Shown in pieces: positions 1-64,000 of a DNA stretch of 64,000 nt (within the stretch, counting starts at the first letter, position 1; each line of letters starts with the position of its first letter). The stretch is from the IMG/VR virus record IMGVR_UViG_3300042562_001598, positions 1-64,000 of that record. The stretch is one strand, 5' to 3'. The notes under the pieces were generated by a model, which saw only the letters and a program-made list of their open reading frames with translations, was not told the DNA's origin and did not search any database. The position numbers and the translations under genes are program-made.

Positions 1-190
1 GGGTTTGCGGTTTCCCTAATAAAAAATCGTGCGGAACTTATACTTCTGCGGTAACTTAGAATGAGGATGATGTCCGAATACGTCTTAGGATGGTGGTTAT
101 CAGCTTCCCCATATACAGCTGAATGGGCGGTTATTAACAGCCGATAAATATACGGTTAGGTATAAAAGGGGACTTCGGTCTCCTTTTTTA
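1..190 (+). ncRNA. Putative structured ncRNA, copy 1 (about 160 nt plus terminator; 5' end may lie outside the window); family not recognised
   Basis: Non-coding. Aligns without gaps to 199-388 with 24 differences in the first 160 nt, including compensatory pairs 32/48, 34/46, 104/118, 111/124 and 130/141. G-U-compatible changes favour the + strand. Confidence 0.75.
164..190 (+). terminator. Intrinsic terminator-like hairpin of copy 1
   Basis: aaaaggggac-TTCG-gtctcctttt: cUUCGg tetraloop followed by a T-run. Confidence 0.8.
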
Positions 191-198
191 GACATAAA

Positions 199-388
199 GG
201 GTTTACGGTTTCCTTAATAAAGAATCGGGTGAAACTTATAGTTTTACGGTAACTTAGAATGAGGATGATGTCCGAATACATCTTAGGATGGTGGTTACCA
301 GTTCTCCCGTATAAAACTTAACGGGCGTTTATTAACAAACGAGAAACATACGGTTAGGTAAAAAGAGAGACTTTGGTCTCTTTTTTTA
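199..388 (+). ncRNA. Putative structured ncRNA, copy 2
   Basis: Second copy at an offset of exactly 198 bp. All predicted stems are retained and it ends in its own hairpin plus U-tract. Confidence 0.75.
362..388. terminator. Probable bidirectional intrinsic terminator (copy 2 and the convergent 390..1031 gene)
   Basis: aaaagagagac-tttg-gtctcttttttt, immediately adjacent to the stop codon of the convergent ORF at 390. Confidence 0.8.
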
Positions 389-389
389 G

Positions 390-1031
390 TTATATAAGGT
401 CTTTAACTTTATAACTTCCTTTTAATTGTGGTGTATCAAAAAATGATACCCCTTTAATTTGTGTGATAAAATTAACTTTATATTTATTTTTATCAAATCT
501 ATATACCTCAACAATTTCTTGATAATTGTTTTTAGTTAATAATAAATTTCTACCTTGACCTAATCTCCAATCTTTAGCGTTTTTTATAAATTTTACGATT
601 GTACTTAAGTTATTAATAAATAAGTCAATACCTTCATAAGTGTCAGGGTTTAAGATTCTACTATTATGAAATTTACCTGGAAGTCCAGTCAATGGGTTTA
701 ATGGTGCGTAGTCAGGTTCTGAATTACGGAGTAATCTTTGTTTCCAGTGATTTGTTAGATTGATATCAAACATAATCTCACAACTTACTTGTCCATTTTT
801 ATTTGGTTGCATGTATTCGTCAGGACAAATCCATTTATTACCATTACTATTCCAATTATAAAATGAATTAACTTTTAAAGTTAATTCTGAATTTAATCTA
901 TTAGGAACATTAACGGTTGACTTACCCTCAATTAATAGTTGGTTAATAAAGTTTTCGTGAAGAACAACTTCTTGTATCGTCATTTCACTTTTAAGTGACT
1001 CCCGTAATATTTTTCTAATTAAATCTTTCAT
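390..1031 (-). CDS. Hypothetical protein with MKDLIRKILRE-type N-terminal leader
   Basis: 213-aa ORF with a TATTTAT motif just upstream (ATAAATA at 1039-1045 on +). No recognised catalytic motif. Confidence 0.7.
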   Translation of the reverse strand: MKDLIRKILRESLKSEMTIQEVVLHENFINQLLIEGKSTVNVPNRLNSELTLKVNSFYNWNSNGNKWICPDEYMQPNKNGQVSCEIMFDINLTNHWKQRLLRNSEPDYAPLNPLTGLPGKFHNSRILNPDTYEGIDLFINNLSTIVKFIKNAKDWRLGQGRNLLLTKNNYQEIVEVYRFDKNKYKVNFITQIKGVSFFDTPQLKGSYKVKDLI

Positions 1032-1063
1032 ATCTTTTATAAATATTACTTACCCCCAAAAAA

Positions 1064-1092
1064 TTGACAAATCATATCAAATATCTTATCAT
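1064..1092 (+). promoter_or_regulatory. Sigma70-like promoter upstream of the DNA polymerase gene
   Basis: TTGACA (1064-1069), 17-nt spacer, TATCAT (1087-1092). Confidence 0.7.
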
Positions 1093-1155
1093 TGATATGA
1101 ACAAGACAAACCTCATCAACATGGGAGCTAATAAGTCATCTAAAACAATTTTATT

Positions 1156-3867
1156 ATGATATCACAAGAAGACATTGAGAAGTTCCTACAAGGGAATGAC
1201 GACGAAAAATATATTGTATCGGTTGAATACGACTACACCACTGATGCTATCTACAAAGTTATTGAAGACCCCATTAAAGGTAAATTTATTAAAAAAGACA
1301 CATTCACCCCATTCTGTTGGGTTGGAGACCTTAGAGGTGTTAATTTTTACCAAGGGTCAAAAGACTTACAAAAAGCCGCAATGACCAAATACGGAATTAT
1401 GATTATCAAACTTGAAACAAGTGGTAACGAACGACTTGAGAACGGATTGAAATTTATGGTTAAAGCCATGAAAGGATACCGGGCGTTAGTCCAATTCTTC
1501 CGTGATGGAAACCTTGACCCTTGGGGTGAATCCGCAAAAGATAAATTATTAATCCTTCCCCCAGTTGAACAATACCTAATCTCAAAAGAAAAAAGGTTAT
1601 TCAAGGGGTTTGCAGAATACAATGATATTACCAGACTTGTTTATGACTTGGAGACCACATCTTTGGAACCAAAGGATGGAAGAATATTCATGATTGGAAT
1701 CAAAACAAATAAAGGTTACCAAAAGGTTATTGAATGTTCAAATATTGATGAAGAAAGAAAAGGACTTGTTGAGTTCTTTAATATCATTGATGAACTTAAA
1801 CCAAGTATCATCGGTGGATACAATTCAGCGAACTTTGACTGGTTTTGGATATTTGAAAGATGTAAAGCTCTTAACCTTGATATTAAAAAGATTAGTAAAT
1901 CACTTAACCCAAAAAAACCAATCGGGCAAAAAGATGGTATGTTAAAACTTGCCAATGAAGTTGAAAGGTTCAACCAAGTAACTCTTTGGGGGTATAATGT
2001 TATTGATATCATTCACTCCGTTAGACGAGCTCAAGCCATTAACTCCGGAATCAAATCCGCAGGTCTGAAATATATTACACAATACATCAAAGCAGAAGCT
2101 CCTGACCGAGTATATATTGACCACACAGAAATCGGGTCAATGTATGCCAAAAAAGAAGAGTATTGGTTAAACCTAACAAATGGTAAATATAAAAAAGCTG
2201 ATAACCCAACATTTGATAATTTAGATACCAGATTCCCCGGGACTTACACCAAAGTGACAGGTGATAATATCGTGGAAAGATATCTTGACGATGACTTAGA
2301 AGAAACCCTTCTTGTGGATGATGAATTCAATCAAGGGACTTTTCTACTCGCAACAATGGTTCCAACCACATACGAAAGAGTATCCACAATGGGTACCGCA
2401 ACACTATGGAAAACTATTATGCTCGCGTGGTCATACAAATACAATTTAGCCATACCACAGAAAGAAGAAAAACAAGACTTCGTGGGGGGATTGTCAAGAC
2501 TATTAAAAGTGGGTTACTCTAAAGATGTGTTAAAACTGGATTACTCATCCCTGTATCCTGCCATACAACTAGTTCATAATGTATTCCCTGAATGTGACGT
2601 AACTAACGCAATGAAAAGTATGTTGGGGTATTTCAGAAACTCCCGTATCACTTACAAAAATTTAGCAAAAGAGTTCTATGAAACAGATAAGAAAAAATCA
2701 TTAACATACGATAGAAAGCAGCTTCCTATTAAGGTGTTCATTAACTCCCTATTTGGAGCGTTATCAGCACCTCATGTATTTCCTTGGGGTGAGATGAAAA
2801 GTGGGGAACAGATTACCTGCACAGGTCGTCAATATCTCCGTCAGATGTTGAAGTTTTTTATGAACCGGGGGTATACTGCCCTAGTTTGCGACACAGATGG
2901 TATGAACTTTAGCCTTCCTGAGGAAGGTGTTGAAGATAGAAAATATATTGGAAAAGGTATTAATTGGTTAGTGAAAGAGGGCAAAGAATATACTGGTTAT
3001 AACGCGGATGTTGCGGAATTCAATGATGTCTTTATGAAATCTGTCATGGGTTTAGATTGCGACGGAACATGGGACTCTTGTATTAATTTGGCGAGAAAGA
3101 ACTATGCGACAATGGAAAGTGATGGGAAAATTAAACTTACCGGTAATACAATTAAGTCAAAAAAGTTACCTCTATATATTGAGGTGTTTTTAGATAAAGG
3201 TGTTAGATACTTACTTGAGGGTAAAGGACAAGAATTTATTGAATATTATTATGAATATATTCAGATTATCTTTGATATGAAAATACCGTTAAAACAAATT
3301 GCTCAAAGAGCTAAAGTTAAATTGAGTTTAGACGATTACAATAAACGAAGTACTCAAAGAACAAAAGGTGGTGCGTTTATGTCCAAAATGGCACATATGG
3401 AACTAGCTTTAAAACATAAATTAAAAGTATCGTTAGGTGATGTTATATCTTATGTTAATAACGGAACTAGAGCTTCACATGGTGATGTACAAAAGAAAGG
3501 TGATACAGTTCAGTTAAATTGTTATATGTTAGATGTCGCTGAACTTGAAAACAATCCTGATATGAGTGGGGAATATAATATTCCAAGAGCTATAGCGACT
3601 TTCAATAAAAGAATTCAACCATTGTTAGTTGTGTTCAAGGAAGAAGTTAGAAAAGGGTTACTCGTTACCGACCCTGAACAAAGAGGATTTTTCACTAAAG
3701 ACCAATGTCAAATGATTAATGGTATGCCTTTCAAGGAAAGTGACCAAGATACAATTGAGGATTTGTTAACATTGTCTGAAGGTGAAATTAAATATTGGGA
3801 TAAAGTTGGTATTGACCCTAACTACATCTACGAATTAGCGGAACCAGGATGGGAAGAATTTATGTAA
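1156..3867 (+). CDS. polB: Family B DNA polymerase with 3'-5' proofreading domain (T4 gp43-like)
   Basis: ExoI YDLETT, ExoII YNSANFD, motif A LDYSSLYP, motif B KVFINSLFG, motif C CDTDG. No intein-sized insertion. Confidence 0.95.
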   Translation: MISQEDIEKFLQGNDDEKYIVSVEYDYTTDAIYKVIEDPIKGKFIKKDTFTPFCWVGDLRGVNFYQGSKDLQKAAMTKYGIMIIKLETSGNERLENGLKFMVKAMKGYRALVQFFRDGNLDPWGESAKDKLLILPPVEQYLISKEKRLFKGFAEYNDITRLVYDLETTSLEPKDGRIFMIGIKTNKGYQKVIECSNIDEERKGLVEFFNIIDELKPSIIGGYNSANFDWFWIFERCKALNLDIKKISKSLNPKKPIGQKDGMLKLANEVERFNQVTLWGYNVIDIIHSVRRAQAINSGIKSAGLKYITQYIKAEAPDRVYIDHTEIGSMYAKKEEYWLNLTNGKYKKADNPTFDNLDTRFPGTYTKVTGDNIVERYLDDDLEETLLVDDEFNQGTFLLATMVPTTYERVSTMGTATLWKTIMLAWSYKYNLAIPQKEEKQDFVGGLSRLLKVGYSKDVLKLDYSSLYPAIQLVHNVFPECDVTNAMKSMLGYFRNSRITYKNLAKEFYETDKKKSLTYDRKQLPIKVFINSLFGALSAPHVFPWGEMKSGEQITCTGRQYLRQMLKFFMNRGYTALVCDTDGMNFSLPEEGVEDRKYIGKGINWLVKEGKEYTGYNADVAEFNDVFMKSVMGLDCDGTWDSCINLARKNYATMESDGKIKLTGNTIKSKKLPLYIEVFLDKGVRYLLEGKGQEFIEYYYEYIQIIFDMKIPLKQIAQRAKVKLSLDDYNKRSTQRTKGGAFMSKMAHMELALKHKLKVSLGDVISYVNNGTRASHGDVQKKGDTVQLNCYMLDVAELENNPDMSGEYNIPRAIATFNKRIQPLLVVFKEEVRKGLLVTDPEQRGFFTKDQCQMINGMPFKESDQDTIEDLLTLSEGEIKYWDKVGIDPNYIYELAEPGWEEFM

Positions 3868-3919
3868 AAAAAAAATAATAAAAGTTAGAATTTTACTAAA
3901 AAGATAGATATTTATATAT

Positions 3920-4075
3920 ATGGGACGACCTAAAAAAGAGGAAAAAGATAAGAAAATTAAAGTTGGTATTTGTTTAGACAGAACTCTATATAACACTATG
4001 ATGGAAAATGGTGGAAAGGTCTCTCGTATAATAGAAAATATAATAAGAGAGTATTATGGAAACAAAGATTTGTAG
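3920..4075 (+). CDS. Small ribbon-helix-helix-like DNA-binding protein (51 aa; absent from the ORF track)
   Basis: Hand translation MGRPKKEEKDKKIKVGICLDRTLYNTMMENGGKVSRIIENIIREYYGNKDL. Shows an alternating beta-strand followed by two helices, overlaps the HNH start, and has a paralogue at 37818. Confidence 0.7.
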   Translation: MGRPKKEEKDKKIKVGICLDRTLYNTMMENGGKVSRIIENIIREYYGNKDL

Positions 4076-4775
4076 TAAGTGTAAAGAAGAAAAAAATGTG
4101 TGTGACTTTTATGTTGACCCTAACAATCAAAAATATCGGGCTTCGTGTAAAGTATGTTTCTATTTAACCCTTAAAAAACATAGGGATGGTAATAAAACTA
4201 AAATAAAAGAATATGCTAAAAATTATAGATTAGTTAACAAAGATGATATTAAAGAAAAAGGTAAAATTTATCGTGAAACAAACAAAGAAAGGGTGAAATT
4301 AAACCAAATAAAAAATTCTAAAACATATTATTTGAAAAATCGTGAAGTTATGATTGAAAAAAGTCGAAAATTTCGTGAGAATAATCCAAATTATTCTTTT
4401 GAATATAGAGAAAAAAATCCGAATTATAGTAATGATTATCAAAAAAATAGAAAAAAATATGATTTTATCTTTAAAATCTCACATAATATGAGAGTAAGAA
4501 TGTCAATTTTTCTGAAATCAAAAAATATTACGAAGAAAAATAAAACCTTTGAAATTATTGGTTGTTCACCTAAATTTCTTAAAGAACATATTGAGAAACA
4601 ATTTACTGAAGGTATGTCTTGGGATTTGATGGGTCAACATATTCACATTGACCATATTATACCTCTAGCGTCAGCAAATACTGAGGAAGAAATATATAAA
4701 TTGTGTCATTATACTAATTTACAACCACTGTGGGGTCCTGACAACCTAAGTAAAGGTGCGAAAATTATAACATAA
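4056..4775 (+). CDS. HNH homing-endonuclease-like protein with N-terminal CxxC...CxxC zinc finger
   Basis: CSKC...CKVC at the N-terminus; C-terminal HIDHIIPL...HYTNLQPLW...N HNH core. Confidence 0.85.
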   Translation: METKICSKCKEEKNVCDFYVDPNNQKYRASCKVCFYLTLKKHRDGNKTKIKEYAKNYRLVNKDDIKEKGKIYRETNKERVKLNQIKNSKTYYLKNREVMIEKSRKFRENNPNYSFEYREKNPNYSNDYQKNRKKYDFIFKISHNMRVRMSIFLKSKNITKKNKTFEIIGCSPKFLKEHIEKQFTEGMSWDLMGQHIHIDHIIPLASANTEEEIYKLCHYTNLQPLWGPDNLSKGAKIIT

Positions 4776-4844
4776 AAGTATTACCTTTTGTCGTAAGATA
4801 GACCCCATTTTTTAGGGTTTATCTTTAAACGATTAGTAATAAAA

Positions 4845-4868
4845 AAAAGGTGTCAATTGACACCTTTT
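4845..4868. terminator. Perfect palindrome, probable bidirectional terminator
   Basis: aaaaggtgtcaattgacacctttt lies between convergent genes, with an A-run on one side and a T-run on the other. Confidence 0.75.
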
Positions 4869-4873
4869 ATATT

Positions 4874-5224
4874 TTATTCTAATTTTAATCCGTCACTGGA
4901 TGAAATATACCAAATATTTTCAACTAAATAGAATTCAACACAAGCTCCTTTATCAATCAATATTTCATCGTATAGTTCATCAATTTTATTATTATCTGGA
5001 ACGATTGTAACTTTAGTTAATGCTTTAATAAAGATATGATTAGTTGTTTTAGAGTTTAATAGTATTTCACAACTATCTATATTTTTTATTACAATAAAAG
5101 TCTCACCATTTGTTGAATAGTTACTTTCAGATATCACTTTTCTTAGTTCAGGTGTTGTGGTCATATTTAAAAATTGTTTTTCTCCAATAAGTTTTCTCAT
5201 AATTTTTTTATTAATATTTCTCAT
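4874..5224 (-). CDS. Hypothetical protein
   Basis: 116-aa ORF directly downstream of the neck gene on the same strand. Exact start uncertain. Confidence 0.65.
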   Translation of the reverse strand: MRNINKKIMRKLIGEKQFLNMTTTPELRKVISESNYSTNGETFIVIKNIDSCEILLNSKTTNHIFIKALTKVTIVPDNNKIDELYDEILIDKGACVEFYLVENIWYISSSDGLKLE

Positions 5225-5230
5225 AATTTT

Positions 5231-6346
5231 TTAGATTACATAGATTTGTCTTGGCATAGCACGGAATTTTAGTTGTTTATTTAGATTTTCCGCTAATAAT
5301 GCTTCTTTCTCCATAACTTTTTCAGGACGAAGACGCTCCAATCGTAATTTCAATTCCTCTTCAAGTTTAGTTTGTTCATCTTTACCTTCAGTTAATAAAC
5401 TTTGATAATCCATAGTTAATTCAGAATCCGGTGTTTTGATAGCTCCGCTAAATTTACCTCTTACTCTACCTAAAGTCTGTTTAACATATGCTGTAAACCA
5501 TCTACGAACCCATACTTGAGCTGGGTTATTAAGTTCAGACCAAGCTACTTCTGCGATTGGTACATCAGATGGTAACTTAACAATTTCAGGATTATTTTTT
5601 AAACAAGCATCTCTATCTGCAGGACCAACATCATAGTACCAATAGTGTACTTTTCCACGCATTAATGTTCCATTTCCGAAGTCAAATTTACCCCCAGGTG
5701 TATTCATTAAGTGTATGGCTTTTTTACCATCAGGAAGAGCTGTAACGCGGTATGTAAGGTCACCACCAATTATTCTTCGTTGTATATTAATTTCTTGCAT
5801 TCTAAGAAGCATATCAAAGGCTGGCATCATAAAGTACGACCCTGACATACCCATTTGGGCAAATCCGGCACTACCACCAAGACCTGCTCCACCCATTCCT
5901 CCAAAAGACCAAGGGTCAAAGATAAGGTTATTAAGTGATGATGGTGTAAACCAAAGTAGTTCGTTTAATTCTCTATTTGCGGGAATTTCGTAAATTTGTT
6001 GGTTTTCTTGTAGTTGTATGAAATCTTTTTTAAGAACATCATCACCACCGGCTTGAAGACCTACGATTTTTGAGTATGCGTAAGTGTATCTTGTTTCATA
6101 ATCTAAACTTTTAGTTATGAAGGCTTTGGATAATGATTGTGTATCAAGGTTTAGATTATTAAGGGCGGTCCATTGAGATTCAATTAACCAATCTTGAACG
6201 AATTGGGAGTAATCACCGATAGATAATTCTAATAAACTATCCATCATTTCGTCTTCAATTTCAATTGAACGAACTGGTGCTCCTAATAAGTGTTTAATTC
6301 TTGTGTATAACTTACTTCTTTCGGGTTCTTGAATTATTATTGACAT
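5231..6346 (-). CDS. Neck/head-completion protein (T4 gp13-like)
   Basis: N-terminal IKHLLGAPVRSIEIEDEMMDSLLELSIGDY resembles the gp13-type LGAP-x-I-x-VE start; size is typical. Confidence 0.7.
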   Translation of the reverse strand: MSIIIQEPERSKLYTRIKHLLGAPVRSIEIEDEMMDSLLELSIGDYSQFVQDWLIESQWTALNNLNLDTQSLSKAFITKSLDYETRYTYAYSKIVGLQAGGDDVLKKDFIQLQENQQIYEIPANRELNELLWFTPSSLNNLIFDPWSFGGMGGAGLGGSAGFAQMGMSGSYFMMPAFDMLLRMQEINIQRRIIGGDLTYRVTALPDGKKAIHLMNTPGGKFDFGNGTLMRGKVHYWYYDVGPADRDACLKNNPEIVKLPSDVPIAEVAWSELNNPAQVWVRRWFTAYVKQTLGRVRGKFSGAIKTPDSELTMDYQSLLTEGKDEQTKLEEELKLRLERLRPEKVMEKEALLAENLNKQLKFRAMPRQIYVI

Positions 6347-6358
6347 AATGATATTTTA

Positions 6359-7489
6359 TTAATAAATATCGTTAAGTTCATAAATAATTTTTTCTCTTTG
6401 AGTAGGTTTAATTTTTATTGGTGTTAAGATTGGACTATTAGGTGTGTATTTATAAGCGAGAACATCACTACCTTGTTTAATTCTGTATCTTATAGCTAGT
6501 CTATGTTCACTAGAACCTCTTTGTCCTGCGTTAGACCAATACAATTCAATATCTTCAATATTAATAATTGTGTAGTTATCCAATATAATACCTGATAAAT
6601 TTTTCTTAATTTTTTCTAAAAAGTCTGTATGATTTTCATTAATCCAAACAAAAATATCGTCAATGATATGATTATAAAGGTTAATGTATTCGGGTTTTAA
6701 TTTACCTAATTCACCTTGTTTAAATATTGAGAAAAATTCTGATAAATAACTATCTGCTGCAAAGTTTATTTTTTTAACTTCAAATAGTTCTCCCTCATTA
6801 AATATTTTTCTACCATTCTCTAAAGTTAAATTTTTAATACTTTTTAAATCGGCTTTAATTGGAGGTGTTTCTAAAATAGAAGCTTCAATACATTTTTTAA
6901 TATTGGTAATTATTGATTCATAAGTTTCATCACCACTTTGTATTAATTTTATTAAATCAAAAAAACTTTCTTTAGTTTCTAAATCGCATTTATATTTTAA
7001 TTCTAATTTAGTTCTATAAGGTATAAAAACATCTCCAACAAAACTATCTTCGTATTCGGAATATTCTTTATTACGAACAGATTTTAGGATGTTTTCTAAA
7101 TCATCTTCATTAGTAGTGTCATCTAAATTTTTTAAATTCTGACGTGTTTTAGTATTATTAAATTTTGGGTCGTTGATAAAATCCGAAATAGTGTTTAGGT
7201 AAGATACGGTATTACTACTGTTTAAAGAAAGATTAATAATTTTAGGTAAGATACCTGATTTTTTCCAAGTAAAAAAATTAAATAAGTTTTCAACACTTTT
7301 ATTTAACGATGTTAATTCGTCACCTTTTATCTTTTTACTAAAATCATATAATTTACAATAAGGTGTATCTGTATTATTTTTAGTTTTTTTACATAATGAA
7401 TAAATATAGTTTAATGGTTCATCAGGGAATAGACTTCCCTGATTTGCTATTAATCTTTTATATTGTGATTGACTTATTAAAACTTTCAT
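6359..7489 (-). CDS. Hypothetical protein, possible PD-(D/E)xK nuclease fold
   Basis: 376 aa with MKVLISQSQ leader and a KADL...FEVKK motif. The nuclease call is tentative. Confidence 0.55.
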   Translation of the reverse strand: MKVLISQSQYKRLIANQGSLFPDEPLNYIYSLCKKTKNNTDTPYCKLYDFSKKIKGDELTSLNKSVENLFNFFTWKKSGILPKIINLSLNSSNTVSYLNTISDFINDPKFNNTKTRQNLKNLDDTTNEDDLENILKSVRNKEYSEYEDSFVGDVFIPYRTKLELKYKCDLETKESFFDLIKLIQSGDETYESIITNIKKCIEASILETPPIKADLKSIKNLTLENGRKIFNEGELFEVKKINFAADSYLSEFFSIFKQGELGKLKPEYINLYNHIIDDIFVWINENHTDFLEKIKKNLSGIILDNYTIINIEDIELYWSNAGQRGSSEHRLAIRYRIKQGSDVLAYKYTPNSPILTPIKIKPTQREKIIYELNDIY

Positions 7490-7501
7490 AATAAATAAAT
7501 A

Positions 7502-8380
7502 TTATGTAATATCAAATTTTCTATCCTTTTTATTAAATACATAATTACCATCAACAATTTTTGTGTTTTGGTTGTCAAATATTAATATATTTTTACCACC
7601 ATTACTAAATTTAGAAAAAATCATTAAATCTGTGTAATAAGGTTTAACATTAGCGGTATTATATATAGTAATGGTGTCATCTTCTTCATTATATTGACTT
7701 CTACCGAAAGGTTTTATTTGTGCGGTATACGTCTTAGGGTATATGGTTAATTCACAATCAACACCTTTAAGAGCGTCTTTATCATTACCTATTTCTGCTA
7801 CGCTTACAACATTTTCATCTTTAAATATTTGTTTTAACACTTTTATTGTGTCATCTTCTGTTTTAGCTCCAGTTCCGGTTGTTCTACTAGTTATTTTAAT
7901 TATTTTGTTAAAAGTTGACGAATTTGGGTTAAAAATTCTAGTTTTATATTCGTCAATAACATTAAGGAATTTTTTAGTTTGTTCAATTTGTTCTTTTGGT
8001 GTCACACCCAATATTTGTATTTCAGGTCTTGACTGACTTCTTAACACTTTATTAACATCATTTAATAAAACACAAAAACAACTATAATTTGTATTAATAA
8101 AATTAAGACCGGAACGACCTTTTTTCTCTAAATCATAAATACCGGATAATTGTCCAGGTCCATATTGATTTGCTTGATAATAGTTGTCCGGAAAAACTTC
8201 CATTAACATTCTATCAATTTCATTCGTAAACATTTTTTTAACTTGTGGGTTTGAGTTGAAAACAAAACGAAATTTTTCATCTAATTCTCTGCTACATTTT
8301 TCGGATGAATTATCACCGGCGGTTGAATTATATTTAATTTGTTCTGTAATATTTTGGGCTTTAGCTTCTATAATTTTCAT
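7502..8380 (-). CDS. Hypothetical protein, possible PD-(D/E)xK nuclease fold
   Basis: 292 aa with MKIIE leader and GAKTED...GVDCEL...TAQIKPF, an E...D...QxK arrangement. Confidence 0.55.
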   Translation of the reverse strand: MKIIEAKAQNITEQIKYNSTAGDNSSEKCSRELDEKFRFVFNSNPQVKKMFTNEIDRMLMEVFPDNYYQANQYGPGQLSGIYDLEKKGRSGLNFINTNYSCFCVLLNDVNKVLRSQSRPEIQILGVTPKEQIEQTKKFLNVIDEYKTRIFNPNSSTFNKIIKITSRTTGTGAKTEDDTIKVLKQIFKDENVVSVAEIGNDKDALKGVDCELTIYPKTYTAQIKPFGRSQYNEEDDTITIYNTANVKPYYTDLMIFSKFSNGGKNILIFDNQNTKIVDGNYVFNKKDRKFDIT

Positions 8381-8405
8381 AATAATTTTTATTTTAATAA
8401 ATAGT

Positions 8406-10166
8406 TTATCTTAACGAATTAATTTTGTTCATCATATTTGCGATGATATCGCCTTTATCTATATTATCACCCATTACGGTGTCAATAACATTCTTTTTAT
8501 TTGATAACATGTCGTAAATTACACCCTCAATACTGTTGTCAAAAATCGGGTAGTACACTGATACGGAGTTTTTCTGACCATATCTATAAGACCTATCTTC
8601 GGCTTGTTGATGATGCGCTGGAACAAAGGATAAGTCATTCATTATAACCGCTTCTCCAGCTGTTAGTGTTATTCCAGCTCCAGCAGCAATTAAATTCCCA
8701 ACAAAAACTTTAATCTTATCATTATTCTGAAATTCATCAACCGCGTATTGTCTTTTTGGGTTGGAACAACTTCCGTCCAAATATACAGATTGTTTTCCAA
8801 AGTGTTCATGTATTTTTTGTAAAACTCCGGTAAAGTTGGTAAAGATAATAACTTTTTTATCTTGGTCAATAATATTTTGTGCTAATTCTATCGTATGTTT
8901 TATTTTTTCTTCGGCAATAACTTGTCTTACCTTCATTAACATACTGAATTGTACGGTTAATGAACTTGATTCCTCTTTTTTCTTATCATACCAATCATAA
9001 TACTCACCCATTAAACCCATATATTGTTTTGAGTTTAATCTCAAATAAACTGGTGTTATGATTTTATCTGGTAAATCTAAAACTTCGGTTTTTAATCTTC
9101 TTAAAAATTGTCTTGAGGTTCTGTCTCTTAATTCCTCTAAATTTGATGCTCCGGTTACATTCCATATTTTACGATTTCCAGCTTTGAATTGGTATCCTTG
9201 GCAATATCTAATAGCGTAAGCCATCCAGTTTTGAGCGACAGGACTTTCTATCAATGAGAGTAAATTAAAATAGTTCATTGGACGAGAAGTCATTGGTGTT
9301 CCGGTTAATAACCAAAGGTATTTACTCTGTTTTACAAAACTATTAACTAATTTAGTTCTTTGAGCTTGACCATTAGAAATATAATGAGCTTCGTCTATTA
9401 TTATTAAGTCAAAGCTAGCTTTTGTTATTAAAGAATTCTCAATATCTTTTAAATCATAAAAGTTTTTAAGGATATCATAATTAATGATTACAAAATCGTG
9501 TTCAGTTGAAAAGTTTTTACCTTCACAAATATATACACTTCTATCCGAATAATTTTCAATTTCTCGTTGCCAATTTATTTTTAATGATGCGGGACAAATA
9601 ATTAATATTTTTTTAACATTAACCTCTAAAGCTGCGATAACCGCTGAGGTCGTTTTTCCTACACCCATGTCGTCTGCTAATATAAACCTTTTTGTTCCTG
9701 ATAGTTTCTCAATTGCGAGTTTTTGATGGTCAAGTGGTGGTCTATGTGAATACTTAGAATAATCAATTACAATTTCTTCGGTTGTGTGGGTTTTTAATAA
9801 CGCACCCTTTGGTAACCAAAAGTCGTGAATGGTCTCACCTGACAATATTTTACCCCAAATATGATAAGCCTTATCTTTCTCAACAAGTAATTTTTCAACC
9901 CAAACTTGTTCGGGTATTTTAACAAGTAATTTTTCGTCGGCTAATTTTTTACCGAAGTAAGGGTCTAAGTCAACCCATTTTTTAGCGACTTTAGGGGTTA
10001 CTTCGTGATAATTAATTATATATTCTGATTGAGAACGAGTTGGAAAGAATTTTTTATTATTTTCCTTTTGGGTTTTCATTTTAAGAATATGGTTATTTGC
10101 TCCCGAATAGGTTTCAAGTATTTCCAACGCTCGTTGTTCTAATAATGGAGTATTTGTATTTTCCAA
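8406..10166 (-). CDS. SNF2/SWI2-family (HARP-like) helicase/translocase
   Basis: ILADDMGVGKT, IIIDEAH, LLTGTP and QAEDRSYRYGQ motifs. TTG start. Confidence 0.9.
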   Translation of the reverse strand: MENTNTPLLEQRALEILETYSGANNHILKMKTQKENNKKFFPTRSQSEYIINYHEVTPKVAKKWVDLDPYFGKKLADEKLLVKIPEQVWVEKLLVEKDKAYHIWGKILSGETIHDFWLPKGALLKTHTTEEIVIDYSKYSHRPPLDHQKLAIEKLSGTKRFILADDMGVGKTTSAVIAALEVNVKKILIICPASLKINWQREIENYSDRSVYICEGKNFSTEHDFVIINYDILKNFYDLKDIENSLITKASFDLIIIDEAHYISNGQAQRTKLVNSFVKQSKYLWLLTGTPMTSRPMNYFNLLSLIESPVAQNWMAYAIRYCQGYQFKAGNRKIWNVTGASNLEELRDRTSRQFLRRLKTEVLDLPDKIITPVYLRLNSKQYMGLMGEYYDWYDKKKEESSSLTVQFSMLMKVRQVIAEEKIKHTIELAQNIIDQDKKVIIFTNFTGVLQKIHEHFGKQSVYLDGSCSNPKRQYAVDEFQNNDKIKVFVGNLIAAGAGITLTAGEAVIMNDLSFVPAHHQQAEDRSYRYGQKNSVSVYYPIFDNSIEGVIYDMLSNKKNVIDTVMGDNIDKGDIIANMMNKINSLR

Positions 10167-10203
10167 AGTTATAATTTTAATTAAAAAATAAGTAATAAAT
10201 GGA

Positions 10204-10215
10204 TATTTATAAATA
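10204..10215. promoter_or_regulatory. Palindromic TATTTATAAATA between divergent genes (two back-to-back TATTTAT motifs)
   Basis: Perfect 12-bp palindrome in the 60-bp gap between the SNF2 gene and the neck gene. Confidence 0.5.
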
Positions 10216-10226
10216 AAAAATTAATT

Positions 10227-10742
10227 ATGTCAAACAATAAAATGCCTATTTCTAGAATTGGTAAATTTTTTGGTGAGGAAGACTATAATTTGGAGCTTTC
10301 ATTTGGTGAGGAATACTTGTATAATGATATGAACTTTACTTTAGTTCTTTATCGTGTTGATAAGTTAAAAACCAAAAAGGATGATGTCTATGGTGAAGCG
10401 GTATCTGACGCGATAACATTTCTACCTCCTGTTGAGTTTAAAGGACTAGTTCAAGTAATGGTACCAGAGAATAAATATTTGGGAACATCTAAAATAGGTC
10501 AATTTGAACCAGGAAATTTACGAGTTTCAGTGTATCAAAGACATTTGGATGAGTTAGAGGTTGAAATTAATTATGGTGATTATATTGGTTATATGGAGAG
10601 TGAGACAGTTATGAGATATTATGTTGTAAACAATGATGGTCGTGTAACTTCAGATAATAAACACACTTATGGTGGGTACAAAGCGTTTTATAGAACAATA
10701 ATGGCATCACCGGTTACTAATGATGAATTCAGAGGATTATGA
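10227..10742 (+). CDS. Neck/head-closure protein (T4 gp14-like)
   Basis: 171 aa; VLYRVD...DDVYGE pattern; located upstream of the tail-completion and sheath genes. Confidence 0.6.
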   Translation: MSNNKMPISRIGKFFGEEDYNLELSFGEEYLYNDMNFTLVLYRVDKLKTKKDDVYGEAVSDAITFLPPVEFKGLVQVMVPENKYLGTSKIGQFEPGNLRVSVYQRHLDELEVEINYGDYIGYMESETVMRYYVVNNDGRVTSDNKHTYGGYKAFYRTIMASPVTNDEFRGL

Positions 10743-11122
10743 AAATTATAATAACAGAAAACAAATTATTTAACTCCATTTATGGTTATTTGGAAAAAAC
10801 ATTCATTGAGGAGGACGAATTACATTGGACGTATGCTGAAGATTTAAGTGACGAATATGGTAACGAGGATGAAAATCTTATAATTTTTTATAGAGGTGAT
10901 TGGGAAGGTGAAGACTTTAGTGATATAGTTTTTGCTTATTACGCTAAAGATTATTTTGATGATAGTCCAGCTAATTCTCATAATAGAAGTCAAGCTCCAA
11001 TGTTAATGGTTACGAAATATTACGACCTTAATGATATGTTTGCTCAGCATTGGATTGAACCTATGAAAAAGTGGTTTGAGGGTAAATTTAATTTACCTGT
11101 TAAAAGTATAACATCTTACTAA
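10739..11122 (+). CDS. Acidic hypothetical protein, paralogue A
   Basis: 127 aa; shares MKIIITENKLFNSI, FAYY-KDY and EPMKKWFE-KF-LPV with the next ORF. Confidence 0.75.
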   Translation: MKIIITENKLFNSIYGYLEKTFIEEDELHWTYAEDLSDEYGNEDENLIIFYRGDWEGEDFSDIVFAYYAKDYFDDSPANSHNRSQAPMLMVTKYYDLNDMFAQHWIEPMKKWFEGKFNLPVKSITSY

Positions 11123-11124
11123 CT

Positions 11125-11156
11125 AAAATATAAAAATATAAAAATATAAAAATATG
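11125..11156 (+). repeat. Short tandem repeat (AAAAATAT, about 4 copies) running into the ATG of paralogue B
   Basis: aaaatat aaaaatat aaaaatat aaaaatat g. Confidence 0.7.
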
Positions 11157-11537
11157 AAAATAATTATTACAGAGAATAAGTTATTTAATTCCATTACAAA
11201 GTATTTGGAAAATACCTACAATTCTGAAGATGATTTAAACTGGGTGTATGACGAATTGTATGATTATGTGAATGATGTATATGATGACCCAATCAATGAA
11301 AATATAAGACTTTATTTTAATGGTTGGCTTGAAGGTGACCATAGTAATGTAATTTTCGCATATTATGATAAAGATTATTGGGATGATGCACCATCAAGAG
11401 CTGAAGCGCCAAAGTTAGTTGTTATGGAATATGATGAACTTACTGAAATGTTTAGTGAATATTGGAAAGAACCAATGAAAAAATGGTTTGAGGAAAAATT
11501 TGGTTTACCGGTAACTTCTGTTACACGAGATGTGTAA
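11154..11537 (+). CDS. Acidic hypothetical protein, paralogue B
   Basis: 127 aa; tandem duplicate of 10739..11122. Confidence 0.75.
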   Translation: MKIIITENKLFNSITKYLENTYNSEDDLNWVYDELYDYVNDVYDDPINENIRLYFNGWLEGDHSNVIFAYYDKDYWDDAPSRAEAPKLVVMEYDELTEMFSEYWKEPMKKWFEEKFGLPVTSVTRDV

Positions 11538-11541
11538 AAAT

Positions 11542-11631
11542 ATGAAAATCATAATAACTGAAATACAAAAAAGATTACTTGAAAATATAAACAAAACAAG
11601 GGTTATTTGTTATAATTGTGGTTGGTTATGA
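11542..11631 (+). pseudogene. Short or truncated ORF with MKIIITE leader and a half zinc-ribbon (29 aa; absent from the ORF track)
   Basis: Hand translation MKIIITEIQKRLLENINKTRVICYNCGWL*. Has the same leader as the upstream paralogues and a single CxxC, and overlaps the next ORF out of frame. Confidence 0.5.
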
Positions 11632-12026
11632 TAATGAATAATGAGGATAACCATATAGACAAAAAAGTAATGGTTTATTATAACTTAAATAAACACACAT
11701 TTTCAGTTACTTATAAAAATATACTAATTACATACGCAGATTATATTAAATTAACGGATGTTGAATTTAGAGTTAGACCGGGAGGTAGAGAAAGAGTATT
11801 AAAAGAAAAAAGAAAAAATGTTCACGCATTTGTAATCGGAACACTAAAGGAATATTGTAAATACCCTTGTGAGAGTTTACCAAATGACATAAATGACGAC
11901 ATTGTTACCTACGACCCTTACAAGTATAATTCTTATGTGATGAAAGACACCGAAGAACCAATATACAATTCCGATGAGGTTGAGATGATAAATTCAAGAA
12001 ACAAAATATTTATAACAAAACGATAA
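11616..12026 (+). CDS. Hypothetical phage protein
   Basis: VYYNLNKHTFSV...VEFRVRPGGRERVLKEKRKNVHAFVIG resembles phage hypotheticals I recall. True start uncertain (possibly 11628 or 11634). Confidence 0.7.
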   Translation: MWLVMIMNNEDNHIDKKVMVYYNLNKHTFSVTYKNILITYADYIKLTDVEFRVRPGGRERVLKEKRKNVHAFVIGTLKEYCKYPCESLPNDINDDIVTYDPYKYNSYVMKDTEEPIYNSDEVEMINSRNKIFITKR

Positions 12027-12027
12027 A

Positions 12028-13065
12028 ATGCCATTACCTAAAAAAAATAAAAAACATATTCCTTTAACTTATACTAAAACTCTATACCCTAGACGACAAG
12101 AATTAGTTGATAAGATAAATGAACACGGAACTTATTTACCTAAATCAATACTACACGCCGATTTAGATGGGGGTTTTTTGTCATTTGTTAAAAATGAATT
12201 GAAAACGGTTGTAGATGGAAAAACCATTCCTATGGTTGATATTTTAATGACTACTCAAAATTGGTCTCAATTTACTGAAACTTGGGATTTTCAAAATATA
12301 GATAAAAATGTTGAACCACCACTTATAACTGTGGTTAGAATTCCTGAAGTTAAATTTGGTACAAACCCAGCTTTACTATACAACATACCAAATAGAAAAC
12401 AATATTTCTACGCGCAAGTGCCAACTTGGGATGGTCAACGACAAGGCATGGATATCTATAAAATCCCACAACCAGTTCCTGTTGATATTTCTTACACTGT
12501 TAAAATTATTTGTAATAGGATGCGAGAATTAAATGAGTTTAATAAGAATATTATTGAGACATTTGCTTCAAGACAAGCGTACACAACAATTAAAGGTCAT
12601 TACATACCAATTATTATGGGTAATATTTCTGACGAATCTGTTATGGATATTGAAAAGAGAAAGTATTACATTCAAAGTTACGAATTTACCGTTTTAGGAT
12701 TTCTTATTGATGAAAATGAATTTGAGGTTTCTCCGGCAATAACAAGAGTATTACAAGTTGTTGAGTTTGATACTAAAATTAAAAAAAGGAGTGTTAAACC
12801 AAAGGATGTGCAATCAACCACATTTTCAATTTTTACATATCCTATTGGTGTTGTAACTTTTACACAAGTATTTAATTATACTACAAATATTACTTTGGGT
12901 GATTTATTGAATATTAATAGTTTTAATGTGTATATTAATGGTTATTTTTATGGTTCAGATTTATCTGAAATATTAATTAATACAAATGACTCATTAAAGA
13001 TAGACATTATTAAAAAAGATGTTAATAAAGAAAGTACTATTAAATTAAATAATGTGTTAATTTAA
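12028..13065 (+). CDS. Tail completion/sheath terminator protein (T4 gp15-like)
   Basis: PQPVPVDISYTVKIIC...MRELNEFNKNIIETF motif; located upstream of the sheath gene. Confidence 0.6.
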   Translation: MPLPKKNKKHIPLTYTKTLYPRRQELVDKINEHGTYLPKSILHADLDGGFLSFVKNELKTVVDGKTIPMVDILMTTQNWSQFTETWDFQNIDKNVEPPLITVVRIPEVKFGTNPALLYNIPNRKQYFYAQVPTWDGQRQGMDIYKIPQPVPVDISYTVKIICNRMRELNEFNKNIIETFASRQAYTTIKGHYIPIIMGNISDESVMDIEKRKYYIQSYEFTVLGFLIDENEFEVSPAITRVLQVVEFDTKIKKRSVKPKDVQSTTFSIFTYPIGVVTFTQVFNYTTNITLGDLLNINSFNVYINGYFYGSDLSEILINTNDSLKIDIIKKDVNKESTIKLNNVLI

Positions 13066-13226
13066 TTTTCACCATAGATATCTTTTTTATCTTTACAAGT
13101 TTCAATAATTAAATTTTCTAAAAACTTGTAAATTTTAATACCTCTCTTTTCACAATATAGTTTTAATATATTATGAGCATCTTCCGATATTTTTAAGTTT
13201 TTTATTTTTTTATTATTTTCTTCCAT
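13062..13226 (-). CDS. Small ribbon-helix-helix-like regulator (54 aa)
   Basis: MEENNKKIKNLKISEDAHNILKLYCEKRGIKIYKFLENLIIETCK. The ATG at 13226 is preceded by TATTTAT (13232-13238), favouring it over the ORF-track start at 13334. Confidence 0.7.
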   Translation of the reverse strand: MEENNKKIKNLKISEDAHNILKLYCEKRGIKIYKFLENLIIETCKDKKDIYGEN

Positions 13227-13279
13227 AGTATATAAATACTTCATAATTAAAAATAAGTGAGATAAAGTATTGATTTTAT

Positions 13280-13301
13280 AAAGGTAGAAAAAAGGTAGAA
13301 A
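13280..13301 (+). repeat. 11-bp perfect tandem repeat AAAGGTAGAAA x2 in the divergent RHH/sheath intergenic region
   Basis: Seen directly at 13280-13290 and 13291-13301. Confidence 0.8.
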
Positions 13302-13405
13302 AAAGTATCCTAAATTATAAATTCTTTGTTGCAAGTAAAGTGTTTTGGTTTTTTTTGTAATATTTATATATAAAATAAATTATTAACTAAAAAAAAAACA
13401 AACTA

Positions 13406-16400
13406 ATGGCAACAAACAGTAAAGTATTTGTATCTCCTGGAGTATACACATCTGAAGTTGATTTAAGTTTCGTAGCTCAGAGTGTAGGTGTTACTACATT
13501 GGGTATTGTTGGTGAAACTCTAAAGGGACCAGCATTTGAACCTATCTTTATACGAAATTTTGACGAATTTTCAGCGTTTTTTGGAGGAACATCTCCAGAA
13601 AAATTCATCAACACCCAAATACCAAAGTACGAGGCGTCTTATATTGCAAAATCTTATTTGCAACAATCTAATCAATTATTTGTGACTAGAGTATTAGGTT
13701 TATCTGGGTATGATGCGGGTCCTTCTTGGACAATAACAACAGTTGCTAATGTTGACCCAACAACAATTCATTTTGAATGTTCGGGAAATACAACTGTAAA
13801 TTGTAATGTTGCTTGTACAGCTTACACTAAAACATTAATTTCTGTTAACTTTACAGGGTGTACCGGTAACATTGACAGTATTGGTTTCACATCAAATTTC
13901 CCATCTGAAATTTCTGGTAAGTTAAATTCAACTTATGAGTTGTTTAATGGTAGTACTTCAGTTATTAATACTAATTTAAAATCTCAAATTTTTGATATTA
14001 TTAATACTCCAAGTACTTCAGCAACATCTATATATTATTTTGGAGCAATTTCATCTGAAGATTATAATTCATCGTTAACATCTGGTTATACTTCACCTGT
14101 AAATGTTTTTGGTGTGGATAATGTTGATGGTGGGTTAATTAATTATTCCGCACCACAAAATGATACTTGGTATTATTCTTTATTTGATAATGTTGGTAAT
14201 ACGGTATATAGTGGTAGTTCATTCTATACTACTATTAGTAAATTTGTACAAACATCTCAATCATCAAATTGTGCATCATTCTTTAATTTTAGTATTTCAG
14301 GAACTGCTGGAAGTATCAATTACAATAATAATACTATTGATGTTGTATTACCTTATTCAGGTTTTTCAGGAACTTCATTATCGGCTTTAACACCTGTATT
14401 CAGTGCTTGTACTTCAGATGTGAAAGTTAGTGGTGTTACTCAAGTAAGTAATGTAACTACTAATAACTTCACTGGAACTTGTCTAACTTATGTTTTACGT
14501 TCATCGGATTCTGCGGTTACAACAAATTGGAATGTTTGTGTTACAGTTCAAGACCCTTGTGCTCCGGTAACACCAAATAATTCAGGTACTAATAATACAG
14601 GGACTATTCAAACTTGTTATTCAGGTACAGTTACAGGTTATACTTACACATTTGATGGAACATCTTACTCTGACTATGATGAGTTAGTTTTAGCGACATT
14701 ACGTTCTAGAGGTATTGCGACATATTCAACAGATAACGGACCGGTTTATGAGGTGTCAGGTTTAACTAAGGTATCTTTAAATGTTACTGGTGCTACTTAT
14801 TCTGGTGCAACTAAAAATCCTTTTAACACTTTTGGTATTAATGTGACTAATAAAGATGGTAATGTGTTTTTCTTTGAAACTTCATTCAGTAATGCTGACC
14901 CTAAATATATTAGTAAAGTATTTGGTACTACTAACTTCTCTAAACCAAGAACTACTGTTCCATTGTTTGTTGAAGAAGACTTTAAAACATTATTAAATTA
15001 TGGTTATAGAAAAGGATACATTAGAGGTATTAATAGTCAATTAACGGCTTTAAATAGTGCTAAATTAGACAATACTGGAACATCAATTGCTTGGTATTTA
15101 GAAAAGTATCAATCACCAACATCTCCTTGGTTAGTTTCAGAATTGAGAGGTAATAAAGTTTATGACTTATTCAAATTTACAACAATTGCTGATGGTGATG
15201 CTGCAAATACTGAAGTTAAAATATCTATTGCTAACATCTCATTTAATAACGGAACTTTTGATGTACTTGTAAGAGACTTCTTTGATACAGATAATAACCC
15301 TGTGGTTATTGAAAAATTCACTAATTGTAATATGAATCCTAATGATAACGCATTCGTTGCGAAAAAAATAGGTACTGTTGATGGTGAATATGAATTGAAT
15401 TCTAAATATGTTATGATTGAAATTAATGAGGACGCACCAATTGACGCACTTCCTTGTGGTTTCTTAGGTTATAACTATAGAGAATATGCTGGTGTTCGTT
15501 CACCTTTCCCAGTTGTTAAAAGTAAATACGATTATCCTGGTGAAGTAATTTATAACCCACCTTTCGGTATCTCTTCAGGTGATGATAACTCAACAAAAAG
15601 TGGTGGTGATAATGTTCGTAGAACTTATTTAGGACTTTCTGATACTATTGGTATTGATTCTAGTTTCTTTGGTTATAAAGGTAAACAATCACCTTTGAAT
15701 ATCGCTTGTGATACAACAGGTGACGATTGGTCTTTCAGAACAAAAGGATTCCACATGGATAAAAACGCGAGTGGTATTACAATTCCTAATACATTCTCAA
15801 CTAGTGGAACTCCAGCATTCTTTGTTGGTAGTGCAGATTTTACATCTGACCCAACTTCAGAATCTAATCCATATTACAGATTATACGCTCGTAAATTCTC
15901 ATTGTTAGTTCAAGGAGGTTTTGACGGATGGGATATCTATAGAGAATCAAGAACAAATTCAGATAGATTTGCTATTGGAAAAACTGGTTATTTAAATGGT
16001 GCAAGTGCTAGTTGTTCAACTAAATATCCTTCAGCTACAGGTTGGGGTGCATTTAAACAAATTACTGTTGGAGACAATAGTCAAGATTGGGCTAATACAG
16101 ATTATTACGCTTATTTATTAGGTCAAAGAACTTTCTCTAATCCTGAATCGGTAAATATTAATATATTTGTAACACCAGGTATTGATTATGTAAATAATTC
16201 TAATTTGGTTGAAGATGCGATTGAAATGATTGAGTTTAATAGAGCTGACTCATTGTATATTGCAACAACACCAGATTATAATATGTTTGTACCATCAGTA
16301 GGTGAATCAACTGATTTAATTTACCCACAAGAAGCGGTAGATAACTTAGACCAAACAGGTATTGACTCTAACTACACTGCAACTTACTATCCTTGGGTAT

Positions 16401-16987
16401 TAACTAGAGATAGTGTTAATAACACTCAAATCTATTTACCACCAACAGCGGAAGTAACAAGAAACTTAGCTTTAACTGATAACATCGCATTCCCTTGGTT
16501 TGCGGCAGCCGGTTATACAAGAGGTATTGTTAATGCTGTTAAAGCGAGAAAGAAACTTACTCAAGAAGATAGAGATACACTTTATAATGGTAGAATCAAC
16601 CCTATCGCAACCTTCTCTGACGTTGGAACTGTAATTTGGGGTAATAAAACATTACAAGTTAAACAATCAGCTCTTGACAGAATTAATGTTAGAAGATTAT
16701 TGTTACAAGCGAGAAAATTAATTTCTGCTGTGTCTGTAAGATTGTTATTTGAACAAAATGACCAAAAAGTAAGACAAGATTTCTTAGATGCGGTTAACCC
16801 TATTTTAGATGCTATCAGAAGAGATAGAGGTCTTTATGATTTCCGAGTATCGGTTTCTTCAGACGCTGCTGATTTAGATAGAAATCAAATGACAGGTAAG
16901 ATTTACATCAAACCAACTAAATCTTTAGAATTCATTGATATTACATTCTACATTACTCCAACTGGAGCGTCTTTTGAGAATATTTAA
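13406..16987 (+). CDS. Contractile tail sheath protein (gp18-like) with a large N-proximal insertion
   Basis: N-terminal VSPGVYTSEVD and C-terminal WFAAAGYTRG...INPI...WGNKT...DRINVRRLL...IKPTKSLEFI sheath motifs. Confidence 0.95.
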   Translation: MATNSKVFVSPGVYTSEVDLSFVAQSVGVTTLGIVGETLKGPAFEPIFIRNFDEFSAFFGGTSPEKFINTQIPKYEASYIAKSYLQQSNQLFVTRVLGLSGYDAGPSWTITTVANVDPTTIHFECSGNTTVNCNVACTAYTKTLISVNFTGCTGNIDSIGFTSNFPSEISGKLNSTYELFNGSTSVINTNLKSQIFDIINTPSTSATSIYYFGAISSEDYNSSLTSGYTSPVNVFGVDNVDGGLINYSAPQNDTWYYSLFDNVGNTVYSGSSFYTTISKFVQTSQSSNCASFFNFSISGTAGSINYNNNTIDVVLPYSGFSGTSLSALTPVFSACTSDVKVSGVTQVSNVTTNNFTGTCLTYVLRSSDSAVTTNWNVCVTVQDPCAPVTPNNSGTNNTGTIQTCYSGTVTGYTYTFDGTSYSDYDELVLATLRSRGIATYSTDNGPVYEVSGLTKVSLNVTGATYSGATKNPFNTFGINVTNKDGNVFFFETSFSNADPKYISKVFGTTNFSKPRTTVPLFVEEDFKTLLNYGYRKGYIRGINSQLTALNSAKLDNTGTSIAWYLEKYQSPTSPWLVSELRGNKVYDLFKFTTIADGDAANTEVKISIANISFNNGTFDVLVRDFFDTDNNPVVIEKFTNCNMNPNDNAFVAKKIGTVDGEYELNSKYVMIEINEDAPIDALPCGFLGYNYREYAGVRSPFPVVKSKYDYPGEVIYNPPFGISSGDDNSTKSGGDNVRRTYLGLSDTIGIDSSFFGYKGKQSPLNIACDTTGDDWSFRTKGFHMDKNASGITIPNTFSTSGTPAFFVGSADFTSDPTSESNPYYRLYARKFSLLVQGGFDGWDIYRESRTNSDRFAIGKTGYLNGASASCSTKYPSATGWGAFKQITVGDNSQDWANTDYYAYLLGQRTFSNPESVNINIFVTPGIDYVNNSNLVEDAIEMIEFNRADSLYIATTPDYNMFVPSVGESTDLIYPQEAVDNLDQTGIDSNYTATYYPWVLTRDSVNNTQIYLPPTAEVTRNLALTDNIAFPWFAAAGYTRGIVNAVKARKKLTQEDRDTLYNGRINPIATFSDVGTVIWGNKTLQVKQSALDRINVRRLLLQARKLISAVSVRLLFEQNDQKVRQDFLDAVNPILDAIRRDRGLYDFRVSVSSDAADLDRNQMTGKIYIKPTKSLEFIDITFYITPTGASFENI

Positions 16988-17010
16988 TAGACTTAATAGA
17001 TTTTTTTATA

Positions 17011-17040
17011 AAAAACCCTCTTTAATCGGAGGGTTTTTTT
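17011..17040 (+). terminator. Intrinsic terminator after the sheath gene
   Basis: aaaaaccctc...gagggttttttt stem plus T-run. Confidence 0.8.
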
Positions 17041-17061
17041 ATTTACTGTATATTTATAAGT

Positions 17062-17883
17062 ATGAGACTTAAAAACAAATTAAAAGAGGGTATTGATGAT
17101 TATGGAACTCCTGATATGAAGTATTATGCTTTTGATTGGGATGATAACATTGTTACAATGCCAACAAAAATCATTCTTAAAGATGAGGATGGTGATGAAG
17201 TGGGGATGTCAACACAAGATTTCGCTGAATATAGAACTGAAGTTGGAAAAGAACCTTTTGAATATCAAGGTCATACTATAGTAGGTTTTGCAGAATTACC
17301 TTTTAGAAATTTTACAGTAACTGGAGATAAAGATTTCATTATTGACGCTATGTTAGCTAAAATAGGACCAGCTTGGCCTGATTTTGTTGAGGCAATTAAT
17401 AATGGTTCAATATTCTCAATAGTTACTGCTAGAGGTCATACACCTTCGGTATTAAAAGAAGCGTGTTATAATTATATAGTGTCAAATTTTAACGGAATTG
17501 ATTCTAACGAATTAGTTAGAAATTTAGAAAAATATAGACATTTAGCTGACGAAGAACAACTATCTAAACGAGAAATGATTAAAGAATATTTGGATTTATG
17601 TAAATTTTATCCTGTGACTTATGGTGAAGGTTCAGCGACTAATCCGGAAGAAGGAAAAATTAAAGCATTAAAAGAATTTATTTCTTATGTTAAAGAAGTG
17701 TCTAATTCATTACAAAAGAAAGCTTTATTAAAAAATAAAATAAGTAATCACTTTTTACCAACTATTGGATTTTCAGATGATGATATTAGAAATGTTGAAA
17801 CAGTTAAAAAACATTTTGAGAAAGAACCTGATAATATTTTAAAAACATATTTAACATCAACAGGAACTAAAAAAGAATATTAA
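17062..17883 (+). CDS. HAD-superfamily phosphatase-like protein
   Basis: Motif I YAFDWDD, motif II IVTARG, motif IV GFSDDD. Confidence 0.7.
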   Translation: MRLKNKLKEGIDDYGTPDMKYYAFDWDDNIVTMPTKIILKDEDGDEVGMSTQDFAEYRTEVGKEPFEYQGHTIVGFAELPFRNFTVTGDKDFIIDAMLAKIGPAWPDFVEAINNGSIFSIVTARGHTPSVLKEACYNYIVSNFNGIDSNELVRNLEKYRHLADEEQLSKREMIKEYLDLCKFYPVTYGEGSATNPEEGKIKALKEFISYVKEVSNSLQKKALLKNKISNHFLPTIGFSDDDIRNVETVKKHFEKEPDNILKTYLTSTGTKKEY

Positions 17884-18000
17884 TTAATAAATTAGATATT
17901 TAATATATAGTATTGAACTAAAAAAAGTAAATATACGAAATAAAAAACATTTTAAGATATTTATAGTAAATAATAAAATAAAAACTAACAAAAAAATATT

Positions 18001-18489
18001 ATGGCGGATTTATTAATGAAAATGCCGGTTCCTTACGAACCAAAAAGACAAAATAGGTTTATAATGAGATTTCCATCAACATTGGGAATTAACGAATGGT
18101 TCGTTGAAACTGCTGCAAGACCACACATCACTATTAATTCAACGGAGGTTCAATTTTTAAATACATCAACTTATGTTGCGGGTAGATTTACATGGTCACC
18201 AATTACTGTTAAATTTAGAGACCCGATTGGTCCTTCTGCTTCACAAGCGTTAATGGAATGGGTTCGTTTATGTGCTGAATCAGTAACAGGTCGTATGGGT
18301 TACGCTGCAGGATACAAGAAAAATATTGACCTTGAGATGTTAGACCCAACTGGTGTTGTTGTTGAAAAATGGATACTTGAAGGTTCTTGGTTAATGGATG
18401 TTAACTTTGATTCATTAGGGTACGGTGCCGACCAATTAGCGTCAATCACTGCTCAAATCCGTATGGATAGATGTATATTAGTTTACTAA
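18001..18489 (+). CDS. Tail tube protein (gp19-like)
   Basis: 162 aa; YEPKRQNRF, YVAGRFTW-PIT-KFRDP and EKWILEG-W motifs; follows the sheath gene. Confidence 0.85.
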   Translation: MADLLMKMPVPYEPKRQNRFIMRFPSTLGINEWFVETAARPHITINSTEVQFLNTSTYVAGRFTWSPITVKFRDPIGPSASQALMEWVRLCAESVTGRMGYAAGYKKNIDLEMLDPTGVVVEKWILEGSWLMDVNFDSLGYGADQLASITAQIRMDRCILVY

Positions 18490-18556
18490 AAAAATACATA
18501 ACCTTTACAACCAAATAAAAAATCTATATATTTATCATATAATAATATGATGGTAT

Positions 18557-20137
18557 ATGGATTTTTCTTTTTTTACAACCGATAACAAATCAGGGTATAA
18601 AACCACGGAAAAGTGGTTATCTAAAAATTACCCCCAAGTTTACAACTCAATTATTGAGTATACTACTAAATTAGACCTTGAGATGTCTTTTAAGGAGAAA
18701 ATATGGTTTTATTATAATAAGTTAACGGAGAGACCTAAATGTTTAACCTGTGGGAGTGATATTTCTTTTAGAAATAGATTTGACAAACCATATGGGGATT
18801 TTTGTTCATTAATTTGTATTAACGACAATAAGGGTGAGATGATGAAACGACAAAGTAAAACCTTCCAACAAAAATACGGTGTTGATTTTTACCCTAAACA
18901 TAATGACTTTGTTAAAAAACAAAAAGAGACTAAATTATTAAAATATGGTGATGAAAATTTTAATAATGTTGAAAAAAGTAAAATAACTAGACTTGAGAAA
19001 TATGGTGATGAGAATTACAATAATATTGACAAAACCAAAAAAACTTGTTTAGAATTATATGGTGATGAAAATTACAGTAAGAGTAATCATTATAAAAATA
19101 AAATTAATGAAACTTTTAAGAGTTTATATCCGGATGTTAATTTTATTGATATAAAAAAAGAAAAAGTTGTTATAACTTGTGTTAATTGTGGAAAAAATAG
19201 TGAGTTTTCTAAACAACTTTTATATGAAAGACATAAAAGGGGTTATGACATATGTGTTGAGTGTAACCCTATAGGGTTTTCAAGTAGAAGTGGATATGAG
19301 AATGAAATATGTGATTTTTTAGATAGTCTCAATGTGAATTACGAAACAAATAAAAAAATTACAAATAAAAGAACTGAAATTGATATTTTTTTACCGGAAT
19401 ATAACTTGGGTATTGAAATGAATGGTGTTTATTGGCATAATGAATTATTTAAGACTATGGGTTATCATCTACAAAAGACTAATGAATGTAATGAGATTGG
19501 GATTAAATTAATTCATATTTTTGAGGATGAATGGTTATATAAACAAGATATTGTAAAATCTATTTTATTGAGTAAATTAAATAAAATACCAAATAGACTT
19601 TATGGTAGAAAGTGTGAAATAAAAGAAATTACTTCTAAAGAATCAAAAATATTTTTAGAGAATAACCATATTCAAGGGAATGTTAATTCTAAAGTTAAAA
19701 TTGGTTTATTTTACGAATCCCAATTAGTATCATTAATGACATTCTCTAAAGGGCGAATTTTAATGGGCGGTAAAGATACTGAATGGGAACTAAACAGATT
19801 TTGTAATTTGACTAATCATAATATTATTGGTGCGGCGTCCAGGTTAATGAGTTTTTTTGTGAAAAATTACAACCCAAATAAAGTTGTTTCTTATTCCGAT
19901 ATTAGAATTTTTGATGGGAGTATGTATAAGAAATTAAACTTTCAGTATGTGTCAAAATCAAAACCTAACTATTGGTATGTTATAAATGGTATTAGACGAC
20001 ATAGATTTGGATTTAGGAAATCAATATTAATTAAAGATGGTTATGATAAAAACATGACTGAAAAACAAATAATGTTAGATAGGAAAATTTACAGAATATA
20101 TGATTGTGGTAATATTAGATGGGAATTTAATATTTAA
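18557..20137 (+). CDS. Free-standing homing endonuclease (T4 Hef-like; Vsr/PD-(D/E)xK-type domain) with KYGDEN repeats
   Basis: EIDIFLPEYNLGIEMNGVYWH nuclease motif, repeated KYG(D/V)(E/D)N/F units and a C-terminal NHIQG...WELNRFC domain. Confidence 0.75.
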   Translation: MDFSFFTTDNKSGYKTTEKWLSKNYPQVYNSIIEYTTKLDLEMSFKEKIWFYYNKLTERPKCLTCGSDISFRNRFDKPYGDFCSLICINDNKGEMMKRQSKTFQQKYGVDFYPKHNDFVKKQKETKLLKYGDENFNNVEKSKITRLEKYGDENYNNIDKTKKTCLELYGDENYSKSNHYKNKINETFKSLYPDVNFIDIKKEKVVITCVNCGKNSEFSKQLLYERHKRGYDICVECNPIGFSSRSGYENEICDFLDSLNVNYETNKKITNKRTEIDIFLPEYNLGIEMNGVYWHNELFKTMGYHLQKTNECNEIGIKLIHIFEDEWLYKQDIVKSILLSKLNKIPNRLYGRKCEIKEITSKESKIFLENNHIQGNVNSKVKIGLFYESQLVSLMTFSKGRILMGGKDTEWELNRFCNLTNHNIIGAASRLMSFFVKNYNPNKVVSYSDIRIFDGSMYKKLNFQYVSKSKPNYWYVINGIRRHRFGFRKSILIKDGYDKNMTEKQIMLDRKIYRIYDCGNIRWEFNI

Positions 20138-20186
20138 TCTTTATTAAAAACAAAAATAAACTATTTTATAATAAAAACTATTTTAT

Positions 20187-20945
20187 ATGGAACAAGAAAC
20201 GATAAAAGCTGCGACGGAGAATTTTAATTTACCTCATGATGTGGTAACATTACCTACTGGTGGTATTTTTTACAAATCAAAGAAAAAATCAGTTAAAGTT
20301 GGTTATTTAACCGCAGCTGATGAAAATTTTTTAATTAATGCTTTAACCGGTGATAAAGATAATATTGTAATGACTTTATTAAGAAGTAAGTTATACGAAC
20401 ATGATTTACGACCTGAAGAACTAATGGATGGTGATGTTGAAGCTATTCTACTTTTTTTACGAAATACTTCTTTTGGTCCTGAATACAATATGAGTTTAGT
20501 TGACCCAAAAAACGGTAAAAAATTTGACGCTAGTATTATGCTAGATGAGTTAAACATAAAAAAGAGTGAGGTAAATCCTAATGAGGATGGACATTTTGTA
20601 ACTAAATTACCTAGAAGTGGGGCTTCGGTTAAATTACGACCTATGACTTTTGCGGAAACAGTTGAAATTGAAAAAATGGTTAGTCAATATCCTGCGGGTA
20701 GAGTTGCACCAACCGTTACTTGGAGGTTGCAAAAACAAATTGTTGAATTAGATGGTTCAACTGATAAAGGTACAATTGCTATGTTTATAGATACGATGCC
20801 GATTATGGATTCTAAATATATTCGTAAATTTATTAACAATAACCAACCTTCGTTAGATTTAACGAAAAGTGTAATCGCCCCATCAGGAGAATTGGTATCT
20901 TTAGAGATAACCTTTGGGGTTGAGTTTTTTCGGCCTTTCTTCTAA
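20187..20945 (+). CDS. Baseplate hub/tail assembly chaperone (T4 gp26-like)
   Basis: VTLPTGGIFY...VGYLTAADENFL motif; located just upstream of the tape-measure gene; ends FFRPFF. Confidence 0.7.
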   Translation: MEQETIKAATENFNLPHDVVTLPTGGIFYKSKKKSVKVGYLTAADENFLINALTGDKDNIVMTLLRSKLYEHDLRPEELMDGDVEAILLFLRNTSFGPEYNMSLVDPKNGKKFDASIMLDELNIKKSEVNPNEDGHFVTKLPRSGASVKLRPMTFAETVEIEKMVSQYPAGRVAPTVTWRLQKQIVELDGSTDKGTIAMFIDTMPIMDSKYIRKFINNNQPSLDLTKSVIAPSGELVSLEITFGVEFFRPFF

Positions 20946-21090
20946 TTACCGACAACTTTTAATTGAAGAATATTATGCGATGTCTAAATTTATGGGTATA
21001 AGTTATGGTGATTTCAATACTATACCAACATATATGAGGAAATACTTATTAACTAGAATAACTGAAGATAATAGTCCAAAAGAGTCTTAA
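20932..21090 (+). CDS. +1-frame extension of the chaperone (gp51-like/G-T-type; 52 aa; absent from the ORF track)
   Basis: Hand translation GLSSNYRQLLIEEYYAMSKFMGISYGDFNTIPTYMRKYLLTRITEDNSPKES*. No ATG near its 5' end; the frame opens across GAG TTT TTT CGG. Confidence 0.65.
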   Translation, partial: GLSSNYRQLLIEEYYAMSKFMGISYGDFNTIPTYMRKYLLTRITEDNSPKES

Positions 21091-21144
21091 AAACCTCTAT
21101 TTGGACTATTTATTTTATAATAACTAATGTAAAAAAAATACAGT

Positions 21145-23103
21145 ATGGCTTCTAAAAAAGACGAAGGATTATTAGCTTCAATTAATCAAACATTAAATGA
21201 ATTAGTTACAGCTGTTGGTACAAATATTGACCCGGGTCGTATAAAGGAAATAATGTTTGAAGTTGACGAAGGCGCTCATCAAGTATTAAAAACTTTTGGA
21301 CAAGGTCGTGAAATGATTCAAGGGTTAAAACAATCAATGACTGGTGCTGTTGACGCTGTTAAGTTATTAGGTGGTGGTTGGTCTGACATTCTTAATATTC
21401 AAGATGGTATTTCTAGAGATTTAAATAGAAATATTGTTTTAAGTAAAGATTCTTATGAAAGTCTTTACGCTACTAGTGAGGTTGCCGGAGTGAGCGCTCA
21501 GAATATGGTAACATCATTTAAAGATGCTGGTATATCGGCTTATCACGCATCAAGTGAAATGGGTAAAGTTGTTAATATTGCCAGAGAAATTGGTGTTAAT
21601 GCTCAAGATGTGTCTAGTAAAGTACTTAATAATATGGACGCCCTTAACAAATATAATTTTGAAGGTGGTGTTCAGGGATTGGCTAAAATGGCAGCTCAAG
21701 CTAGTATGTTAAGAATTGAGATGTCACAAACTTTAAGTTTTGCTGAAAAAGTTTTTGACCCAGAAGGAGCTATTGAAACTGCTGCGGCACTACAAAGGCT
21801 AGGTGTTGCTCAAAGTGATTTATTAGACCCGTTAAGATTAATGGATTTATCTCAAAATGACCCTGCTGAATTACAAAATCAAATCGTTCAAATGACTCAG
21901 CAATTTGTTAAACTAAATGACGCTGGTAATTTTGAGATTATGAAAGGTAGTAAAAGACAGTTGAGAGAAATTGCTCAAGCGATGAATATACCTTATGAGA
22001 CATTAACTAAAATGGCGTTAGGTAGTGCGGAACTTGAAGACAAGATGAAAAAAATTAGGTTTCCTCCTTTGACTTTAGATGAAAATCAAAAAACATTGAT
22101 TGCTAATATGGCGGAAATGAAAGATGGTACTTATAAAATAGAGGTTGGTGGTGAAACTAAAAGTGTTTCTGAATTAAACGAAAAAGATTTAGATTTACTT
22201 AAAAAAGTTGGTGAACCAAAAACTATGGAAGAATTGGCTAAAGACCAATTAACCACTTTAGAGGATATTGCGGCAGGTATAAATTTTTTAGCTGATAAGG
22301 GTGGTTATGTTGCTGCTGGTTCTAAATTAGGAACTGCGGCTTTAGAAACTGGTAGAAAAGCTGGTAGAGTAATACCAAGGGTAGTTCCAAAAGATTTATC
22401 AATATCCAATTTAACTAAAGGTCTTAATGAAAAAACCAAAGAAATTAATACGGTAATTACTGGATTAGGTAATAATACAATGTCTGTTTCAACGGCTATT
22501 GGTAGTTTAGGTAAAATTCTTACTGACGGTGGTAAATTTATTGAAGACAATATAAATAAAACTTTCGGTAATTTAAGTAAGGAAGTAAGTAATGTTGTTA
22601 CTCTTGATGAGGTTAAAGACTTTTTTAAAAATATGACTGATGCGGTTGAAAAAAGATTACCGACAAATAATGCGGCTACTACTCAAAGTAATATAATTAA
22701 TAATAACGATTTGAGTAGGGGTTTAAATACTAATAATATTAATCCAACATCAGACTCTATTAGACCCCAAGAACAAAGTGTGGTACCTGCAACAACACCT
22801 TCTATTGCTCCGATAACATATAATAATGAATCATTAAGAAATTTAACTAGTAATAAAAACGAAGTTGTATCTCAAGACCAAAATATAAAAACAACTACGG
22901 ATATTAATCTTAATCATACAATTAATATTACTGCTCCACCAGGTGTTGACACACAACAACTTGTTTTTGACCTTAAAAATGATACTAAATTTAAAGAAGG
23001 TGTGATAACGGCAATTGCTGCAGGAATGACAAATAACGGTTTAACGGCCTCTAGCAGTAACCCCCAACAAAGAATGAATTCATTTATGAATCCTAAAGTA
23101 TAA
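21145..23103 (+). CDS. Tape-measure-like protein
   Basis: 652 aa, Ala/Gln/Leu/Met-rich and predicted helical; canonical position after the chaperone. Confidence 0.7.
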   Translation: MASKKDEGLLASINQTLNELVTAVGTNIDPGRIKEIMFEVDEGAHQVLKTFGQGREMIQGLKQSMTGAVDAVKLLGGGWSDILNIQDGISRDLNRNIVLSKDSYESLYATSEVAGVSAQNMVTSFKDAGISAYHASSEMGKVVNIAREIGVNAQDVSSKVLNNMDALNKYNFEGGVQGLAKMAAQASMLRIEMSQTLSFAEKVFDPEGAIETAAALQRLGVAQSDLLDPLRLMDLSQNDPAELQNQIVQMTQQFVKLNDAGNFEIMKGSKRQLREIAQAMNIPYETLTKMALGSAELEDKMKKIRFPPLTLDENQKTLIANMAEMKDGTYKIEVGGETKSVSELNEKDLDLLKKVGEPKTMEELAKDQLTTLEDIAAGINFLADKGGYVAAGSKLGTAALETGRKAGRVIPRVVPKDLSISNLTKGLNEKTKEINTVITGLGNNTMSVSTAIGSLGKILTDGGKFIEDNINKTFGNLSKEVSNVVTLDEVKDFFKNMTDAVEKRLPTNNAATTQSNIINNNDLSRGLNTNNINPTSDSIRPQEQSVVPATTPSIAPITYNNESLRNLTSNKNEVVSQDQNIKTTTDINLNHTINITAPPGVDTQQLVFDLKNDTKFKEGVITAIAAGMTNNGLTASSSNPQQRMNSFMNPKV

Positions 23104-23146
23104 GTAAAAATTTATAATCAATCTATTTATAATAAAATAAAAATAC

Positions 23147-26100
23147 ATGTCAAATAGTTTCCTATCATTTACATCATCATCATCGTTTAGAAATAGTCTT
23201 ATGGCTAAAAACTTGGCACCGTATAATGTCCAAGGGGTTTATAGTCCACAAGTTAGTAATTTAACCTATGAAACGATTTTAGGTGATTCTCAAGTTATTG
23301 ATTCACCTAATAATTTGATAGCTGAAGACCCTTATGTTAAAATTTTATACCCATTAAATGAGTACGGACCAACTGGAGGTTATAACCCAAATATACTATT
23401 TAATGGTCCTTTATTACCTGTAACACCAAATCAAGGTCCTTATGCTCCTACACAGAGTGATGTTTTGACGGGTAATGATGTTTATTTAAATAAAGATAGG
23501 TTTTCACCATATATTAATAATATATTTACTCCGGATGGGGGGTATAGAAATATATTTGATGTTGTTACAAATTCATTTACATATCATTATGCGTCTTTAT
23601 ACGGTACTAACTTCGTTGCTTCTTCATATTCTCCGATATCAATATTATTATCAAATGACCCTACAGGTAGTAATGGTTTATTATCCCAAGATTCTTATAT
23701 TGCTAGAATTGGTGCTTTAAGGTTAAATGAGTTATTTAAAGATAGAATTAATAATGAAATTTTTAAAAACACAGTTGGTAGAGTTAACTTAAACGCGTTA
23801 CAAGACCCATTTGAGATAAGTTTATTATTAACTGGACAACAACCATTAATTTATAAAAATTGGAAAATTACAGTACCAGAAAACCCTATATTTTCGGTTG
23901 CGGATTTCGCAACTAGATTAGCTGGGGCTTATTGGCCTGTGTCATTAATTCCGGGTGATTATTTTGAGGATAATACTTTAAATGGTCAAACAAAACAAAC
24001 TTCAGCTGCGTTAAATGTTGTTAATCAATTAACAGGTGGCTTTTTAGGTCCTATATTAAATAAAAGGAGAAATCCTTCTGAAATATTTTTATCTAATACG
24101 GGTAACGGACAAAGGTCTGCTTTATTCGCTAATATTGATTATAATAAATACCAACCAAGTTATAACAAAACATTCGGTGGTTTATTGGGTATTGGACAAG
24201 CTCTTGTTAATTTGGCAATTAATTTAATTAACCCAAGTAACGGAACATTAGTTGGTGGTTATTATGTTGGTAGTAGAAATGCTGAACCATCGGTGATTAC
24301 TTCACCGGCTAATCAAGTACCTGTTGATTCATTTGGAAAACAATTACAAACACCTGTTTATGGTCCTTCAGAATTGGGTATTCTATATGAAGGTAATGAA
24401 GGTAAACTTAATTTTGGTTTAGGTGGTAAAAACAATACTGAAAACACTTCTGGTGGTTTGGTATGGACATCACCTAAATATAAATCAAATGCTGGATTTC
24501 ACGCAACACCTGGAGGTGGTTCAGGAAGTATGGATGGTGGGTTTAATGACATATCAGCAACTTACACTAGAGATGAATCAACTAATGTTGACTTTAAGGA
24601 AGGGTCAATTTTAGACCAAACTCAAAGACTTATTAATTCAGCTGACAATGTATCAGGTATTAATAGATTAAAACATGTTGGTAATGCGATGAATCAAGTT
24701 AGTAAAGTATTCCACGATGGGTATAAAGAAATTACTAAAGGTTCTAAAGTTGTGTCATATACTAAAAATACAACAGGTGAAGAAAAAGGTATTGAATATT
24801 GTAGAGTTTTTACTAAAGATAATCCATATTTGACATATAATGATTTACAAAAATCTGATGGTATTACTACAACTGGTAGACAATTTACTAATTCAGTTTT
24901 AGATAACACATATAATTTAAATATAGCTCCACTTAGAGGTGAGGGGTCAACTAATATACAAAAAAACTCGGAAAATAAATTGGTTGCTAAAAAATATATG
25001 TTTTCAATTGAGAATTTGGCGTGGAGAACATCTAGTAGACCTGGGTTTAGAGTTGAGGATTTACCAGTATGTGAACAAGGACCAAATGGTGGTCGGGTTA
25101 TGTGGTTTCCACCATATGGTTTAACATTCTCAGATAGTAGTACTGCAAATTGGAATTCTACATCATTTTTAGGTAGACCTGAGCCTATGTTTACCTATAA
25201 AGATACTAAACGAAGTGGTAGTTTAAGTTGGAAAATTATTGTTGATAGTCCTTCAGTTATGAATCTTATTGTTGAAGAACAATTAAAAGGTAAAAACAAA
25301 GAAAAAATTGATTCAATATTAGACTCTTTTTTTGCGGGTTGTGCGAAATATGATATATATGATTTAGCTCAAAAATTTAATCAAATCCCTATGAATCAAT
25401 TATATGATTTTCAGGAAGCTTTAAGTGACCCTAAAATTACTAAAGAACAATACGAGGCGATTTTTAAGGAAATTCCAACGGGTGGAGATGCTAATACTAA
25501 TCAAACACAGGCTAAAGACGCTACAATTACAAAATTGGAGGATGGTTATATTGGTGTGGGTTATTATTTTGATAATGACATACCTGACCCTAATTCAAGA
25601 GCAACAACATCATCAGTTAGTTTTGAGACTACCTATGCCGCATATACTAGTGCTAATAATATTGAAACATATCAAAAAACATCTGAAGGTGCTTTTAATA
25701 GTGGTCTGTCGTATTGTAAAACAAATCCTGGTTATTGTGAAAATCAAACAAAAGTAACTGAATTTTTTGATAATATTGTTAAAGATAACTATGAAAAATT
25801 GTCAAAAGAGTTTATAACTGACTTATTTAATGTTTTAAAAGAAAAAAAAGGTAAAGTAACTATTAATTTAATAGGTTCTGCATCTTCATCGGCAAATCCT
25901 GATTATAATATTAATTTGTCTAAAAGACGTATAGATTCGGTTACAAAATTTATGAAAGATGTTAAAGTTGGGGATGATTCTTTAACTCAATTTTTTGATG
26001 ACAAAACTTTAATTATTTCTGATAAGCCTATGGGTGAGGGTGCTGAAGTCAATGTAAAACCATTAGGTAAGAATGGTTCAGGTCAAGAAGTAGATTGTTC

Positions 26101-28123
26101 AAAAAATCAATTAAGTGGTTCTGGTAAAGTAAAAGATTCTATCGCTGATAAATTTTCAGTAACGGCGATGGCTTGTAGACGAGTTGTTATTAAATCTATA
26201 GTGGTTGTACCGACTGTAGTTACACCATTACCAACACCAATACCAAATGTTATTACCGACCCTGTTGTCGCGACAATTACACCACCAACTCCAGACCCGT
26301 TGAGTGCTAGAAAAAAAGGGATTAGTAAGAAAATTATAAGAACCTTATTGACAGAATGTAATTATTTTGATGTTATTAAAGATAAAGACCCGATGGTTTA
26401 TGATTCAATTAGGGAAAAAGTTAAATATTTTAACCCTGCGTTTCACTCTATGACACCTGAAGGTTTAAATAGTCGTTTAACATTTTTAAATCAATGTGTT
26501 AGACCTGGTGAAACCATACCGGTTATAGATTCCGATGGTAAACCAAAACATAATGACGCATTAAATACATCATTTGGTTCAGCACCGGTATTAATATTAA
26601 GAATTGGTGATTTTTTCAATACTAAAATAATACCAAACAATGTATCATTTACTTATGACCCATTAGTTTTAGATATGAACCCTGAAGGTATTGGAGTACA
26701 ACCTATGATTGCTAATGTTACTTTAACTTTTGATATTATTGGAGGAATGGGATTGGCAAAACCTGTAGAAGAGTTACAGAACGCTTTATCGTTTAATTAT
26801 TATGGTAATACTGAAATATATGATGAAAGAGCTACAGCGACTGAAGATGTGTCTAAATTAGATGCTAAATTCGCTGCGGAATTTTATGAAACTCCCCCAA
26901 CTCCAAAAATTGAAAATAAAATTACTAATGACGCCGGTAGTACTATTGGTACTATAATAACAACTATACCTGTTACTAACGGACAAACCGGTGAAATCTC
27001 GTATCTCACTATTATGGATAAATTATTGAATAGTTCTAAAGAATATTATACCAATATTCCAAATCAAATGGAATCAAGTATAAAGGCTTATAATTATGGT
27101 ATTTGGCAATTAGTTACTCAAGATAGAAATTATACTAAAGGTGTGTTAGGTGATGTTAATGGTAGTGATAAAATAAGTGATGTTCTTATTTATGGAAAAC
27201 CTAAAGAGGATGTTGAAACAAAAATAAATTCGTTATTTACCGAATTTATTAAAGATGTTGAAAAACCTAAAGATAGTAATAATAATTTCATTATCAAAAA
27301 TTTAGCAAAATATAAAGATTTAACAGAATCCGATATTAATAATGTAATTCTTAATTTCGTTAAATATATACAAGATTTTAAGAATGATTTTAGTCCTGGT
27401 ATCTTTAATATTACAAATACTATTGTGGAACAAGAACAAAATATGAATATTATTTTTAATAAACTTAATTTCATTACTAGTAAGTCAGATGGTAAAATAA
27501 TAGATAATCAAAATAGAATATATAATATCGCTGGAACAACTGAGGTAAGTCCTCAAAGTACAAATGTTGTTGATACATATGCTGAATTATGGGCTGATTA
27601 TAGTGAAGTTGGTAAAAAATTAATTGAGTTTAATTCTATAATGGTAGATAATAAAGTTATTACTGATAAATATACTGAACCGGGAGGTTTTACACCTGAA
27701 ACTAATGTGTTATCTTTAATTGAAGATAGACGAATGTTTATGGTCATGGCTAGAGTGTTTGAGGATAAAAATAAATTGAAGGACTTTCAAGATAAAATCA
27801 TTTCAGGCGAGGTGTTAAAAGTTAAAAAATTATCGTTTTTAAAACGAAAATTTAATAGTATATGTGATGACTTTAGAGATATTGTTAAGGACGAATTAAA
27901 GGCTGAAGAAAAGTTAATTGTTGGTGTAAAAAAACTTGATAGATATAAAAAATTCTTAGATAAATCAACTTATGTTAAAGGTAAAATGAGAAAGTTTACT
28001 TATACTACAGTTCCTGATGATACTAAAATTGCTTTACAGACGAAAATGTTAACAGAATTATACTCAACTAAAAATAGTAATGATGATAAAACAACCTTTA
28101 ATGGTAAGGTTCAATTTAATTAA
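23147..28123 (+). CDS. Large baseplate/tube-initiator-like protein containing an OmpA-like domain
   Basis: WNSTSFLGRPEPMFTYKDTKRSGSLSWKIIVD initiator-like motif; INLIGSAS...YNINLSKRRIDSV...MGE...CRRVVI OmpA C-terminal-like motif. Confidence 0.6.
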   Translation: MSNSFLSFTSSSSFRNSLMAKNLAPYNVQGVYSPQVSNLTYETILGDSQVIDSPNNLIAEDPYVKILYPLNEYGPTGGYNPNILFNGPLLPVTPNQGPYAPTQSDVLTGNDVYLNKDRFSPYINNIFTPDGGYRNIFDVVTNSFTYHYASLYGTNFVASSYSPISILLSNDPTGSNGLLSQDSYIARIGALRLNELFKDRINNEIFKNTVGRVNLNALQDPFEISLLLTGQQPLIYKNWKITVPENPIFSVADFATRLAGAYWPVSLIPGDYFEDNTLNGQTKQTSAALNVVNQLTGGFLGPILNKRRNPSEIFLSNTGNGQRSALFANIDYNKYQPSYNKTFGGLLGIGQALVNLAINLINPSNGTLVGGYYVGSRNAEPSVITSPANQVPVDSFGKQLQTPVYGPSELGILYEGNEGKLNFGLGGKNNTENTSGGLVWTSPKYKSNAGFHATPGGGSGSMDGGFNDISATYTRDESTNVDFKEGSILDQTQRLINSADNVSGINRLKHVGNAMNQVSKVFHDGYKEITKGSKVVSYTKNTTGEEKGIEYCRVFTKDNPYLTYNDLQKSDGITTTGRQFTNSVLDNTYNLNIAPLRGEGSTNIQKNSENKLVAKKYMFSIENLAWRTSSRPGFRVEDLPVCEQGPNGGRVMWFPPYGLTFSDSSTANWNSTSFLGRPEPMFTYKDTKRSGSLSWKIIVDSPSVMNLIVEEQLKGKNKEKIDSILDSFFAGCAKYDIYDLAQKFNQIPMNQLYDFQEALSDPKITKEQYEAIFKEIPTGGDANTNQTQAKDATITKLEDGYIGVGYYFDNDIPDPNSRATTSSVSFETTYAAYTSANNIETYQKTSEGAFNSGLSYCKTNPGYCENQTKVTEFFDNIVKDNYEKLSKEFITDLFNVLKEKKGKVTINLIGSASSSANPDYNINLSKRRIDSVTKFMKDVKVGDDSLTQFFDDKTLIISDKPMGEGAEVNVKPLGKNGSGQEVDCSKNQLSGSGKVKDSIADKFSVTAMACRRVVIKSIVVVPTVVTPLPTPIPNVITDPVVATITPPTPDPLSARKKGISKKIIRTLLTECNYFDVIKDKDPMVYDSIREKVKYFNPAFHSMTPEGLNSRLTFLNQCVRPGETIPVIDSDGKPKHNDALNTSFGSAPVLILRIGDFFNTKIIPNNVSFTYDPLVLDMNPEGIGVQPMIANVTLTFDIIGGMGLAKPVEELQNALSFNYYGNTEIYDERATATEDVSKLDAKFAAEFYETPPTPKIENKITNDAGSTIGTIITTIPVTNGQTGEISYLTIMDKLLNSSKEYYTNIPNQMESSIKAYNYGIWQLVTQDRNYTKGVLGDVNGSDKISDVLIYGKPKEDVETKINSLFTEFIKDVEKPKDSNNNFIIKNLAKYKDLTESDINNVILNFVKYIQDFKNDFSPGIFNITNTIVEQEQNMNIIFNKLNFITSKSDGKIIDNQNRIYNIAGTTEVSPQSTNVVDTYAELWADYSEVGKKLIEFNSIMVDNKVITDKYTEPGGFTPETNVLSLIEDRRMFMVMARVFEDKNKLKDFQDKIISGEVLKVKKLSFLKRKFNSICDDFRDIVKDELKAEEKLIVGVKKLDRYKKFLDKSTYVKGKMRKFTYTTVPDDTKIALQTKMLTELYSTKNSNDDKTTFNGKVQFN

Positions 28124-28125
28124 AC

Positions 28126-28452
28126 ATGGGTAAAAAACAATATTATAACAGATATAACGATTTTATTATTGACGGGAAACAAACTGTTTTTCCGTATGTG
28201 TCAATTCCAGGTAAAAGTTCGGATAAAAAGTATATTTATCGTGTTGGTCAGTCAAGATTAGATAAAATATCACAACAATATTATGGTTCACCATTTTTTG
28301 GGTGGTTAATATTACAAAGTAATCCTATTTACGGTGGTGAAGAATGGACTATTCCAGATGGGAGTGTTTTGACAGTTCCATTTCCTTTAGTTGCGTCAAT
28401 ACAAGATTACAATAATGAGTTAGATAATTATTTTTATTATTATGGTAGGTAG
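28126..28452 (+). CDS. LysM-like baseplate wedge protein (T4 gp53/P2 gpX-like)
   Basis: YRVGQSRLDKISQQYYGSPFFGWLILQSNP motif. Confidence 0.75.
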   Translation: MGKKQYYNRYNDFIIDGKQTVFPYVSIPGKSSDKKYIYRVGQSRLDKISQQYYGSPFFGWLILQSNPIYGGEEWTIPDGSVLTVPFPLVASIQDYNNELDNYFYYYGR

Positions 28453-31400
28453 TTCGGAAAATATATTAGTTGAGTTTGATTACAATAATATTACAATTAT
28501 TGACCCTAATAAAGTTATTGATAGTGATGGAAAAGTAAAAGAACGAAATGTTAAGATGGAGGATTTAGTAATGTATGCTAATTTAGAATGTAAATTAGTA
28601 CCAAGAACTAAATTAATTTATGGTATTTCAAATAACAATGATGTACAAAACATTTCTATTGCTAATATTAACTTCTTAAATCAAGGTGGTAAAACTTTAT
28701 TAGATAATTCATATACTGATGAGTTAACCGGTAAAGGTGTTTTGCAAGGATTAGGTGTCAATCAAGTAAAACAAGATAAGATAAGTACATCTGATAAACC
28801 AGATGATTATTTTATAAAACAAACTTTAATGTCTAATGGTAAGGTTGGTGCTGTTGATAATGGGTTATTAGGTATTACATCAATAAATATTAATCAAGGG
28901 ATGGATTTCCTACCTTCAATTTCGGTGACTTTAGAAGATATTAAAGGGCGAGCGATGTTTGAAGCGGGTGACAATTCACCTTATGCGGCATTTTTCAATT
29001 TACCATATCCTATGTTTACATTAACAATTAAAGGTTATTATGGTAAAGCTGTTAAATTATCTTTAATGTTACAAACATTTACATCTAGATATGATAATGT
29101 TAATGGTAATTTTAAAATTGACTTAAAGTTTTATACCTATAAATATACAATGTTAAGTGAGGTAACTATGGCAGCATTATTAGCCACACCTCATATGTAT
29201 CAATCTAGGTTAAAAATAAGTACTAAAACAACAACTGGAGCTGTTAACCCAACAGAACCTACAAAGGATGTTGTGGTTGAACGAGGATTTCAAAAGATAA
29301 AAGAAGTTTATAGTGAGTATAAATCAAAAGGTTTAATACCTGACGATTTTCCTGAAATTACTTTAGTTCAATTAAGAAATAATATTGAAAATTTTATTAA
29401 AAACATATTAGATTCATTTACTAAACAAAATTTAGACCCGTTAAGTTATATTGAAGAATATCAAGAGTCATTACGTAAATATGGTGGTGAGGTTTTTTTA
29501 TATGGTGGGACAGATTCGTGGTTTGGAGAATATATGGACCAAGAAAATTTTTTTATAAAAAAGGATGGTTCTAAATTATATACTTTTAAAACAGAGTTTC
29601 AAACAGGTCAAAAAAATACTGACGCTATTAGTAAACTAAATGGTATTATTAAGAAATATAATGAATTATTAAAAAATGATAAAACATTAGGTGAAAATGG
29701 TAGTTATACTATTGATGGTAAAGTAATATCATCTAAAGTAAGTTTTGATATTGCCTATGGAACTTTTACTAAAGATATTAGAGAAGTTGATATAAATTTA
29801 CTTGAAACTTATTTATTAAGGACAAAAACAAAAAGTGTTACTGAAGATAGTGTTGAATTTAAAGCGTTTGTTCTTAAATTACAGACTGATAATTATTTAA
29901 ATAATATCAGGATTAGAGATGCGATGGGAAATAAACAAACTGGTTTTCAGTGGTTTGCTTTTGAAGGTAAAGATAATTTTGAGGGTGTATTAAATAAAAT
30001 TTCTAAAGTCGCTGGTGATTTTACAGAACAAATACAAAATGAATTAACCAAAGCTTTATCTACTTTATTACAGAGTAAAGCTAATGGTATTGGGTTTGTC
30101 CCAACAATTAGAAATGTTCTTGCTGTTGTTTTTGCAAGTGGTGAGGGGTTTTTAAGATTGATGGATGATGTTCACACACAAGCTTGGGAATTAAGAAATA
30201 ATGACACTAGAAAAAATGTTATTTTTGACACAACAATAGCTAACGCTTCACAAGATAATTTAACATCGGGTGATGTTAAAAATCAACCTGTATTCCCTTG
30301 GCCACAAATGATTGTTGGTACTAGTGGTGAAGATGGGTCTGAAAAATATACAATTACTTATCCTGGTGATAAGGAAGTTATAAATAAAACTAAAGCTTAT
30401 TTATCACATATTTGGCCTGAAGTTGAATTCCTTGAAGAATTTGTCCGTGGTTATACTGAAAGAGATAGTGACCCTACACCTTCAACACCTAAAAATAATG
30501 AATTAAATGATATTCAAAGAGTTTCATTTACCCCTATTGAATTTCCGGTTGACAATTCTGTTTATGGTAATAAAGAGGAAGTTAAATTTTTTTATGAAAT
30601 ATTTGAAAGAATGTTTATGACCTCTAATTATTCTGGTTTAATTAGAAGTAGTGAGGACACAACAGATACGGATGTTATTACGAGTATTATTGCAGAAGGG
30701 GAAAACATTAATTTAACAAAAAGTTTATCAGATGAAAATCCGTTTTTGATTAAAAAATTAAAGGAATTTAATTTAAGTTCAGGTAATTTTGAGGTTTTAT
30801 TAAGACATATCTCAAATGATGGGACTGGGAATAGTTGGCAAAATTTTATAAGAGGTATTTTTAACACATCATATATTAAAAATAAAGTAAATAATTCAAG
30901 TTTTACTTTTATAGATAAAAATGTGTTTACAAATAGTAATGTTACTCAACCCTTAATATCTTTAGCTTCTGAAGATAAGATGGTTAATTTTATTTCTGAA
31001 AAAACAACGACTAATTCATATAATTTTACAGATTTATACCCTTTTACTGATTTACAGTGGGATAAAAGTAATTTATCTAATGGGTCGTCTATTGGTAGTG
31101 TTGAACAAACATTCAATACCACTAATGTATTAGTTTATAATACTAATGTAAAAACAATTAGTAATTTTAAACAAATAACGGATACTGATGTAAAAAGACC
31201 TATAACTAACTTTTTATTTAAAGATGTTAAAACACCTCAATATACTGAAGACATATATAATGGTGTTGTTAATAATATTAATAATTTAAATAGTTTCTAT
31301 TCAAGTAGATATTACAATACTCAATTACCGACAGAAGGTAATTTAAGATATTTTAATTACAGTGGTGGTGTGTCGGCAAATCAGACAGTATCTATCCTTA

Positions 31401-34400
31401 ATACACCATATTTTATTAATTCAATACAACAGGGTGTTAATAATTATTTATTAGATGTTGAGTATCCTTATAAGTCAGCGGCTTATTTATTCATTAATAG
31501 TTTACCTTTAGCTACTTTAAGAGAAAAATATAAAACATATGAAAATGAATCATCAAATGATTTAGATTATATTTTCGCAACATTAAAGAAATTTGGTGCA
31601 ATACATAAATTACCTTACGCTTGGGTATTAAAGATTGGTTCAATATGGCATAGATATAAAACATATGTTAATACTAATGTTGATATTATTGATACTTCTT
31701 GGTCAGGTTTTAGTTATACTAAAAACTTTTCACCTATAGCTAATTCTCCGGAGACAAATTATTCGTTAAATTTCAATAATGGGTTTTATGATATTGTTTT
31801 AGAGAAAAACACTACATTAGGTACTGAAGTTTCAACAGTTATTAATACAGGATTTTATCCTAAATTAATAAATGATTTTAATATTTTTTATCAAGGGTTT
31901 GAAGTTTATACTGGTTATACTAATTCTGACATTCAGAATGGATTCAATTCTGGGGTTACATTAAATTATGTACCATCAGCAATTATTGATTCAAAAGAAG
32001 GGTTTGATAGTAAAAATAAAGGTAGAGATTTAAGAATTGTACCTTGGTCTGTTTTTGTTAATACTAGAGATGGTATTTCATCATTTATTATGCCATCACA
32101 AGGGTCGTTAATTAATCAAACTAAAAACGAATGTTTCACTAATGAAGGTAAGTTAGAGTTTGAAGTTACTGGTAATACCGCAATGTATAACGGTTCGGTT
32201 CGTTTATTTTGGTCAGCGCCTAATTATGGTTACTTTGATGTTAATAAGGTTGTTAAACCATTACCGCATCAATATATGAAAAATGTTTCACCAACATCAT
32301 ATTCTGTATTTGGATTTTCAGTTTCAACACAAGAAAATTATTCAATTAATGGTCAAAGTAGTGGATACACTTCTATGAATGAGATTTTTTCTGTATTTGA
32401 AAAAGATATATTAGATAAGTTTGAAACGGAATTTTTAGATTTTTCTAAATCAATATATGATTATCAAAGTACGGACATTTCAAATACTGATAGTAATTCC
32501 GAAAAATCATTTAAGAATTTTCAGATGTTGATGAGAGATTTAATGAAAGTCCCTAAAAGTAAAGGTATTGACGGTAAAGAAATCATTACTGATATGCAAA
32601 AACAACAGATAACGAGTCTTAGTAATGGGTTGAATCAATTTTTAAATTATGATGTAGTTTTCAAATATGGTAATCCTGCTAATTTTGATAAAAGGTTATT
32701 CTATAGTTTTTCAAGTCCTAAAATTACTAACCCATATACTTGGGATAAGTATTCAATAACAACACCAAATACTTTACCAACTAGTGGTGGAAGTGTTACT
32801 TTATTACAATCTAAAACTAATTCTCCTGATGTTTGGAAAACTTTGGAAACTTATGTTGGGTTTTCAGATGTTAGTGGTCTTACTTATAGTAATAACGGTT
32901 CTTGTATTACTGATTTTTTTGTTGATTGTAATGTAGCGTTTAATACTGAAAATATAATTAATTTAGCACCAATTATTAAAATATATGCGACTCAAAAATT
33001 AAAAGATAAAACTTTAAATTATTCTAAATTTATAAAATTAATGGATAATTATATTTTATCGGTTAAGAACTTCCAAGATAAAACCTTTAATAATTTAATG
33101 ATTAGATTACGACAATCATTACCTGATGTTGGTAATGCTTCTAAACCTAATTTTGAAACTGTTTTAGAAGGTACTCAAACTAAAGTTGAATTATGGGAAT
33201 CGTTTAAAGCTATTAATGATAAATGGATTTCCGGTGGAGATTTTAAAACTAAAACATTATTTGAGGATGTGTTATTATTGGATAGAGCTAGTAGAAATGT
33301 AGGTAACGAGATTTTAATTGATGTTTATAAATTAAAGGACTTATTGACAAATATACCTGAAAAAGTGAGTATGTTAAGTTTTGTTCAGACTATATTGGTT
33401 GAGAATAATTTTGTTGTTATGAATTTACCATCCTATGTTAATTTTTATGGTGTTCAAGACGCGGTAAAAAATCCAATACCAAAAGCTGAAGGGACTTTAG
33501 ATTTTGCAAATACAATGTTTGGTGCGTTTATGAATGTTGATTATAGAGAATCTTCGGCTAAATTAGTTTGTTTTTACGCAAGTAAACCAAGTGAACATGT
33601 TGAAATGAAAAACAATGTTGATTATAGATTCAAAAATGATGCGTTTGACTTAAGAAAAAATGACAATCCATTAGTTGAGAATCAAATGGGTAAAAATGAT
33701 TGGGATAAGTCAAATAAAGTTGTTGGGTTTAATGTTGACATTGGTCCTCAAAATCAATCTATATTCTATGGTTTCCAAGTTGACCAAAACCCTGGTTTAG
33801 CCACAGCAGAATCTTTAGAAGTTTTAAATCAAATGGCTAATTTATACGGCAATCGTGGAGGTGCAAGTCAAAATGTGTCATTATATAATTTATATAAAAA
33901 CAGAAGTTATACTTGTACAGTTTCTATGATGGGTAATGCTATGATACAACCGACAATGTATTTCAATTTAAGACATGTCCCTATGTTTAGTGGCCCTTAT
34001 TTAATTCAAAAAGTTACTCACGCTATAAATCCAGGTAGTTTTGAAACCATTATAACGGGTATAAGACAACCAACAGCGTCATTACCTAAAATAAATGATT
34101 ATATTCAATCATTAAAAACTAACTTATTGAAAACTATTATTGATAAAAATAAACAAGATAGAAAAAATAAAGAGGAGTCTATTAAATCAAATAGTAAAGG
34201 TGATGTTATAAAACAAAAAGCGGATACATATAATGATGCTATGAATAAGGGTGGAAATACTTCAGCTTCAGTTGCTAATTGTTATCCAGCTAATACTGGG
34301 GGAACTCAAAATATTGGGTATAGTGAATATGTTGTTGTTACAGCACCTAAAAGTACTAAAGAAAGTTTTAAAACAATTGCTGATTTAATTAGTTCTAAAA

Positions 34401-34819
34401 CTTCAGATAAAAAATTACGATACATTATTTTCACTACATTACATTTGGCTTCTGGAACTTTACAACAATTTGAAAGTAATGAAAACAATTTTGCGGGTAT
34501 TAAACTAAATGAATATTGGGGTGATGGAAGTAATAGTTATTTAAAAGGAAACCAATATTATTGTTCTGCGGGTAATCAACCATTCGCATTATTTAATACA
34601 CCTACAGACAATATTAATTTTTTAATTAGTAGATGGTCAAAAAGAGTTGGTAATATTAAAAGTATTACTAAAGAAGAATTAACTAAATTTTGGATTATAA
34701 ATGAGGATGCAACTCAAAAACTTCCTAATGTTTATTCTACTATGGATAAGACACAATTAACTAATATTGAAAATGAAGTACAAAAAGCTATTGATGTTGC
34801 ATACACTTTTTTCAGATAA
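28442..34819 (+). CDS. Very large baseplate hub protein (gp27/gpD-like) with a C-terminal GH73/lysozyme-like remnant
   Basis: 2125 aa following the gp53-like gene; hub-like CTVSMMGNAMIQPTMYF...YLIQKVTHAI motif; C-terminal ENNFAGIK. Confidence 0.6.
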   Translation: MVGSSENILVEFDYNNITIIDPNKVIDSDGKVKERNVKMEDLVMYANLECKLVPRTKLIYGISNNNDVQNISIANINFLNQGGKTLLDNSYTDELTGKGVLQGLGVNQVKQDKISTSDKPDDYFIKQTLMSNGKVGAVDNGLLGITSININQGMDFLPSISVTLEDIKGRAMFEAGDNSPYAAFFNLPYPMFTLTIKGYYGKAVKLSLMLQTFTSRYDNVNGNFKIDLKFYTYKYTMLSEVTMAALLATPHMYQSRLKISTKTTTGAVNPTEPTKDVVVERGFQKIKEVYSEYKSKGLIPDDFPEITLVQLRNNIENFIKNILDSFTKQNLDPLSYIEEYQESLRKYGGEVFLYGGTDSWFGEYMDQENFFIKKDGSKLYTFKTEFQTGQKNTDAISKLNGIIKKYNELLKNDKTLGENGSYTIDGKVISSKVSFDIAYGTFTKDIREVDINLLETYLLRTKTKSVTEDSVEFKAFVLKLQTDNYLNNIRIRDAMGNKQTGFQWFAFEGKDNFEGVLNKISKVAGDFTEQIQNELTKALSTLLQSKANGIGFVPTIRNVLAVVFASGEGFLRLMDDVHTQAWELRNNDTRKNVIFDTTIANASQDNLTSGDVKNQPVFPWPQMIVGTSGEDGSEKYTITYPGDKEVINKTKAYLSHIWPEVEFLEEFVRGYTERDSDPTPSTPKNNELNDIQRVSFTPIEFPVDNSVYGNKEEVKFFYEIFERMFMTSNYSGLIRSSEDTTDTDVITSIIAEGENINLTKSLSDENPFLIKKLKEFNLSSGNFEVLLRHISNDGTGNSWQNFIRGIFNTSYIKNKVNNSSFTFIDKNVFTNSNVTQPLISLASEDKMVNFISEKTTTNSYNFTDLYPFTDLQWDKSNLSNGSSIGSVEQTFNTTNVLVYNTNVKTISNFKQITDTDVKRPITNFLFKDVKTPQYTEDIYNGVVNNINNLNSFYSSRYYNTQLPTEGNLRYFNYSGGVSANQTVSILNTPYFINSIQQGVNNYLLDVEYPYKSAAYLFINSLPLATLREKYKTYENESSNDLDYIFATLKKFGAIHKLPYAWVLKIGSIWHRYKTYVNTNVDIIDTSWSGFSYTKNFSPIANSPETNYSLNFNNGFYDIVLEKNTTLGTEVSTVINTGFYPKLINDFNIFYQGFEVYTGYTNSDIQNGFNSGVTLNYVPSAIIDSKEGFDSKNKGRDLRIVPWSVFVNTRDGISSFIMPSQGSLINQTKNECFTNEGKLEFEVTGNTAMYNGSVRLFWSAPNYGYFDVNKVVKPLPHQYMKNVSPTSYSVFGFSVSTQENYSINGQSSGYTSMNEIFSVFEKDILDKFETEFLDFSKSIYDYQSTDISNTDSNSEKSFKNFQMLMRDLMKVPKSKGIDGKEIITDMQKQQITSLSNGLNQFLNYDVVFKYGNPANFDKRLFYSFSSPKITNPYTWDKYSITTPNTLPTSGGSVTLLQSKTNSPDVWKTLETYVGFSDVSGLTYSNNGSCITDFFVDCNVAFNTENIINLAPIIKIYATQKLKDKTLNYSKFIKLMDNYILSVKNFQDKTFNNLMIRLRQSLPDVGNASKPNFETVLEGTQTKVELWESFKAINDKWISGGDFKTKTLFEDVLLLDRASRNVGNEILIDVYKLKDLLTNIPEKVSMLSFVQTILVENNFVVMNLPSYVNFYGVQDAVKNPIPKAEGTLDFANTMFGAFMNVDYRESSAKLVCFYASKPSEHVEMKNNVDYRFKNDAFDLRKNDNPLVENQMGKNDWDKSNKVVGFNVDIGPQNQSIFYGFQVDQNPGLATAESLEVLNQMANLYGNRGGASQNVSLYNLYKNRSYTCTVSMMGNAMIQPTMYFNLRHVPMFSGPYLIQKVTHAINPGSFETIITGIRQPTASLPKINDYIQSLKTNLLKTIIDKNKQDRKNKEESIKSNSKGDVIKQKADTYNDAMNKGGNTSASVANCYPANTGGTQNIGYSEYVVVTAPKSTKESFKTIADLISSKTSDKKLRYIIFTTLHLASGTLQQFESNENNFAGIKLNEYWGDGSNSYLKGNQYYCSAGNQPFALFNTPTDNINFLISRWSKRVGNIKSITKEELTKFWIINEDATQKLPNVYSTMDKTQLTNIENEVQKAIDVAYTFFR

Positions 34820-34846
34820 CGCATATTTATATATAAAACACACATT

Positions 34847-35071
34847 ATGAGTACAAAATTAATATTAGATAATTATTTAGGTAAAAATACCAGACATTCA
34901 GAAAAAGATTTGGGTAATGGTTCTAAACAGGTATGTGATTTAGACACAGGAGATTGTTATACTATCAGAATGAAAGATGGTTTAATTGAAAGAGTTGATA
35001 ACACTTTAAATACAAATAAAAAAATCCAAGTTGAAACTTTAACTGGTGTAAAACAATTATTAAACGGATAA
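34847..35071 (+). CDS. Hypothetical protein
   Basis: 74-aa ORF with TATTTAT at 34824-34830. Confidence 0.7.
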   Translation: MSTKLILDNYLGKNTRHSEKDLGNGSKQVCDLDTGDCYTIRMKDGLIERVDNTLNTNKKIQVETLTGVKQLLNG

Positions 35072-35074
35072 ATT

Positions 35075-35740
35075 ATGAAAAAAATTGACGAAAAGATATT
35101 AGAAGAAATTGCTAGATATAATTCAATTAATTCTTATATTACAGAACAGGAAACGGCTTTACCCCCAGTTCCAGGTGAAGAAGAATTAGCTTTACCACCG
35201 GCTCCGGGTATGGAAGGTGTTCCACCTGTTGACCCTAATTTAGCTCCTGCGGCACCTGCGGCTCCTGAAACGGCTGCTGTTGATGTTGCGACTGACCCAG
35301 ATGTAGAAAAAGTTGAAGGTGATGGGACTGAAGAAGGTACAACAGAAGAAATGGACATTACTGATTTAGTTAAGTCTCAAAAAAATATTGAGAGTAAACA
35401 GGAAGAGTTCTTTAATACTTTGTTTAATCATTTGAATGATTTAGATAGTAAATTAGGTGAAATGGATAACATTGTTAATACATTGAATAATTTAGAAGCT
35501 AAAATTGAAAAACTTAGACCTAAAACTGCTGAAGAAAAATTAGAATTAAGAAGTTTAGATTCTGGTCCATATACGACTAAGTTATCTGATTTCTTTAATG
35601 ACAAACAAGATGATTTTGAGAAAACTGGTAAAGAGTATGTTTTAACGACAGATGAGGTTCAAGATTATTCACCAACTGAGATAAAAAAAACTTTTAGAAA
35701 CTTTGGAGATGAGACTAACTCATTTACAAACATAAGATAA
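35075..35740 (+). CDS. Acidic Pro/Ala-rich coiled-coil protein (possible head core/scaffold-type protein)
   Basis: ILEE and ITEQ in the leader, a Pro/Ala/Glu low-complexity tract and a heptad region LNDLDSKLGEMDNIVNTLNNLEAKIEKL. Confidence 0.6.
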   Translation: MKKIDEKILEEIARYNSINSYITEQETALPPVPGEEELALPPAPGMEGVPPVDPNLAPAAPAAPETAAVDVATDPDVEKVEGDGTEEGTTEEMDITDLVKSQKNIESKQEEFFNTLFNHLNDLDSKLGEMDNIVNTLNNLEAKIEKLRPKTAEEKLELRSLDSGPYTTKLSDFFNDKQDDFEKTGKEYVLTTDEVQDYSPTEIKKTFRNFGDETNSFTNIR

Positions 35741-35744
35741 ATAT

Positions 35745-35770
35745 AACGACCTTCGGGTCGTTTTTTTTTT
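35745..35770 (+). terminator. Intrinsic terminator
   Basis: aacgac-cTTCGg-gtcgtt followed by 10 T. Confidence 0.9.
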
Positions 35771-35779
35771 ACATATAAT

Positions 35780-35808
35780 TTGACTAACTAGATTTCTTCG
35801 CTTATACT
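35780..35808 (+). promoter_or_regulatory. Sigma70-like promoter for the ssb/recA replication block
   Basis: TTGACT (35780-35785), 17-nt spacer, TATACT (35803-35808); lies immediately after a terminator. Confidence 0.75.
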
Positions 35809-35837
35809 TATCTAAACAATTAAAACTTATATAATTT

Positions 35838-36698
35838 ATGGCGACAACAAACAATTCATTAGATGCTGTATTAGCACAGTACGAGAAATCAAAACAAGGT
35901 GGTTCTTCAACGACAAACAAAATGTCACAAGAAGACAGAATGAAAAAATACTTTGCGGCAATTCTAACCGACAAAGAAACACAAGGACAAAGAAGAGTAA
36001 GAATCTTACCTACTACAGATGGAACTTCACCATTTAAGGAAGTATGGTATCACGAGATTCAGGTTGATGGAAAATTCCAAAAATTCTATGACCCGGGTAA
36101 AAACGATAATGAGCGTTCACCTTTGAATGAGGTTTACGAAGATTTGCGTTCAACTGGAAAAGAGTCTGACAAAAAATTAGCGTCAACTTACCAATCAAGA
36201 AAATTTTACATTGTTAAAGTTATTGACAGAGATAACGAAGCTGACGGACCTAAATTTTGGAGATTCAAGGACAATTACAAGAATGATGGTATCTTGGATA
36301 AAATCATCCCAATTTGGAGAAACAAAGGTGATATTACTGACGCTGACACAGGTCGTGATTTGATTTTAGAATTAACTAAAGCTAAAACCCCTAAAGGAGC
36401 TCTATATACAGTTATTCAAACAATTATGCACGATGACCCAGCTCCTTTGAGTGATGACAAAGAAGTTTCAGATTCTTGGGTAAACGACCCAACTACTTGG
36501 AACGATGTTTACGCTAAAAAACCTTTGGAATATTTGGAAGCGATTGCTGTTGGTGAAACACCTCGTTGGGACAGTGATAAAGGTGGTTATGTTTACGGTG
36601 ATAGTACTTCAGGTGAAGCATCTTTTGGTGGAACAACTAAAAAAGAAGTTCTTGACCCCCAATTACACGATGAACCGGCTGATGATATGCCTTTCTAA
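35838..36698 (+). CDS. ssb: Single-stranded DNA-binding protein (T4 gp32-like)
   Basis: VRILP...PFKEVWYH...RKFYIVKVIDRD...KFWRF...GRDL pattern; acidic tail ending DDMPF; located upstream of recA. Confidence 0.75.
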   Translation: MATTNNSLDAVLAQYEKSKQGGSSTTNKMSQEDRMKKYFAAILTDKETQGQRRVRILPTTDGTSPFKEVWYHEIQVDGKFQKFYDPGKNDNERSPLNEVYEDLRSTGKESDKKLASTYQSRKFYIVKVIDRDNEADGPKFWRFKDNYKNDGILDKIIPIWRNKGDITDADTGRDLILELTKAKTPKGALYTVIQTIMHDDPAPLSDDKEVSDSWVNDPTTWNDVYAKKPLEYLEAIAVGETPRWDSDKGGYVYGDSTSGEASFGGTTKKEVLDPQLHDEPADDMPF

Positions 36699-36710
36699 AA
36701 ATTAATTACT

Positions 36711-36743
36711 ACATAGACTCTGAGTTAATCTTGGGGTCTATGT
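36711..36743 (+). terminator. Long hairpin between ssb and recA (terminator or mRNA processing/stability element)
   Basis: acatagactctgag-ttaat-cttggggtctatgt, 14 bp including G-U pairs, with no clear U-tract. Confidence 0.5.
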
Positions 36744-36765
36744 ATTATAACTAAAACACTAACAA

Positions 36766-37764
36766 ATGGCGATAAAGAAAAAAACATTCTCACTGGATGA
36801 TATTAAGGGTAAATTCTCTACAAAAACTAAATATAAAGCGGAGAGTTATTATAACTGTGGTGAAGCTTTTTATGAAGCTTGTGGGATACCAGGTCCGGTA
36901 ATGGGGGGTATTAATATGATGTTGGGTCATAGTAATAGTTCAAAAACTACAGCAATGATTTTAGCTGCGGTAGATGCTCAAAAACGAGGTGACTTACCTG
37001 TGTTTATTATTACCGAAAAGAAATGGTCATGGTCTCATGCTGTTGAATTGGGTTTACAAGCAGAACAAGATGCTGATGGAAATTGGGATGGTCAATTTAT
37101 CTTTAATGATAGTTTTGATTATATTGAACAAGCAACAGACTTTATTAATTCTGTTTTGGACACACAAGAAGCGGGGGACATTCCATATAATCTTTTATTC
37201 TTATGGGATTCTGTAGGGTCTATACCATGTAAGATGACCTTTGAGGGTAAAGGTGGAAAGATGCACAACGCGTCAGCTCTTTCAGATAAGATAGGTATGG
37301 GAATCCATTCAAGAATATCAAAATCAAAAAAAGAGGACTATCCGTATTATAATACAATGGTTGTTATTAACCAACCTTGGGTAGATTTACCGGATTCGCC
37401 TTTTGGTCAACCGGAAATTAAAGCGAAAGGTGGGGAGGCGTTATGGTTAGCGTCAAGTATTGTATTCTTATTTGGTAATCAAAAGAAATCAGGTATTAAT
37501 CATATTACAGCGACTAAAAACAATAGAACAGTATCTTATGCTATTAGAACTAAAGTATCAATACTGAAAAATCATGTTAATGGAATAGCTTTTAAGGATG
37601 GTAAAATTATTGCTGTACCACAAGGCTATATTAAAGATGATAAAGTAGCGATTGATAAATACAAAAAAGAATATTCAGGATATTGGAGTAAAATCTTAGG
37701 GGGTGAAGGCGAAATCTCCTTCAAGGAAGACACATTGAGTGGTCTTGAACCGGAAGAGGATTAA
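36766..37764 (+). CDS. uvsX: RecA/UvsX-like recombinase
   Basis: Walker A-like GHSNSSKTT, Walker B LFLWDSVGS, VVINQ and KAKGGEA motifs. Confidence 0.85.
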   Translation: MAIKKKTFSLDDIKGKFSTKTKYKAESYYNCGEAFYEACGIPGPVMGGINMMLGHSNSSKTTAMILAAVDAQKRGDLPVFIITEKKWSWSHAVELGLQAEQDADGNWDGQFIFNDSFDYIEQATDFINSVLDTQEAGDIPYNLLFLWDSVGSIPCKMTFEGKGGKMHNASALSDKIGMGIHSRISKSKKEDYPYYNTMVVINQPWVDLPDSPFGQPEIKAKGGEALWLASSIVFLFGNQKKSGINHITATKNNRTVSYAIRTKVSILKNHVNGIAFKDGKIIAVPQGYIKDDKVAIDKYKKEYSGYWSKILGGEGEISFKEDTLSGLEPEED

Positions 37765-37817
37765 AAAAAAATTGATACTATTACTACTTTTTAGTATTTT
37801 TATGATATTTATATAAT

Positions 37818-37970
37818 ATGGGAAGACTTAAAATTGATGACGACAAAAAAAAAGTGAAAGTTTCTGTGGCTATTGACCCTGAACTACCACAATACTTTAA
37901 AGATAGGTCTATTAATTTATCTTCCCTTGTTAATAAATTATTAAAAGAATATATTAAAGATGGAAACTAA
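37818..37970 (+). CDS. Small ribbon-helix-helix-like protein (50 aa; absent from the ORF track)
   Basis: Hand translation MGRLKIDDDKKKVKVSVAIDPELPQYFKDRSINLSSLVNKLLKEYIKDGN. Paralogue of 3920..4075; overlaps the HNH ATG. Confidence 0.75.
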   Translation: MGRLKIDDDKKKVKVSVAIDPELPQYFKDRSINLSSLVNKLLKEYIKDGN

Positions 37971-38688
37971 AGTTTGTATTAAATGTCATTTGGATAAAGA
38001 ATTATCTAATTTTAGAAAACGTAAAGACTCTAAAGATGGTTTTAGAGGTGAATGTAAAGAATGTTCTTATTTATTTTGGAAAAATTATAGGGATAATAAT
38101 CTTGAAATTCTGAAAGAAAAGAAAAAAAAACAATACATTGATACTAAAGAAAAAACATTATTAAGGGTTAAAAAATATCGAGAAAGAAATATTACTATTA
38201 TTAGAGAAAAAGATAGAGAAAGGTCCAAAGAAACACGTAAAAAAGAACCGAATAAGTATAAAATATATTATGATAAAAATAAGGAAGATATTTTACGTTA
38301 TAAAAAAATATGGGCTGAAAAAAATAAAGAAGTTATTAAAGTTAAAAAAAATCATTATAACACTTTAAGATTAAAAAACGATTTAATTTTTCGTTTAAGA
38401 CATACTATGAGGTCTAGACTTCGTTCATTTCTTAAAACTCGTAATATTACAAAAAAAAATAAAACTTTTGATATTGTAGGTTGTTCTCCGGAATTTCTTA
38501 AAGAACATTTAGAGTCTCAATTTGTTGAAGGTATGGCCTGGGATAACAGAAAGGAATGGCATATTGACCATATCATTCCATTATCTTCAGCAAAAACAGA
38601 AGAAGACATTTACAAGTTATGTCATTACACTAATCTCCAACCATTATGGGCTGAAGATAATATAAAAAAGAGTAACAAAATATTATAG
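37960..38688 (+). CDS. HNH homing-endonuclease-like protein, paralogue of 4056..4775
   Basis: CIKC...CKEC zinc finger; WHIDHIIPL...HYTNLQPLW...N HNH core. Confidence 0.85.
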   Translation: METKVCIKCHLDKELSNFRKRKDSKDGFRGECKECSYLFWKNYRDNNLEILKEKKKKQYIDTKEKTLLRVKKYRERNITIIREKDRERSKETRKKEPNKYKIYYDKNKEDILRYKKIWAEKNKEVIKVKKNHYNTLRLKNDLIFRLRHTMRSRLRSFLKTRNITKKNKTFDIVGCSPEFLKEHLESQFVEGMAWDNRKEWHIDHIIPLSSAKTEEDIYKLCHYTNLQPLWAEDNIKKSNKIL

Positions 38689-38697
38689 TAACAATCG

Positions 38698-39735
38698 GTG
38701 AAAAATTCACCACAAAACAAAAGAAAAGTGACCAAAACACTTCTTATTGATGGTAATAATTTACTGAAGATTGGGGTTAAGGGGGTTAAAGACTTCTTCC
38801 ACAAGGGTAAACATGTTGGGGGAACTTGGCATTTTATCAACACATTACGACGATTCGTTGATGAACAAAACTTTGATAAAGTTGTTGTTATGTGGGATGG
38901 TAATGATAGTTCTTTAGCTCGTAAATTAATCTACCCCCAATACAAATCAAATCGAAACTTGGATATTAACCAAGAACAAGAAAATTCATTCACGGAACAG
39001 AAAGACCGGGTAAAACAATACCTGGAGGAAGGTTTTATTCGTCAAATAATTGTGGATAACAATGAAGCTGATGATTTGATTGCGTATTATTGTCAAATAT
39101 CTGAAGATGAACATAAGACAATATTCTCCGGTGATAAGGATTTAACTCAATTAATTTCGGATAAGGTATCACTATATTCTCCATCAACTAAGATAACTTA
39201 TAAAAATGGTGATAAGATAAAAATATACCATTATGACATTCCACATAGTAATATGATAACTTATAAGATATTGGCTGGTGATAAGTCTGATAATATTGAT
39301 GGAATCTATTACTTGGGTGAGAAAACTTTAATGAAAATATTCCCTGAATTATTTGACTCCGAGGTAAAAATTGCCGATATTCTTAAAAAGGCGGAAACCC
39401 TATTAAAGGAGGATAAAGACAACAAGGCTTTACAGAATTTATTATCGGGTAAAACAAAAAGTGGGATTTATGGTGAAGAATATTTTTTTATTAACGAAAA
39501 AATCATAAATTTGTCCAATCCAATAATAACCGATGAGGCTAAAGAATTGGTTGAGTTGTATTATAAAGAAAGTTTAGACCCGGATGGTCGGGGATATAAG
39601 AATTTTATTAAAATGATGATGGAAGACGGGTTCTTCAAGTTTTTACCGAAAGGTGATGATGCTTGGGTAAATTTTGTCAAACCATTTCTAAAATTAACCA
39701 GAAAAGAAAAGAGAAACCACAAACAAATTAAATAA
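38698..39735 (+). CDS. rnh: 5'-3' exonuclease/RNase H (T4 rnh/PolI 5'-nuclease family)
   Basis: LLIDGNN, VMWDG, YKSNR, EADDLIA, SGDKDLTQL and GDKSDNIDGI motifs. The start may be the GTG at 38728. Confidence 0.9.
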   Translation: MKNSPQNKRKVTKTLLIDGNNLLKIGVKGVKDFFHKGKHVGGTWHFINTLRRFVDEQNFDKVVVMWDGNDSSLARKLIYPQYKSNRNLDINQEQENSFTEQKDRVKQYLEEGFIRQIIVDNNEADDLIAYYCQISEDEHKTIFSGDKDLTQLISDKVSLYSPSTKITYKNGDKIKIYHYDIPHSNMITYKILAGDKSDNIDGIYYLGEKTLMKIFPELFDSEVKIADILKKAETLLKEDKDNKALQNLLSGKTKSGIYGEEYFFINEKIINLSNPIITDEAKELVELYYKESLDPDGRGYKNFIKMMMEDGFFKFLPKGDDAWVNFVKPFLKLTRKEKRNHKQIK

Positions 39736-39752
39736 TTAATAAATAAACAAAA

Positions 39753-40205
39753 ATGAAAGACCAAGAATCAGTAAAATTAGAATTTTTAATGACCGTTAAC
39801 GATAACATTATCGTACAAAGATTTTTTAATGTTAGAGACTTCAATCCGGAGGCTAAATCTTCAGTTGATTTGTATAATATTCTTTATGATTTTAAGATTG
39901 ATATTGAGGACCAATTGAAGGTTAAAACCACAAATTACATGCTTGATAATATGTATGATATTATCCATAACCCTAACATTTTGGAAACATCAGTTATTGA
40001 AGGTCCGGAGTATTTTAACATCTACATCAAACAAGGCGATGTGACAATTTGTCATAGACAGGTGGATGCGAAAATATACCCGCCTAAGATTAGATACACT
40101 GTAGATGTCCGTCCTTACTTGAAAAGTTTACTAAACTCTTTGACTGACACTTTTTCATCTCAAGAATTAAATTTTGAATATGCTGATGTTCTTTTGAAAC
40201 GATAA
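39753..40205 (+). CDS. Hypothetical protein in the replication block
   Basis: 150-aa ORF tightly packed between rnh and the helicase gene. Confidence 0.75.
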   Translation: MKDQESVKLEFLMTVNDNIIVQRFFNVRDFNPEAKSSVDLYNILYDFKIDIEDQLKVKTTNYMLDNMYDIIHNPNILETSVIEGPEYFNIYIKQGDVTICHRQVDAKIYPPKIRYTVDVRPYLKSLLNSLTDTFSSQELNFEYADVLLKR

Positions 40206-40232
40206 TATTTATCAATAACTAAAAGAAACATT

Positions 40233-41609
40233 ATGTCATCTAAAAAGAATTTTGATTATCTGGGAAGTACATTTCAGATACAGTTGTTAAACCAAATTAT
40301 TATTGATAAAGAATTCTCAAGGTCAATAATAGATGTTATTGAGGCAAACTATTTTGAGAATAAGTATTTTAAACTAATCATTCAGATGATTAAGGAGTAC
40401 TACGTCAAATATGAACACATGCCTACTTTTGACACTTTAGAACAGATTACTAAATCTGAACTACAACAAGAAATGGCAGCTAAAATTGTGATTGATACAA
40501 TCACTAAAATTAAAGAGTGCTCTGTTGAAGGCGGAGAATTTGTACAAGAAAAAGCGATGAAGTTTTGTAAACAACAAGAACTTCAAAAGGTTATGAGTAA
40601 GGCTCAAAAAATTATTGATGGTGGTGAATTTGAGAATTACGATACCGTTGAACAATTAGTTAGAACAGCGTTACAGGTTGGGGAAAGAGAAGATGGTATG
40701 TCTGATGTTTTTTACAATTTAGATGATGTTTTAAACGAAGATTATAGACATCCAATACCAATGGGTATTCCTGGTATAGATAGACTCTTAAAAGGGGGTT
40801 TAGCCAAAGGTGAAATTGGGGTTATCTTGGCGCCAACTGGTGTGGGTAAATCAACATTGTTGACTAAAATCGCTAATCATTCATTCAATTTGGGTTATAA
40901 TGTTATTCAAATATTTTTTGAGGACAATCCTAAAATTATTCAAAGAAAACACATAACATTATGGACTAAAATCCATCCTGATGATTTGACTGAAAGAAAA
41001 GAAGAAGCGATGGCTAAAGTTAGGGAAGTTGAAAGTACTATGACTAATAAGTTAATTCTTAAAAAACTTCCGTCTGATACGGTAACTATGTTACAAATAA
41101 AGAATCAGATTAGAAAGATTATTGCTGATGGTGTTAAAATTGATATGGTTTTATTGGATTATATTGATTGTGTTGTTCCGGACAGAAATTTAGGTGATGA
41201 GTGGAAGTCTGAAGGGTCAGTAATGAGAGGTTTTGAATCAATGTGTCACGAATTAGATTTAGTTGGTTGGACTGCGACACAAGGAAATAGGTCAAGTATT
41301 TCATCTGATGTTGTAACCACAGACCAAATGGGTGGGTCAATTAAGAAAGCTCAAGTGGGTCACGTTATTATTTCTGTTGCTAAATCATTACAACAAAAAG
41401 AGATGAAACTAGCTACAATGGCGATAACAAAGTCTCGTATTGGTGATGATGGTGTTGTATTTGAGAATTGTAAATTTGATAATGGAACATTAGAAATTGA
41501 TACCGAAAGTTCTGTAACATTCTTAGGTTTAGAAGAACAAACTGAAGAAAGAAATAGACAAAGAATTAAAGACTTGGTTGAAAAACGAAAATTAAACACT
41601 AAAAACTAA
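40233..41609 (+). CDS. dnaB: Replicative DnaB-like helicase (T4 gp41-like)
   Basis: Walker A APTGVGKST, LLDYID, TATQGNR and MGGSIKKAQ motifs. Confidence 0.9.
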   Translation: MSSKKNFDYLGSTFQIQLLNQIIIDKEFSRSIIDVIEANYFENKYFKLIIQMIKEYYVKYEHMPTFDTLEQITKSELQQEMAAKIVIDTITKIKECSVEGGEFVQEKAMKFCKQQELQKVMSKAQKIIDGGEFENYDTVEQLVRTALQVGEREDGMSDVFYNLDDVLNEDYRHPIPMGIPGIDRLLKGGLAKGEIGVILAPTGVGKSTLLTKIANHSFNLGYNVIQIFFEDNPKIIQRKHITLWTKIHPDDLTERKEEAMAKVREVESTMTNKLILKKLPSDTVTMLQIKNQIRKIIADGVKIDMVLLDYIDCVVPDRNLGDEWKSEGSVMRGFESMCHELDLVGWTATQGNRSSISSDVVTTDQMGGSIKKAQVGHVIISVAKSLQQKEMKLATMAITKSRIGDDGVVFENCKFDNGTLEIDTESSVTFLGLEEQTEERNRQRIKDLVEKRKLNTKN

Positions 41610-41621
41610 AATATAAGTAAA

Positions 41622-42569
41622 ATGGAAAAAATATTACAAGAGAATAAAGACCGATTTGTTATATTTCCTATTCAACATAAAGATATTTGGGAATATTATA
41701 CACAACACCAAGCTGCTTTTTGGACTGCGGAAGAAATTGATTTAACTGATGATATTAGAGATTGGGAAAATTTAACAGATAATGAAAAATATTTCATTAA
41801 AAATGTTTTATCATTCTTTGCTGCGTCAGATGGTATTGTTAATGAAAACTTGGCAGAAAACTTTTTAAAAGAAGTCCAATATCCGGAAGCAAAATTTTTT
41901 TATGGGTTTCAAATAATGATGGAAAATATACATTCTTTAACGTATTCTTTATTGATAGATACTTATATATCTAACTCGGAGGAAAAGGATGAGTGTTTCC
42001 ACGCGATTGATAGATTACCTGCTGTTCAAAAGAAAGCTGCATGGGCGTTAGATTGGATTAAAGACACTACCTTTGAAGAAAGGTTAATAGCTTTTGCTGC
42101 TGTAGAAGGTATATTCTTTTCAGGTTCGTTTTGTGCAATATTTTGGATGAAATCAAGAGGTATTATGCCTGGATTATGTTCTGCAAATAGTCTTATTTTT
42201 AAGGATGAAAACTTACATTGTGACTTTGCAATTCATTTGTTGAATAACCACATTGAGAACAAACCGACTGAAAAAAGAATTAAAGAAATTTTATTATCAG
42301 CGTTAGATATTGAAAAAGAGTTTATTACTGAATCTTTGCCCGTATCTTTAATAGGTATGAACCATAACTTGATGAAACAATATTTAGAATTTGTTACTGA
42401 CGGACTTTTAGTGAAATTCGGATGTAAAAAACAATTCAATGTTGAACAACCATTCAAATTTATGGAACAGATAGCTATTGAAACTAAAGGAAACTTTTTT
42501 GAAGGTAGAACACTTGAATATCAAAAAGCGAAATTGAATGAAACGCTATCATTTACTGACGATTTTTAA
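41622..42569 (+). CDS. nrdB: Ribonucleotide reductase class Ia beta subunit
   Basis: [20 protein letters not shown]...Y radical site, [10 protein letters not shown] and DENLH diiron motifs. Confidence 0.95.
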
Positions 42570-42590
42570 TAAAAAAATATATAAATTACT

Positions 42591-44990
42591 ATGTCATTAA
42601 AGATAAAGAAAAGAAGTGGGGATGAAGTTGCCTTTAATCCCCAAAAAATTTACGGTCGTATTAAGAAAGCCTCAAAAGGACTGAATGTTAATTCTGATGA
42701 AATATTCATCAAAGTAATTACTTCAGTTCCTACTGAAGGTAACATTACGACTAAAGAGTTGGATAAGTTAATATACGAGATTGCTGCGTCATATACTGGA
42801 AGTCATCACGATTATTCAAGGTTAGCGTCATCAGTTGCGATATCATCTTACCATAAAGACAGTTATGATAGTTTTGGTAATACTATGACAACACTACATA
42901 GTGAAGGTGTTATTCACGACAAATTAATTGAGACTATTGAAAATTATGGTTCTGAAAATATTGAAAAATTATTAAACCACAATAACGATTATAATTTTGA
43001 TTATTTTGCTTGGAAAGCATTACAAGAAATGTATTTGTTAAAGTTACCAAATGGACAAGCTATTGAAAGACCTCAACATATGTATATGAGGATAGCTCTT
43101 TGGGTTACAGATTCTTTTGAAGAAGCTACAGAGTATTATCAATCATTGTCTGAACAAAGAATCTCAAAAGCAACACCTATTATGATTAATTCTGGGACTT
43201 TAATTCCCCAATTAGCATCTTGTGTGTTACATTATAATGACGCTGATTCAAGAAAAGGGTTATTGAATACATTGAATGATATTTCAACATATTCATCTGA
43301 TGCTGCGGGTATTGGGTTATGTATGTCAAACCAAAGAAGTAAAGAAAGTCGTATTACAACATCTGGTGGTTTTGCTGGAGGTTTATTAAAATATCTGAAA
43401 ATTGTTAATGAGTCTTTAAGATTTTTTAATCAACAAGGTAGAAGACCTGGTAGTGCTGCGATTTATTTAGAACCTTGGCACAAAGATATCTATGATTTGT
43501 TAGATATTAAGAAAAACACTGGGAAAGATGAGTTAAGAGCTAGAGATTTATTCACCGCTTTATGGATTCCAGATAACTTTATGAGAGCCGTTAAAAATAA
43601 CGAGGATTGGTATTTGTTTTGTCCTAATGATATTAAGAAAGCTGGTGTTAAAGCTCTACAAGAGTGTTATGGTGATGAATACGAAACTAATTATCGTAAA
43701 GCGGTTGAATTAGGTATTGGTAAGAAAACGAAAGCGACTGAAATTTGGAATAAGATTATTGAATCTCAAGTTGAAACTGGTGTTCCGTATTTATGTTCAA
43801 AAGATAGTGCTAATAGAAAAACCAACCATCAAAACATTGGGGTAATTAAACAATCAAATTTGTGTAATGAGATTTACCAATATACCGATGAAAAAACTAC
43901 AGCAATCTGTACTTTATCATCAATGGTCTTGAAAAATTTCATTATTGACGGAAAATTTGACTTTAACTTACTATATACTGAAGTTAGAAAGGTTACCAGA
44001 ACTTTAAACAAAGTTATTAACATTAATAGTTATTCAACTTCTAAAGGGGAAAAAGGTGGTTTAGAACAAAGAGCTATTGCTATTGGTACTCAAGGATTAG
44101 CGGATGTTTTTTATATTTTAGATTATATTTTCACATCTGAAGAAGCGAGAGTATTGAATAAACAGATTTTTGAGACAATTTATTTTGCTGCGATTACGGA
44201 AAGTAATGACTTATGTAAAAATGGTAAATATGAACCATATAACTTCTTTGAAGGGTCACCAATGTCTAATGGAGTATTCCAATTTGATATGTGGGGTGTT
44301 GACCAATCTGATTTGATGTGGGATTGGAGTTCATTAAAAGAAAGTGTTAAAGAATTTGGAATTTGTAATTCTTTATTTACAGCACAAATGCCTGTTGCGT
44401 CGTCAGCTAAAATAACAGGTTCATTTGAAATGACTGAACCGGCACATTCTGCGTTATTTAACAGACGTGTTGTTGGAGGTGAGATTTTAATTGTTAACAA
44501 GTATTTGATTAATGATTTTGAGAAATTAGGTATTTGGTCTGAAGAATTGAAAAATGATATTATTGTTGATGGTGGTTCTATCCAACACATTAATTTCAAT
44601 AAATATTTAGATTCTGAAGATAAAAATTATCTTAAAAAACTTAAAAGAACTGAACATTTAATTGCGAAGTATAAAACAATTTGGGAGATATCACAAAGAG
44701 AATTAATTGATATGGCGGCTGAAAGAGCTCCGTTCATTGACCAATCACAATCAATGAACATTTATATGGCAAATCCAACCTTATCAAAAATATCTTCGTC
44801 ACATTTTCACTCTTGGGATAAAGGATTAAAAACATTATGTTATTATGTGAGAACTCAAGCCATATCAACGGGTGCTAAACATTTAGCGATTGATATGTCT
44901 AAAATGAGTAATCCTATTGAGAAACCTAATGTTACTATAAATAACAAACCACAAGAATCTGAATTTGAGTGTTTTGGTTGTTCTTCATAA
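42591..44990 (+). CDS. nrdA: Ribonucleotide reductase class Ia alpha subunit with ATP-cone
   Basis: N-terminal IKKRSG ATP-cone, QLASC, QSNLCNEI, QMPVASS, KTLCYY and C-terminal CFGC. Confidence 0.95.
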   Translation: MSLKIKKRSGDEVAFNPQKIYGRIKKASKGLNVNSDEIFIKVITSVPTEGNITTKELDKLIYEIAASYTGSHHDYSRLASSVAISSYHKDSYDSFGNTMTTLHSEGVIHDKLIETIENYGSENIEKLLNHNNDYNFDYFAWKALQEMYLLKLPNGQAIERPQHMYMRIALWVTDSFEEATEYYQSLSEQRISKATPIMINSGTLIPQLASCVLHYNDADSRKGLLNTLNDISTYSSDAAGIGLCMSNQRSKESRITTSGGFAGGLLKYLKIVNESLRFFNQQGRRPGSAAIYLEPWHKDIYDLLDIKKNTGKDELRARDLFTALWIPDNFMRAVKNNEDWYLFCPNDIKKAGVKALQECYGDEYETNYRKAVELGIGKKTKATEIWNKIIESQVETGVPYLCSKDSANRKTNHQNIGVIKQSNLCNEIYQYTDEKTTAICTLSSMVLKNFIIDGKFDFNLLYTEVRKVTRTLNKVININSYSTSKGEKGGLEQRAIAIGTQGLADVFYILDYIFTSEEARVLNKQIFETIYFAAITESNDLCKNGKYEPYNFFEGSPMSNGVFQFDMWGVDQSDLMWDWSSLKESVKEFGICNSLFTAQMPVASSAKITGSFEMTEPAHSALFNRRVVGGEILIVNKYLINDFEKLGIWSEELKNDIIVDGGSIQHINFNKYLDSEDKNYLKKLKRTEHLIAKYKTIWEISQRELIDMAAERAPFIDQSQSMNIYMANPTLSKISSSHFHSWDKGLKTLCYYVRTQAISTGAKHLAIDMSKMSNPIEKPNVTINNKPQESEFECFGCSS

Positions 44991-45000
44991 AGAAATAGAA

Positions 45001-45029
45001 AAAAATCACGACAATGTTCGTGATTTTTT
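45001..45029 (+). terminator. Intrinsic terminator after nrdA
   Basis: aaaaatcacga-caatgt-tcgtgatttttt. Confidence 0.75.
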
Positions 45030-45039
45030 CTTTATACGA

Positions 45040-45046
45040 TATTTAT
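45040..45046 (+). promoter_or_regulatory. Representative TATTTAT motif (candidate phage late promoter; about 20 copies upstream of genes in the window)
   Basis: Also at 3909, 10204, 13361, 17051, 17958, 18529, 21107, 23124, 34824, 37806, 40206, 47404, 56371 and 62874 on +, and as ATAAATA at 1039, 6362, 7491, 8397, 10209 and 13232 for - strand genes. Confidence 0.6.
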
Positions 45047-45050
45047 AATT

Positions 45051-45509
45051 ATGGCAGACGGATATACATATGGTTTAACATTTCCTTTTAGGGATTCTTT
45101 TGATGGTAAATACTTGAGTTTAACAAGTTATAGTGACGAAGAAATTAGGTCGGAATTAATACACCTTTTACTAACAAGAAAAGGTACGAGATATTATTTA
45201 CCTGATTTTGGAACTAGATTATACGAATTTATTTTTGAACCATTAGATGGTCCAACATTTTCAGATATTGATGCTGAAATACGAGATTCGGTTAATGAAT
45301 ATTTACCGGGTTTAACTATAACTAATATAAGTATTAATCCGGCATCGGAAGGTGATGAAGATAAAGGTTCTTATATTGGTGATAATAACGAAAGAATATT
45401 TAGAGTACCTGGTATGGCAGCTAAAGAACATACCGCTAAAGTTAAAATAGATTATAAAGTTACTGACGATGTATTTAGAGGTGGTGATTTTGTAATAATT
45501 AATATATAA
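45051..45509 (+). CDS. Baseplate wedge subunit (T4 gp25/P2 gpW-like)
   Basis: LLLTRKGTRYYLPDFGTRLYEFIFEP motif. Confidence 0.9.
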   Translation: MADGYTYGLTFPFRDSFDGKYLSLTSYSDEEIRSELIHLLLTRKGTRYYLPDFGTRLYEFIFEPLDGPTFSDIDAEIRDSVNEYLPGLTITNISINPASEGDEDKGSYIGDNNERIFRVPGMAAKEHTAKVKIDYKVTDDVFRGGDFVIINI

Positions 45510-45514
45510 GAAAT

Positions 45515-47353
45515 ATGGCTAATAAAAAAATATCCTATACAACAAGAGATTTTCAATCTCTTAGAACTGAATTAATAAATTTCACAAGAAGTTATTATCC
45601 TGAATTAATTGATAGTTTTAATGATGCTTCAGTATTTTCAGTATTATTAGATTTGAACGCTGCCGTTGCGGATAACTTACATTTCAATATTGATAGAAGT
45701 ATTCAGGAAACGGTTTTGCAATACGCTCAACAAAAATCATCAATATATAATATCGCCAAAACTTATGGATTAAAAATACCGGGACAAAGACCATCGGTTG
45801 CTTTAGTTGACTTTTCAATTACAGTTCCGGCTTATGGTGATAAAGAAGACTTAAGATATTGTGGTATTTTAAGAAGAGGGTCTCAAGCCAGTGGTGCTGG
45901 ACAAGTATTTGAAACTGTCTATGATATTGATTTCGCGTCACCAATAAACGCTGAAGGATATCCAAATAGATTAAAAATACCTAATTTTGATTCTAATAAT
46001 ACATTATTAAATTACACTATTGTTAAACGAGAAACTGTTGTTAATGGTGTTACAAAAGTATTTAAAAGAACTATCACAGCTAATGATATTAAACCATTTT
46101 TTGAGTTATTTTTACCAGACAAAAATGTTTTAGGAGTTACAAGTGTTATTTTAAAAGATGGAACTCAATATAGTAATGTTCCGTCAATGCAGGAATTTTT
46201 AGGTTTAGATAATAGATGGTATGAAGTTAAAGCTTTAATTGAGGATAGAGTATTTGTTGAAGACCCTACAAAAGTTTCAGATAGTCCAGGTATTAAAGTA
46301 GGTAAGTATGTGTCAACATCTGATAAATTTATAACTGAATTCACTCCGGAAGGTTTCTTTAAAATGACTTTTGGTGGTGGTAACCAATCCGCCGATGAAC
46401 AATTAAGGGAGTTTGCTAGAGATGGATTTAAATTAGATTTATATAAGTATTCAAATAACCTTGCTTTAGGTAGTTCATTAAAAGCTAATTCAACTTTATT
46501 TATTCAATATAGAGTCGGTGGTGGAACTGGAAGTAATTTAGGTATAAATGTCATAACTCAATTAGGTAATATTGACTTTTTTGTTAATGGACCTTCAGAC
46601 TCAATTAATACTAGTGTTGTTAACTCCTTGAGATGTAATAATGTTACCGCGGCGATAGGTGGTGCTAACTACCCAACAACCGAAGAAGTTAGAAATTTAG
46701 TGTCTTATAACTTTTCAGCTCAAAATAGAGCTGTAACTGTTAATGATTACGATTCTATTATTAGAACAATGCCTTCACAATTTGGTGCTCCAGCTAAAGT
46801 TGCCATTACCGAAGAAAATAATAAGATTAAAATACAAATGCTTTCTTATGATGAGAATGGTACTCTTACAGAAATTGTTTCAAACACATTGAAAAACAAT
46901 CTTGCAAATTACCTATCTAATTATCGTATGATTAATGATTACATATCTATTGAAACTGCTAATGTGATTGATTTAGGGGTTAATATTGATGTGGTATTAG
47001 ATAATAGTCAAAACCAAGGTATTGTTATCTCTAAAATTATTAATATTATTTCAGACTATTTTAATCCATCCAATAGAGGTATGGGTGAGAATGTATTTGT
47101 TTCCGAAATTAGACGACTAATTCAAAGTGAAAATGGGGTAATTGCTATTTCAGATATTCAGTTTTTTAATAAAATTGGGGGTCAATATTCATCATCTCAA
47201 ACATCTCAAAGATACTTGGATTCAGAAACTAAACAAATTGAATTAATTGACGATACTATTTTTGCTGAACCAAAACAAACTTATCAAATTAGATACCCTA
47301 ATAAAGATATTAATGTTAGAGTTAAAAATCTAAAAACCACTAATTTCACATAG
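45515..47353 (+). CDS. Baseplate wedge subunit (T4 gp6/baseplate J-like)
   Basis: YTTRDFQSLRTELINF, AIGGAN...EEVR and QNRAVTVNDY motifs. Confidence 0.85.
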   Translation: MANKKISYTTRDFQSLRTELINFTRSYYPELIDSFNDASVFSVLLDLNAAVADNLHFNIDRSIQETVLQYAQQKSSIYNIAKTYGLKIPGQRPSVALVDFSITVPAYGDKEDLRYCGILRRGSQASGAGQVFETVYDIDFASPINAEGYPNRLKIPNFDSNNTLLNYTIVKRETVVNGVTKVFKRTITANDIKPFFELFLPDKNVLGVTSVILKDGTQYSNVPSMQEFLGLDNRWYEVKALIEDRVFVEDPTKVSDSPGIKVGKYVSTSDKFITEFTPEGFFKMTFGGGNQSADEQLREFARDGFKLDLYKYSNNLALGSSLKANSTLFIQYRVGGGTGSNLGINVITQLGNIDFFVNGPSDSINTSVVNSLRCNNVTAAIGGANYPTTEEVRNLVSYNFSAQNRAVTVNDYDSIIRTMPSQFGAPAKVAITEENNKIKIQMLSYDENGTLTEIVSNTLKNNLANYLSNYRMINDYISIETANVIDLGVNIDVVLDNSQNQGIVISKIINIISDYFNPSNRGMGENVFVSEIRRLIQSENGVIAISDIQFFNKIGGQYSSSQTSQRYLDSETKQIELIDDTIFAEPKQTYQIRYPNKDINVRVKNLKTTNFT

Positions 47354-47427
47354 TAATTTATTTTTTAATATTCTTGCTTATTTTTATAAAATAACATATT
47401 AACTATTTATTAAAAAAAAGTAATAGA

Positions 47428-50400
47428 ATGTCAAATTCATATAGAATAAGAACCAAACCTGGTGTTGATGAATCAATAAATATTTTAATTGACCAAGAGT
47501 TTGAATATTTAGAGATTTTATCTTTAAAATTACTGCAAAGTCAAATATATACAAGACAATGTTCTGATTATGGGGTTGTTGTAGGTCGTGTTAGTGTTAA
47601 TAATGGTTTTGGTTTACCAAATGCTAAAGTATCTGTTTTTATTCCTTTAGACACGACTGATGAAGCTGACCCTGTAATCTCTGAACTATATCCATACAAA
47701 ACATTAACAGAATTAAATGATGATGGGTATAGATATAATTTACTACCTTACAAACCTTCACATAGTGGACATGTACCTACGGGTACATTTTTTGATAGAC
47801 TTGATGTCTTAATAGACCCAACTTTAATTGAGGTTTATGATAAATACTACAAATATACCACCGTAACTAATTCAAGTGGAGATTATATGATATTTGGTAT
47901 CCCAACGGGAAGTCAAACTATTGTTATGGATGTTGATTTATCAGATATTGGGGAATTTTCATTATCACCTCAAGATTTAATACGAATGGGCGCTGCGACA
48001 TCTAATCAAGTTGCTGGAACAAAATTTAAAGCGTCTACTAATTTACGAGAATTACCACAATTAATTACAATTAACAAAACAATTGATGTTAGTCCGTTAT
48101 GGGGTGAACCAGGATTATGTAATTTAGGTATAACAAGAACTGATTTTGATTTATCTGGAGAAGCTAATATTGATATTAGACCTACAGCTATATTTATGGG
48201 GTCAATCATTTCAACAAATGATAATGATTCTATAAAGGCTGGTTGTACTGTTAGAAGTAATGGGGGTTATTTATGTGATATGATTACTGGTCCAGGTGAA
48301 ATTTTAGCAATTAGACAAACCATATATCAAGATTCTTATGGTAGACCAATTTTGGAAACTGTTGATTTAGATGAGGGTGGTCAAGTTATTGATGAGAATG
48401 GAACTTGGATGGTTGATGTCCCAATGAATTTGGATTATGTTGTAACTAACGAATTTGGTGAACAAGTTATTTCTGACGACCCTAAAAGAGGTATTCCGAC
48501 TAGAGGTAAATACCGATTTAAAGTTAAATGGAATCAATCTCCTTCATTGTCTGAAAGTGTAAAAAGAGGTTATTTTTTAGTTCCTAATATTAGAGAATAT
48601 GGATGGTCGGGTACTAGTAAAGACGACCCGTTTTTTATTAAAGATATTTCAACAGAGTATAGTAGTTATCAGTTAGCTATGAAATCATATTCATTTAGTT
48701 TAGATTGGTCGGATTATGGTTATACAGGTTCTTCTTTGAATAGTAACGCTGTTATTGGTAGGCAAATGATTCAAGATGCTATAGATTGTAAAGATACTTT
48801 CTATGATATGAAATATAATAAAGTCTATACTGTGTCCCAATTACTTGATAAGTATAGAAAAGGCTATAGTAATGATAGATTTATTGGTGTTAAAAATATT
48901 TTAGACAATAGTTGTCAGAGTGAAAATTATAAATTCCCAACAAATGATTCTAATCTGAGGTTAGATATTATATTTATATTATTTTCATTATTAATGATGG
49001 TTTTCAGACCTATTTTGTATGTTCTTGTATTAGTAATGCACATATTATTCTTTATTTTAGAGTTACTTAAATCTTATTTAGTTTATGGCCTTGTTGGATG
49101 GGCTGCTTTTGCTGCTTACAATGCGTTTACCGCGGCTAGTGTTTCCGCGCCAGCTTTTGGTTTAACAGCAACAAATATTGCTGCGGGAGTTGCTTATCTT
49201 ACTTTAGGTGTTATGTTAGTTTTTGTTAGAGATGAGTTAAAAAAAATAGATTTAAATGGTATTAATTTACCTTTATTAACTTATCCTGATTGTGATATGT
49301 GTGATTGTGATGCAACAGGTGCAACACCAGGTAATGCCCCTGGAAATAGTAAAGTTTTAGCTAATAAAAACAGAAGAATTCCATGTAGTACAATTACTTC
49401 AGATTTAACACCTATGAATGTTTTAATGTCAAATATTCAAATTTCACAACTAGGTACACCAATATATGACTATCCATTTTTTGATGACGAATCGTATAAA
49501 ACAGTTGCTTTTATGCAAATTTTTGCGGGTAAACAATATGTTGATAGAGCAGATGTTAGTATTGGAACCTCAAGTTTAGTTACAGCAAAATATTCAATCA
49601 CTGATAGTAGTGGTAATGATAAAAACTATACTGATTATTTTTTCACTTCAAGTTTAACTTTAGCCGAAAGAATTAATTTGTTTAACACTAAAGCGAAATA
49701 TTTCGACAATAGTCCAAATAACCCTGGTGGTGGTGTTAATAGAATTAGAACAACTTTCGGAATTAATTCTAATCCGGGAAAATCTCACCTTGATAATACT
49801 ATTGTTATTATTGGTGATATTAATAGTTTAAGTAATTATATACCAGGTCAATTAATTAGTTTCCAAAATCCAAATTTATCTAAAGATTTAAACACTACAA
49901 ATGCTATAGCTAATCAATATGGTAATAATGCAATTACTGGAACTTCAGCTACAACTACGACGATTACGGTTAATTTCGCAAAAACAGATGGTTCAGGTAA
50001 TAGTGGTGTTACATATAATAATATTGTTCAAACTGGTGATAGCGTGTATCATAAATTCCCTATTGATATGGAATATTTCCAAGTAATTACTGGTATGACT
50101 TATGATAGTTTTTCGGCTAATTGTTCTAATGATATTGTCAATTCTTTAAACAACAGGTTTCTGAATAATAATATGAGGGTTATTGAAATTACTGGTCAAC
50201 ATAGTGGTGAGGATAATTGTCAAGAAGTTCATATGGTGTCACCAATAACTAAAGTTGATGATTATAAAAATTTATCAGTAATTATTTTAAATAGAGGTGT
50301 TGACCCATATTCTTCTAAAATTGATGTTCAGTATGATTTAAGTGTTCTATTTGGTAAAAATTTTGGAGATGTTAATTCTATTGTGAAAGGTAATTATCGT

Positions 50401-52584
50401 ATGAATATACCTGTTAATGGTAAGTTCTTAAATGTCAGTCATAACAAAACAAATTTAGTTACTAATACGGCAATTGATACTTACTCTAACCAATCTTTAT
50501 ATTTTAATTCTTTTTATTATACGCCAAGTAATCAGTTTAGTGCATTTACATCGGATTTACATAGTTATTATTCAGCCTTAGATAGAAGTAATGGAAACTT
50601 CCAACCCTCAGGAAATAATTCTAATAAATTAAAAAATGTTTCTTATACTACTGGTGTTAATAGTATTAATGGTGTTTCTGTTAAGTTTCAAAATACTTGT
50701 ACTATTGACCCATATATTAAAGTTAGTGCGTATGGTTGTTTTAATTATCATTTTACGGGTAATACAACAACAAGTGATAGGAATAGAGGTTATTTTCCAT
50801 CTGAAATTATTGAAGGTGGGTCTATGGAATGGATTGATGGTACACCACCACCAAGACTTTCTTGTAGTGGTTATGGCTGTTATATAAACCCTGTTAATAA
50901 AATAAGAGCCATATATTTTTCACCAATATATAATACTACCGGAAATACTTTAACTTATAATCGTGGTTCAGGTACAACTACGAATCAAATAGTTATGAGG
51001 TCTGATAGATTACCATCATCAACAGTTGTGGATGAAACTAATTGTAATGGTTTTTTACTACAGAAAAACAGAAATTTTCAGATATATAATATACCTGATA
51101 CCGGTATTGTTGGTATTGTTTTAACAGGGTCAACTTTACCATCAATGACTGCTGGTGTTGCTGATAATACTGCGGATAATAAAACTAGTAAAATACTTGA
51201 GTCAACCTCTTGTGGTGGGTCAGTTCCATTAGCTTGTTATGTTAATGATGGTAATGGTAATGTTACAATAAGTGATAGTGATAGTTGTAGAACTTATAAT
51301 AGTGAAAAAATATTTAGTAATGGATGTTATATTCTTGTTACAACAGTGTTTTTATCATTACTCAAAGATTGGGGTTTATTAACAGAATGGATTTCAAGAA
51401 CTAGTATTAATTTTGGTGCCTGTAGAAATGTTTGGTCACATACATTTTCAAATAATTGGGTTAATGGAACATTATACGCTTATTCATTTAATGATGATGT
51501 AACATATAATAGTCTAAATAAACCAAGTAGTGATTATTGTAGAGATACCTTAATATTACATACTACTAATAATTTTTATTATAGAAGTTCACCTTATGAC
51601 GCTAAAAATGGTTGGTTTATAGGTAAATATAGAAATGAAAGTGGTGTTATAGAAATTCTTGGTCCGTATGGTGATAATTTTAATAATTTACAAAATCCTA
51701 CAACTATTATGGATTTAGGACCTAGAAATAATTATTTACAAGAATTAGTTATGTCGGATGAATTTGATGGGTATGTCGCTAATAGATTAAATAGTTCAAC
51801 ATATGGAGATGTTACCGAAATATTAAATATTCTGATTTTAAGTAGGCTGATGAATAAAAAATTTATTGATAAGATGTTACAAATTTTTGTAGGGTCTAAT
51901 ATTTTAGCTTATTTTAGTAGAACTAAAAATAAAGTTGATGGGGATTATTCACAATTAATTTCAATTAATTCTGAATTAGGTGTTTCACCTTTTCAAGCAT
52001 CTAATTATCCGGATAATCCACCACCAATGCAAAGTCCAATATACATTAGTGGGTTTGAAGATACTAATTCAGTTATAGGTATTTTCTTTTCTTCAGATAC
52101 TCGTATTAGAGATTTTATAACACCAAAAAGAACTGTTATAAATTCACAATTACCGGTTGGGAATAATTGTGCTTTTAATAACTTTTCAGTTTTTAGTCAA
52201 GAAGTTCCATTTTATCAATGGACTATTGAGGGTAACAAAACAATTTTTGGTAATGAAGATAATAGTTGGAATACAAATCCGATTTATGGTAAAAGTTTCT
52301 TTTCTTTTCATTATCAATCTTTAGATAGGTTAGATAGTAATTCAAGGTATTTTAGACCAACAAATATAAGTAAGAGTGAATATACTAAAGGTTATATTTA
52401 TGCGGTTAGTGGTAATGGTTCTATTGATGAAAGTTATGTTAATTGGTCTCAAAACACACCTAACAAACCAAAATCAATAACAACTGGAGCTCCATTTTAT
52501 TTTTATTTTGGTTTGAAAAAAGGTAAATCTGCTTACGATAGATTTACAACTAAATGGGTTGACACAACAACAATAGTTGATTAA
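47428..52584 (+). CDS. Large structural (baseplate/tail) protein with an internal hydrophobic multi-helix segment
   Basis: 1718 aa after gp6; N-terminal VVVGRVSVNNGFGLPNAKVSVFIP beta-sandwich; hydrophobic stretch at about aa 510-600. Confidence 0.6.
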   Translation: MSNSYRIRTKPGVDESINILIDQEFEYLEILSLKLLQSQIYTRQCSDYGVVVGRVSVNNGFGLPNAKVSVFIPLDTTDEADPVISELYPYKTLTELNDDGYRYNLLPYKPSHSGHVPTGTFFDRLDVLIDPTLIEVYDKYYKYTTVTNSSGDYMIFGIPTGSQTIVMDVDLSDIGEFSLSPQDLIRMGAATSNQVAGTKFKASTNLRELPQLITINKTIDVSPLWGEPGLCNLGITRTDFDLSGEANIDIRPTAIFMGSIISTNDNDSIKAGCTVRSNGGYLCDMITGPGEILAIRQTIYQDSYGRPILETVDLDEGGQVIDENGTWMVDVPMNLDYVVTNEFGEQVISDDPKRGIPTRGKYRFKVKWNQSPSLSESVKRGYFLVPNIREYGWSGTSKDDPFFIKDISTEYSSYQLAMKSYSFSLDWSDYGYTGSSLNSNAVIGRQMIQDAIDCKDTFYDMKYNKVYTVSQLLDKYRKGYSNDRFIGVKNILDNSCQSENYKFPTNDSNLRLDIIFILFSLLMMVFRPILYVLVLVMHILFFILELLKSYLVYGLVGWAAFAAYNAFTAASVSAPAFGLTATNIAAGVAYLTLGVMLVFVRDELKKIDLNGINLPLLTYPDCDMCDCDATGATPGNAPGNSKVLANKNRRIPCSTITSDLTPMNVLMSNIQISQLGTPIYDYPFFDDESYKTVAFMQIFAGKQYVDRADVSIGTSSLVTAKYSITDSSGNDKNYTDYFFTSSLTLAERINLFNTKAKYFDNSPNNPGGGVNRIRTTFGINSNPGKSHLDNTIVIIGDINSLSNYIPGQLISFQNPNLSKDLNTTNAIANQYGNNAITGTSATTTTITVNFAKTDGSGNSGVTYNNIVQTGDSVYHKFPIDMEYFQVITGMTYDSFSANCSNDIVNSLNNRFLNNNMRVIEITGQHSGEDNCQEVHMVSPITKVDDYKNLSVIILNRGVDPYSSKIDVQYDLSVLFGKNFGDVNSIVKGNYRMNIPVNGKFLNVSHNKTNLVTNTAIDTYSNQSLYFNSFYYTPSNQFSAFTSDLHSYYSALDRSNGNFQPSGNNSNKLKNVSYTTGVNSINGVSVKFQNTCTIDPYIKVSAYGCFNYHFTGNTTTSDRNRGYFPSEIIEGGSMEWIDGTPPPRLSCSGYGCYINPVNKIRAIYFSPIYNTTGNTLTYNRGSGTTTNQIVMRSDRLPSSTVVDETNCNGFLLQKNRNFQIYNIPDTGIVGIVLTGSTLPSMTAGVADNTADNKTSKILESTSCGGSVPLACYVNDGNGNVTISDSDSCRTYNSEKIFSNGCYILVTTVFLSLLKDWGLLTEWISRTSINFGACRNVWSHTFSNNWVNGTLYAYSFNDDVTYNSLNKPSSDYCRDTLILHTTNNFYYRSSPYDAKNGWFIGKYRNESGVIEILGPYGDNFNNLQNPTTIMDLGPRNNYLQELVMSDEFDGYVANRLNSSTYGDVTEILNILILSRLMNKKFIDKMLQIFVGSNILAYFSRTKNKVDGDYSQLISINSELGVSPFQASNYPDNPPPMQSPIYISGFEDTNSVIGIFFSSDTRIRDFITPKRTVINSQLPVGNNCAFNNFSVFSQEVPFYQWTIEGNKTIFGNEDNSWNTNPIYGKSFFSFHYQSLDRLDSNSRYFRPTNISKSEYTKGYIYAVSGNGSIDESYVNWSQNTPNKPKSITTGAPFYFYFGLKKGKSAYDRFTTKWVDTTTIVD

Positions 52585-52586
52585 TT

Positions 52587-54395
52587 ATGAGTAATAGAAT
52601 AGATTATAGAGTTATATTAGGGTCTTTGAGATATAAATCAGCGTCAAATACTGATTTTATGTTTCAAGTCCCTCTTATTCAAACATCAAAACAAAATATT
52701 GAATATGATAAAAATATTGATGTTGATTTAGCACAAGTATATGATAATGAACGACAAAAGTCTGATATTTTTAGACCTACTTGTAAATTCTCAATATTAT
52801 TTAAGAATTCATACACTGGCAGTACAAATTATGTCCCATTAGAAAATAATCTTCAATATGTTAATGAAGAAAGTTTAGCGTCATTATCTTGTGTTGACCA
52901 AAATCCTGATAATATTAGATGGGAAGGTTTTTTACAATATAATGAATTTGATTTTATTAGGAACGATTATAATATACCTGGATATACTACACCACCTAAT
53001 AATCATATAGATTTTATTTCTAAAAGTGCGTCAACATATAATTGGAATTTTTATATGACATATCCTTTTGAGAATGTTTATAATAAAAAATTACAATGTA
53101 TTGAGGGTATTACTAATGAAACTTTAGATTGGGTTGCTAAAGATGGTATACCTTTTATTATTGAGAATAAAACTAATAACGGAAACAATATAATATCGTT
53201 TATTTGTCCTGTCAAACATGGACTAAATGATGGTGACGCGGTAAAATTAAATTTTTCATACAATAATATTGATACTTTTTTAGTATATTCATTAGGAAAT
53301 GATGCTTCTGGTAGTGAAAGTTTTATCTTTAATATATATGATGTAGGTTTTACTGGAACAACTTTTAATAATAAAAAAGAAGGTACATTTAAACGAATTA
53401 TAAATATTGATAGTCCTACCGATACAACGTCCATTTATTATGTTAGGAGACATAAAGTATTAACAAATACGACTGATAATGTATTAGTTAACGCAGGATT
53501 TGAACAGAATATATTTGGGACTAAAAAAAAATATGAGAGTGGTAGTTACACCCCTAATAAATTATCTAGAGTCTCTATTAAAGAGGGGTCACAATCTTAC
53601 ACATTATCATTCAATTCAGATATTCAGATTAATCCAATTAGAGATAATTTGAAGAGACCTATTACTGAATTATTTTTTACTGTTGTTTGGAAAGGGTTTT
53701 TTGGATATACTTTTGGTAGGTCAGGTTCTTCAGGGTTATATAAAATGAAACAAGGATTTGGTTTTAATTTACCTTTAGACCCAATAACTAAATTACCGAC
53801 AAATTGGTGGAAAGATAGTAATAATGATTCTAATACTAATTTTACGTTATCAACTTATAATACACCTTTAGGTATTAACTCCAATGGTCAGAAAATTAAT
53901 TTTACGTATGTTAATACTTTAAATGTCGGAGATACATTAGATGGTGATTTCTGTGAATGGAATTCCTATGAACAAAAAGAAAGAGTTATTTCTAATTTAT
54001 ATCATAAATTAACTCACAATCCTGAAGTTTTTGACACAGGTTTAGTAAAACCATTAAATACTATTTCTGATAAAAATAATCCATTTGGTTATTATTATCA
54101 ACCTCATCATAGTTTGACGATTAGAAAATATTCTAGTTATATTGAGGAAGGGGATAAAAAAAATGTTATAGACATACCTGATTACTCGTATTTTTCAACA
54201 ACAAAAAACTTGTTTATTTGGAGGGATATTTATACTTATGGTTTTATTGACGCTGAAAAAATTGGTGTTAATTATCCATTTTTAAATGGTGTTCATTATC
54301 CTTATAGAGATATTAATTTTAGAATAATACCTGAAGGGACTAATTATAAAGAGAATACAATAATAGCTGAACCAACAATAGACGATTGTGAATAA
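52587..54395 (+). CDS. Putative structural protein
   Basis: 602 aa in the baseplate operon; aromatic- and beta-rich. Confidence 0.6.
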   Translation: MSNRIDYRVILGSLRYKSASNTDFMFQVPLIQTSKQNIEYDKNIDVDLAQVYDNERQKSDIFRPTCKFSILFKNSYTGSTNYVPLENNLQYVNEESLASLSCVDQNPDNIRWEGFLQYNEFDFIRNDYNIPGYTTPPNNHIDFISKSASTYNWNFYMTYPFENVYNKKLQCIEGITNETLDWVAKDGIPFIIENKTNNGNNIISFICPVKHGLNDGDAVKLNFSYNNIDTFLVYSLGNDASGSESFIFNIYDVGFTGTTFNNKKEGTFKRIINIDSPTDTTSIYYVRRHKVLTNTTDNVLVNAGFEQNIFGTKKKYESGSYTPNKLSRVSIKEGSQSYTLSFNSDIQINPIRDNLKRPITELFFTVVWKGFFGYTFGRSGSSGLYKMKQGFGFNLPLDPITKLPTNWWKDSNNDSNTNFTLSTYNTPLGINSNGQKINFTYVNTLNVGDTLDGDFCEWNSYEQKERVISNLYHKLTHNPEVFDTGLVKPLNTISDKNNPFGYYYQPHHSLTIRKYSSYIEEGDKKNVIDIPDYSYFSTTKNLFIWRDIYTYGFIDAEKIGVNYPFLNGVHYPYRDINFRIIPEGTNYKENTIIAEPTIDDCE

Positions 54396-55185
54396 TAAAT
54401 TTACTTTTACATTACCGGAAAACGACAAATATATTAATTTACCTGTTGAAATCAAGTGGGATTTTAATGGTAAGGAAGATAGTATTGAATTATATGAAGA
54501 AGATGTTGTTAAAGAAATTATTGGTATTGCGGAAGATTTCGAAGTCTTAAGATTTTCTCACGCTTCTTATAGTAGTGATACTAAAACAGATGTAAAATAC
54601 AATTTCCATTTTTATAGTGGTGATACGACAAATATATCAGCTTCAACGGCGAGTAATTGGGTGTGTAGTTATATTCCGGAAGGTTTTACTAAATCCGAAG
54701 TTTATTATTATTCAAAACCATTCACGAAATCATTTTTTAAATTAGATTTTTACGATACAAATAATCCAAAATCACAAACTAATTATTTCACGGTTATTAT
54801 ACCCGTTCAACAAGGTAATACTGAAAGTGTTAGTCTTACACCATATAAACCTAATGTTAATATTCGTATTCCATCATACAATTTAGATTATGTTGGTGAT
54901 AAAGAAGGGTTTTTCTTATATTGGTTAAGAAAAAAACAATTTATTGATTTAAACACTTTTTATATGACAGCTAAATTTTTTGATGGTAGATTAGGTGTTT
55001 ATGTTAAAATGATGACAGAACCACAATCAACTTTAACTCAAAAATTTACATTTGAAGGTAGTAAATATTTTTATCGTAAAGTAGTTTTAGATTACGAAAC
55101 TAAAGAATATAAAATATATGATAACTTAGGTACTAGAATTGGAACTGATAGTCCCATAAAATGGTATGAATATATAAATCCTTAA
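54388..55185 (+). CDS. Putative structural protein
   Basis: 265 aa, GTG start overlapping the upstream gene. Confidence 0.6.
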   Translation: MNNKFTFTLPENDKYINLPVEIKWDFNGKEDSIELYEEDVVKEIIGIAEDFEVLRFSHASYSSDTKTDVKYNFHFYSGDTTNISASTASNWVCSYIPEGFTKSEVYYYSKPFTKSFFKLDFYDTNNPKSQTNYFTVIIPVQQGNTESVSLTPYKPNVNIRIPSYNLDYVGDKEGFFLYWLRKKQFIDLNTFYMTAKFFDGRLGVYVKMMTEPQSTLTQKFTFEGSKYFYRKVVLDYETKEYKIYDNLGTRIGTDSPIKWYEYINP

Positions 55186-55188
55186 TTT

Positions 55189-56364
55189 ATGGAAGATAGA
55201 AATTATTATATTAAAATTTCACCTGAATTTATAAGTGGGGATATTTTTAAAACAAAATATTTAGACCCTTATACTGATAATATTGAAATACCGTTTTGTT
55301 GTGACATAACAACAAGTGCGGTTACTAAATATTATACAGGTGACACCTATGTTTATTCATCAATGACTGATGTATTATCAGGAGGAACAGGAGGGACATC
55401 ACTATTAACGGGTTTAACTATTCCTATATTTTTAACTGAAACCGCTGTTGATGTTGGTTATTATTCGGTTTTTGACGGAATGTTATTACAAAAAGAGACG
55501 ATGACAAATTTCTTGTTCTCGGCAACAACTGGTAGTCCTTACACTTATTACTTTTATAACACTTCAGATGTTGAGTTTAAGAAATATTTGGAGTTTTCAT
55601 CCTACTATGTAGATTGGGGTGATGGCCATAGTTCACCTGTGACCTCAACAGCACCTAATTATTATTCACACACTTATTTTAGTGGTGGTAACTATACTAT
55701 TAGTATGTCCGGTATGAGCCCTTGGGGTTCAAATGTGGTAAAGAAAACAATTACAGTACCATATAGTGGTATTACAGCGACAGACCCTAAAGGAACCGCT
55801 TATTTCACTCCGGCTGGTGGTAATTGGTCAGGAACATCATTAATGTATGATTATATTTTTAGTGGTGATGAAAGTTGTGATACTTATTTAACTAACGATT
55901 ATACCTTCACTACAACACCATTTTTAGTTACGGGTTATACTAAATCATCATTAAATGATTTACAAGTGTATGGTAAATCATCTGAATTAGTTGATGGTAA
56001 ATTTAGATTAAATACTCAAATTACTGGAACTACAGGTATTGTTGGGACATATTATGGAAAATCTAATGATGGGTTATATACCAGCTATTCAATTAATGGA
56101 ATGGATTACTATGATTATAATGATGGTACAACATTGTTTGCTGTTTACTCGTCTGGGATAACTCCTGATATGGTAATATGTTCAGCGATAACAAAAAATG
56201 AAGTTTTACTTAATGTAATTGACGAACCTGAAGTCCAATCAAATATCTTTATTGAAAGAGGTAAATTATCTGGTTTAGAGAGATTAGAACGAATGGGTGA
56301 GATTGATAGTTTGGGTGATTTAGAGAAATATGGGTATGGATTTTTTAATGTTATAAAAATATAA
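55189..56364 (+). CDS. Putative structural protein with a PKD-like domain
   Basis: YYVDWGDG...YSHTY...GNYTISM PKD signature. Confidence 0.65.
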   Translation: MEDRNYYIKISPEFISGDIFKTKYLDPYTDNIEIPFCCDITTSAVTKYYTGDTYVYSSMTDVLSGGTGGTSLLTGLTIPIFLTETAVDVGYYSVFDGMLLQKETMTNFLFSATTGSPYTYYFYNTSDVEFKKYLEFSSYYVDWGDGHSSPVTSTAPNYYSHTYFSGGNYTISMSGMSPWGSNVVKKTITVPYSGITATDPKGTAYFTPAGGNWSGTSLMYDYIFSGDESCDTYLTNDYTFTTTPFLVTGYTKSSLNDLQVYGKSSELVDGKFRLNTQITGTTGIVGTYYGKSNDGLYTSYSINGMDYYDYNDGTTLFAVYSSGITPDMVICSAITKNEVLLNVIDEPEVQSNIFIERGKLSGLERLERMGEIDSLGDLEKYGYGFFNVIKI

Positions 56365-56413
56365 TATTGATATTTATATATAAATAATAAACGAATTAAT
56401 AACAATATAAAAC

Positions 56414-57322
56414 ATGTCGGTAGGAAGTTACGGAACTATAAGACCAAGTGATGTCAGTCCAGAGGATGTGGAAATAATTTTAAATTATACACCTAGTCGT
56501 GATTATACAGATAATTTTCTTTTAACAAAATTAGACGCTAAATCAATACTTAGACCTTATTATAATAATGATAAAACAGGTGGAAACGCCAATGTTGAAA
56601 TATTAGGTGGGTTATATAATTTAAGATTACCAGCTGAACAATTTAACAAAATTGGTATTTACACATTAATGATAAGACCAGCACAAATCAGAACTAAAAT
56701 TTTGGATTGTGGTGTATTATCGTCATTACCTAATGTTAAAGGTATTATTATTGATTTAAACAATGTTCCTACTGATTTTAGAAATAAATTTGTTAATCAA
56801 GGTTTAGTTGGTTTTAGAATTGAATATTTAAATTCAGATGGTACAAAAATACCTAATTTTTTTAGGATTATAACCTCATCATTCTTTTGTGAACCGGTTA
56901 TTCAGAATTTAACTAATACATCTCAAAAAGCTATACGATATAGATACACAGATAGTAATAGTAATTTAATTTATTGTACTGTTTCACCATCGTCAGCGCC
57001 ATCAAACAAACCAAATGCGACACCTTATATAGGTCAACCAGACCAAAATATTATTATTACTAATACATTCTTCAACCCTATTAGTGTTGATATTGAAATT
57101 GCGGAACATGATATTTCTACATTGGCAATTGCATTGTATGGTAATCAAACAAAATCTATTGATGATGGTATCTATACTATATACGATACTCAAAATAATA
57201 TTTACAAACAATATAACTTATACGAAATTAGAGACCAATTTAACGCTTTATTGTATGAAGTTAGACAAGATAGAGGAAATAATATTGATTTCAGTAAAAA
57301 CTTTACAAATATTACACAATAA
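56414..57322 (+). CDS. Putative structural protein
   Basis: 302 aa with TATTTAT at 56371-56377; its stop overlaps the next start. Confidence 0.6.
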   Translation: MSVGSYGTIRPSDVSPEDVEIILNYTPSRDYTDNFLLTKLDAKSILRPYYNNDKTGGNANVEILGGLYNLRLPAEQFNKIGIYTLMIRPAQIRTKILDCGVLSSLPNVKGIIIDLNNVPTDFRNKFVNQGLVGFRIEYLNSDGTKIPNFFRIITSSFFCEPVIQNLTNTSQKAIRYRYTDSNSNLIYCTVSPSSAPSNKPNATPYIGQPDQNIIITNTFFNPISVDIEIAEHDISTLAIALYGNQTKSIDDGIYTIYDTQNNIYKQYNLYEIRDQFNALLYEVRQDRGNNIDFSKNFTNITQ

Positions 57323-60300
57323 TGGCGTTAATAAAATATAAAAATCCCCCAATCGTTCCTGCGACAGGAGCTGGAACATTCTCCGATGACCTAGTAGGGT
57401 TTCAATTGGTGACTGGTGGTGGTTTAACGCAAGGAAATTTTGAGTTTACACAATCAATTACTGAAAAGAACAATAGGACTTTTAATACAGGTAATTTTTC
57501 AAATCCAATATCCTTAGAGGGTTTAGGTGTTGAGAGTGTTGCACAATCAAAAGCGATATTTGAGAAAAACTTTAATGTTTACCCGAATTACGATTTAAGT
57601 GATATTACAAATTTTACTTTATACGGTTCAATGGTTAAGAGAATATCCTCATCAATTGAAACGATATTGACTAAATTCCCGGCAGGTATTGAATCTACTT
57701 TTATGGGTTCAAATTATGTAACGGGTGAAACGGCTTCAAATATTTCATATAGTGAGATTGATGATACAACAACTTTTGAGTTAAGTGTGTCTAAAATCCG
57801 TAATCCGTTTGATGTTGACTTTACAACCAATTCAACCAGAAACTTACAGTTAAGAGAAGTTCAGGTTTCGTCATTAAGGAATATGACTACTCAGTATGCG
57901 AAATATTCGTTATATTTCAATGGTGAGGGTTATGAATTAAATGGTATTATACCGACAACATCATCAAGTAGTGGAATTTTAACTTTAAAAGTTACAGGTA
58001 ATCCATTTTCAGGTCAATCATTTAGTTATACTGATTTTATTGTTAGACCTAATGATTTTGAATCAAATAAAGTATTTATTGATGGTTTAGATGAGGTTGA
58101 AAAGTTTTTATTAAATAGAAATATTACTCCTAAATACACGGCAGTATTTAAAGTTCCTAAAGATGCTGATGACGGTACTTATTATACTTTAAATCAAGAG
58201 GTTACTTGGCCGATAGAAGGTGTGTGGAATTTAGACATTTCAAGTAATTCATTTAATAATTATTTAACAACATTGAATACAATTAGTGAATCTATGGATT
58301 CATATAAGACTAATTTAATTTCAAGGTTTTTAACAACTGGAGCATTTAAAGAGTTTGACACATCTGACCAAAAGATGGAAAAAGTTCTTCAAATTTACGG
58401 ACGAGGGTTTGATGAGACTAAAAAATTCATAAACGGATTGGCGTATATGAATTCTGTTAATTATAATGTTGGGAATGATATTCCATCTAAATTACTTAAA
58501 AATTTAGCACAAACACTAGGTTGGAACACTAATATTTCACCAACATCTGAAGACGACTTTTTAAGTTCGGTTTTTGGTGAAAAAAATAATGAAAAATCAA
58601 AATTTACAGGTATTTCAACACCGGCAACACCGGATGAGTTGAATTATCAGTTTTATAGGAATTTAATTATGAATTCCGCATATCTTTTCAAGGCAAAGGG
58701 GACTAGAAAATCAATTGAAATGTTAATGAGATTGATTGGTGCTCCGGATGCTTTAGTTGAATTTAATGAACACATTTATTTGGCTGACCAAAAGATTAAT
58801 ATAAATAATTTCAATACACAATACGCTGAAATTTCAGGGGGTACTTATGCTAAAGAATTACCAACACTTGAAGCTGGTAACACTTTTAAGATTAAGGGTG
58901 AGATATTTACAGGGTTTACAACCGAAACAGTTATTAAAGATGTAAACATAAGTAGAGGGCAATATCCTGTTGATGAAGAGGGTTATCCTTCATCACCAAT
59001 TAATACTGATGAATTTTTCTTTGAAAAAGGTAGTGGTTGGTTTGAATCAACACCAAAACATAGGTCACCTGAACAAGTTGATTTAACTAATAGTGTTTTC
59101 ACTGGTAGTAATCCTAGTTATCAAACTACCTTAACGCCATATTCATATGGTCAAGAGTATTTTGATAGGTTTAGAACATTACCATATATGAATTTAGGAT
59201 ATTCGTTAACTCTAACCATTGACAACAATAAAAGTTGGGTTGATAGTGAGGTTGGGTTAAGGTCTAATTTAGATGGGGGTTATAATGCACAATATTATAC
59301 TAGTGATGATAAACTAGTTTTAAATGCTAAAAATGTTGATTTATTTTTAAATCCGGCACAAGGATTAGTTTACGATGTATGGTATATGTCAAGAACTTAT
59401 AATTATCCAATTCCGAGTGAAGGTTTAAAAACATATCCTGAATACCCACAAAGAGGTGGAGTTGACTGGACAGATATTAATCCACAACCTGATAGAAAAA
59501 CATTTTTTGAGTTCGCTCAAACATTTTGGAATACAACTATTAATGTTAGAAATAGACAATTTGCGACAGATGGGGGAACGATGGGTTATCCTACACTCCA
59601 ATCAATATATTGGAAATATTTAGAGTCTGAAAAAAACGCTGGTATCAAAAATGATAACTTTAACTACGACACTATGATGGAGTATGTTAATGGAATTGGT
59701 GATTATTGGGTTAGATTAGTTGAACAAATGATACCTGCGAGTACTATTTGGAATACTGGGGTAAAAATAGAGAATTCTATATTTCATAGACAAAAATATG
59801 CTTGGAGAAGACAAAGAGGATGTCAATTCATTCCTACTCCTTGTAATCCATGTCAATTAACGACAAATATATACACCTATGATTGTCCAAATCAGTCTGT
59901 TGAATGTTTTAAATATCCTTGGGAGACTAATTCAAGTACACAATCATTCAATGGTGTTTTAGGTACTGTGTTAACTAATTATTTAACAAGTCAAGATTAT
60001 ACATTGGATAATTGTATAATAGATAGTATAAATAGTGATTGGTATGTTGATTTACGACTTGACGATACTATTGTTGTTAAACAATACTTTTTCTCTGGTC
60101 AAGGCGGGCCTAACGGAGGGAATAGTTCGCCTAGTAAAACACAATGGGATGTTGCGTTATCAACAGCGTTAACTAGTTTATTAACTTATGGCTATGAGTA
60201 TACTTTAACAAGTAATACTGTAACTGTTTATAACAAAATCTGTTCTAAAAATACTTCAGGTATTAATTTCAAGTTAAATGTTGGTGTTGATTTCACGATA

Positions 60301-60336
60301 AACTGTCCTGTTTATACTAAATCTTTATACGAATAA
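57322..60336 (+). CDS. Baseplate wedge protein (T4 gp7/P2 gpI-like)
   Basis: LLKNLAQTLGW...AYLFKAKGTRKSIEMLMRLIG, a gpI/gp7-type KGT motif. Confidence 0.6.
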   Translation: MALIKYKNPPIVPATGAGTFSDDLVGFQLVTGGGLTQGNFEFTQSITEKNNRTFNTGNFSNPISLEGLGVESVAQSKAIFEKNFNVYPNYDLSDITNFTLYGSMVKRISSSIETILTKFPAGIESTFMGSNYVTGETASNISYSEIDDTTTFELSVSKIRNPFDVDFTTNSTRNLQLREVQVSSLRNMTTQYAKYSLYFNGEGYELNGIIPTTSSSSGILTLKVTGNPFSGQSFSYTDFIVRPNDFESNKVFIDGLDEVEKFLLNRNITPKYTAVFKVPKDADDGTYYTLNQEVTWPIEGVWNLDISSNSFNNYLTTLNTISESMDSYKTNLISRFLTTGAFKEFDTSDQKMEKVLQIYGRGFDETKKFINGLAYMNSVNYNVGNDIPSKLLKNLAQTLGWNTNISPTSEDDFLSSVFGEKNNEKSKFTGISTPATPDELNYQFYRNLIMNSAYLFKAKGTRKSIEMLMRLIGAPDALVEFNEHIYLADQKININNFNTQYAEISGGTYAKELPTLEAGNTFKIKGEIFTGFTTETVIKDVNISRGQYPVDEEGYPSSPINTDEFFFEKGSGWFESTPKHRSPEQVDLTNSVFTGSNPSYQTTLTPYSYGQEYFDRFRTLPYMNLGYSLTLTIDNNKSWVDSEVGLRSNLDGGYNAQYYTSDDKLVLNAKNVDLFLNPAQGLVYDVWYMSRTYNYPIPSEGLKTYPEYPQRGGVDWTDINPQPDRKTFFEFAQTFWNTTINVRNRQFATDGGTMGYPTLQSIYWKYLESEKNAGIKNDNFNYDTMMEYVNGIGDYWVRLVEQMIPASTIWNTGVKIENSIFHRQKYAWRRQRGCQFIPTPCNPCQLTTNIYTYDCPNQSVECFKYPWETNSSTQSFNGVLGTVLTNYLTSQDYTLDNCIIDSINSDWYVDLRLDDTIVVKQYFFSGQGGPNGGNSSPSKTQWDVALSTALTSLLTYGYEYTLTSNTVTVYNKICSKNTSGINFKLNVGVDFTINCPVYTKSLYE

Positions 60337-60355
60337 AATAAATAAAATAATATAA

Positions 60356-62560
60356 ATGAGTTGTTTTTTATCATATACACAAAGTGTAACCGGGGATTGT
60401 TCCAATACTAATGTTGGTGCTTTTACTATTAATATTAATGGTGAAGCACCGGACTATATTATACAATGGTTAAGTCCACCTTTAGGTACAATTGCTTTGG
60501 GTGCTGGTGTTACAGCTTATACTCAAACTAATTTATCGGGGGGAACTTATAGTTTTAATGTTATTGACTCTTGTTTACCTACTAATACAACACAACCAAT
60601 TAATATTTATATTTCTACAGGTACTTGTGTTAGTTTAAACAATGTGGTTAATACATTATGTGGTAGTAATAATGGTACTTTAACAGCTGAAAATAGTAAC
60701 TTTTACGACACCTCAGAATTTTATTTATACGAAACAACTAATGGTTATATAACATCTGGTTCGTCCTTTGGTAATTCATTCACTTTTAATGATTTGTCAC
60801 CTGGGTTTTATTATGTCGTTGGTAATGATGGTGGAGGATGTACGGGTAAATCAGAAACTTGTATTATAAAAAGTTCAACAACAATTGATTATGGTTTTTA
60901 TATTGTAAATGACGCTGGGTGTACTGTAAATTCAGGTAAAGTTTTTATAACCGGTTTAACAGGTAACCCCCCATATACTTATTTATGGAGTAATGGTGCG
61001 GTTACAGATTCTATTAGTGGTTTAACTGCTGGGTATTATAGTGTTTCTGTTACTGATAGTACTTATTGTACAATATCAAAAAGTGCTATGGTTATTGATG
61101 TACCATCAGTTGGTTTAGGAGCTTTTGTTGTTACAAGTCCTTCATGTTTCACTAGTGATGGTGAGGTTGAGGTTATAATAACAGGAGGAACAGCACCATA
61201 TTATTATTTAGGGTCTAATGGACAATCATATATATCTTTCAGTACTTCTCAAACATTTACAGGTTTAGGTGGGGGATTATTCACGGTAACTGTAACGGAC
61301 GCTGGATTATGTAGTTTTACAAGTTCAATTTCTGTTTTAGTTCCAAATGGATTTAGTATTGCGACTATTGGTATAATAAATTCTAGTTGTAATAATTATG
61401 ATGGGTCTATTTCACCGATTAGTTTATTTGGTGGTAGTGGGAATTATGTTTATAGTTTAACTTATCCTGATGGACATACAATTTCTCAATCTACTACTAA
61501 TAGTAATTGGTCGTTTAATGGATTATCAGGTGGAACATACACATTAAGTATTAATGACGGGACTTGTTCTTTTGTGAGTGCTTACACTATTGATAACCAA
61601 GTTAAATATACCTTAAGTACCTCAACAACTGGGGTAACTTGTGGTTTAGATAATGGTTCGGTAACTTTAACTATTGGTTCTGGAGGAACACCACCATATT
61701 TATATGAGATTGATGGACAATCAATAAGTACGTCATTTACCTCACATACCTTTAATAATTTAAGTTATGGGTCTAATATGGCTTCGGTTACAGATTCATC
61801 AACACTTATTTGTAAACAAAATACTCCTTTTTTTATTGATGGTAGTTCAGGCGTTGATTTTACTTTAAATAGTACAAATGCAACCAATGGTTCTAATGGG
61901 ACTATTTCAACATTAATTACAAGTGGTGAACCACCATTCACTTTAGAATGGAGTAATAATGTAAATGGTCAAACAGGTTTAACCATAACTAATTTATCCG
62001 CGTCAACATATACCCTTAAAGTTACTGATAGTAATAGTTGTGTTAAAACTCAAAGTGTTGTAATTAATGGTTCTGTGATTTTAGGTTCTTACCAAACATA
62101 TGAAATATGTGAGGATATTTTTAGTGATACAACTACATTAGGTAAAAAAGGTCCTAAAGAAATGTTAAACGAAGGATTTTATGATTTAACTTCAGATTTT
62201 ACGGATTGTATTCTTAATAACGCCATTTTTACTGTTATGGTTGACATAAGTGGAGTTACGGCATCAACCGAGTTTTATACAGGGTATACTTTAAATGATT
62301 ATCCTACTGATAGTGTATATGAAACCGAATTATCTAATTTAATTGAGAGTTATCCACAAATTGGGGATGTTATTCTTATTCATTCTGAAAATACTATTGT
62401 GATAAAAACAAGTTGTGAAACTGAATATTTGGTTGATACGAGTATTAAAACATATCTTAAGATTAATTATGATATTTCTTGTGTTGTTGCGGATTGTGTA
62501 CCACCTGTGCCTTGTACAACAGATTTTGTTATGAGTGGTTATAGTTATAATATTTCTTAA
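60356..62560 (+). CDS. SprB-repeat-containing tail fibre/adhesin-like protein
   Basis: About six repeats with C...G.......GG(T/S)(P/A)PY.Y.WSNG...L..G.Y.V.V.D...C pattern. Confidence 0.7.
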   Translation: MSCFLSYTQSVTGDCSNTNVGAFTININGEAPDYIIQWLSPPLGTIALGAGVTAYTQTNLSGGTYSFNVIDSCLPTNTTQPINIYISTGTCVSLNNVVNTLCGSNNGTLTAENSNFYDTSEFYLYETTNGYITSGSSFGNSFTFNDLSPGFYYVVGNDGGGCTGKSETCIIKSSTTIDYGFYIVNDAGCTVNSGKVFITGLTGNPPYTYLWSNGAVTDSISGLTAGYYSVSVTDSTYCTISKSAMVIDVPSVGLGAFVVTSPSCFTSDGEVEVIITGGTAPYYYLGSNGQSYISFSTSQTFTGLGGGLFTVTVTDAGLCSFTSSISVLVPNGFSIATIGIINSSCNNYDGSISPISLFGGSGNYVYSLTYPDGHTISQSTTNSNWSFNGLSGGTYTLSINDGTCSFVSAYTIDNQVKYTLSTSTTGVTCGLDNGSVTLTIGSGGTPPYLYEIDGQSISTSFTSHTFNNLSYGSNMASVTDSSTLICKQNTPFFIDGSSGVDFTLNSTNATNGSNGTISTLITSGEPPFTLEWSNNVNGQTGLTITNLSASTYTLKVTDSNSCVKTQSVVINGSVILGSYQTYEICEDIFSDTTTLGKKGPKEMLNEGFYDLTSDFTDCILNNAIFTVMVDISGVTASTEFYTGYTLNDYPTDSVYETELSNLIESYPQIGDVILIHSENTIVIKTSCETEYLVDTSIKTYLKINYDISCVVADCVPPVPCTTDFVMSGYSYNIS

Positions 62561-62571
62561 ATAAATTACAT

Positions 62572-62871
62572 ATGACATCAATTGATTTATATTCTATTAG
62601 TGGTTTAAATTATCCATATACTGTTTATGTTTGTGATGTATATGGAAATCAGTGTATTTTAGTGTCAGTTATTTCTTCAAATGTTCCACCATATAATACA
62701 ATATTATTACCACCATTATTTGACCACGCGCCTGCGGTTGGAATCAAAATCATCACATCAGATGGTTGTGAAAGATTTAAGGTCTTTAATTGTGTTTTAA
62801 TTTATAAACAATTCCAAGATTTGGAGTTATTTGAGTTTATGGATGGTATTCAATATGATTTCCAAAATTAA
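62572..62871 (+). CDS. Small putative structural protein
   Basis: 99 aa, Cys-containing, in the fibre cluster. Confidence 0.6.
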   Translation: MTSIDLYSISGLNYPYTVYVCDVYGNQCILVSVISSNVPPYNTILLPPLFDHAPAVGIKIITSDGCERFKVFNCVLIYKQFQDLELFEFMDGIQYDFQN

Positions 62872-62942
62872 AGTATTTATTAATATGGAAAATTATTTAA
62901 TTTGTCAATAATTTTCTTATAATTTATTGAATATTAAAATTT

Positions 62943-63947
62943 ATGGGTTTTATTAATGAATGTGGTGTTATTACAATATTTCCTATGTCGGTTGAATGTG
63001 GTGATTATACTAATCCGACAACTCCAATTTCAAATAACGGGGAGGTATCAATTAATATAACAGGTGGAACACCGCCTTATGATATTACTTGGACGAATAA
63101 TGGTAGTAAAACAGCTACATTAATTAATTTACCACCTGGTAATTATACCGCGACAGTTACTGATTACTGGAAAGACTTTACAGGGGTTACTACATGTGTT
63201 TTAAGTGCTCAATCTTATAATTATTTATTGAATCAATGTTGTCCACCAACATTATATTGGAAATTACCTAATTTAACACCTACTAATTTAACAGGTGCTA
63301 CAGTGACAGGTGATTGTACAGGTCTTAATGTTATTATATCGGGAATGACTAATGATTTAAGAAATTGTTATTGTGATTACGAAATACCGACTTGTATTAC
63401 CGATAAGTATAGTGCTGAAACTCAAACTTGTGGAAGAAAAACTATTAAATATAATGCTGGTAGTGGAGTTTATTATTGGTTTGTACAAAACTTGGATTAT
63501 AACTTTTCTGTTTATAAGATAGAACCAAGTGTAACTTCAGGTAGTTATAACATATATAATTATAGTGGTTGTTGTTCTCAATCATATATGACAGGATTTA
63601 CTAATAATAGTGTTTTTAGTTCAGATTGTGGTCCATTCACAGGAACTGGGTTATTTGATTGGTATAACAGAACTGTTTTAAATGTTGGGTTAAATAATAA
63701 TTATTTATTCTACCCTTATTACAATAGTGGAACGACCAAATGTATGGTGAGTGGTGGTAGTAACCAAGAAATTGTTACAATATCATCAAATTATAATGTT
63801 TTAGGTAAATATATTAAAATTGTTAAAACACCAAATGATATTTCATATAATGTTACATCATTAGTTGATTTACCACCAACAGTGACTTGGACACCGGGTA
63901 TAATCTATAGTGGTTGCTCTTGGGATTATTTCTATAATAGAAGTTAA
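62943..63947 (+). CDS. Cys-rich fibre-associated protein with an N-terminal SprB-like repeat
   Basis: NGEVSINITGGTPPYDITW...LINLPPGNYTATVTD motif. Confidence 0.65.
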   Translation: MGFINECGVITIFPMSVECGDYTNPTTPISNNGEVSINITGGTPPYDITWTNNGSKTATLINLPPGNYTATVTDYWKDFTGVTTCVLSAQSYNYLLNQCCPPTLYWKLPNLTPTNLTGATVTGDCTGLNVIISGMTNDLRNCYCDYEIPTCITDKYSAETQTCGRKTIKYNAGSGVYYWFVQNLDYNFSVYKIEPSVTSGSYNIYNYSGCCSQSYMTGFTNNSVFSSDCGPFTGTGLFDWYNRTVLNVGLNNNYLFYPYYNSGTTKCMVSGGSNQEIVTISSNYNVLGKYIKIVKTPNDISYNVTSLVDLPPTVTWTPGIIYSGCSWDYFYNRS

Positions 63948-63965
63948 AATAAAAAAAAATAATAT

Positions 63966-64000
63966 ATGGCGTTTTCAGCTTCAACATGTGTAACAAATTT
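63966..64000 (+). CDS. Start of the next gene (truncated by the window edge)
   Basis: ATG after an A-rich leader; MAFSASTCVTN is open to the end of the window. Confidence 0.4.
   Translation, partial: MAFSASTCVTN

What the first reader, a model, noticed from the sequence alone, without database searches (positions are those of the whole stretch)
1..388. Tandem pair of ~160-nt covarying structured RNAs of unrecognised family, each with its own terminator hairpin
Seen in sequence: two gap-free copies with a 198-bp period and 24 differences in 160 nt. Ten differences form five fully compensatory pairs (C32-G48 to T-A, G34-C46 to A-T, C104-G118 to T-A, A111-T124 to G-C, G130-C141 to T-A). Five more keep pairing through G-U (16, 24, 82, 100, 140) and one extends a stem (43). 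Predicted helices are 8-13/24-29, 31-37/43-49, 50-56/95-101 enclosing a hairpin near 64-86, and 128-132/139-143. An invariant core (49-81) and 3' tail TACGGTTAGGTA suggest a protein-binding or tertiary core. Inference: a phage-encoded, multi-copy functional RNA. I could not match it to tRNA, tmRNA, or the ribozymes and riboswitches I know. Speculative roles include a decoy for a host defence protein, a virion or packaging RNA, or a multimerising scaffold RNA.
Basis: partly seen in the sequence, partly recalled or inferred. Interest (0 to 1): 0.85.

Follow-up and report, generated by a model that had tools for sequence, protein, structure and literature searches.

The report
New phage RNA paired with nuclease-like gene
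The two repeats are real genes for a previously undescribed, strongly folded small RNA of uncultivated freshwater giant phages, and this RNA almost always sits tail-to-tail with one fast-evolving gene that may encode an RNA-cutting enzyme, which suggests that the two work as a pair.

Summary
Window 1-190 and 199-388 are two gap-free copies with 24 differences in 160 nt. Ten of these differences form five compensatory pairs, and each copy ends in a hairpin plus U-run. No Rfam family, tRNA or tmRNA matches.

I found about ten divergent subfamilies in related metagenomic phage contigs. All share a three-way junction (P2, P2a, P2b) followed by two overlapping helices (S1, S2). On 17 distinct sequences, 97.4% of cells pair and 14 of 23 pairs change on both sides. 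Slid controls give 24-49% pairing and at most 5 such pairs.

A Bacteroidota-type promoter (TTTG, 19-20 nt, TAnnTTTG) precedes 15 of 18 loci checked. G-U pairs place the RNA on the + strand.

New here: the RNA is linked to the convergent ORF 390-1031(-). Every locus fetched through the ORF had the RNA next to it, and every locus fetched through the RNA had the ORF, with one exception (L002). RNA type tracks ORF type.

The ORF family (91 clusters, no Pfam) gives a confident model whose best fold matches are RelE-type toxins and T4 RegB, but these matches are weak.

Best reading: the RNA is the dedicated partner of a putative endoribonuclease, antitoxin-like or regulatory. The function is inferred, not shown.

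The parts
1..190 (+). RNA copy 1 (alpha type). The body is 1-163 and the intrinsic terminator is 164-190. The promoter lies off the window, which probably starts at the contig start.
   Evidence: The near-identical L001 shows TTTG-N19-TATCTTTG about 18 nt upstream of the first G.
199..388 (+). RNA copy 2 (beta type). The body is 199-361 and the terminator is 362-388. No promoter motif lies in the 8-nt spacer, so it is probably made by read-through or processing.
   Evidence: The terminator hairpin 366-381 also scores as a terminator on the - strand for the ORF.
50..101 (+). Conserved three-way junction. It comprises P2 50-56/95-101, junction strand 57-64 (N-A-R-A-A-N-G-A), P2a 65-67/73-75 flanked by G63-A64 and G76-A77, junction strand 76-80, P2b 81-84/89-92 and G93-U94. 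The same elements in copy 2 are at +198.
   Evidence: P2 has 5 of 7 pairs changed on both sides and P2a has 3 of 3. The P2b loop is GNRA in most subfamilies.
102..127 (+). Two overlapping helices, S1 102-105/117-120 and S2 108-112/123-127. The loops have fixed length: 2 nt, 4 nt (AUAY) and 0-2 nt. This is a compact pseudoknot or two mutually exclusive hairpins.
   Evidence: S2 has 4 of 5 pairs changed on both sides and is 100% paired. S1 was not part of the covariance model and is 97% paired, with 2 pairs changed on both sides.
1..49 (+). 5' domain. It holds hairpin 1-3/14-16 with a conserved U-rich loop (UUUGYGGYUUU), an A-rich linker whose 25-29 can pair with 153-157, and the variable hairpin 31-37/43-49.
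   Evidence: Hairpin 31-49 has two compensatory pairs. The loop motif recurs in L117 and L118. The long-range helix recurs as AAGUU/AACUU in L076 and AGUCAU/GUGACU in L117; I read this from the sequences and did not count it formally.
128..163 (+). 3' domain: hairpin 128-132/139-143 and tail 151-162 (UACGGUUAGGUA).
   Evidence: Pair 130-141 is compensatory, and 131-140 occurs as U-G, U-A and C-G.
390..1031 (-). Convergent partner ORF of 213 aa. It belongs to a new protein family and is a putative RelE/RegB-like endoribonuclease. Conserved residues are E35, H95, R102, P129, E133, K193 and G194.
   Evidence: (pLDDT 90.9).

Best explanation
Window 1-388 holds two tandem genes for a new family of structured small RNAs, about 165-190 nt long. 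The carriers are uncultivated freshwater jumbo phages. The promoter type suggests Bacteroidota hosts.

Shown:
- The RNA has its own conserved promoter and an intrinsic terminator.
- It lies on the + strand.
- It folds into a 5' hairpin, a three-way junction and two overlapping helices, all kept by compensatory changes.
- It is genetically coupled to the convergent gene 390-1031(-), which ends at the same bidirectional terminator.

Inferred: the RNA is the dedicated partner of that gene's product. The protein evolves fast and has weak RelE/RegB-like (mRNA endoribonuclease) features. The most likely mechanism is that the folded RNA binds the protein and holds its activity in check or tunes it, as an antitoxin RNA would. 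The early, strong, host-type promoter, and in some phages a second copy, would set the dose.
For: Structure:
- 97.4% of cells pair on 17 distinct sequences, and 14 of 23 pairs change on both sides. Slid controls give at most 5.
- Read on the - strand, pairing falls to 87.7%, because 38 cells are G-U.

Expression signals:
- TTTG-N19-20-TAnnTTTG lies upstream in 15 of 18 loci at a consistent distance.
- Each unit ends in a hairpin plus U-run.

Linkage:
- tblastn finds ORF homologues only in loci that also hold the RNA. None of the roughly 60 other PolB loci has either.
- ORF-first look-ups (P0002, P0004, P0005, P0006, P0009, P0014, P0021) all gave an RNA directly downstream in convergent orientation.
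- RNA-first pattern hits L162/L177, L124 and L160 all have the ORF.
- The module sits at different places relative to its neighbours in L068 and L076, and it is absent as a unit in L009.
- B-type RNAs go with B-type ORFs in two instances whose ORFs are only 44% identical.

Protein:
- The AF2 model has pLDDT 90.9.
- The top PDB matches are RelE, HigB and ParE toxins.
- BFVD matches a T4-type RegB 'site-specific RNA endonuclease' with prob 0.99 and E 0.02.
- The profile-profile alignment places H95-x3-R99-x2-R102 on the RegB invariant H48...R52...R56.
- RegB is known to share the RelE/YoeB fold, and an anti-RegB partner has been speculated (PMC3014915).
Against: - The fold matches are statistically weak. 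PDB E-values are 0.2-2, and hhalign gives probability 5.7% with E 0.0067 on one short motif. The nuclease assignment is therefore a lead, not a result.
- L002 carries a subfamily-A RNA with no ORF homologue nearby, so the RNA can exist without the protein.
- Within subfamily A the RNA is about 99% identical while the ORF drops to 46%. That is not what tight co-evolution of a binding pair predicts.
- No binding, cleavage or expression data exist.
- Linkage alone does not give the direction of the effect: inhibitor, cofactor or substrate.
Confidence: 0.4

Rival explanations
1. The RNA is a stand-alone, host-directed RNA. It would be a decoy or sponge for a host protein (defence effector, RNase, ribosomal or RNA-binding protein). 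On this view the neighbouring ORF merely travels with it in the same accessory 'moron' cassette.
For: - The RNA occurs without the ORF in L002, a different phage type with a gp55-like late sigma factor.
- RNA sequence is conserved while the ORF diverges to 46%.
- The strong host-type promoter suggests early, abundant expression.
- Copy number varies between 1 and 2.
Against: - Co-occurrence and the fixed convergent arrangement are near-perfect across about ten subfamilies.
- RNA type tracks ORF type.
- No host homologue or mimicked host RNA was identified. Resemblances to 16S segments hold only in subfamily A.
Confidence: 0.25
2. The RNA regulates the ORF through convergent transcription. Transcriptional interference, or pairing of the complementary 3' ends at the shared terminator, would control ORF expression, as in type I-like antisense control.
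For: - The RNA and the ORF converge on one bidirectional terminator.
- The arrangement is conserved in all subfamilies.
Against: - The overlap is limited to the terminator hairpin.
- An antisense role does not need a conserved three-way junction and overlapping helices kept by compensatory change.
- No notable complementarity to the ORF 5' region was seen, though the test was crude.
Confidence: 0.1
3. The RNA is a structural or packaging RNA of the virion or of a phage machine, like phi29 pRNA, or a multimerising scaffold.
For: - It has a three-way-junction architecture.
- The window probably starts at a contig end.
Against: - There is no match to the Rfam pRNA model.
- The gene is absent from most related phages that share 71-77% identical PolB within 10 kb. 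This is hard to reconcile with an essential structural role.
- It lies among replication genes, not packaging genes.
Confidence: 0.05
4. It is not an RNA gene. On this view it is a DNA-level repeat (origin, iteron or recombination site) or the 3' UTR of the ORF on the - strand.
For: It is a tandem direct repeat next to replication genes.
Against: - Compensatory changes keep the helices, and 38 G-U cells would become C-A on the other strand.
- Its own promoter and terminator are conserved.
- Most relatives have a single copy.
Confidence: 0.03

Closest known systems
Type III toxin-antitoxin systems (ToxIN, CptIN, TenpIN)
   Same: - A protein (putative) endoribonuclease is genetically coupled to a structured, sometimes tandemly repeated non-coding RNA.
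- The RNA has pseudoknot-like elements.
- A terminator lies between the two genes.
- Such systems also occur in phages (PMC3401426, PMC12283969).
   Different: - The RNA unit is about 190 nt, not about 34-45 nt, and is usually single-copy.
- The genes are convergent, each with its own promoter. In type III systems the RNA lies upstream of the toxin and is co-transcribed with it.
- The protein does not match ToxN/AbiQ, CptN or TenpN models. If anything, it looks RelE/RegB-like.
T4 RegB endoribonuclease and the RelE/YoeB toxin fold
   Same: - The partner ORF's model has RelE-type toxins as its best PDB matches and a RegB among its best viral matches.
- It shares an H-x3-R-x2-3-R motif with the RegB catalytic region.
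- RegB is an early phage gene (PMC3014915).
   Different: - No significant sequence or profile similarity was found, and Pfam PF10715 is not hit.
- The ORF is longer, at 213 aa against 153 aa.
- No RNA partner is known for RegB.
Small stable RNAs of large phages with unknown role (e.g. T4 species 1 and 2 RNAs; from my own knowledge)
   Same: They are discrete, structured small RNAs encoded by large myophages, and they are neither tRNA nor mRNA.
   Different: The T4 RNAs lie in the tRNA cluster and are processed from it. No sequence or structure relation was tested or seen here.
Hammerhead ribozyme three-way junction
   Same: - It has three helices around a junction.
- An N-G-A sequence runs into the second helix, and G-A-A follows it.
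   Different: - The catalytic core (C3, U4, G5 of CUGANGA; A14) is not present. Subfamily C has GAU instead of GAA.
- No Rfam hammerhead model matches.

Membership tests
Any Rfam 15 family (4227 models, incl. 6S, 6S-Flavo, pRNA, tmRNA, riboswitches, ribozymes, HEARO, Y RNA) | Covariance-model score at or above the family's gathering threshold | tested here: not met
   There are no hits in the window at gathering threshold. At E<=10 on 1-1200 only terminator-driven noise appears, such as sraA and RsaOG at 18-21 bits against thresholds of 50-56. Six divergent relatives also gave nothing.
tRNA / tmRNA | Cloverleaf or tRNA-like domain with a tag reading frame | tested here: not met
   ARAGORN finds 0 genes in the 64-kb window.
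Type III toxin-antitoxin | Toxin of the ToxN/AbiQ, CptN or TenpN families | tested here: not met
   There is no Pfam, PHROG or PADLOC match for the ORF or its relatives.
Type III toxin-antitoxin | Antitoxin is a tandem array of short repeats directly upstream of the toxin and co-transcribed with it, with a terminator between them | tested here: not met
   Here the units are 198 bp and number 1 or 2. The RNA is convergent with the ORF and has its own promoter.
Type III toxin-antitoxin | The RNA binds and inhibits the toxin, and the toxin processes the repeat RNA | not testable with these tools
   This needs biochemistry. Only genetic linkage is shown.
RegB / RelE-YoeB endoribonuclease superfamily (for ORF 390-1031) | RelE-like fold of two helices plus an antiparallel sheet, with catalytic His/Arg residues | tested here: inconclusive
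   - The model has pLDDT 90.9.
- RelE, HigB and ParE rank first in the PDB, but with E 0.5-2.
- BFVD gives RegB with prob 0.99 and E 0.02.
- hhalign against the RegB family gives prob 5.7% and E 0.0067, over the H-x3-R motif only.
phi29-type packaging RNA | Match to the pRNA model, and a gene at the genome end next to the packaging genes of a protein-primed podophage | tested here: not met
   There is no Rfam hit. The host genome is a jumbo myophage with a tail sheath, and the RNA lies among replication genes.
Hammerhead ribozyme | Conserved core CUGANGA ... GAAA around three helices | tested here: not met
   The junction strands are N-A-R-A-A-N-G-A and G-A-W-U-A. Essential C3, U4 and G5 are absent, and there is no Rfam hit.

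The most novel reading that the evidence does not exclude
A new class of RNA-protein module in phages. A RelE/RegB-fold endoribonuclease would be neutralised or steered by a dedicated ~170-nt structured RNA (three-way junction plus pseudoknot) that is transcribed convergently from its own promoter. This would amount to a new type of RNA-antitoxin system, or the long-sought kind of 'anti-RegB' partner. The phage might use it for host shut-off or for conflict with other phages or host defences.
Probability: 0.3. Interest if true: 0.8.

Novelty: new variant of a known kind. Interest (0 to 1): 0.68.

Why it matters
Few structured RNAs of phages have a known role, and jumbo phages of environmental Bacteroidota are almost unexplored.

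This work yields three things. First, a well-defined new RNA family with strong covariation. Second, a new protein family of 91 clusters with a confident model. Third, a clear genetic rule that ties the two together.

If the protein is a RelE/RegB-type nuclease controlled by the RNA, that would extend RNA-antitoxin logic to a different toxin fold and a different gene architecture. It would also give a testable example of how a phage controls its own mRNA-cutting enzyme.

Even if the function differs, the RNA is a good target for structure probing and RNP work.

Tried and rejected
- **Known phages.** blastn and megablast of the RNA and of the first 6 kb against INPHARED gave no match. tblastn of PolB gave only 21-25% identical Salinibacter and cyanophage polymerases. 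No cultured relative or host is known.
- **nhmmer.** A search from the two copies found only subfamily A, plus weak hits to B and C.
- **Collection scans.** The strict core pattern in JGI metagenomes and in 185,579 species genomes gave only the same phage subfamilies plus chance hits in coding DNA. Examples are L098, L101 and L105-L108, which the covariance model rejects. No bacterial homologue was seen at that stringency.
- **Promoter motif in the window.** The motif is not enriched in the 64-kb window itself. It is specific to the RNA genes, not a general signal there.
- **Terminator scan.** The simple scan did not flag the + strand terminators. I read them from the sequence.
- **rRNA mimicry.** Mimicry of the 16S 530 loop or of the h22-h23 junction was considered from memory. 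The matching letters occur only in subfamily A and are not conserved, so I dropped the idea.
- **Other motifs.** Kink-turn and hammerhead readings of the G-A/G-A motif do not fit the junction.
- **Antisense pairing.** The RNA-ORF 5' region duplex test was uninformative.
- **Protein atlas.** Only unnamed viral clusters were returned, plus a faint DUF4258 lead.

Full report
**1. Observation**

Window 1-190 and 199-388 are two direct copies with a 198-bp period. Over the first 160 nt there are 24 differences and no gaps.

A sixth lies in the terminator stem. In that count 98.8% of cells pair and 6 pairs change on both sides. Sliding the 3' partners gives 0-1 such pairs.

Each copy ends in a GC-rich hairpin with a UUCG or UUUG loop followed by 6-7 U. 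Core G+C is 0.43-0.48, against about 0.30 for the genome.

**2. What carries it**

- The window is a low-GC myophage. It has a family-B DNA polymerase (1156-3867), an SNF2 helicase and an 1193-aa tail sheath.
- The same core 23-mer occurs at the same offsets at the start of a 282-kb IMG/VR contig. The window therefore probably starts at a contig end of a jumbo phage.
- There is no nucleotide match among 50,697 deposited phages. The closest deposited polymerases are only 21-25% identical.

**3. Known families**

Rfam 15 gives nothing at gathering thresholds for the whole window. At E<=10 for 1-1200 it gives only terminator-driven noise. Six divergent relatives also gave nothing. ARAGORN finds no tRNA or tmRNA.

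**4. Relatives and structure**

I fetched 80 loci around PolB relatives and scanned for core patterns in three collections. I built covariance model R1 and made look-ups that started from the neighbouring protein.

Together these gave about ten subfamilies:
- A: window, L001, L006, L003, L002, L109, L110, L113
- B: L068, L092, L095, L160
- C: L076, L104, L097
- D: L111, truncated by a contig end
- single representatives: L117, L118, L119, L124, L162

Outside the core these subfamilies are barely alignable, yet they share one architecture:
- a 5' hairpin with a U-rich loop (UUUGYGGYUUU);
- an A-rich linker;
- a variable hairpin;
- a three-way junction. It consists of P2, junction strand N-A-R-A-A-N-G-A, a short hairpin P2a flanked by G-A and G-A (replaced by U-A and A-U pairs in L118), junction strand G-A-W-U-A, hairpin P2b (usually with a GNRA loop) and G-U;
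- two overlapping helices, S1 and S2, with fixed loop lengths of 2 nt, 4 nt (AUAY) and 0-2 nt;
- one or two 3' hairpins;
- a terminator.

On 17 distinct sequences, 97.4% of 390 cells pair and 14 of 23 pairs change on both sides (62 cells). Slid controls give 24-49% pairing and at most 5 pairs and 8 cells. That alignment was fitted to the nested helices of R1. S1 was not in the model, and it still pairs in 97% of cells, with two pairs changed on both sides.

With L3 of only 0-2 nt, full-length S1 and S2 may be sterically hard to form together. This is my inference from pseudoknot geometry. A compact pseudoknot of 4+4 bp, or two alternative hairpins, are both open.

**5. Strand and expression signals**

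Thirty-eight cells are G-U pairs. Read on the opposite strand, pairing falls from 97.4% to 87.7%.

In 15 of 18 loci a TTTG-N19-20-TAnnTTTG motif lies upstream at a consistent distance. From my own knowledge of Bacteroides and Flavobacterium promoters, this is the -33/-7 consensus of the primary sigma factor of Bacteroidota. It suggests that host phylum and early transcription by the host polymerase.

The motif is not enriched elsewhere in the window. In tandems only the first copy has it. Copy 2 of the window is therefore probably made by read-through or processing.

**6. The partner gene**

ORF 390-1031(-) stops 2 nt from the terminator of copy 2. That terminator also scores as a - strand terminator.

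- tblastn shows that ORF homologues occur only in loci that hold the RNA. The roughly 60 other PolB loci have neither.
- Starting from the protein, seven independent look-ups of homologues down to about 30% identity all found the RNA immediately downstream in convergent orientation.
- Starting from the RNA pattern, the new hits L162/L177, L124 and L160 all carry the ORF.
- The module is absent as a unit in L009. It sits on different sides of a neighbouring gene in L068 and L076.
- B-type RNAs go with B-type ORFs, which share only the N-terminal ~27 residues with the main family. This holds in two phages whose ORFs are 44% identical.
- The one exception is L002. It is a different phage type, with a gp55-like late sigma factor and a head-closure protein, and it has a subfamily-A RNA but no ORF homologue.
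- Within subfamily A the ORF is hypervariable (46-100% identity), while the RNA and PolB stay 94-99% identical.

**7. What the protein may be**

It has no Pfam, PHROG or PADLOC match. A profile search finds 91 clusters. Nearly invariant residues are E35, H95, R102, P129, E133, K193 and G194.

With that alignment AlphaFold2 gives pLDDT 90.9. The best PDB matches for both models are RelE, HigB and ParE toxins, but with E 0.2-2. Against viral models, a T4-type RegB 'site-specific RNA endonuclease' scores prob 0.99, E 0.02 and TM 0.46.

Profile-profile comparison with a RegB family alignment gives E 0.0067 and probability 5.7%. It puts H95-x3-R99-x2-R102 on RegB H48, R52 and R56.

RegB is known to share the RelE/YoeB fold. 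His48 is reported as a catalytic residue, and an anti-RegB partner has been speculated (PMC3014915). I treat the nuclease assignment as a lead with roughly even odds.

**8. Interpretation**

Shown:
- a new structured RNA family with its own promoter and terminator;
- strong covariation;
- near-obligate linkage to a new protein family.

Inferred: the RNA is that protein's partner. It most plausibly binds the protein and restrains or tunes a RelE/RegB-like RNase, which would be type III TA-like logic with a different fold and a different architecture.

Rivals:
- a host-directed decoy that merely travels with the ORF (favoured by L002 and by the conservation mismatch);
- an antisense or convergent-transcription regulator;
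- a packaging or scaffold RNA;
- a DNA-level repeat or - strand UTR (disfavoured by the G-U pairs and the promoter).

**9. Novelty**

No described RNA family matches. The closest known kind is the RNA-antitoxin/endoribonuclease pair of type III systems (PMC3401426), but two defining features were tested and not met. I therefore rate this a new variant of a known kind. There is a fair chance that it is a distinct class.

Noticed in passing
window 1-388; L110:3640-4225(-); L109:1695-2060(-): Subfamily A has two paralogue types: alpha (window copy 1) and beta (window copy 2). Their order is alpha-beta in the window, L001 and L006, but beta-alpha in L110. The single copy in L109 looks like an alpha 5' half joined to a beta 3' half, which suggests recombination between copies.
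   Followed up: partly
window 390-1031(-); L003/L007 2187-2831: The partner ORF is hypervariable. It is 46.5% identical between phages whose PolB is 94-95% identical and whose RNA copy is about 99% identical. This pattern is typical of genes in an arms race or of cassette exchange.
   Followed up: partly
L068:9300-9330; L160 (RNA on - strand, about 7400-7650): B-type RNAs keep a 12-nt loop (AAUCCUAAAACC) between the S2 and S1 strands unchanged, while the flanking stems change. They also lack the 5' domain of the other subfamilies.
   Followed up: no
L001:4650-5420: Two tandem paralogous small ORFs lie upstream of the RNA. There is also a duplicated block that holds the promoter motif (ATATCTTTGACTTGTTGAAATGA occurs twice).
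   Followed up: no
L002:4700-9100: A subfamily-A RNA, about 88% identical to window copy 1, sits in a different phage background. That background has a gp55-like late sigma factor (PHROG 234) and a TnsA-like/head-closure protein, and G+C is visibly higher. This implies transfer of the RNA gene between unrelated phages.
   Followed up: partly
window 23147-28123, 28442-34819, 47428-52584, 13406-16987: The window holds very large ORFs of 1658, 2125 and 1718 aa, and an unusually long tail sheath of 1193 aa whose sheath domains occupy only the last ~290 residues. None of these was analysed.
   Followed up: no
window 4056-4775(+); L068:7637-8176(-): Endonuclease VII/HNH-like genes lie near the polymerase in the window, and an HNH-like ORF lies near the module in L068. 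These may be homing endonucleases that contribute to the mosaic layout of this region.
   Followed up: no
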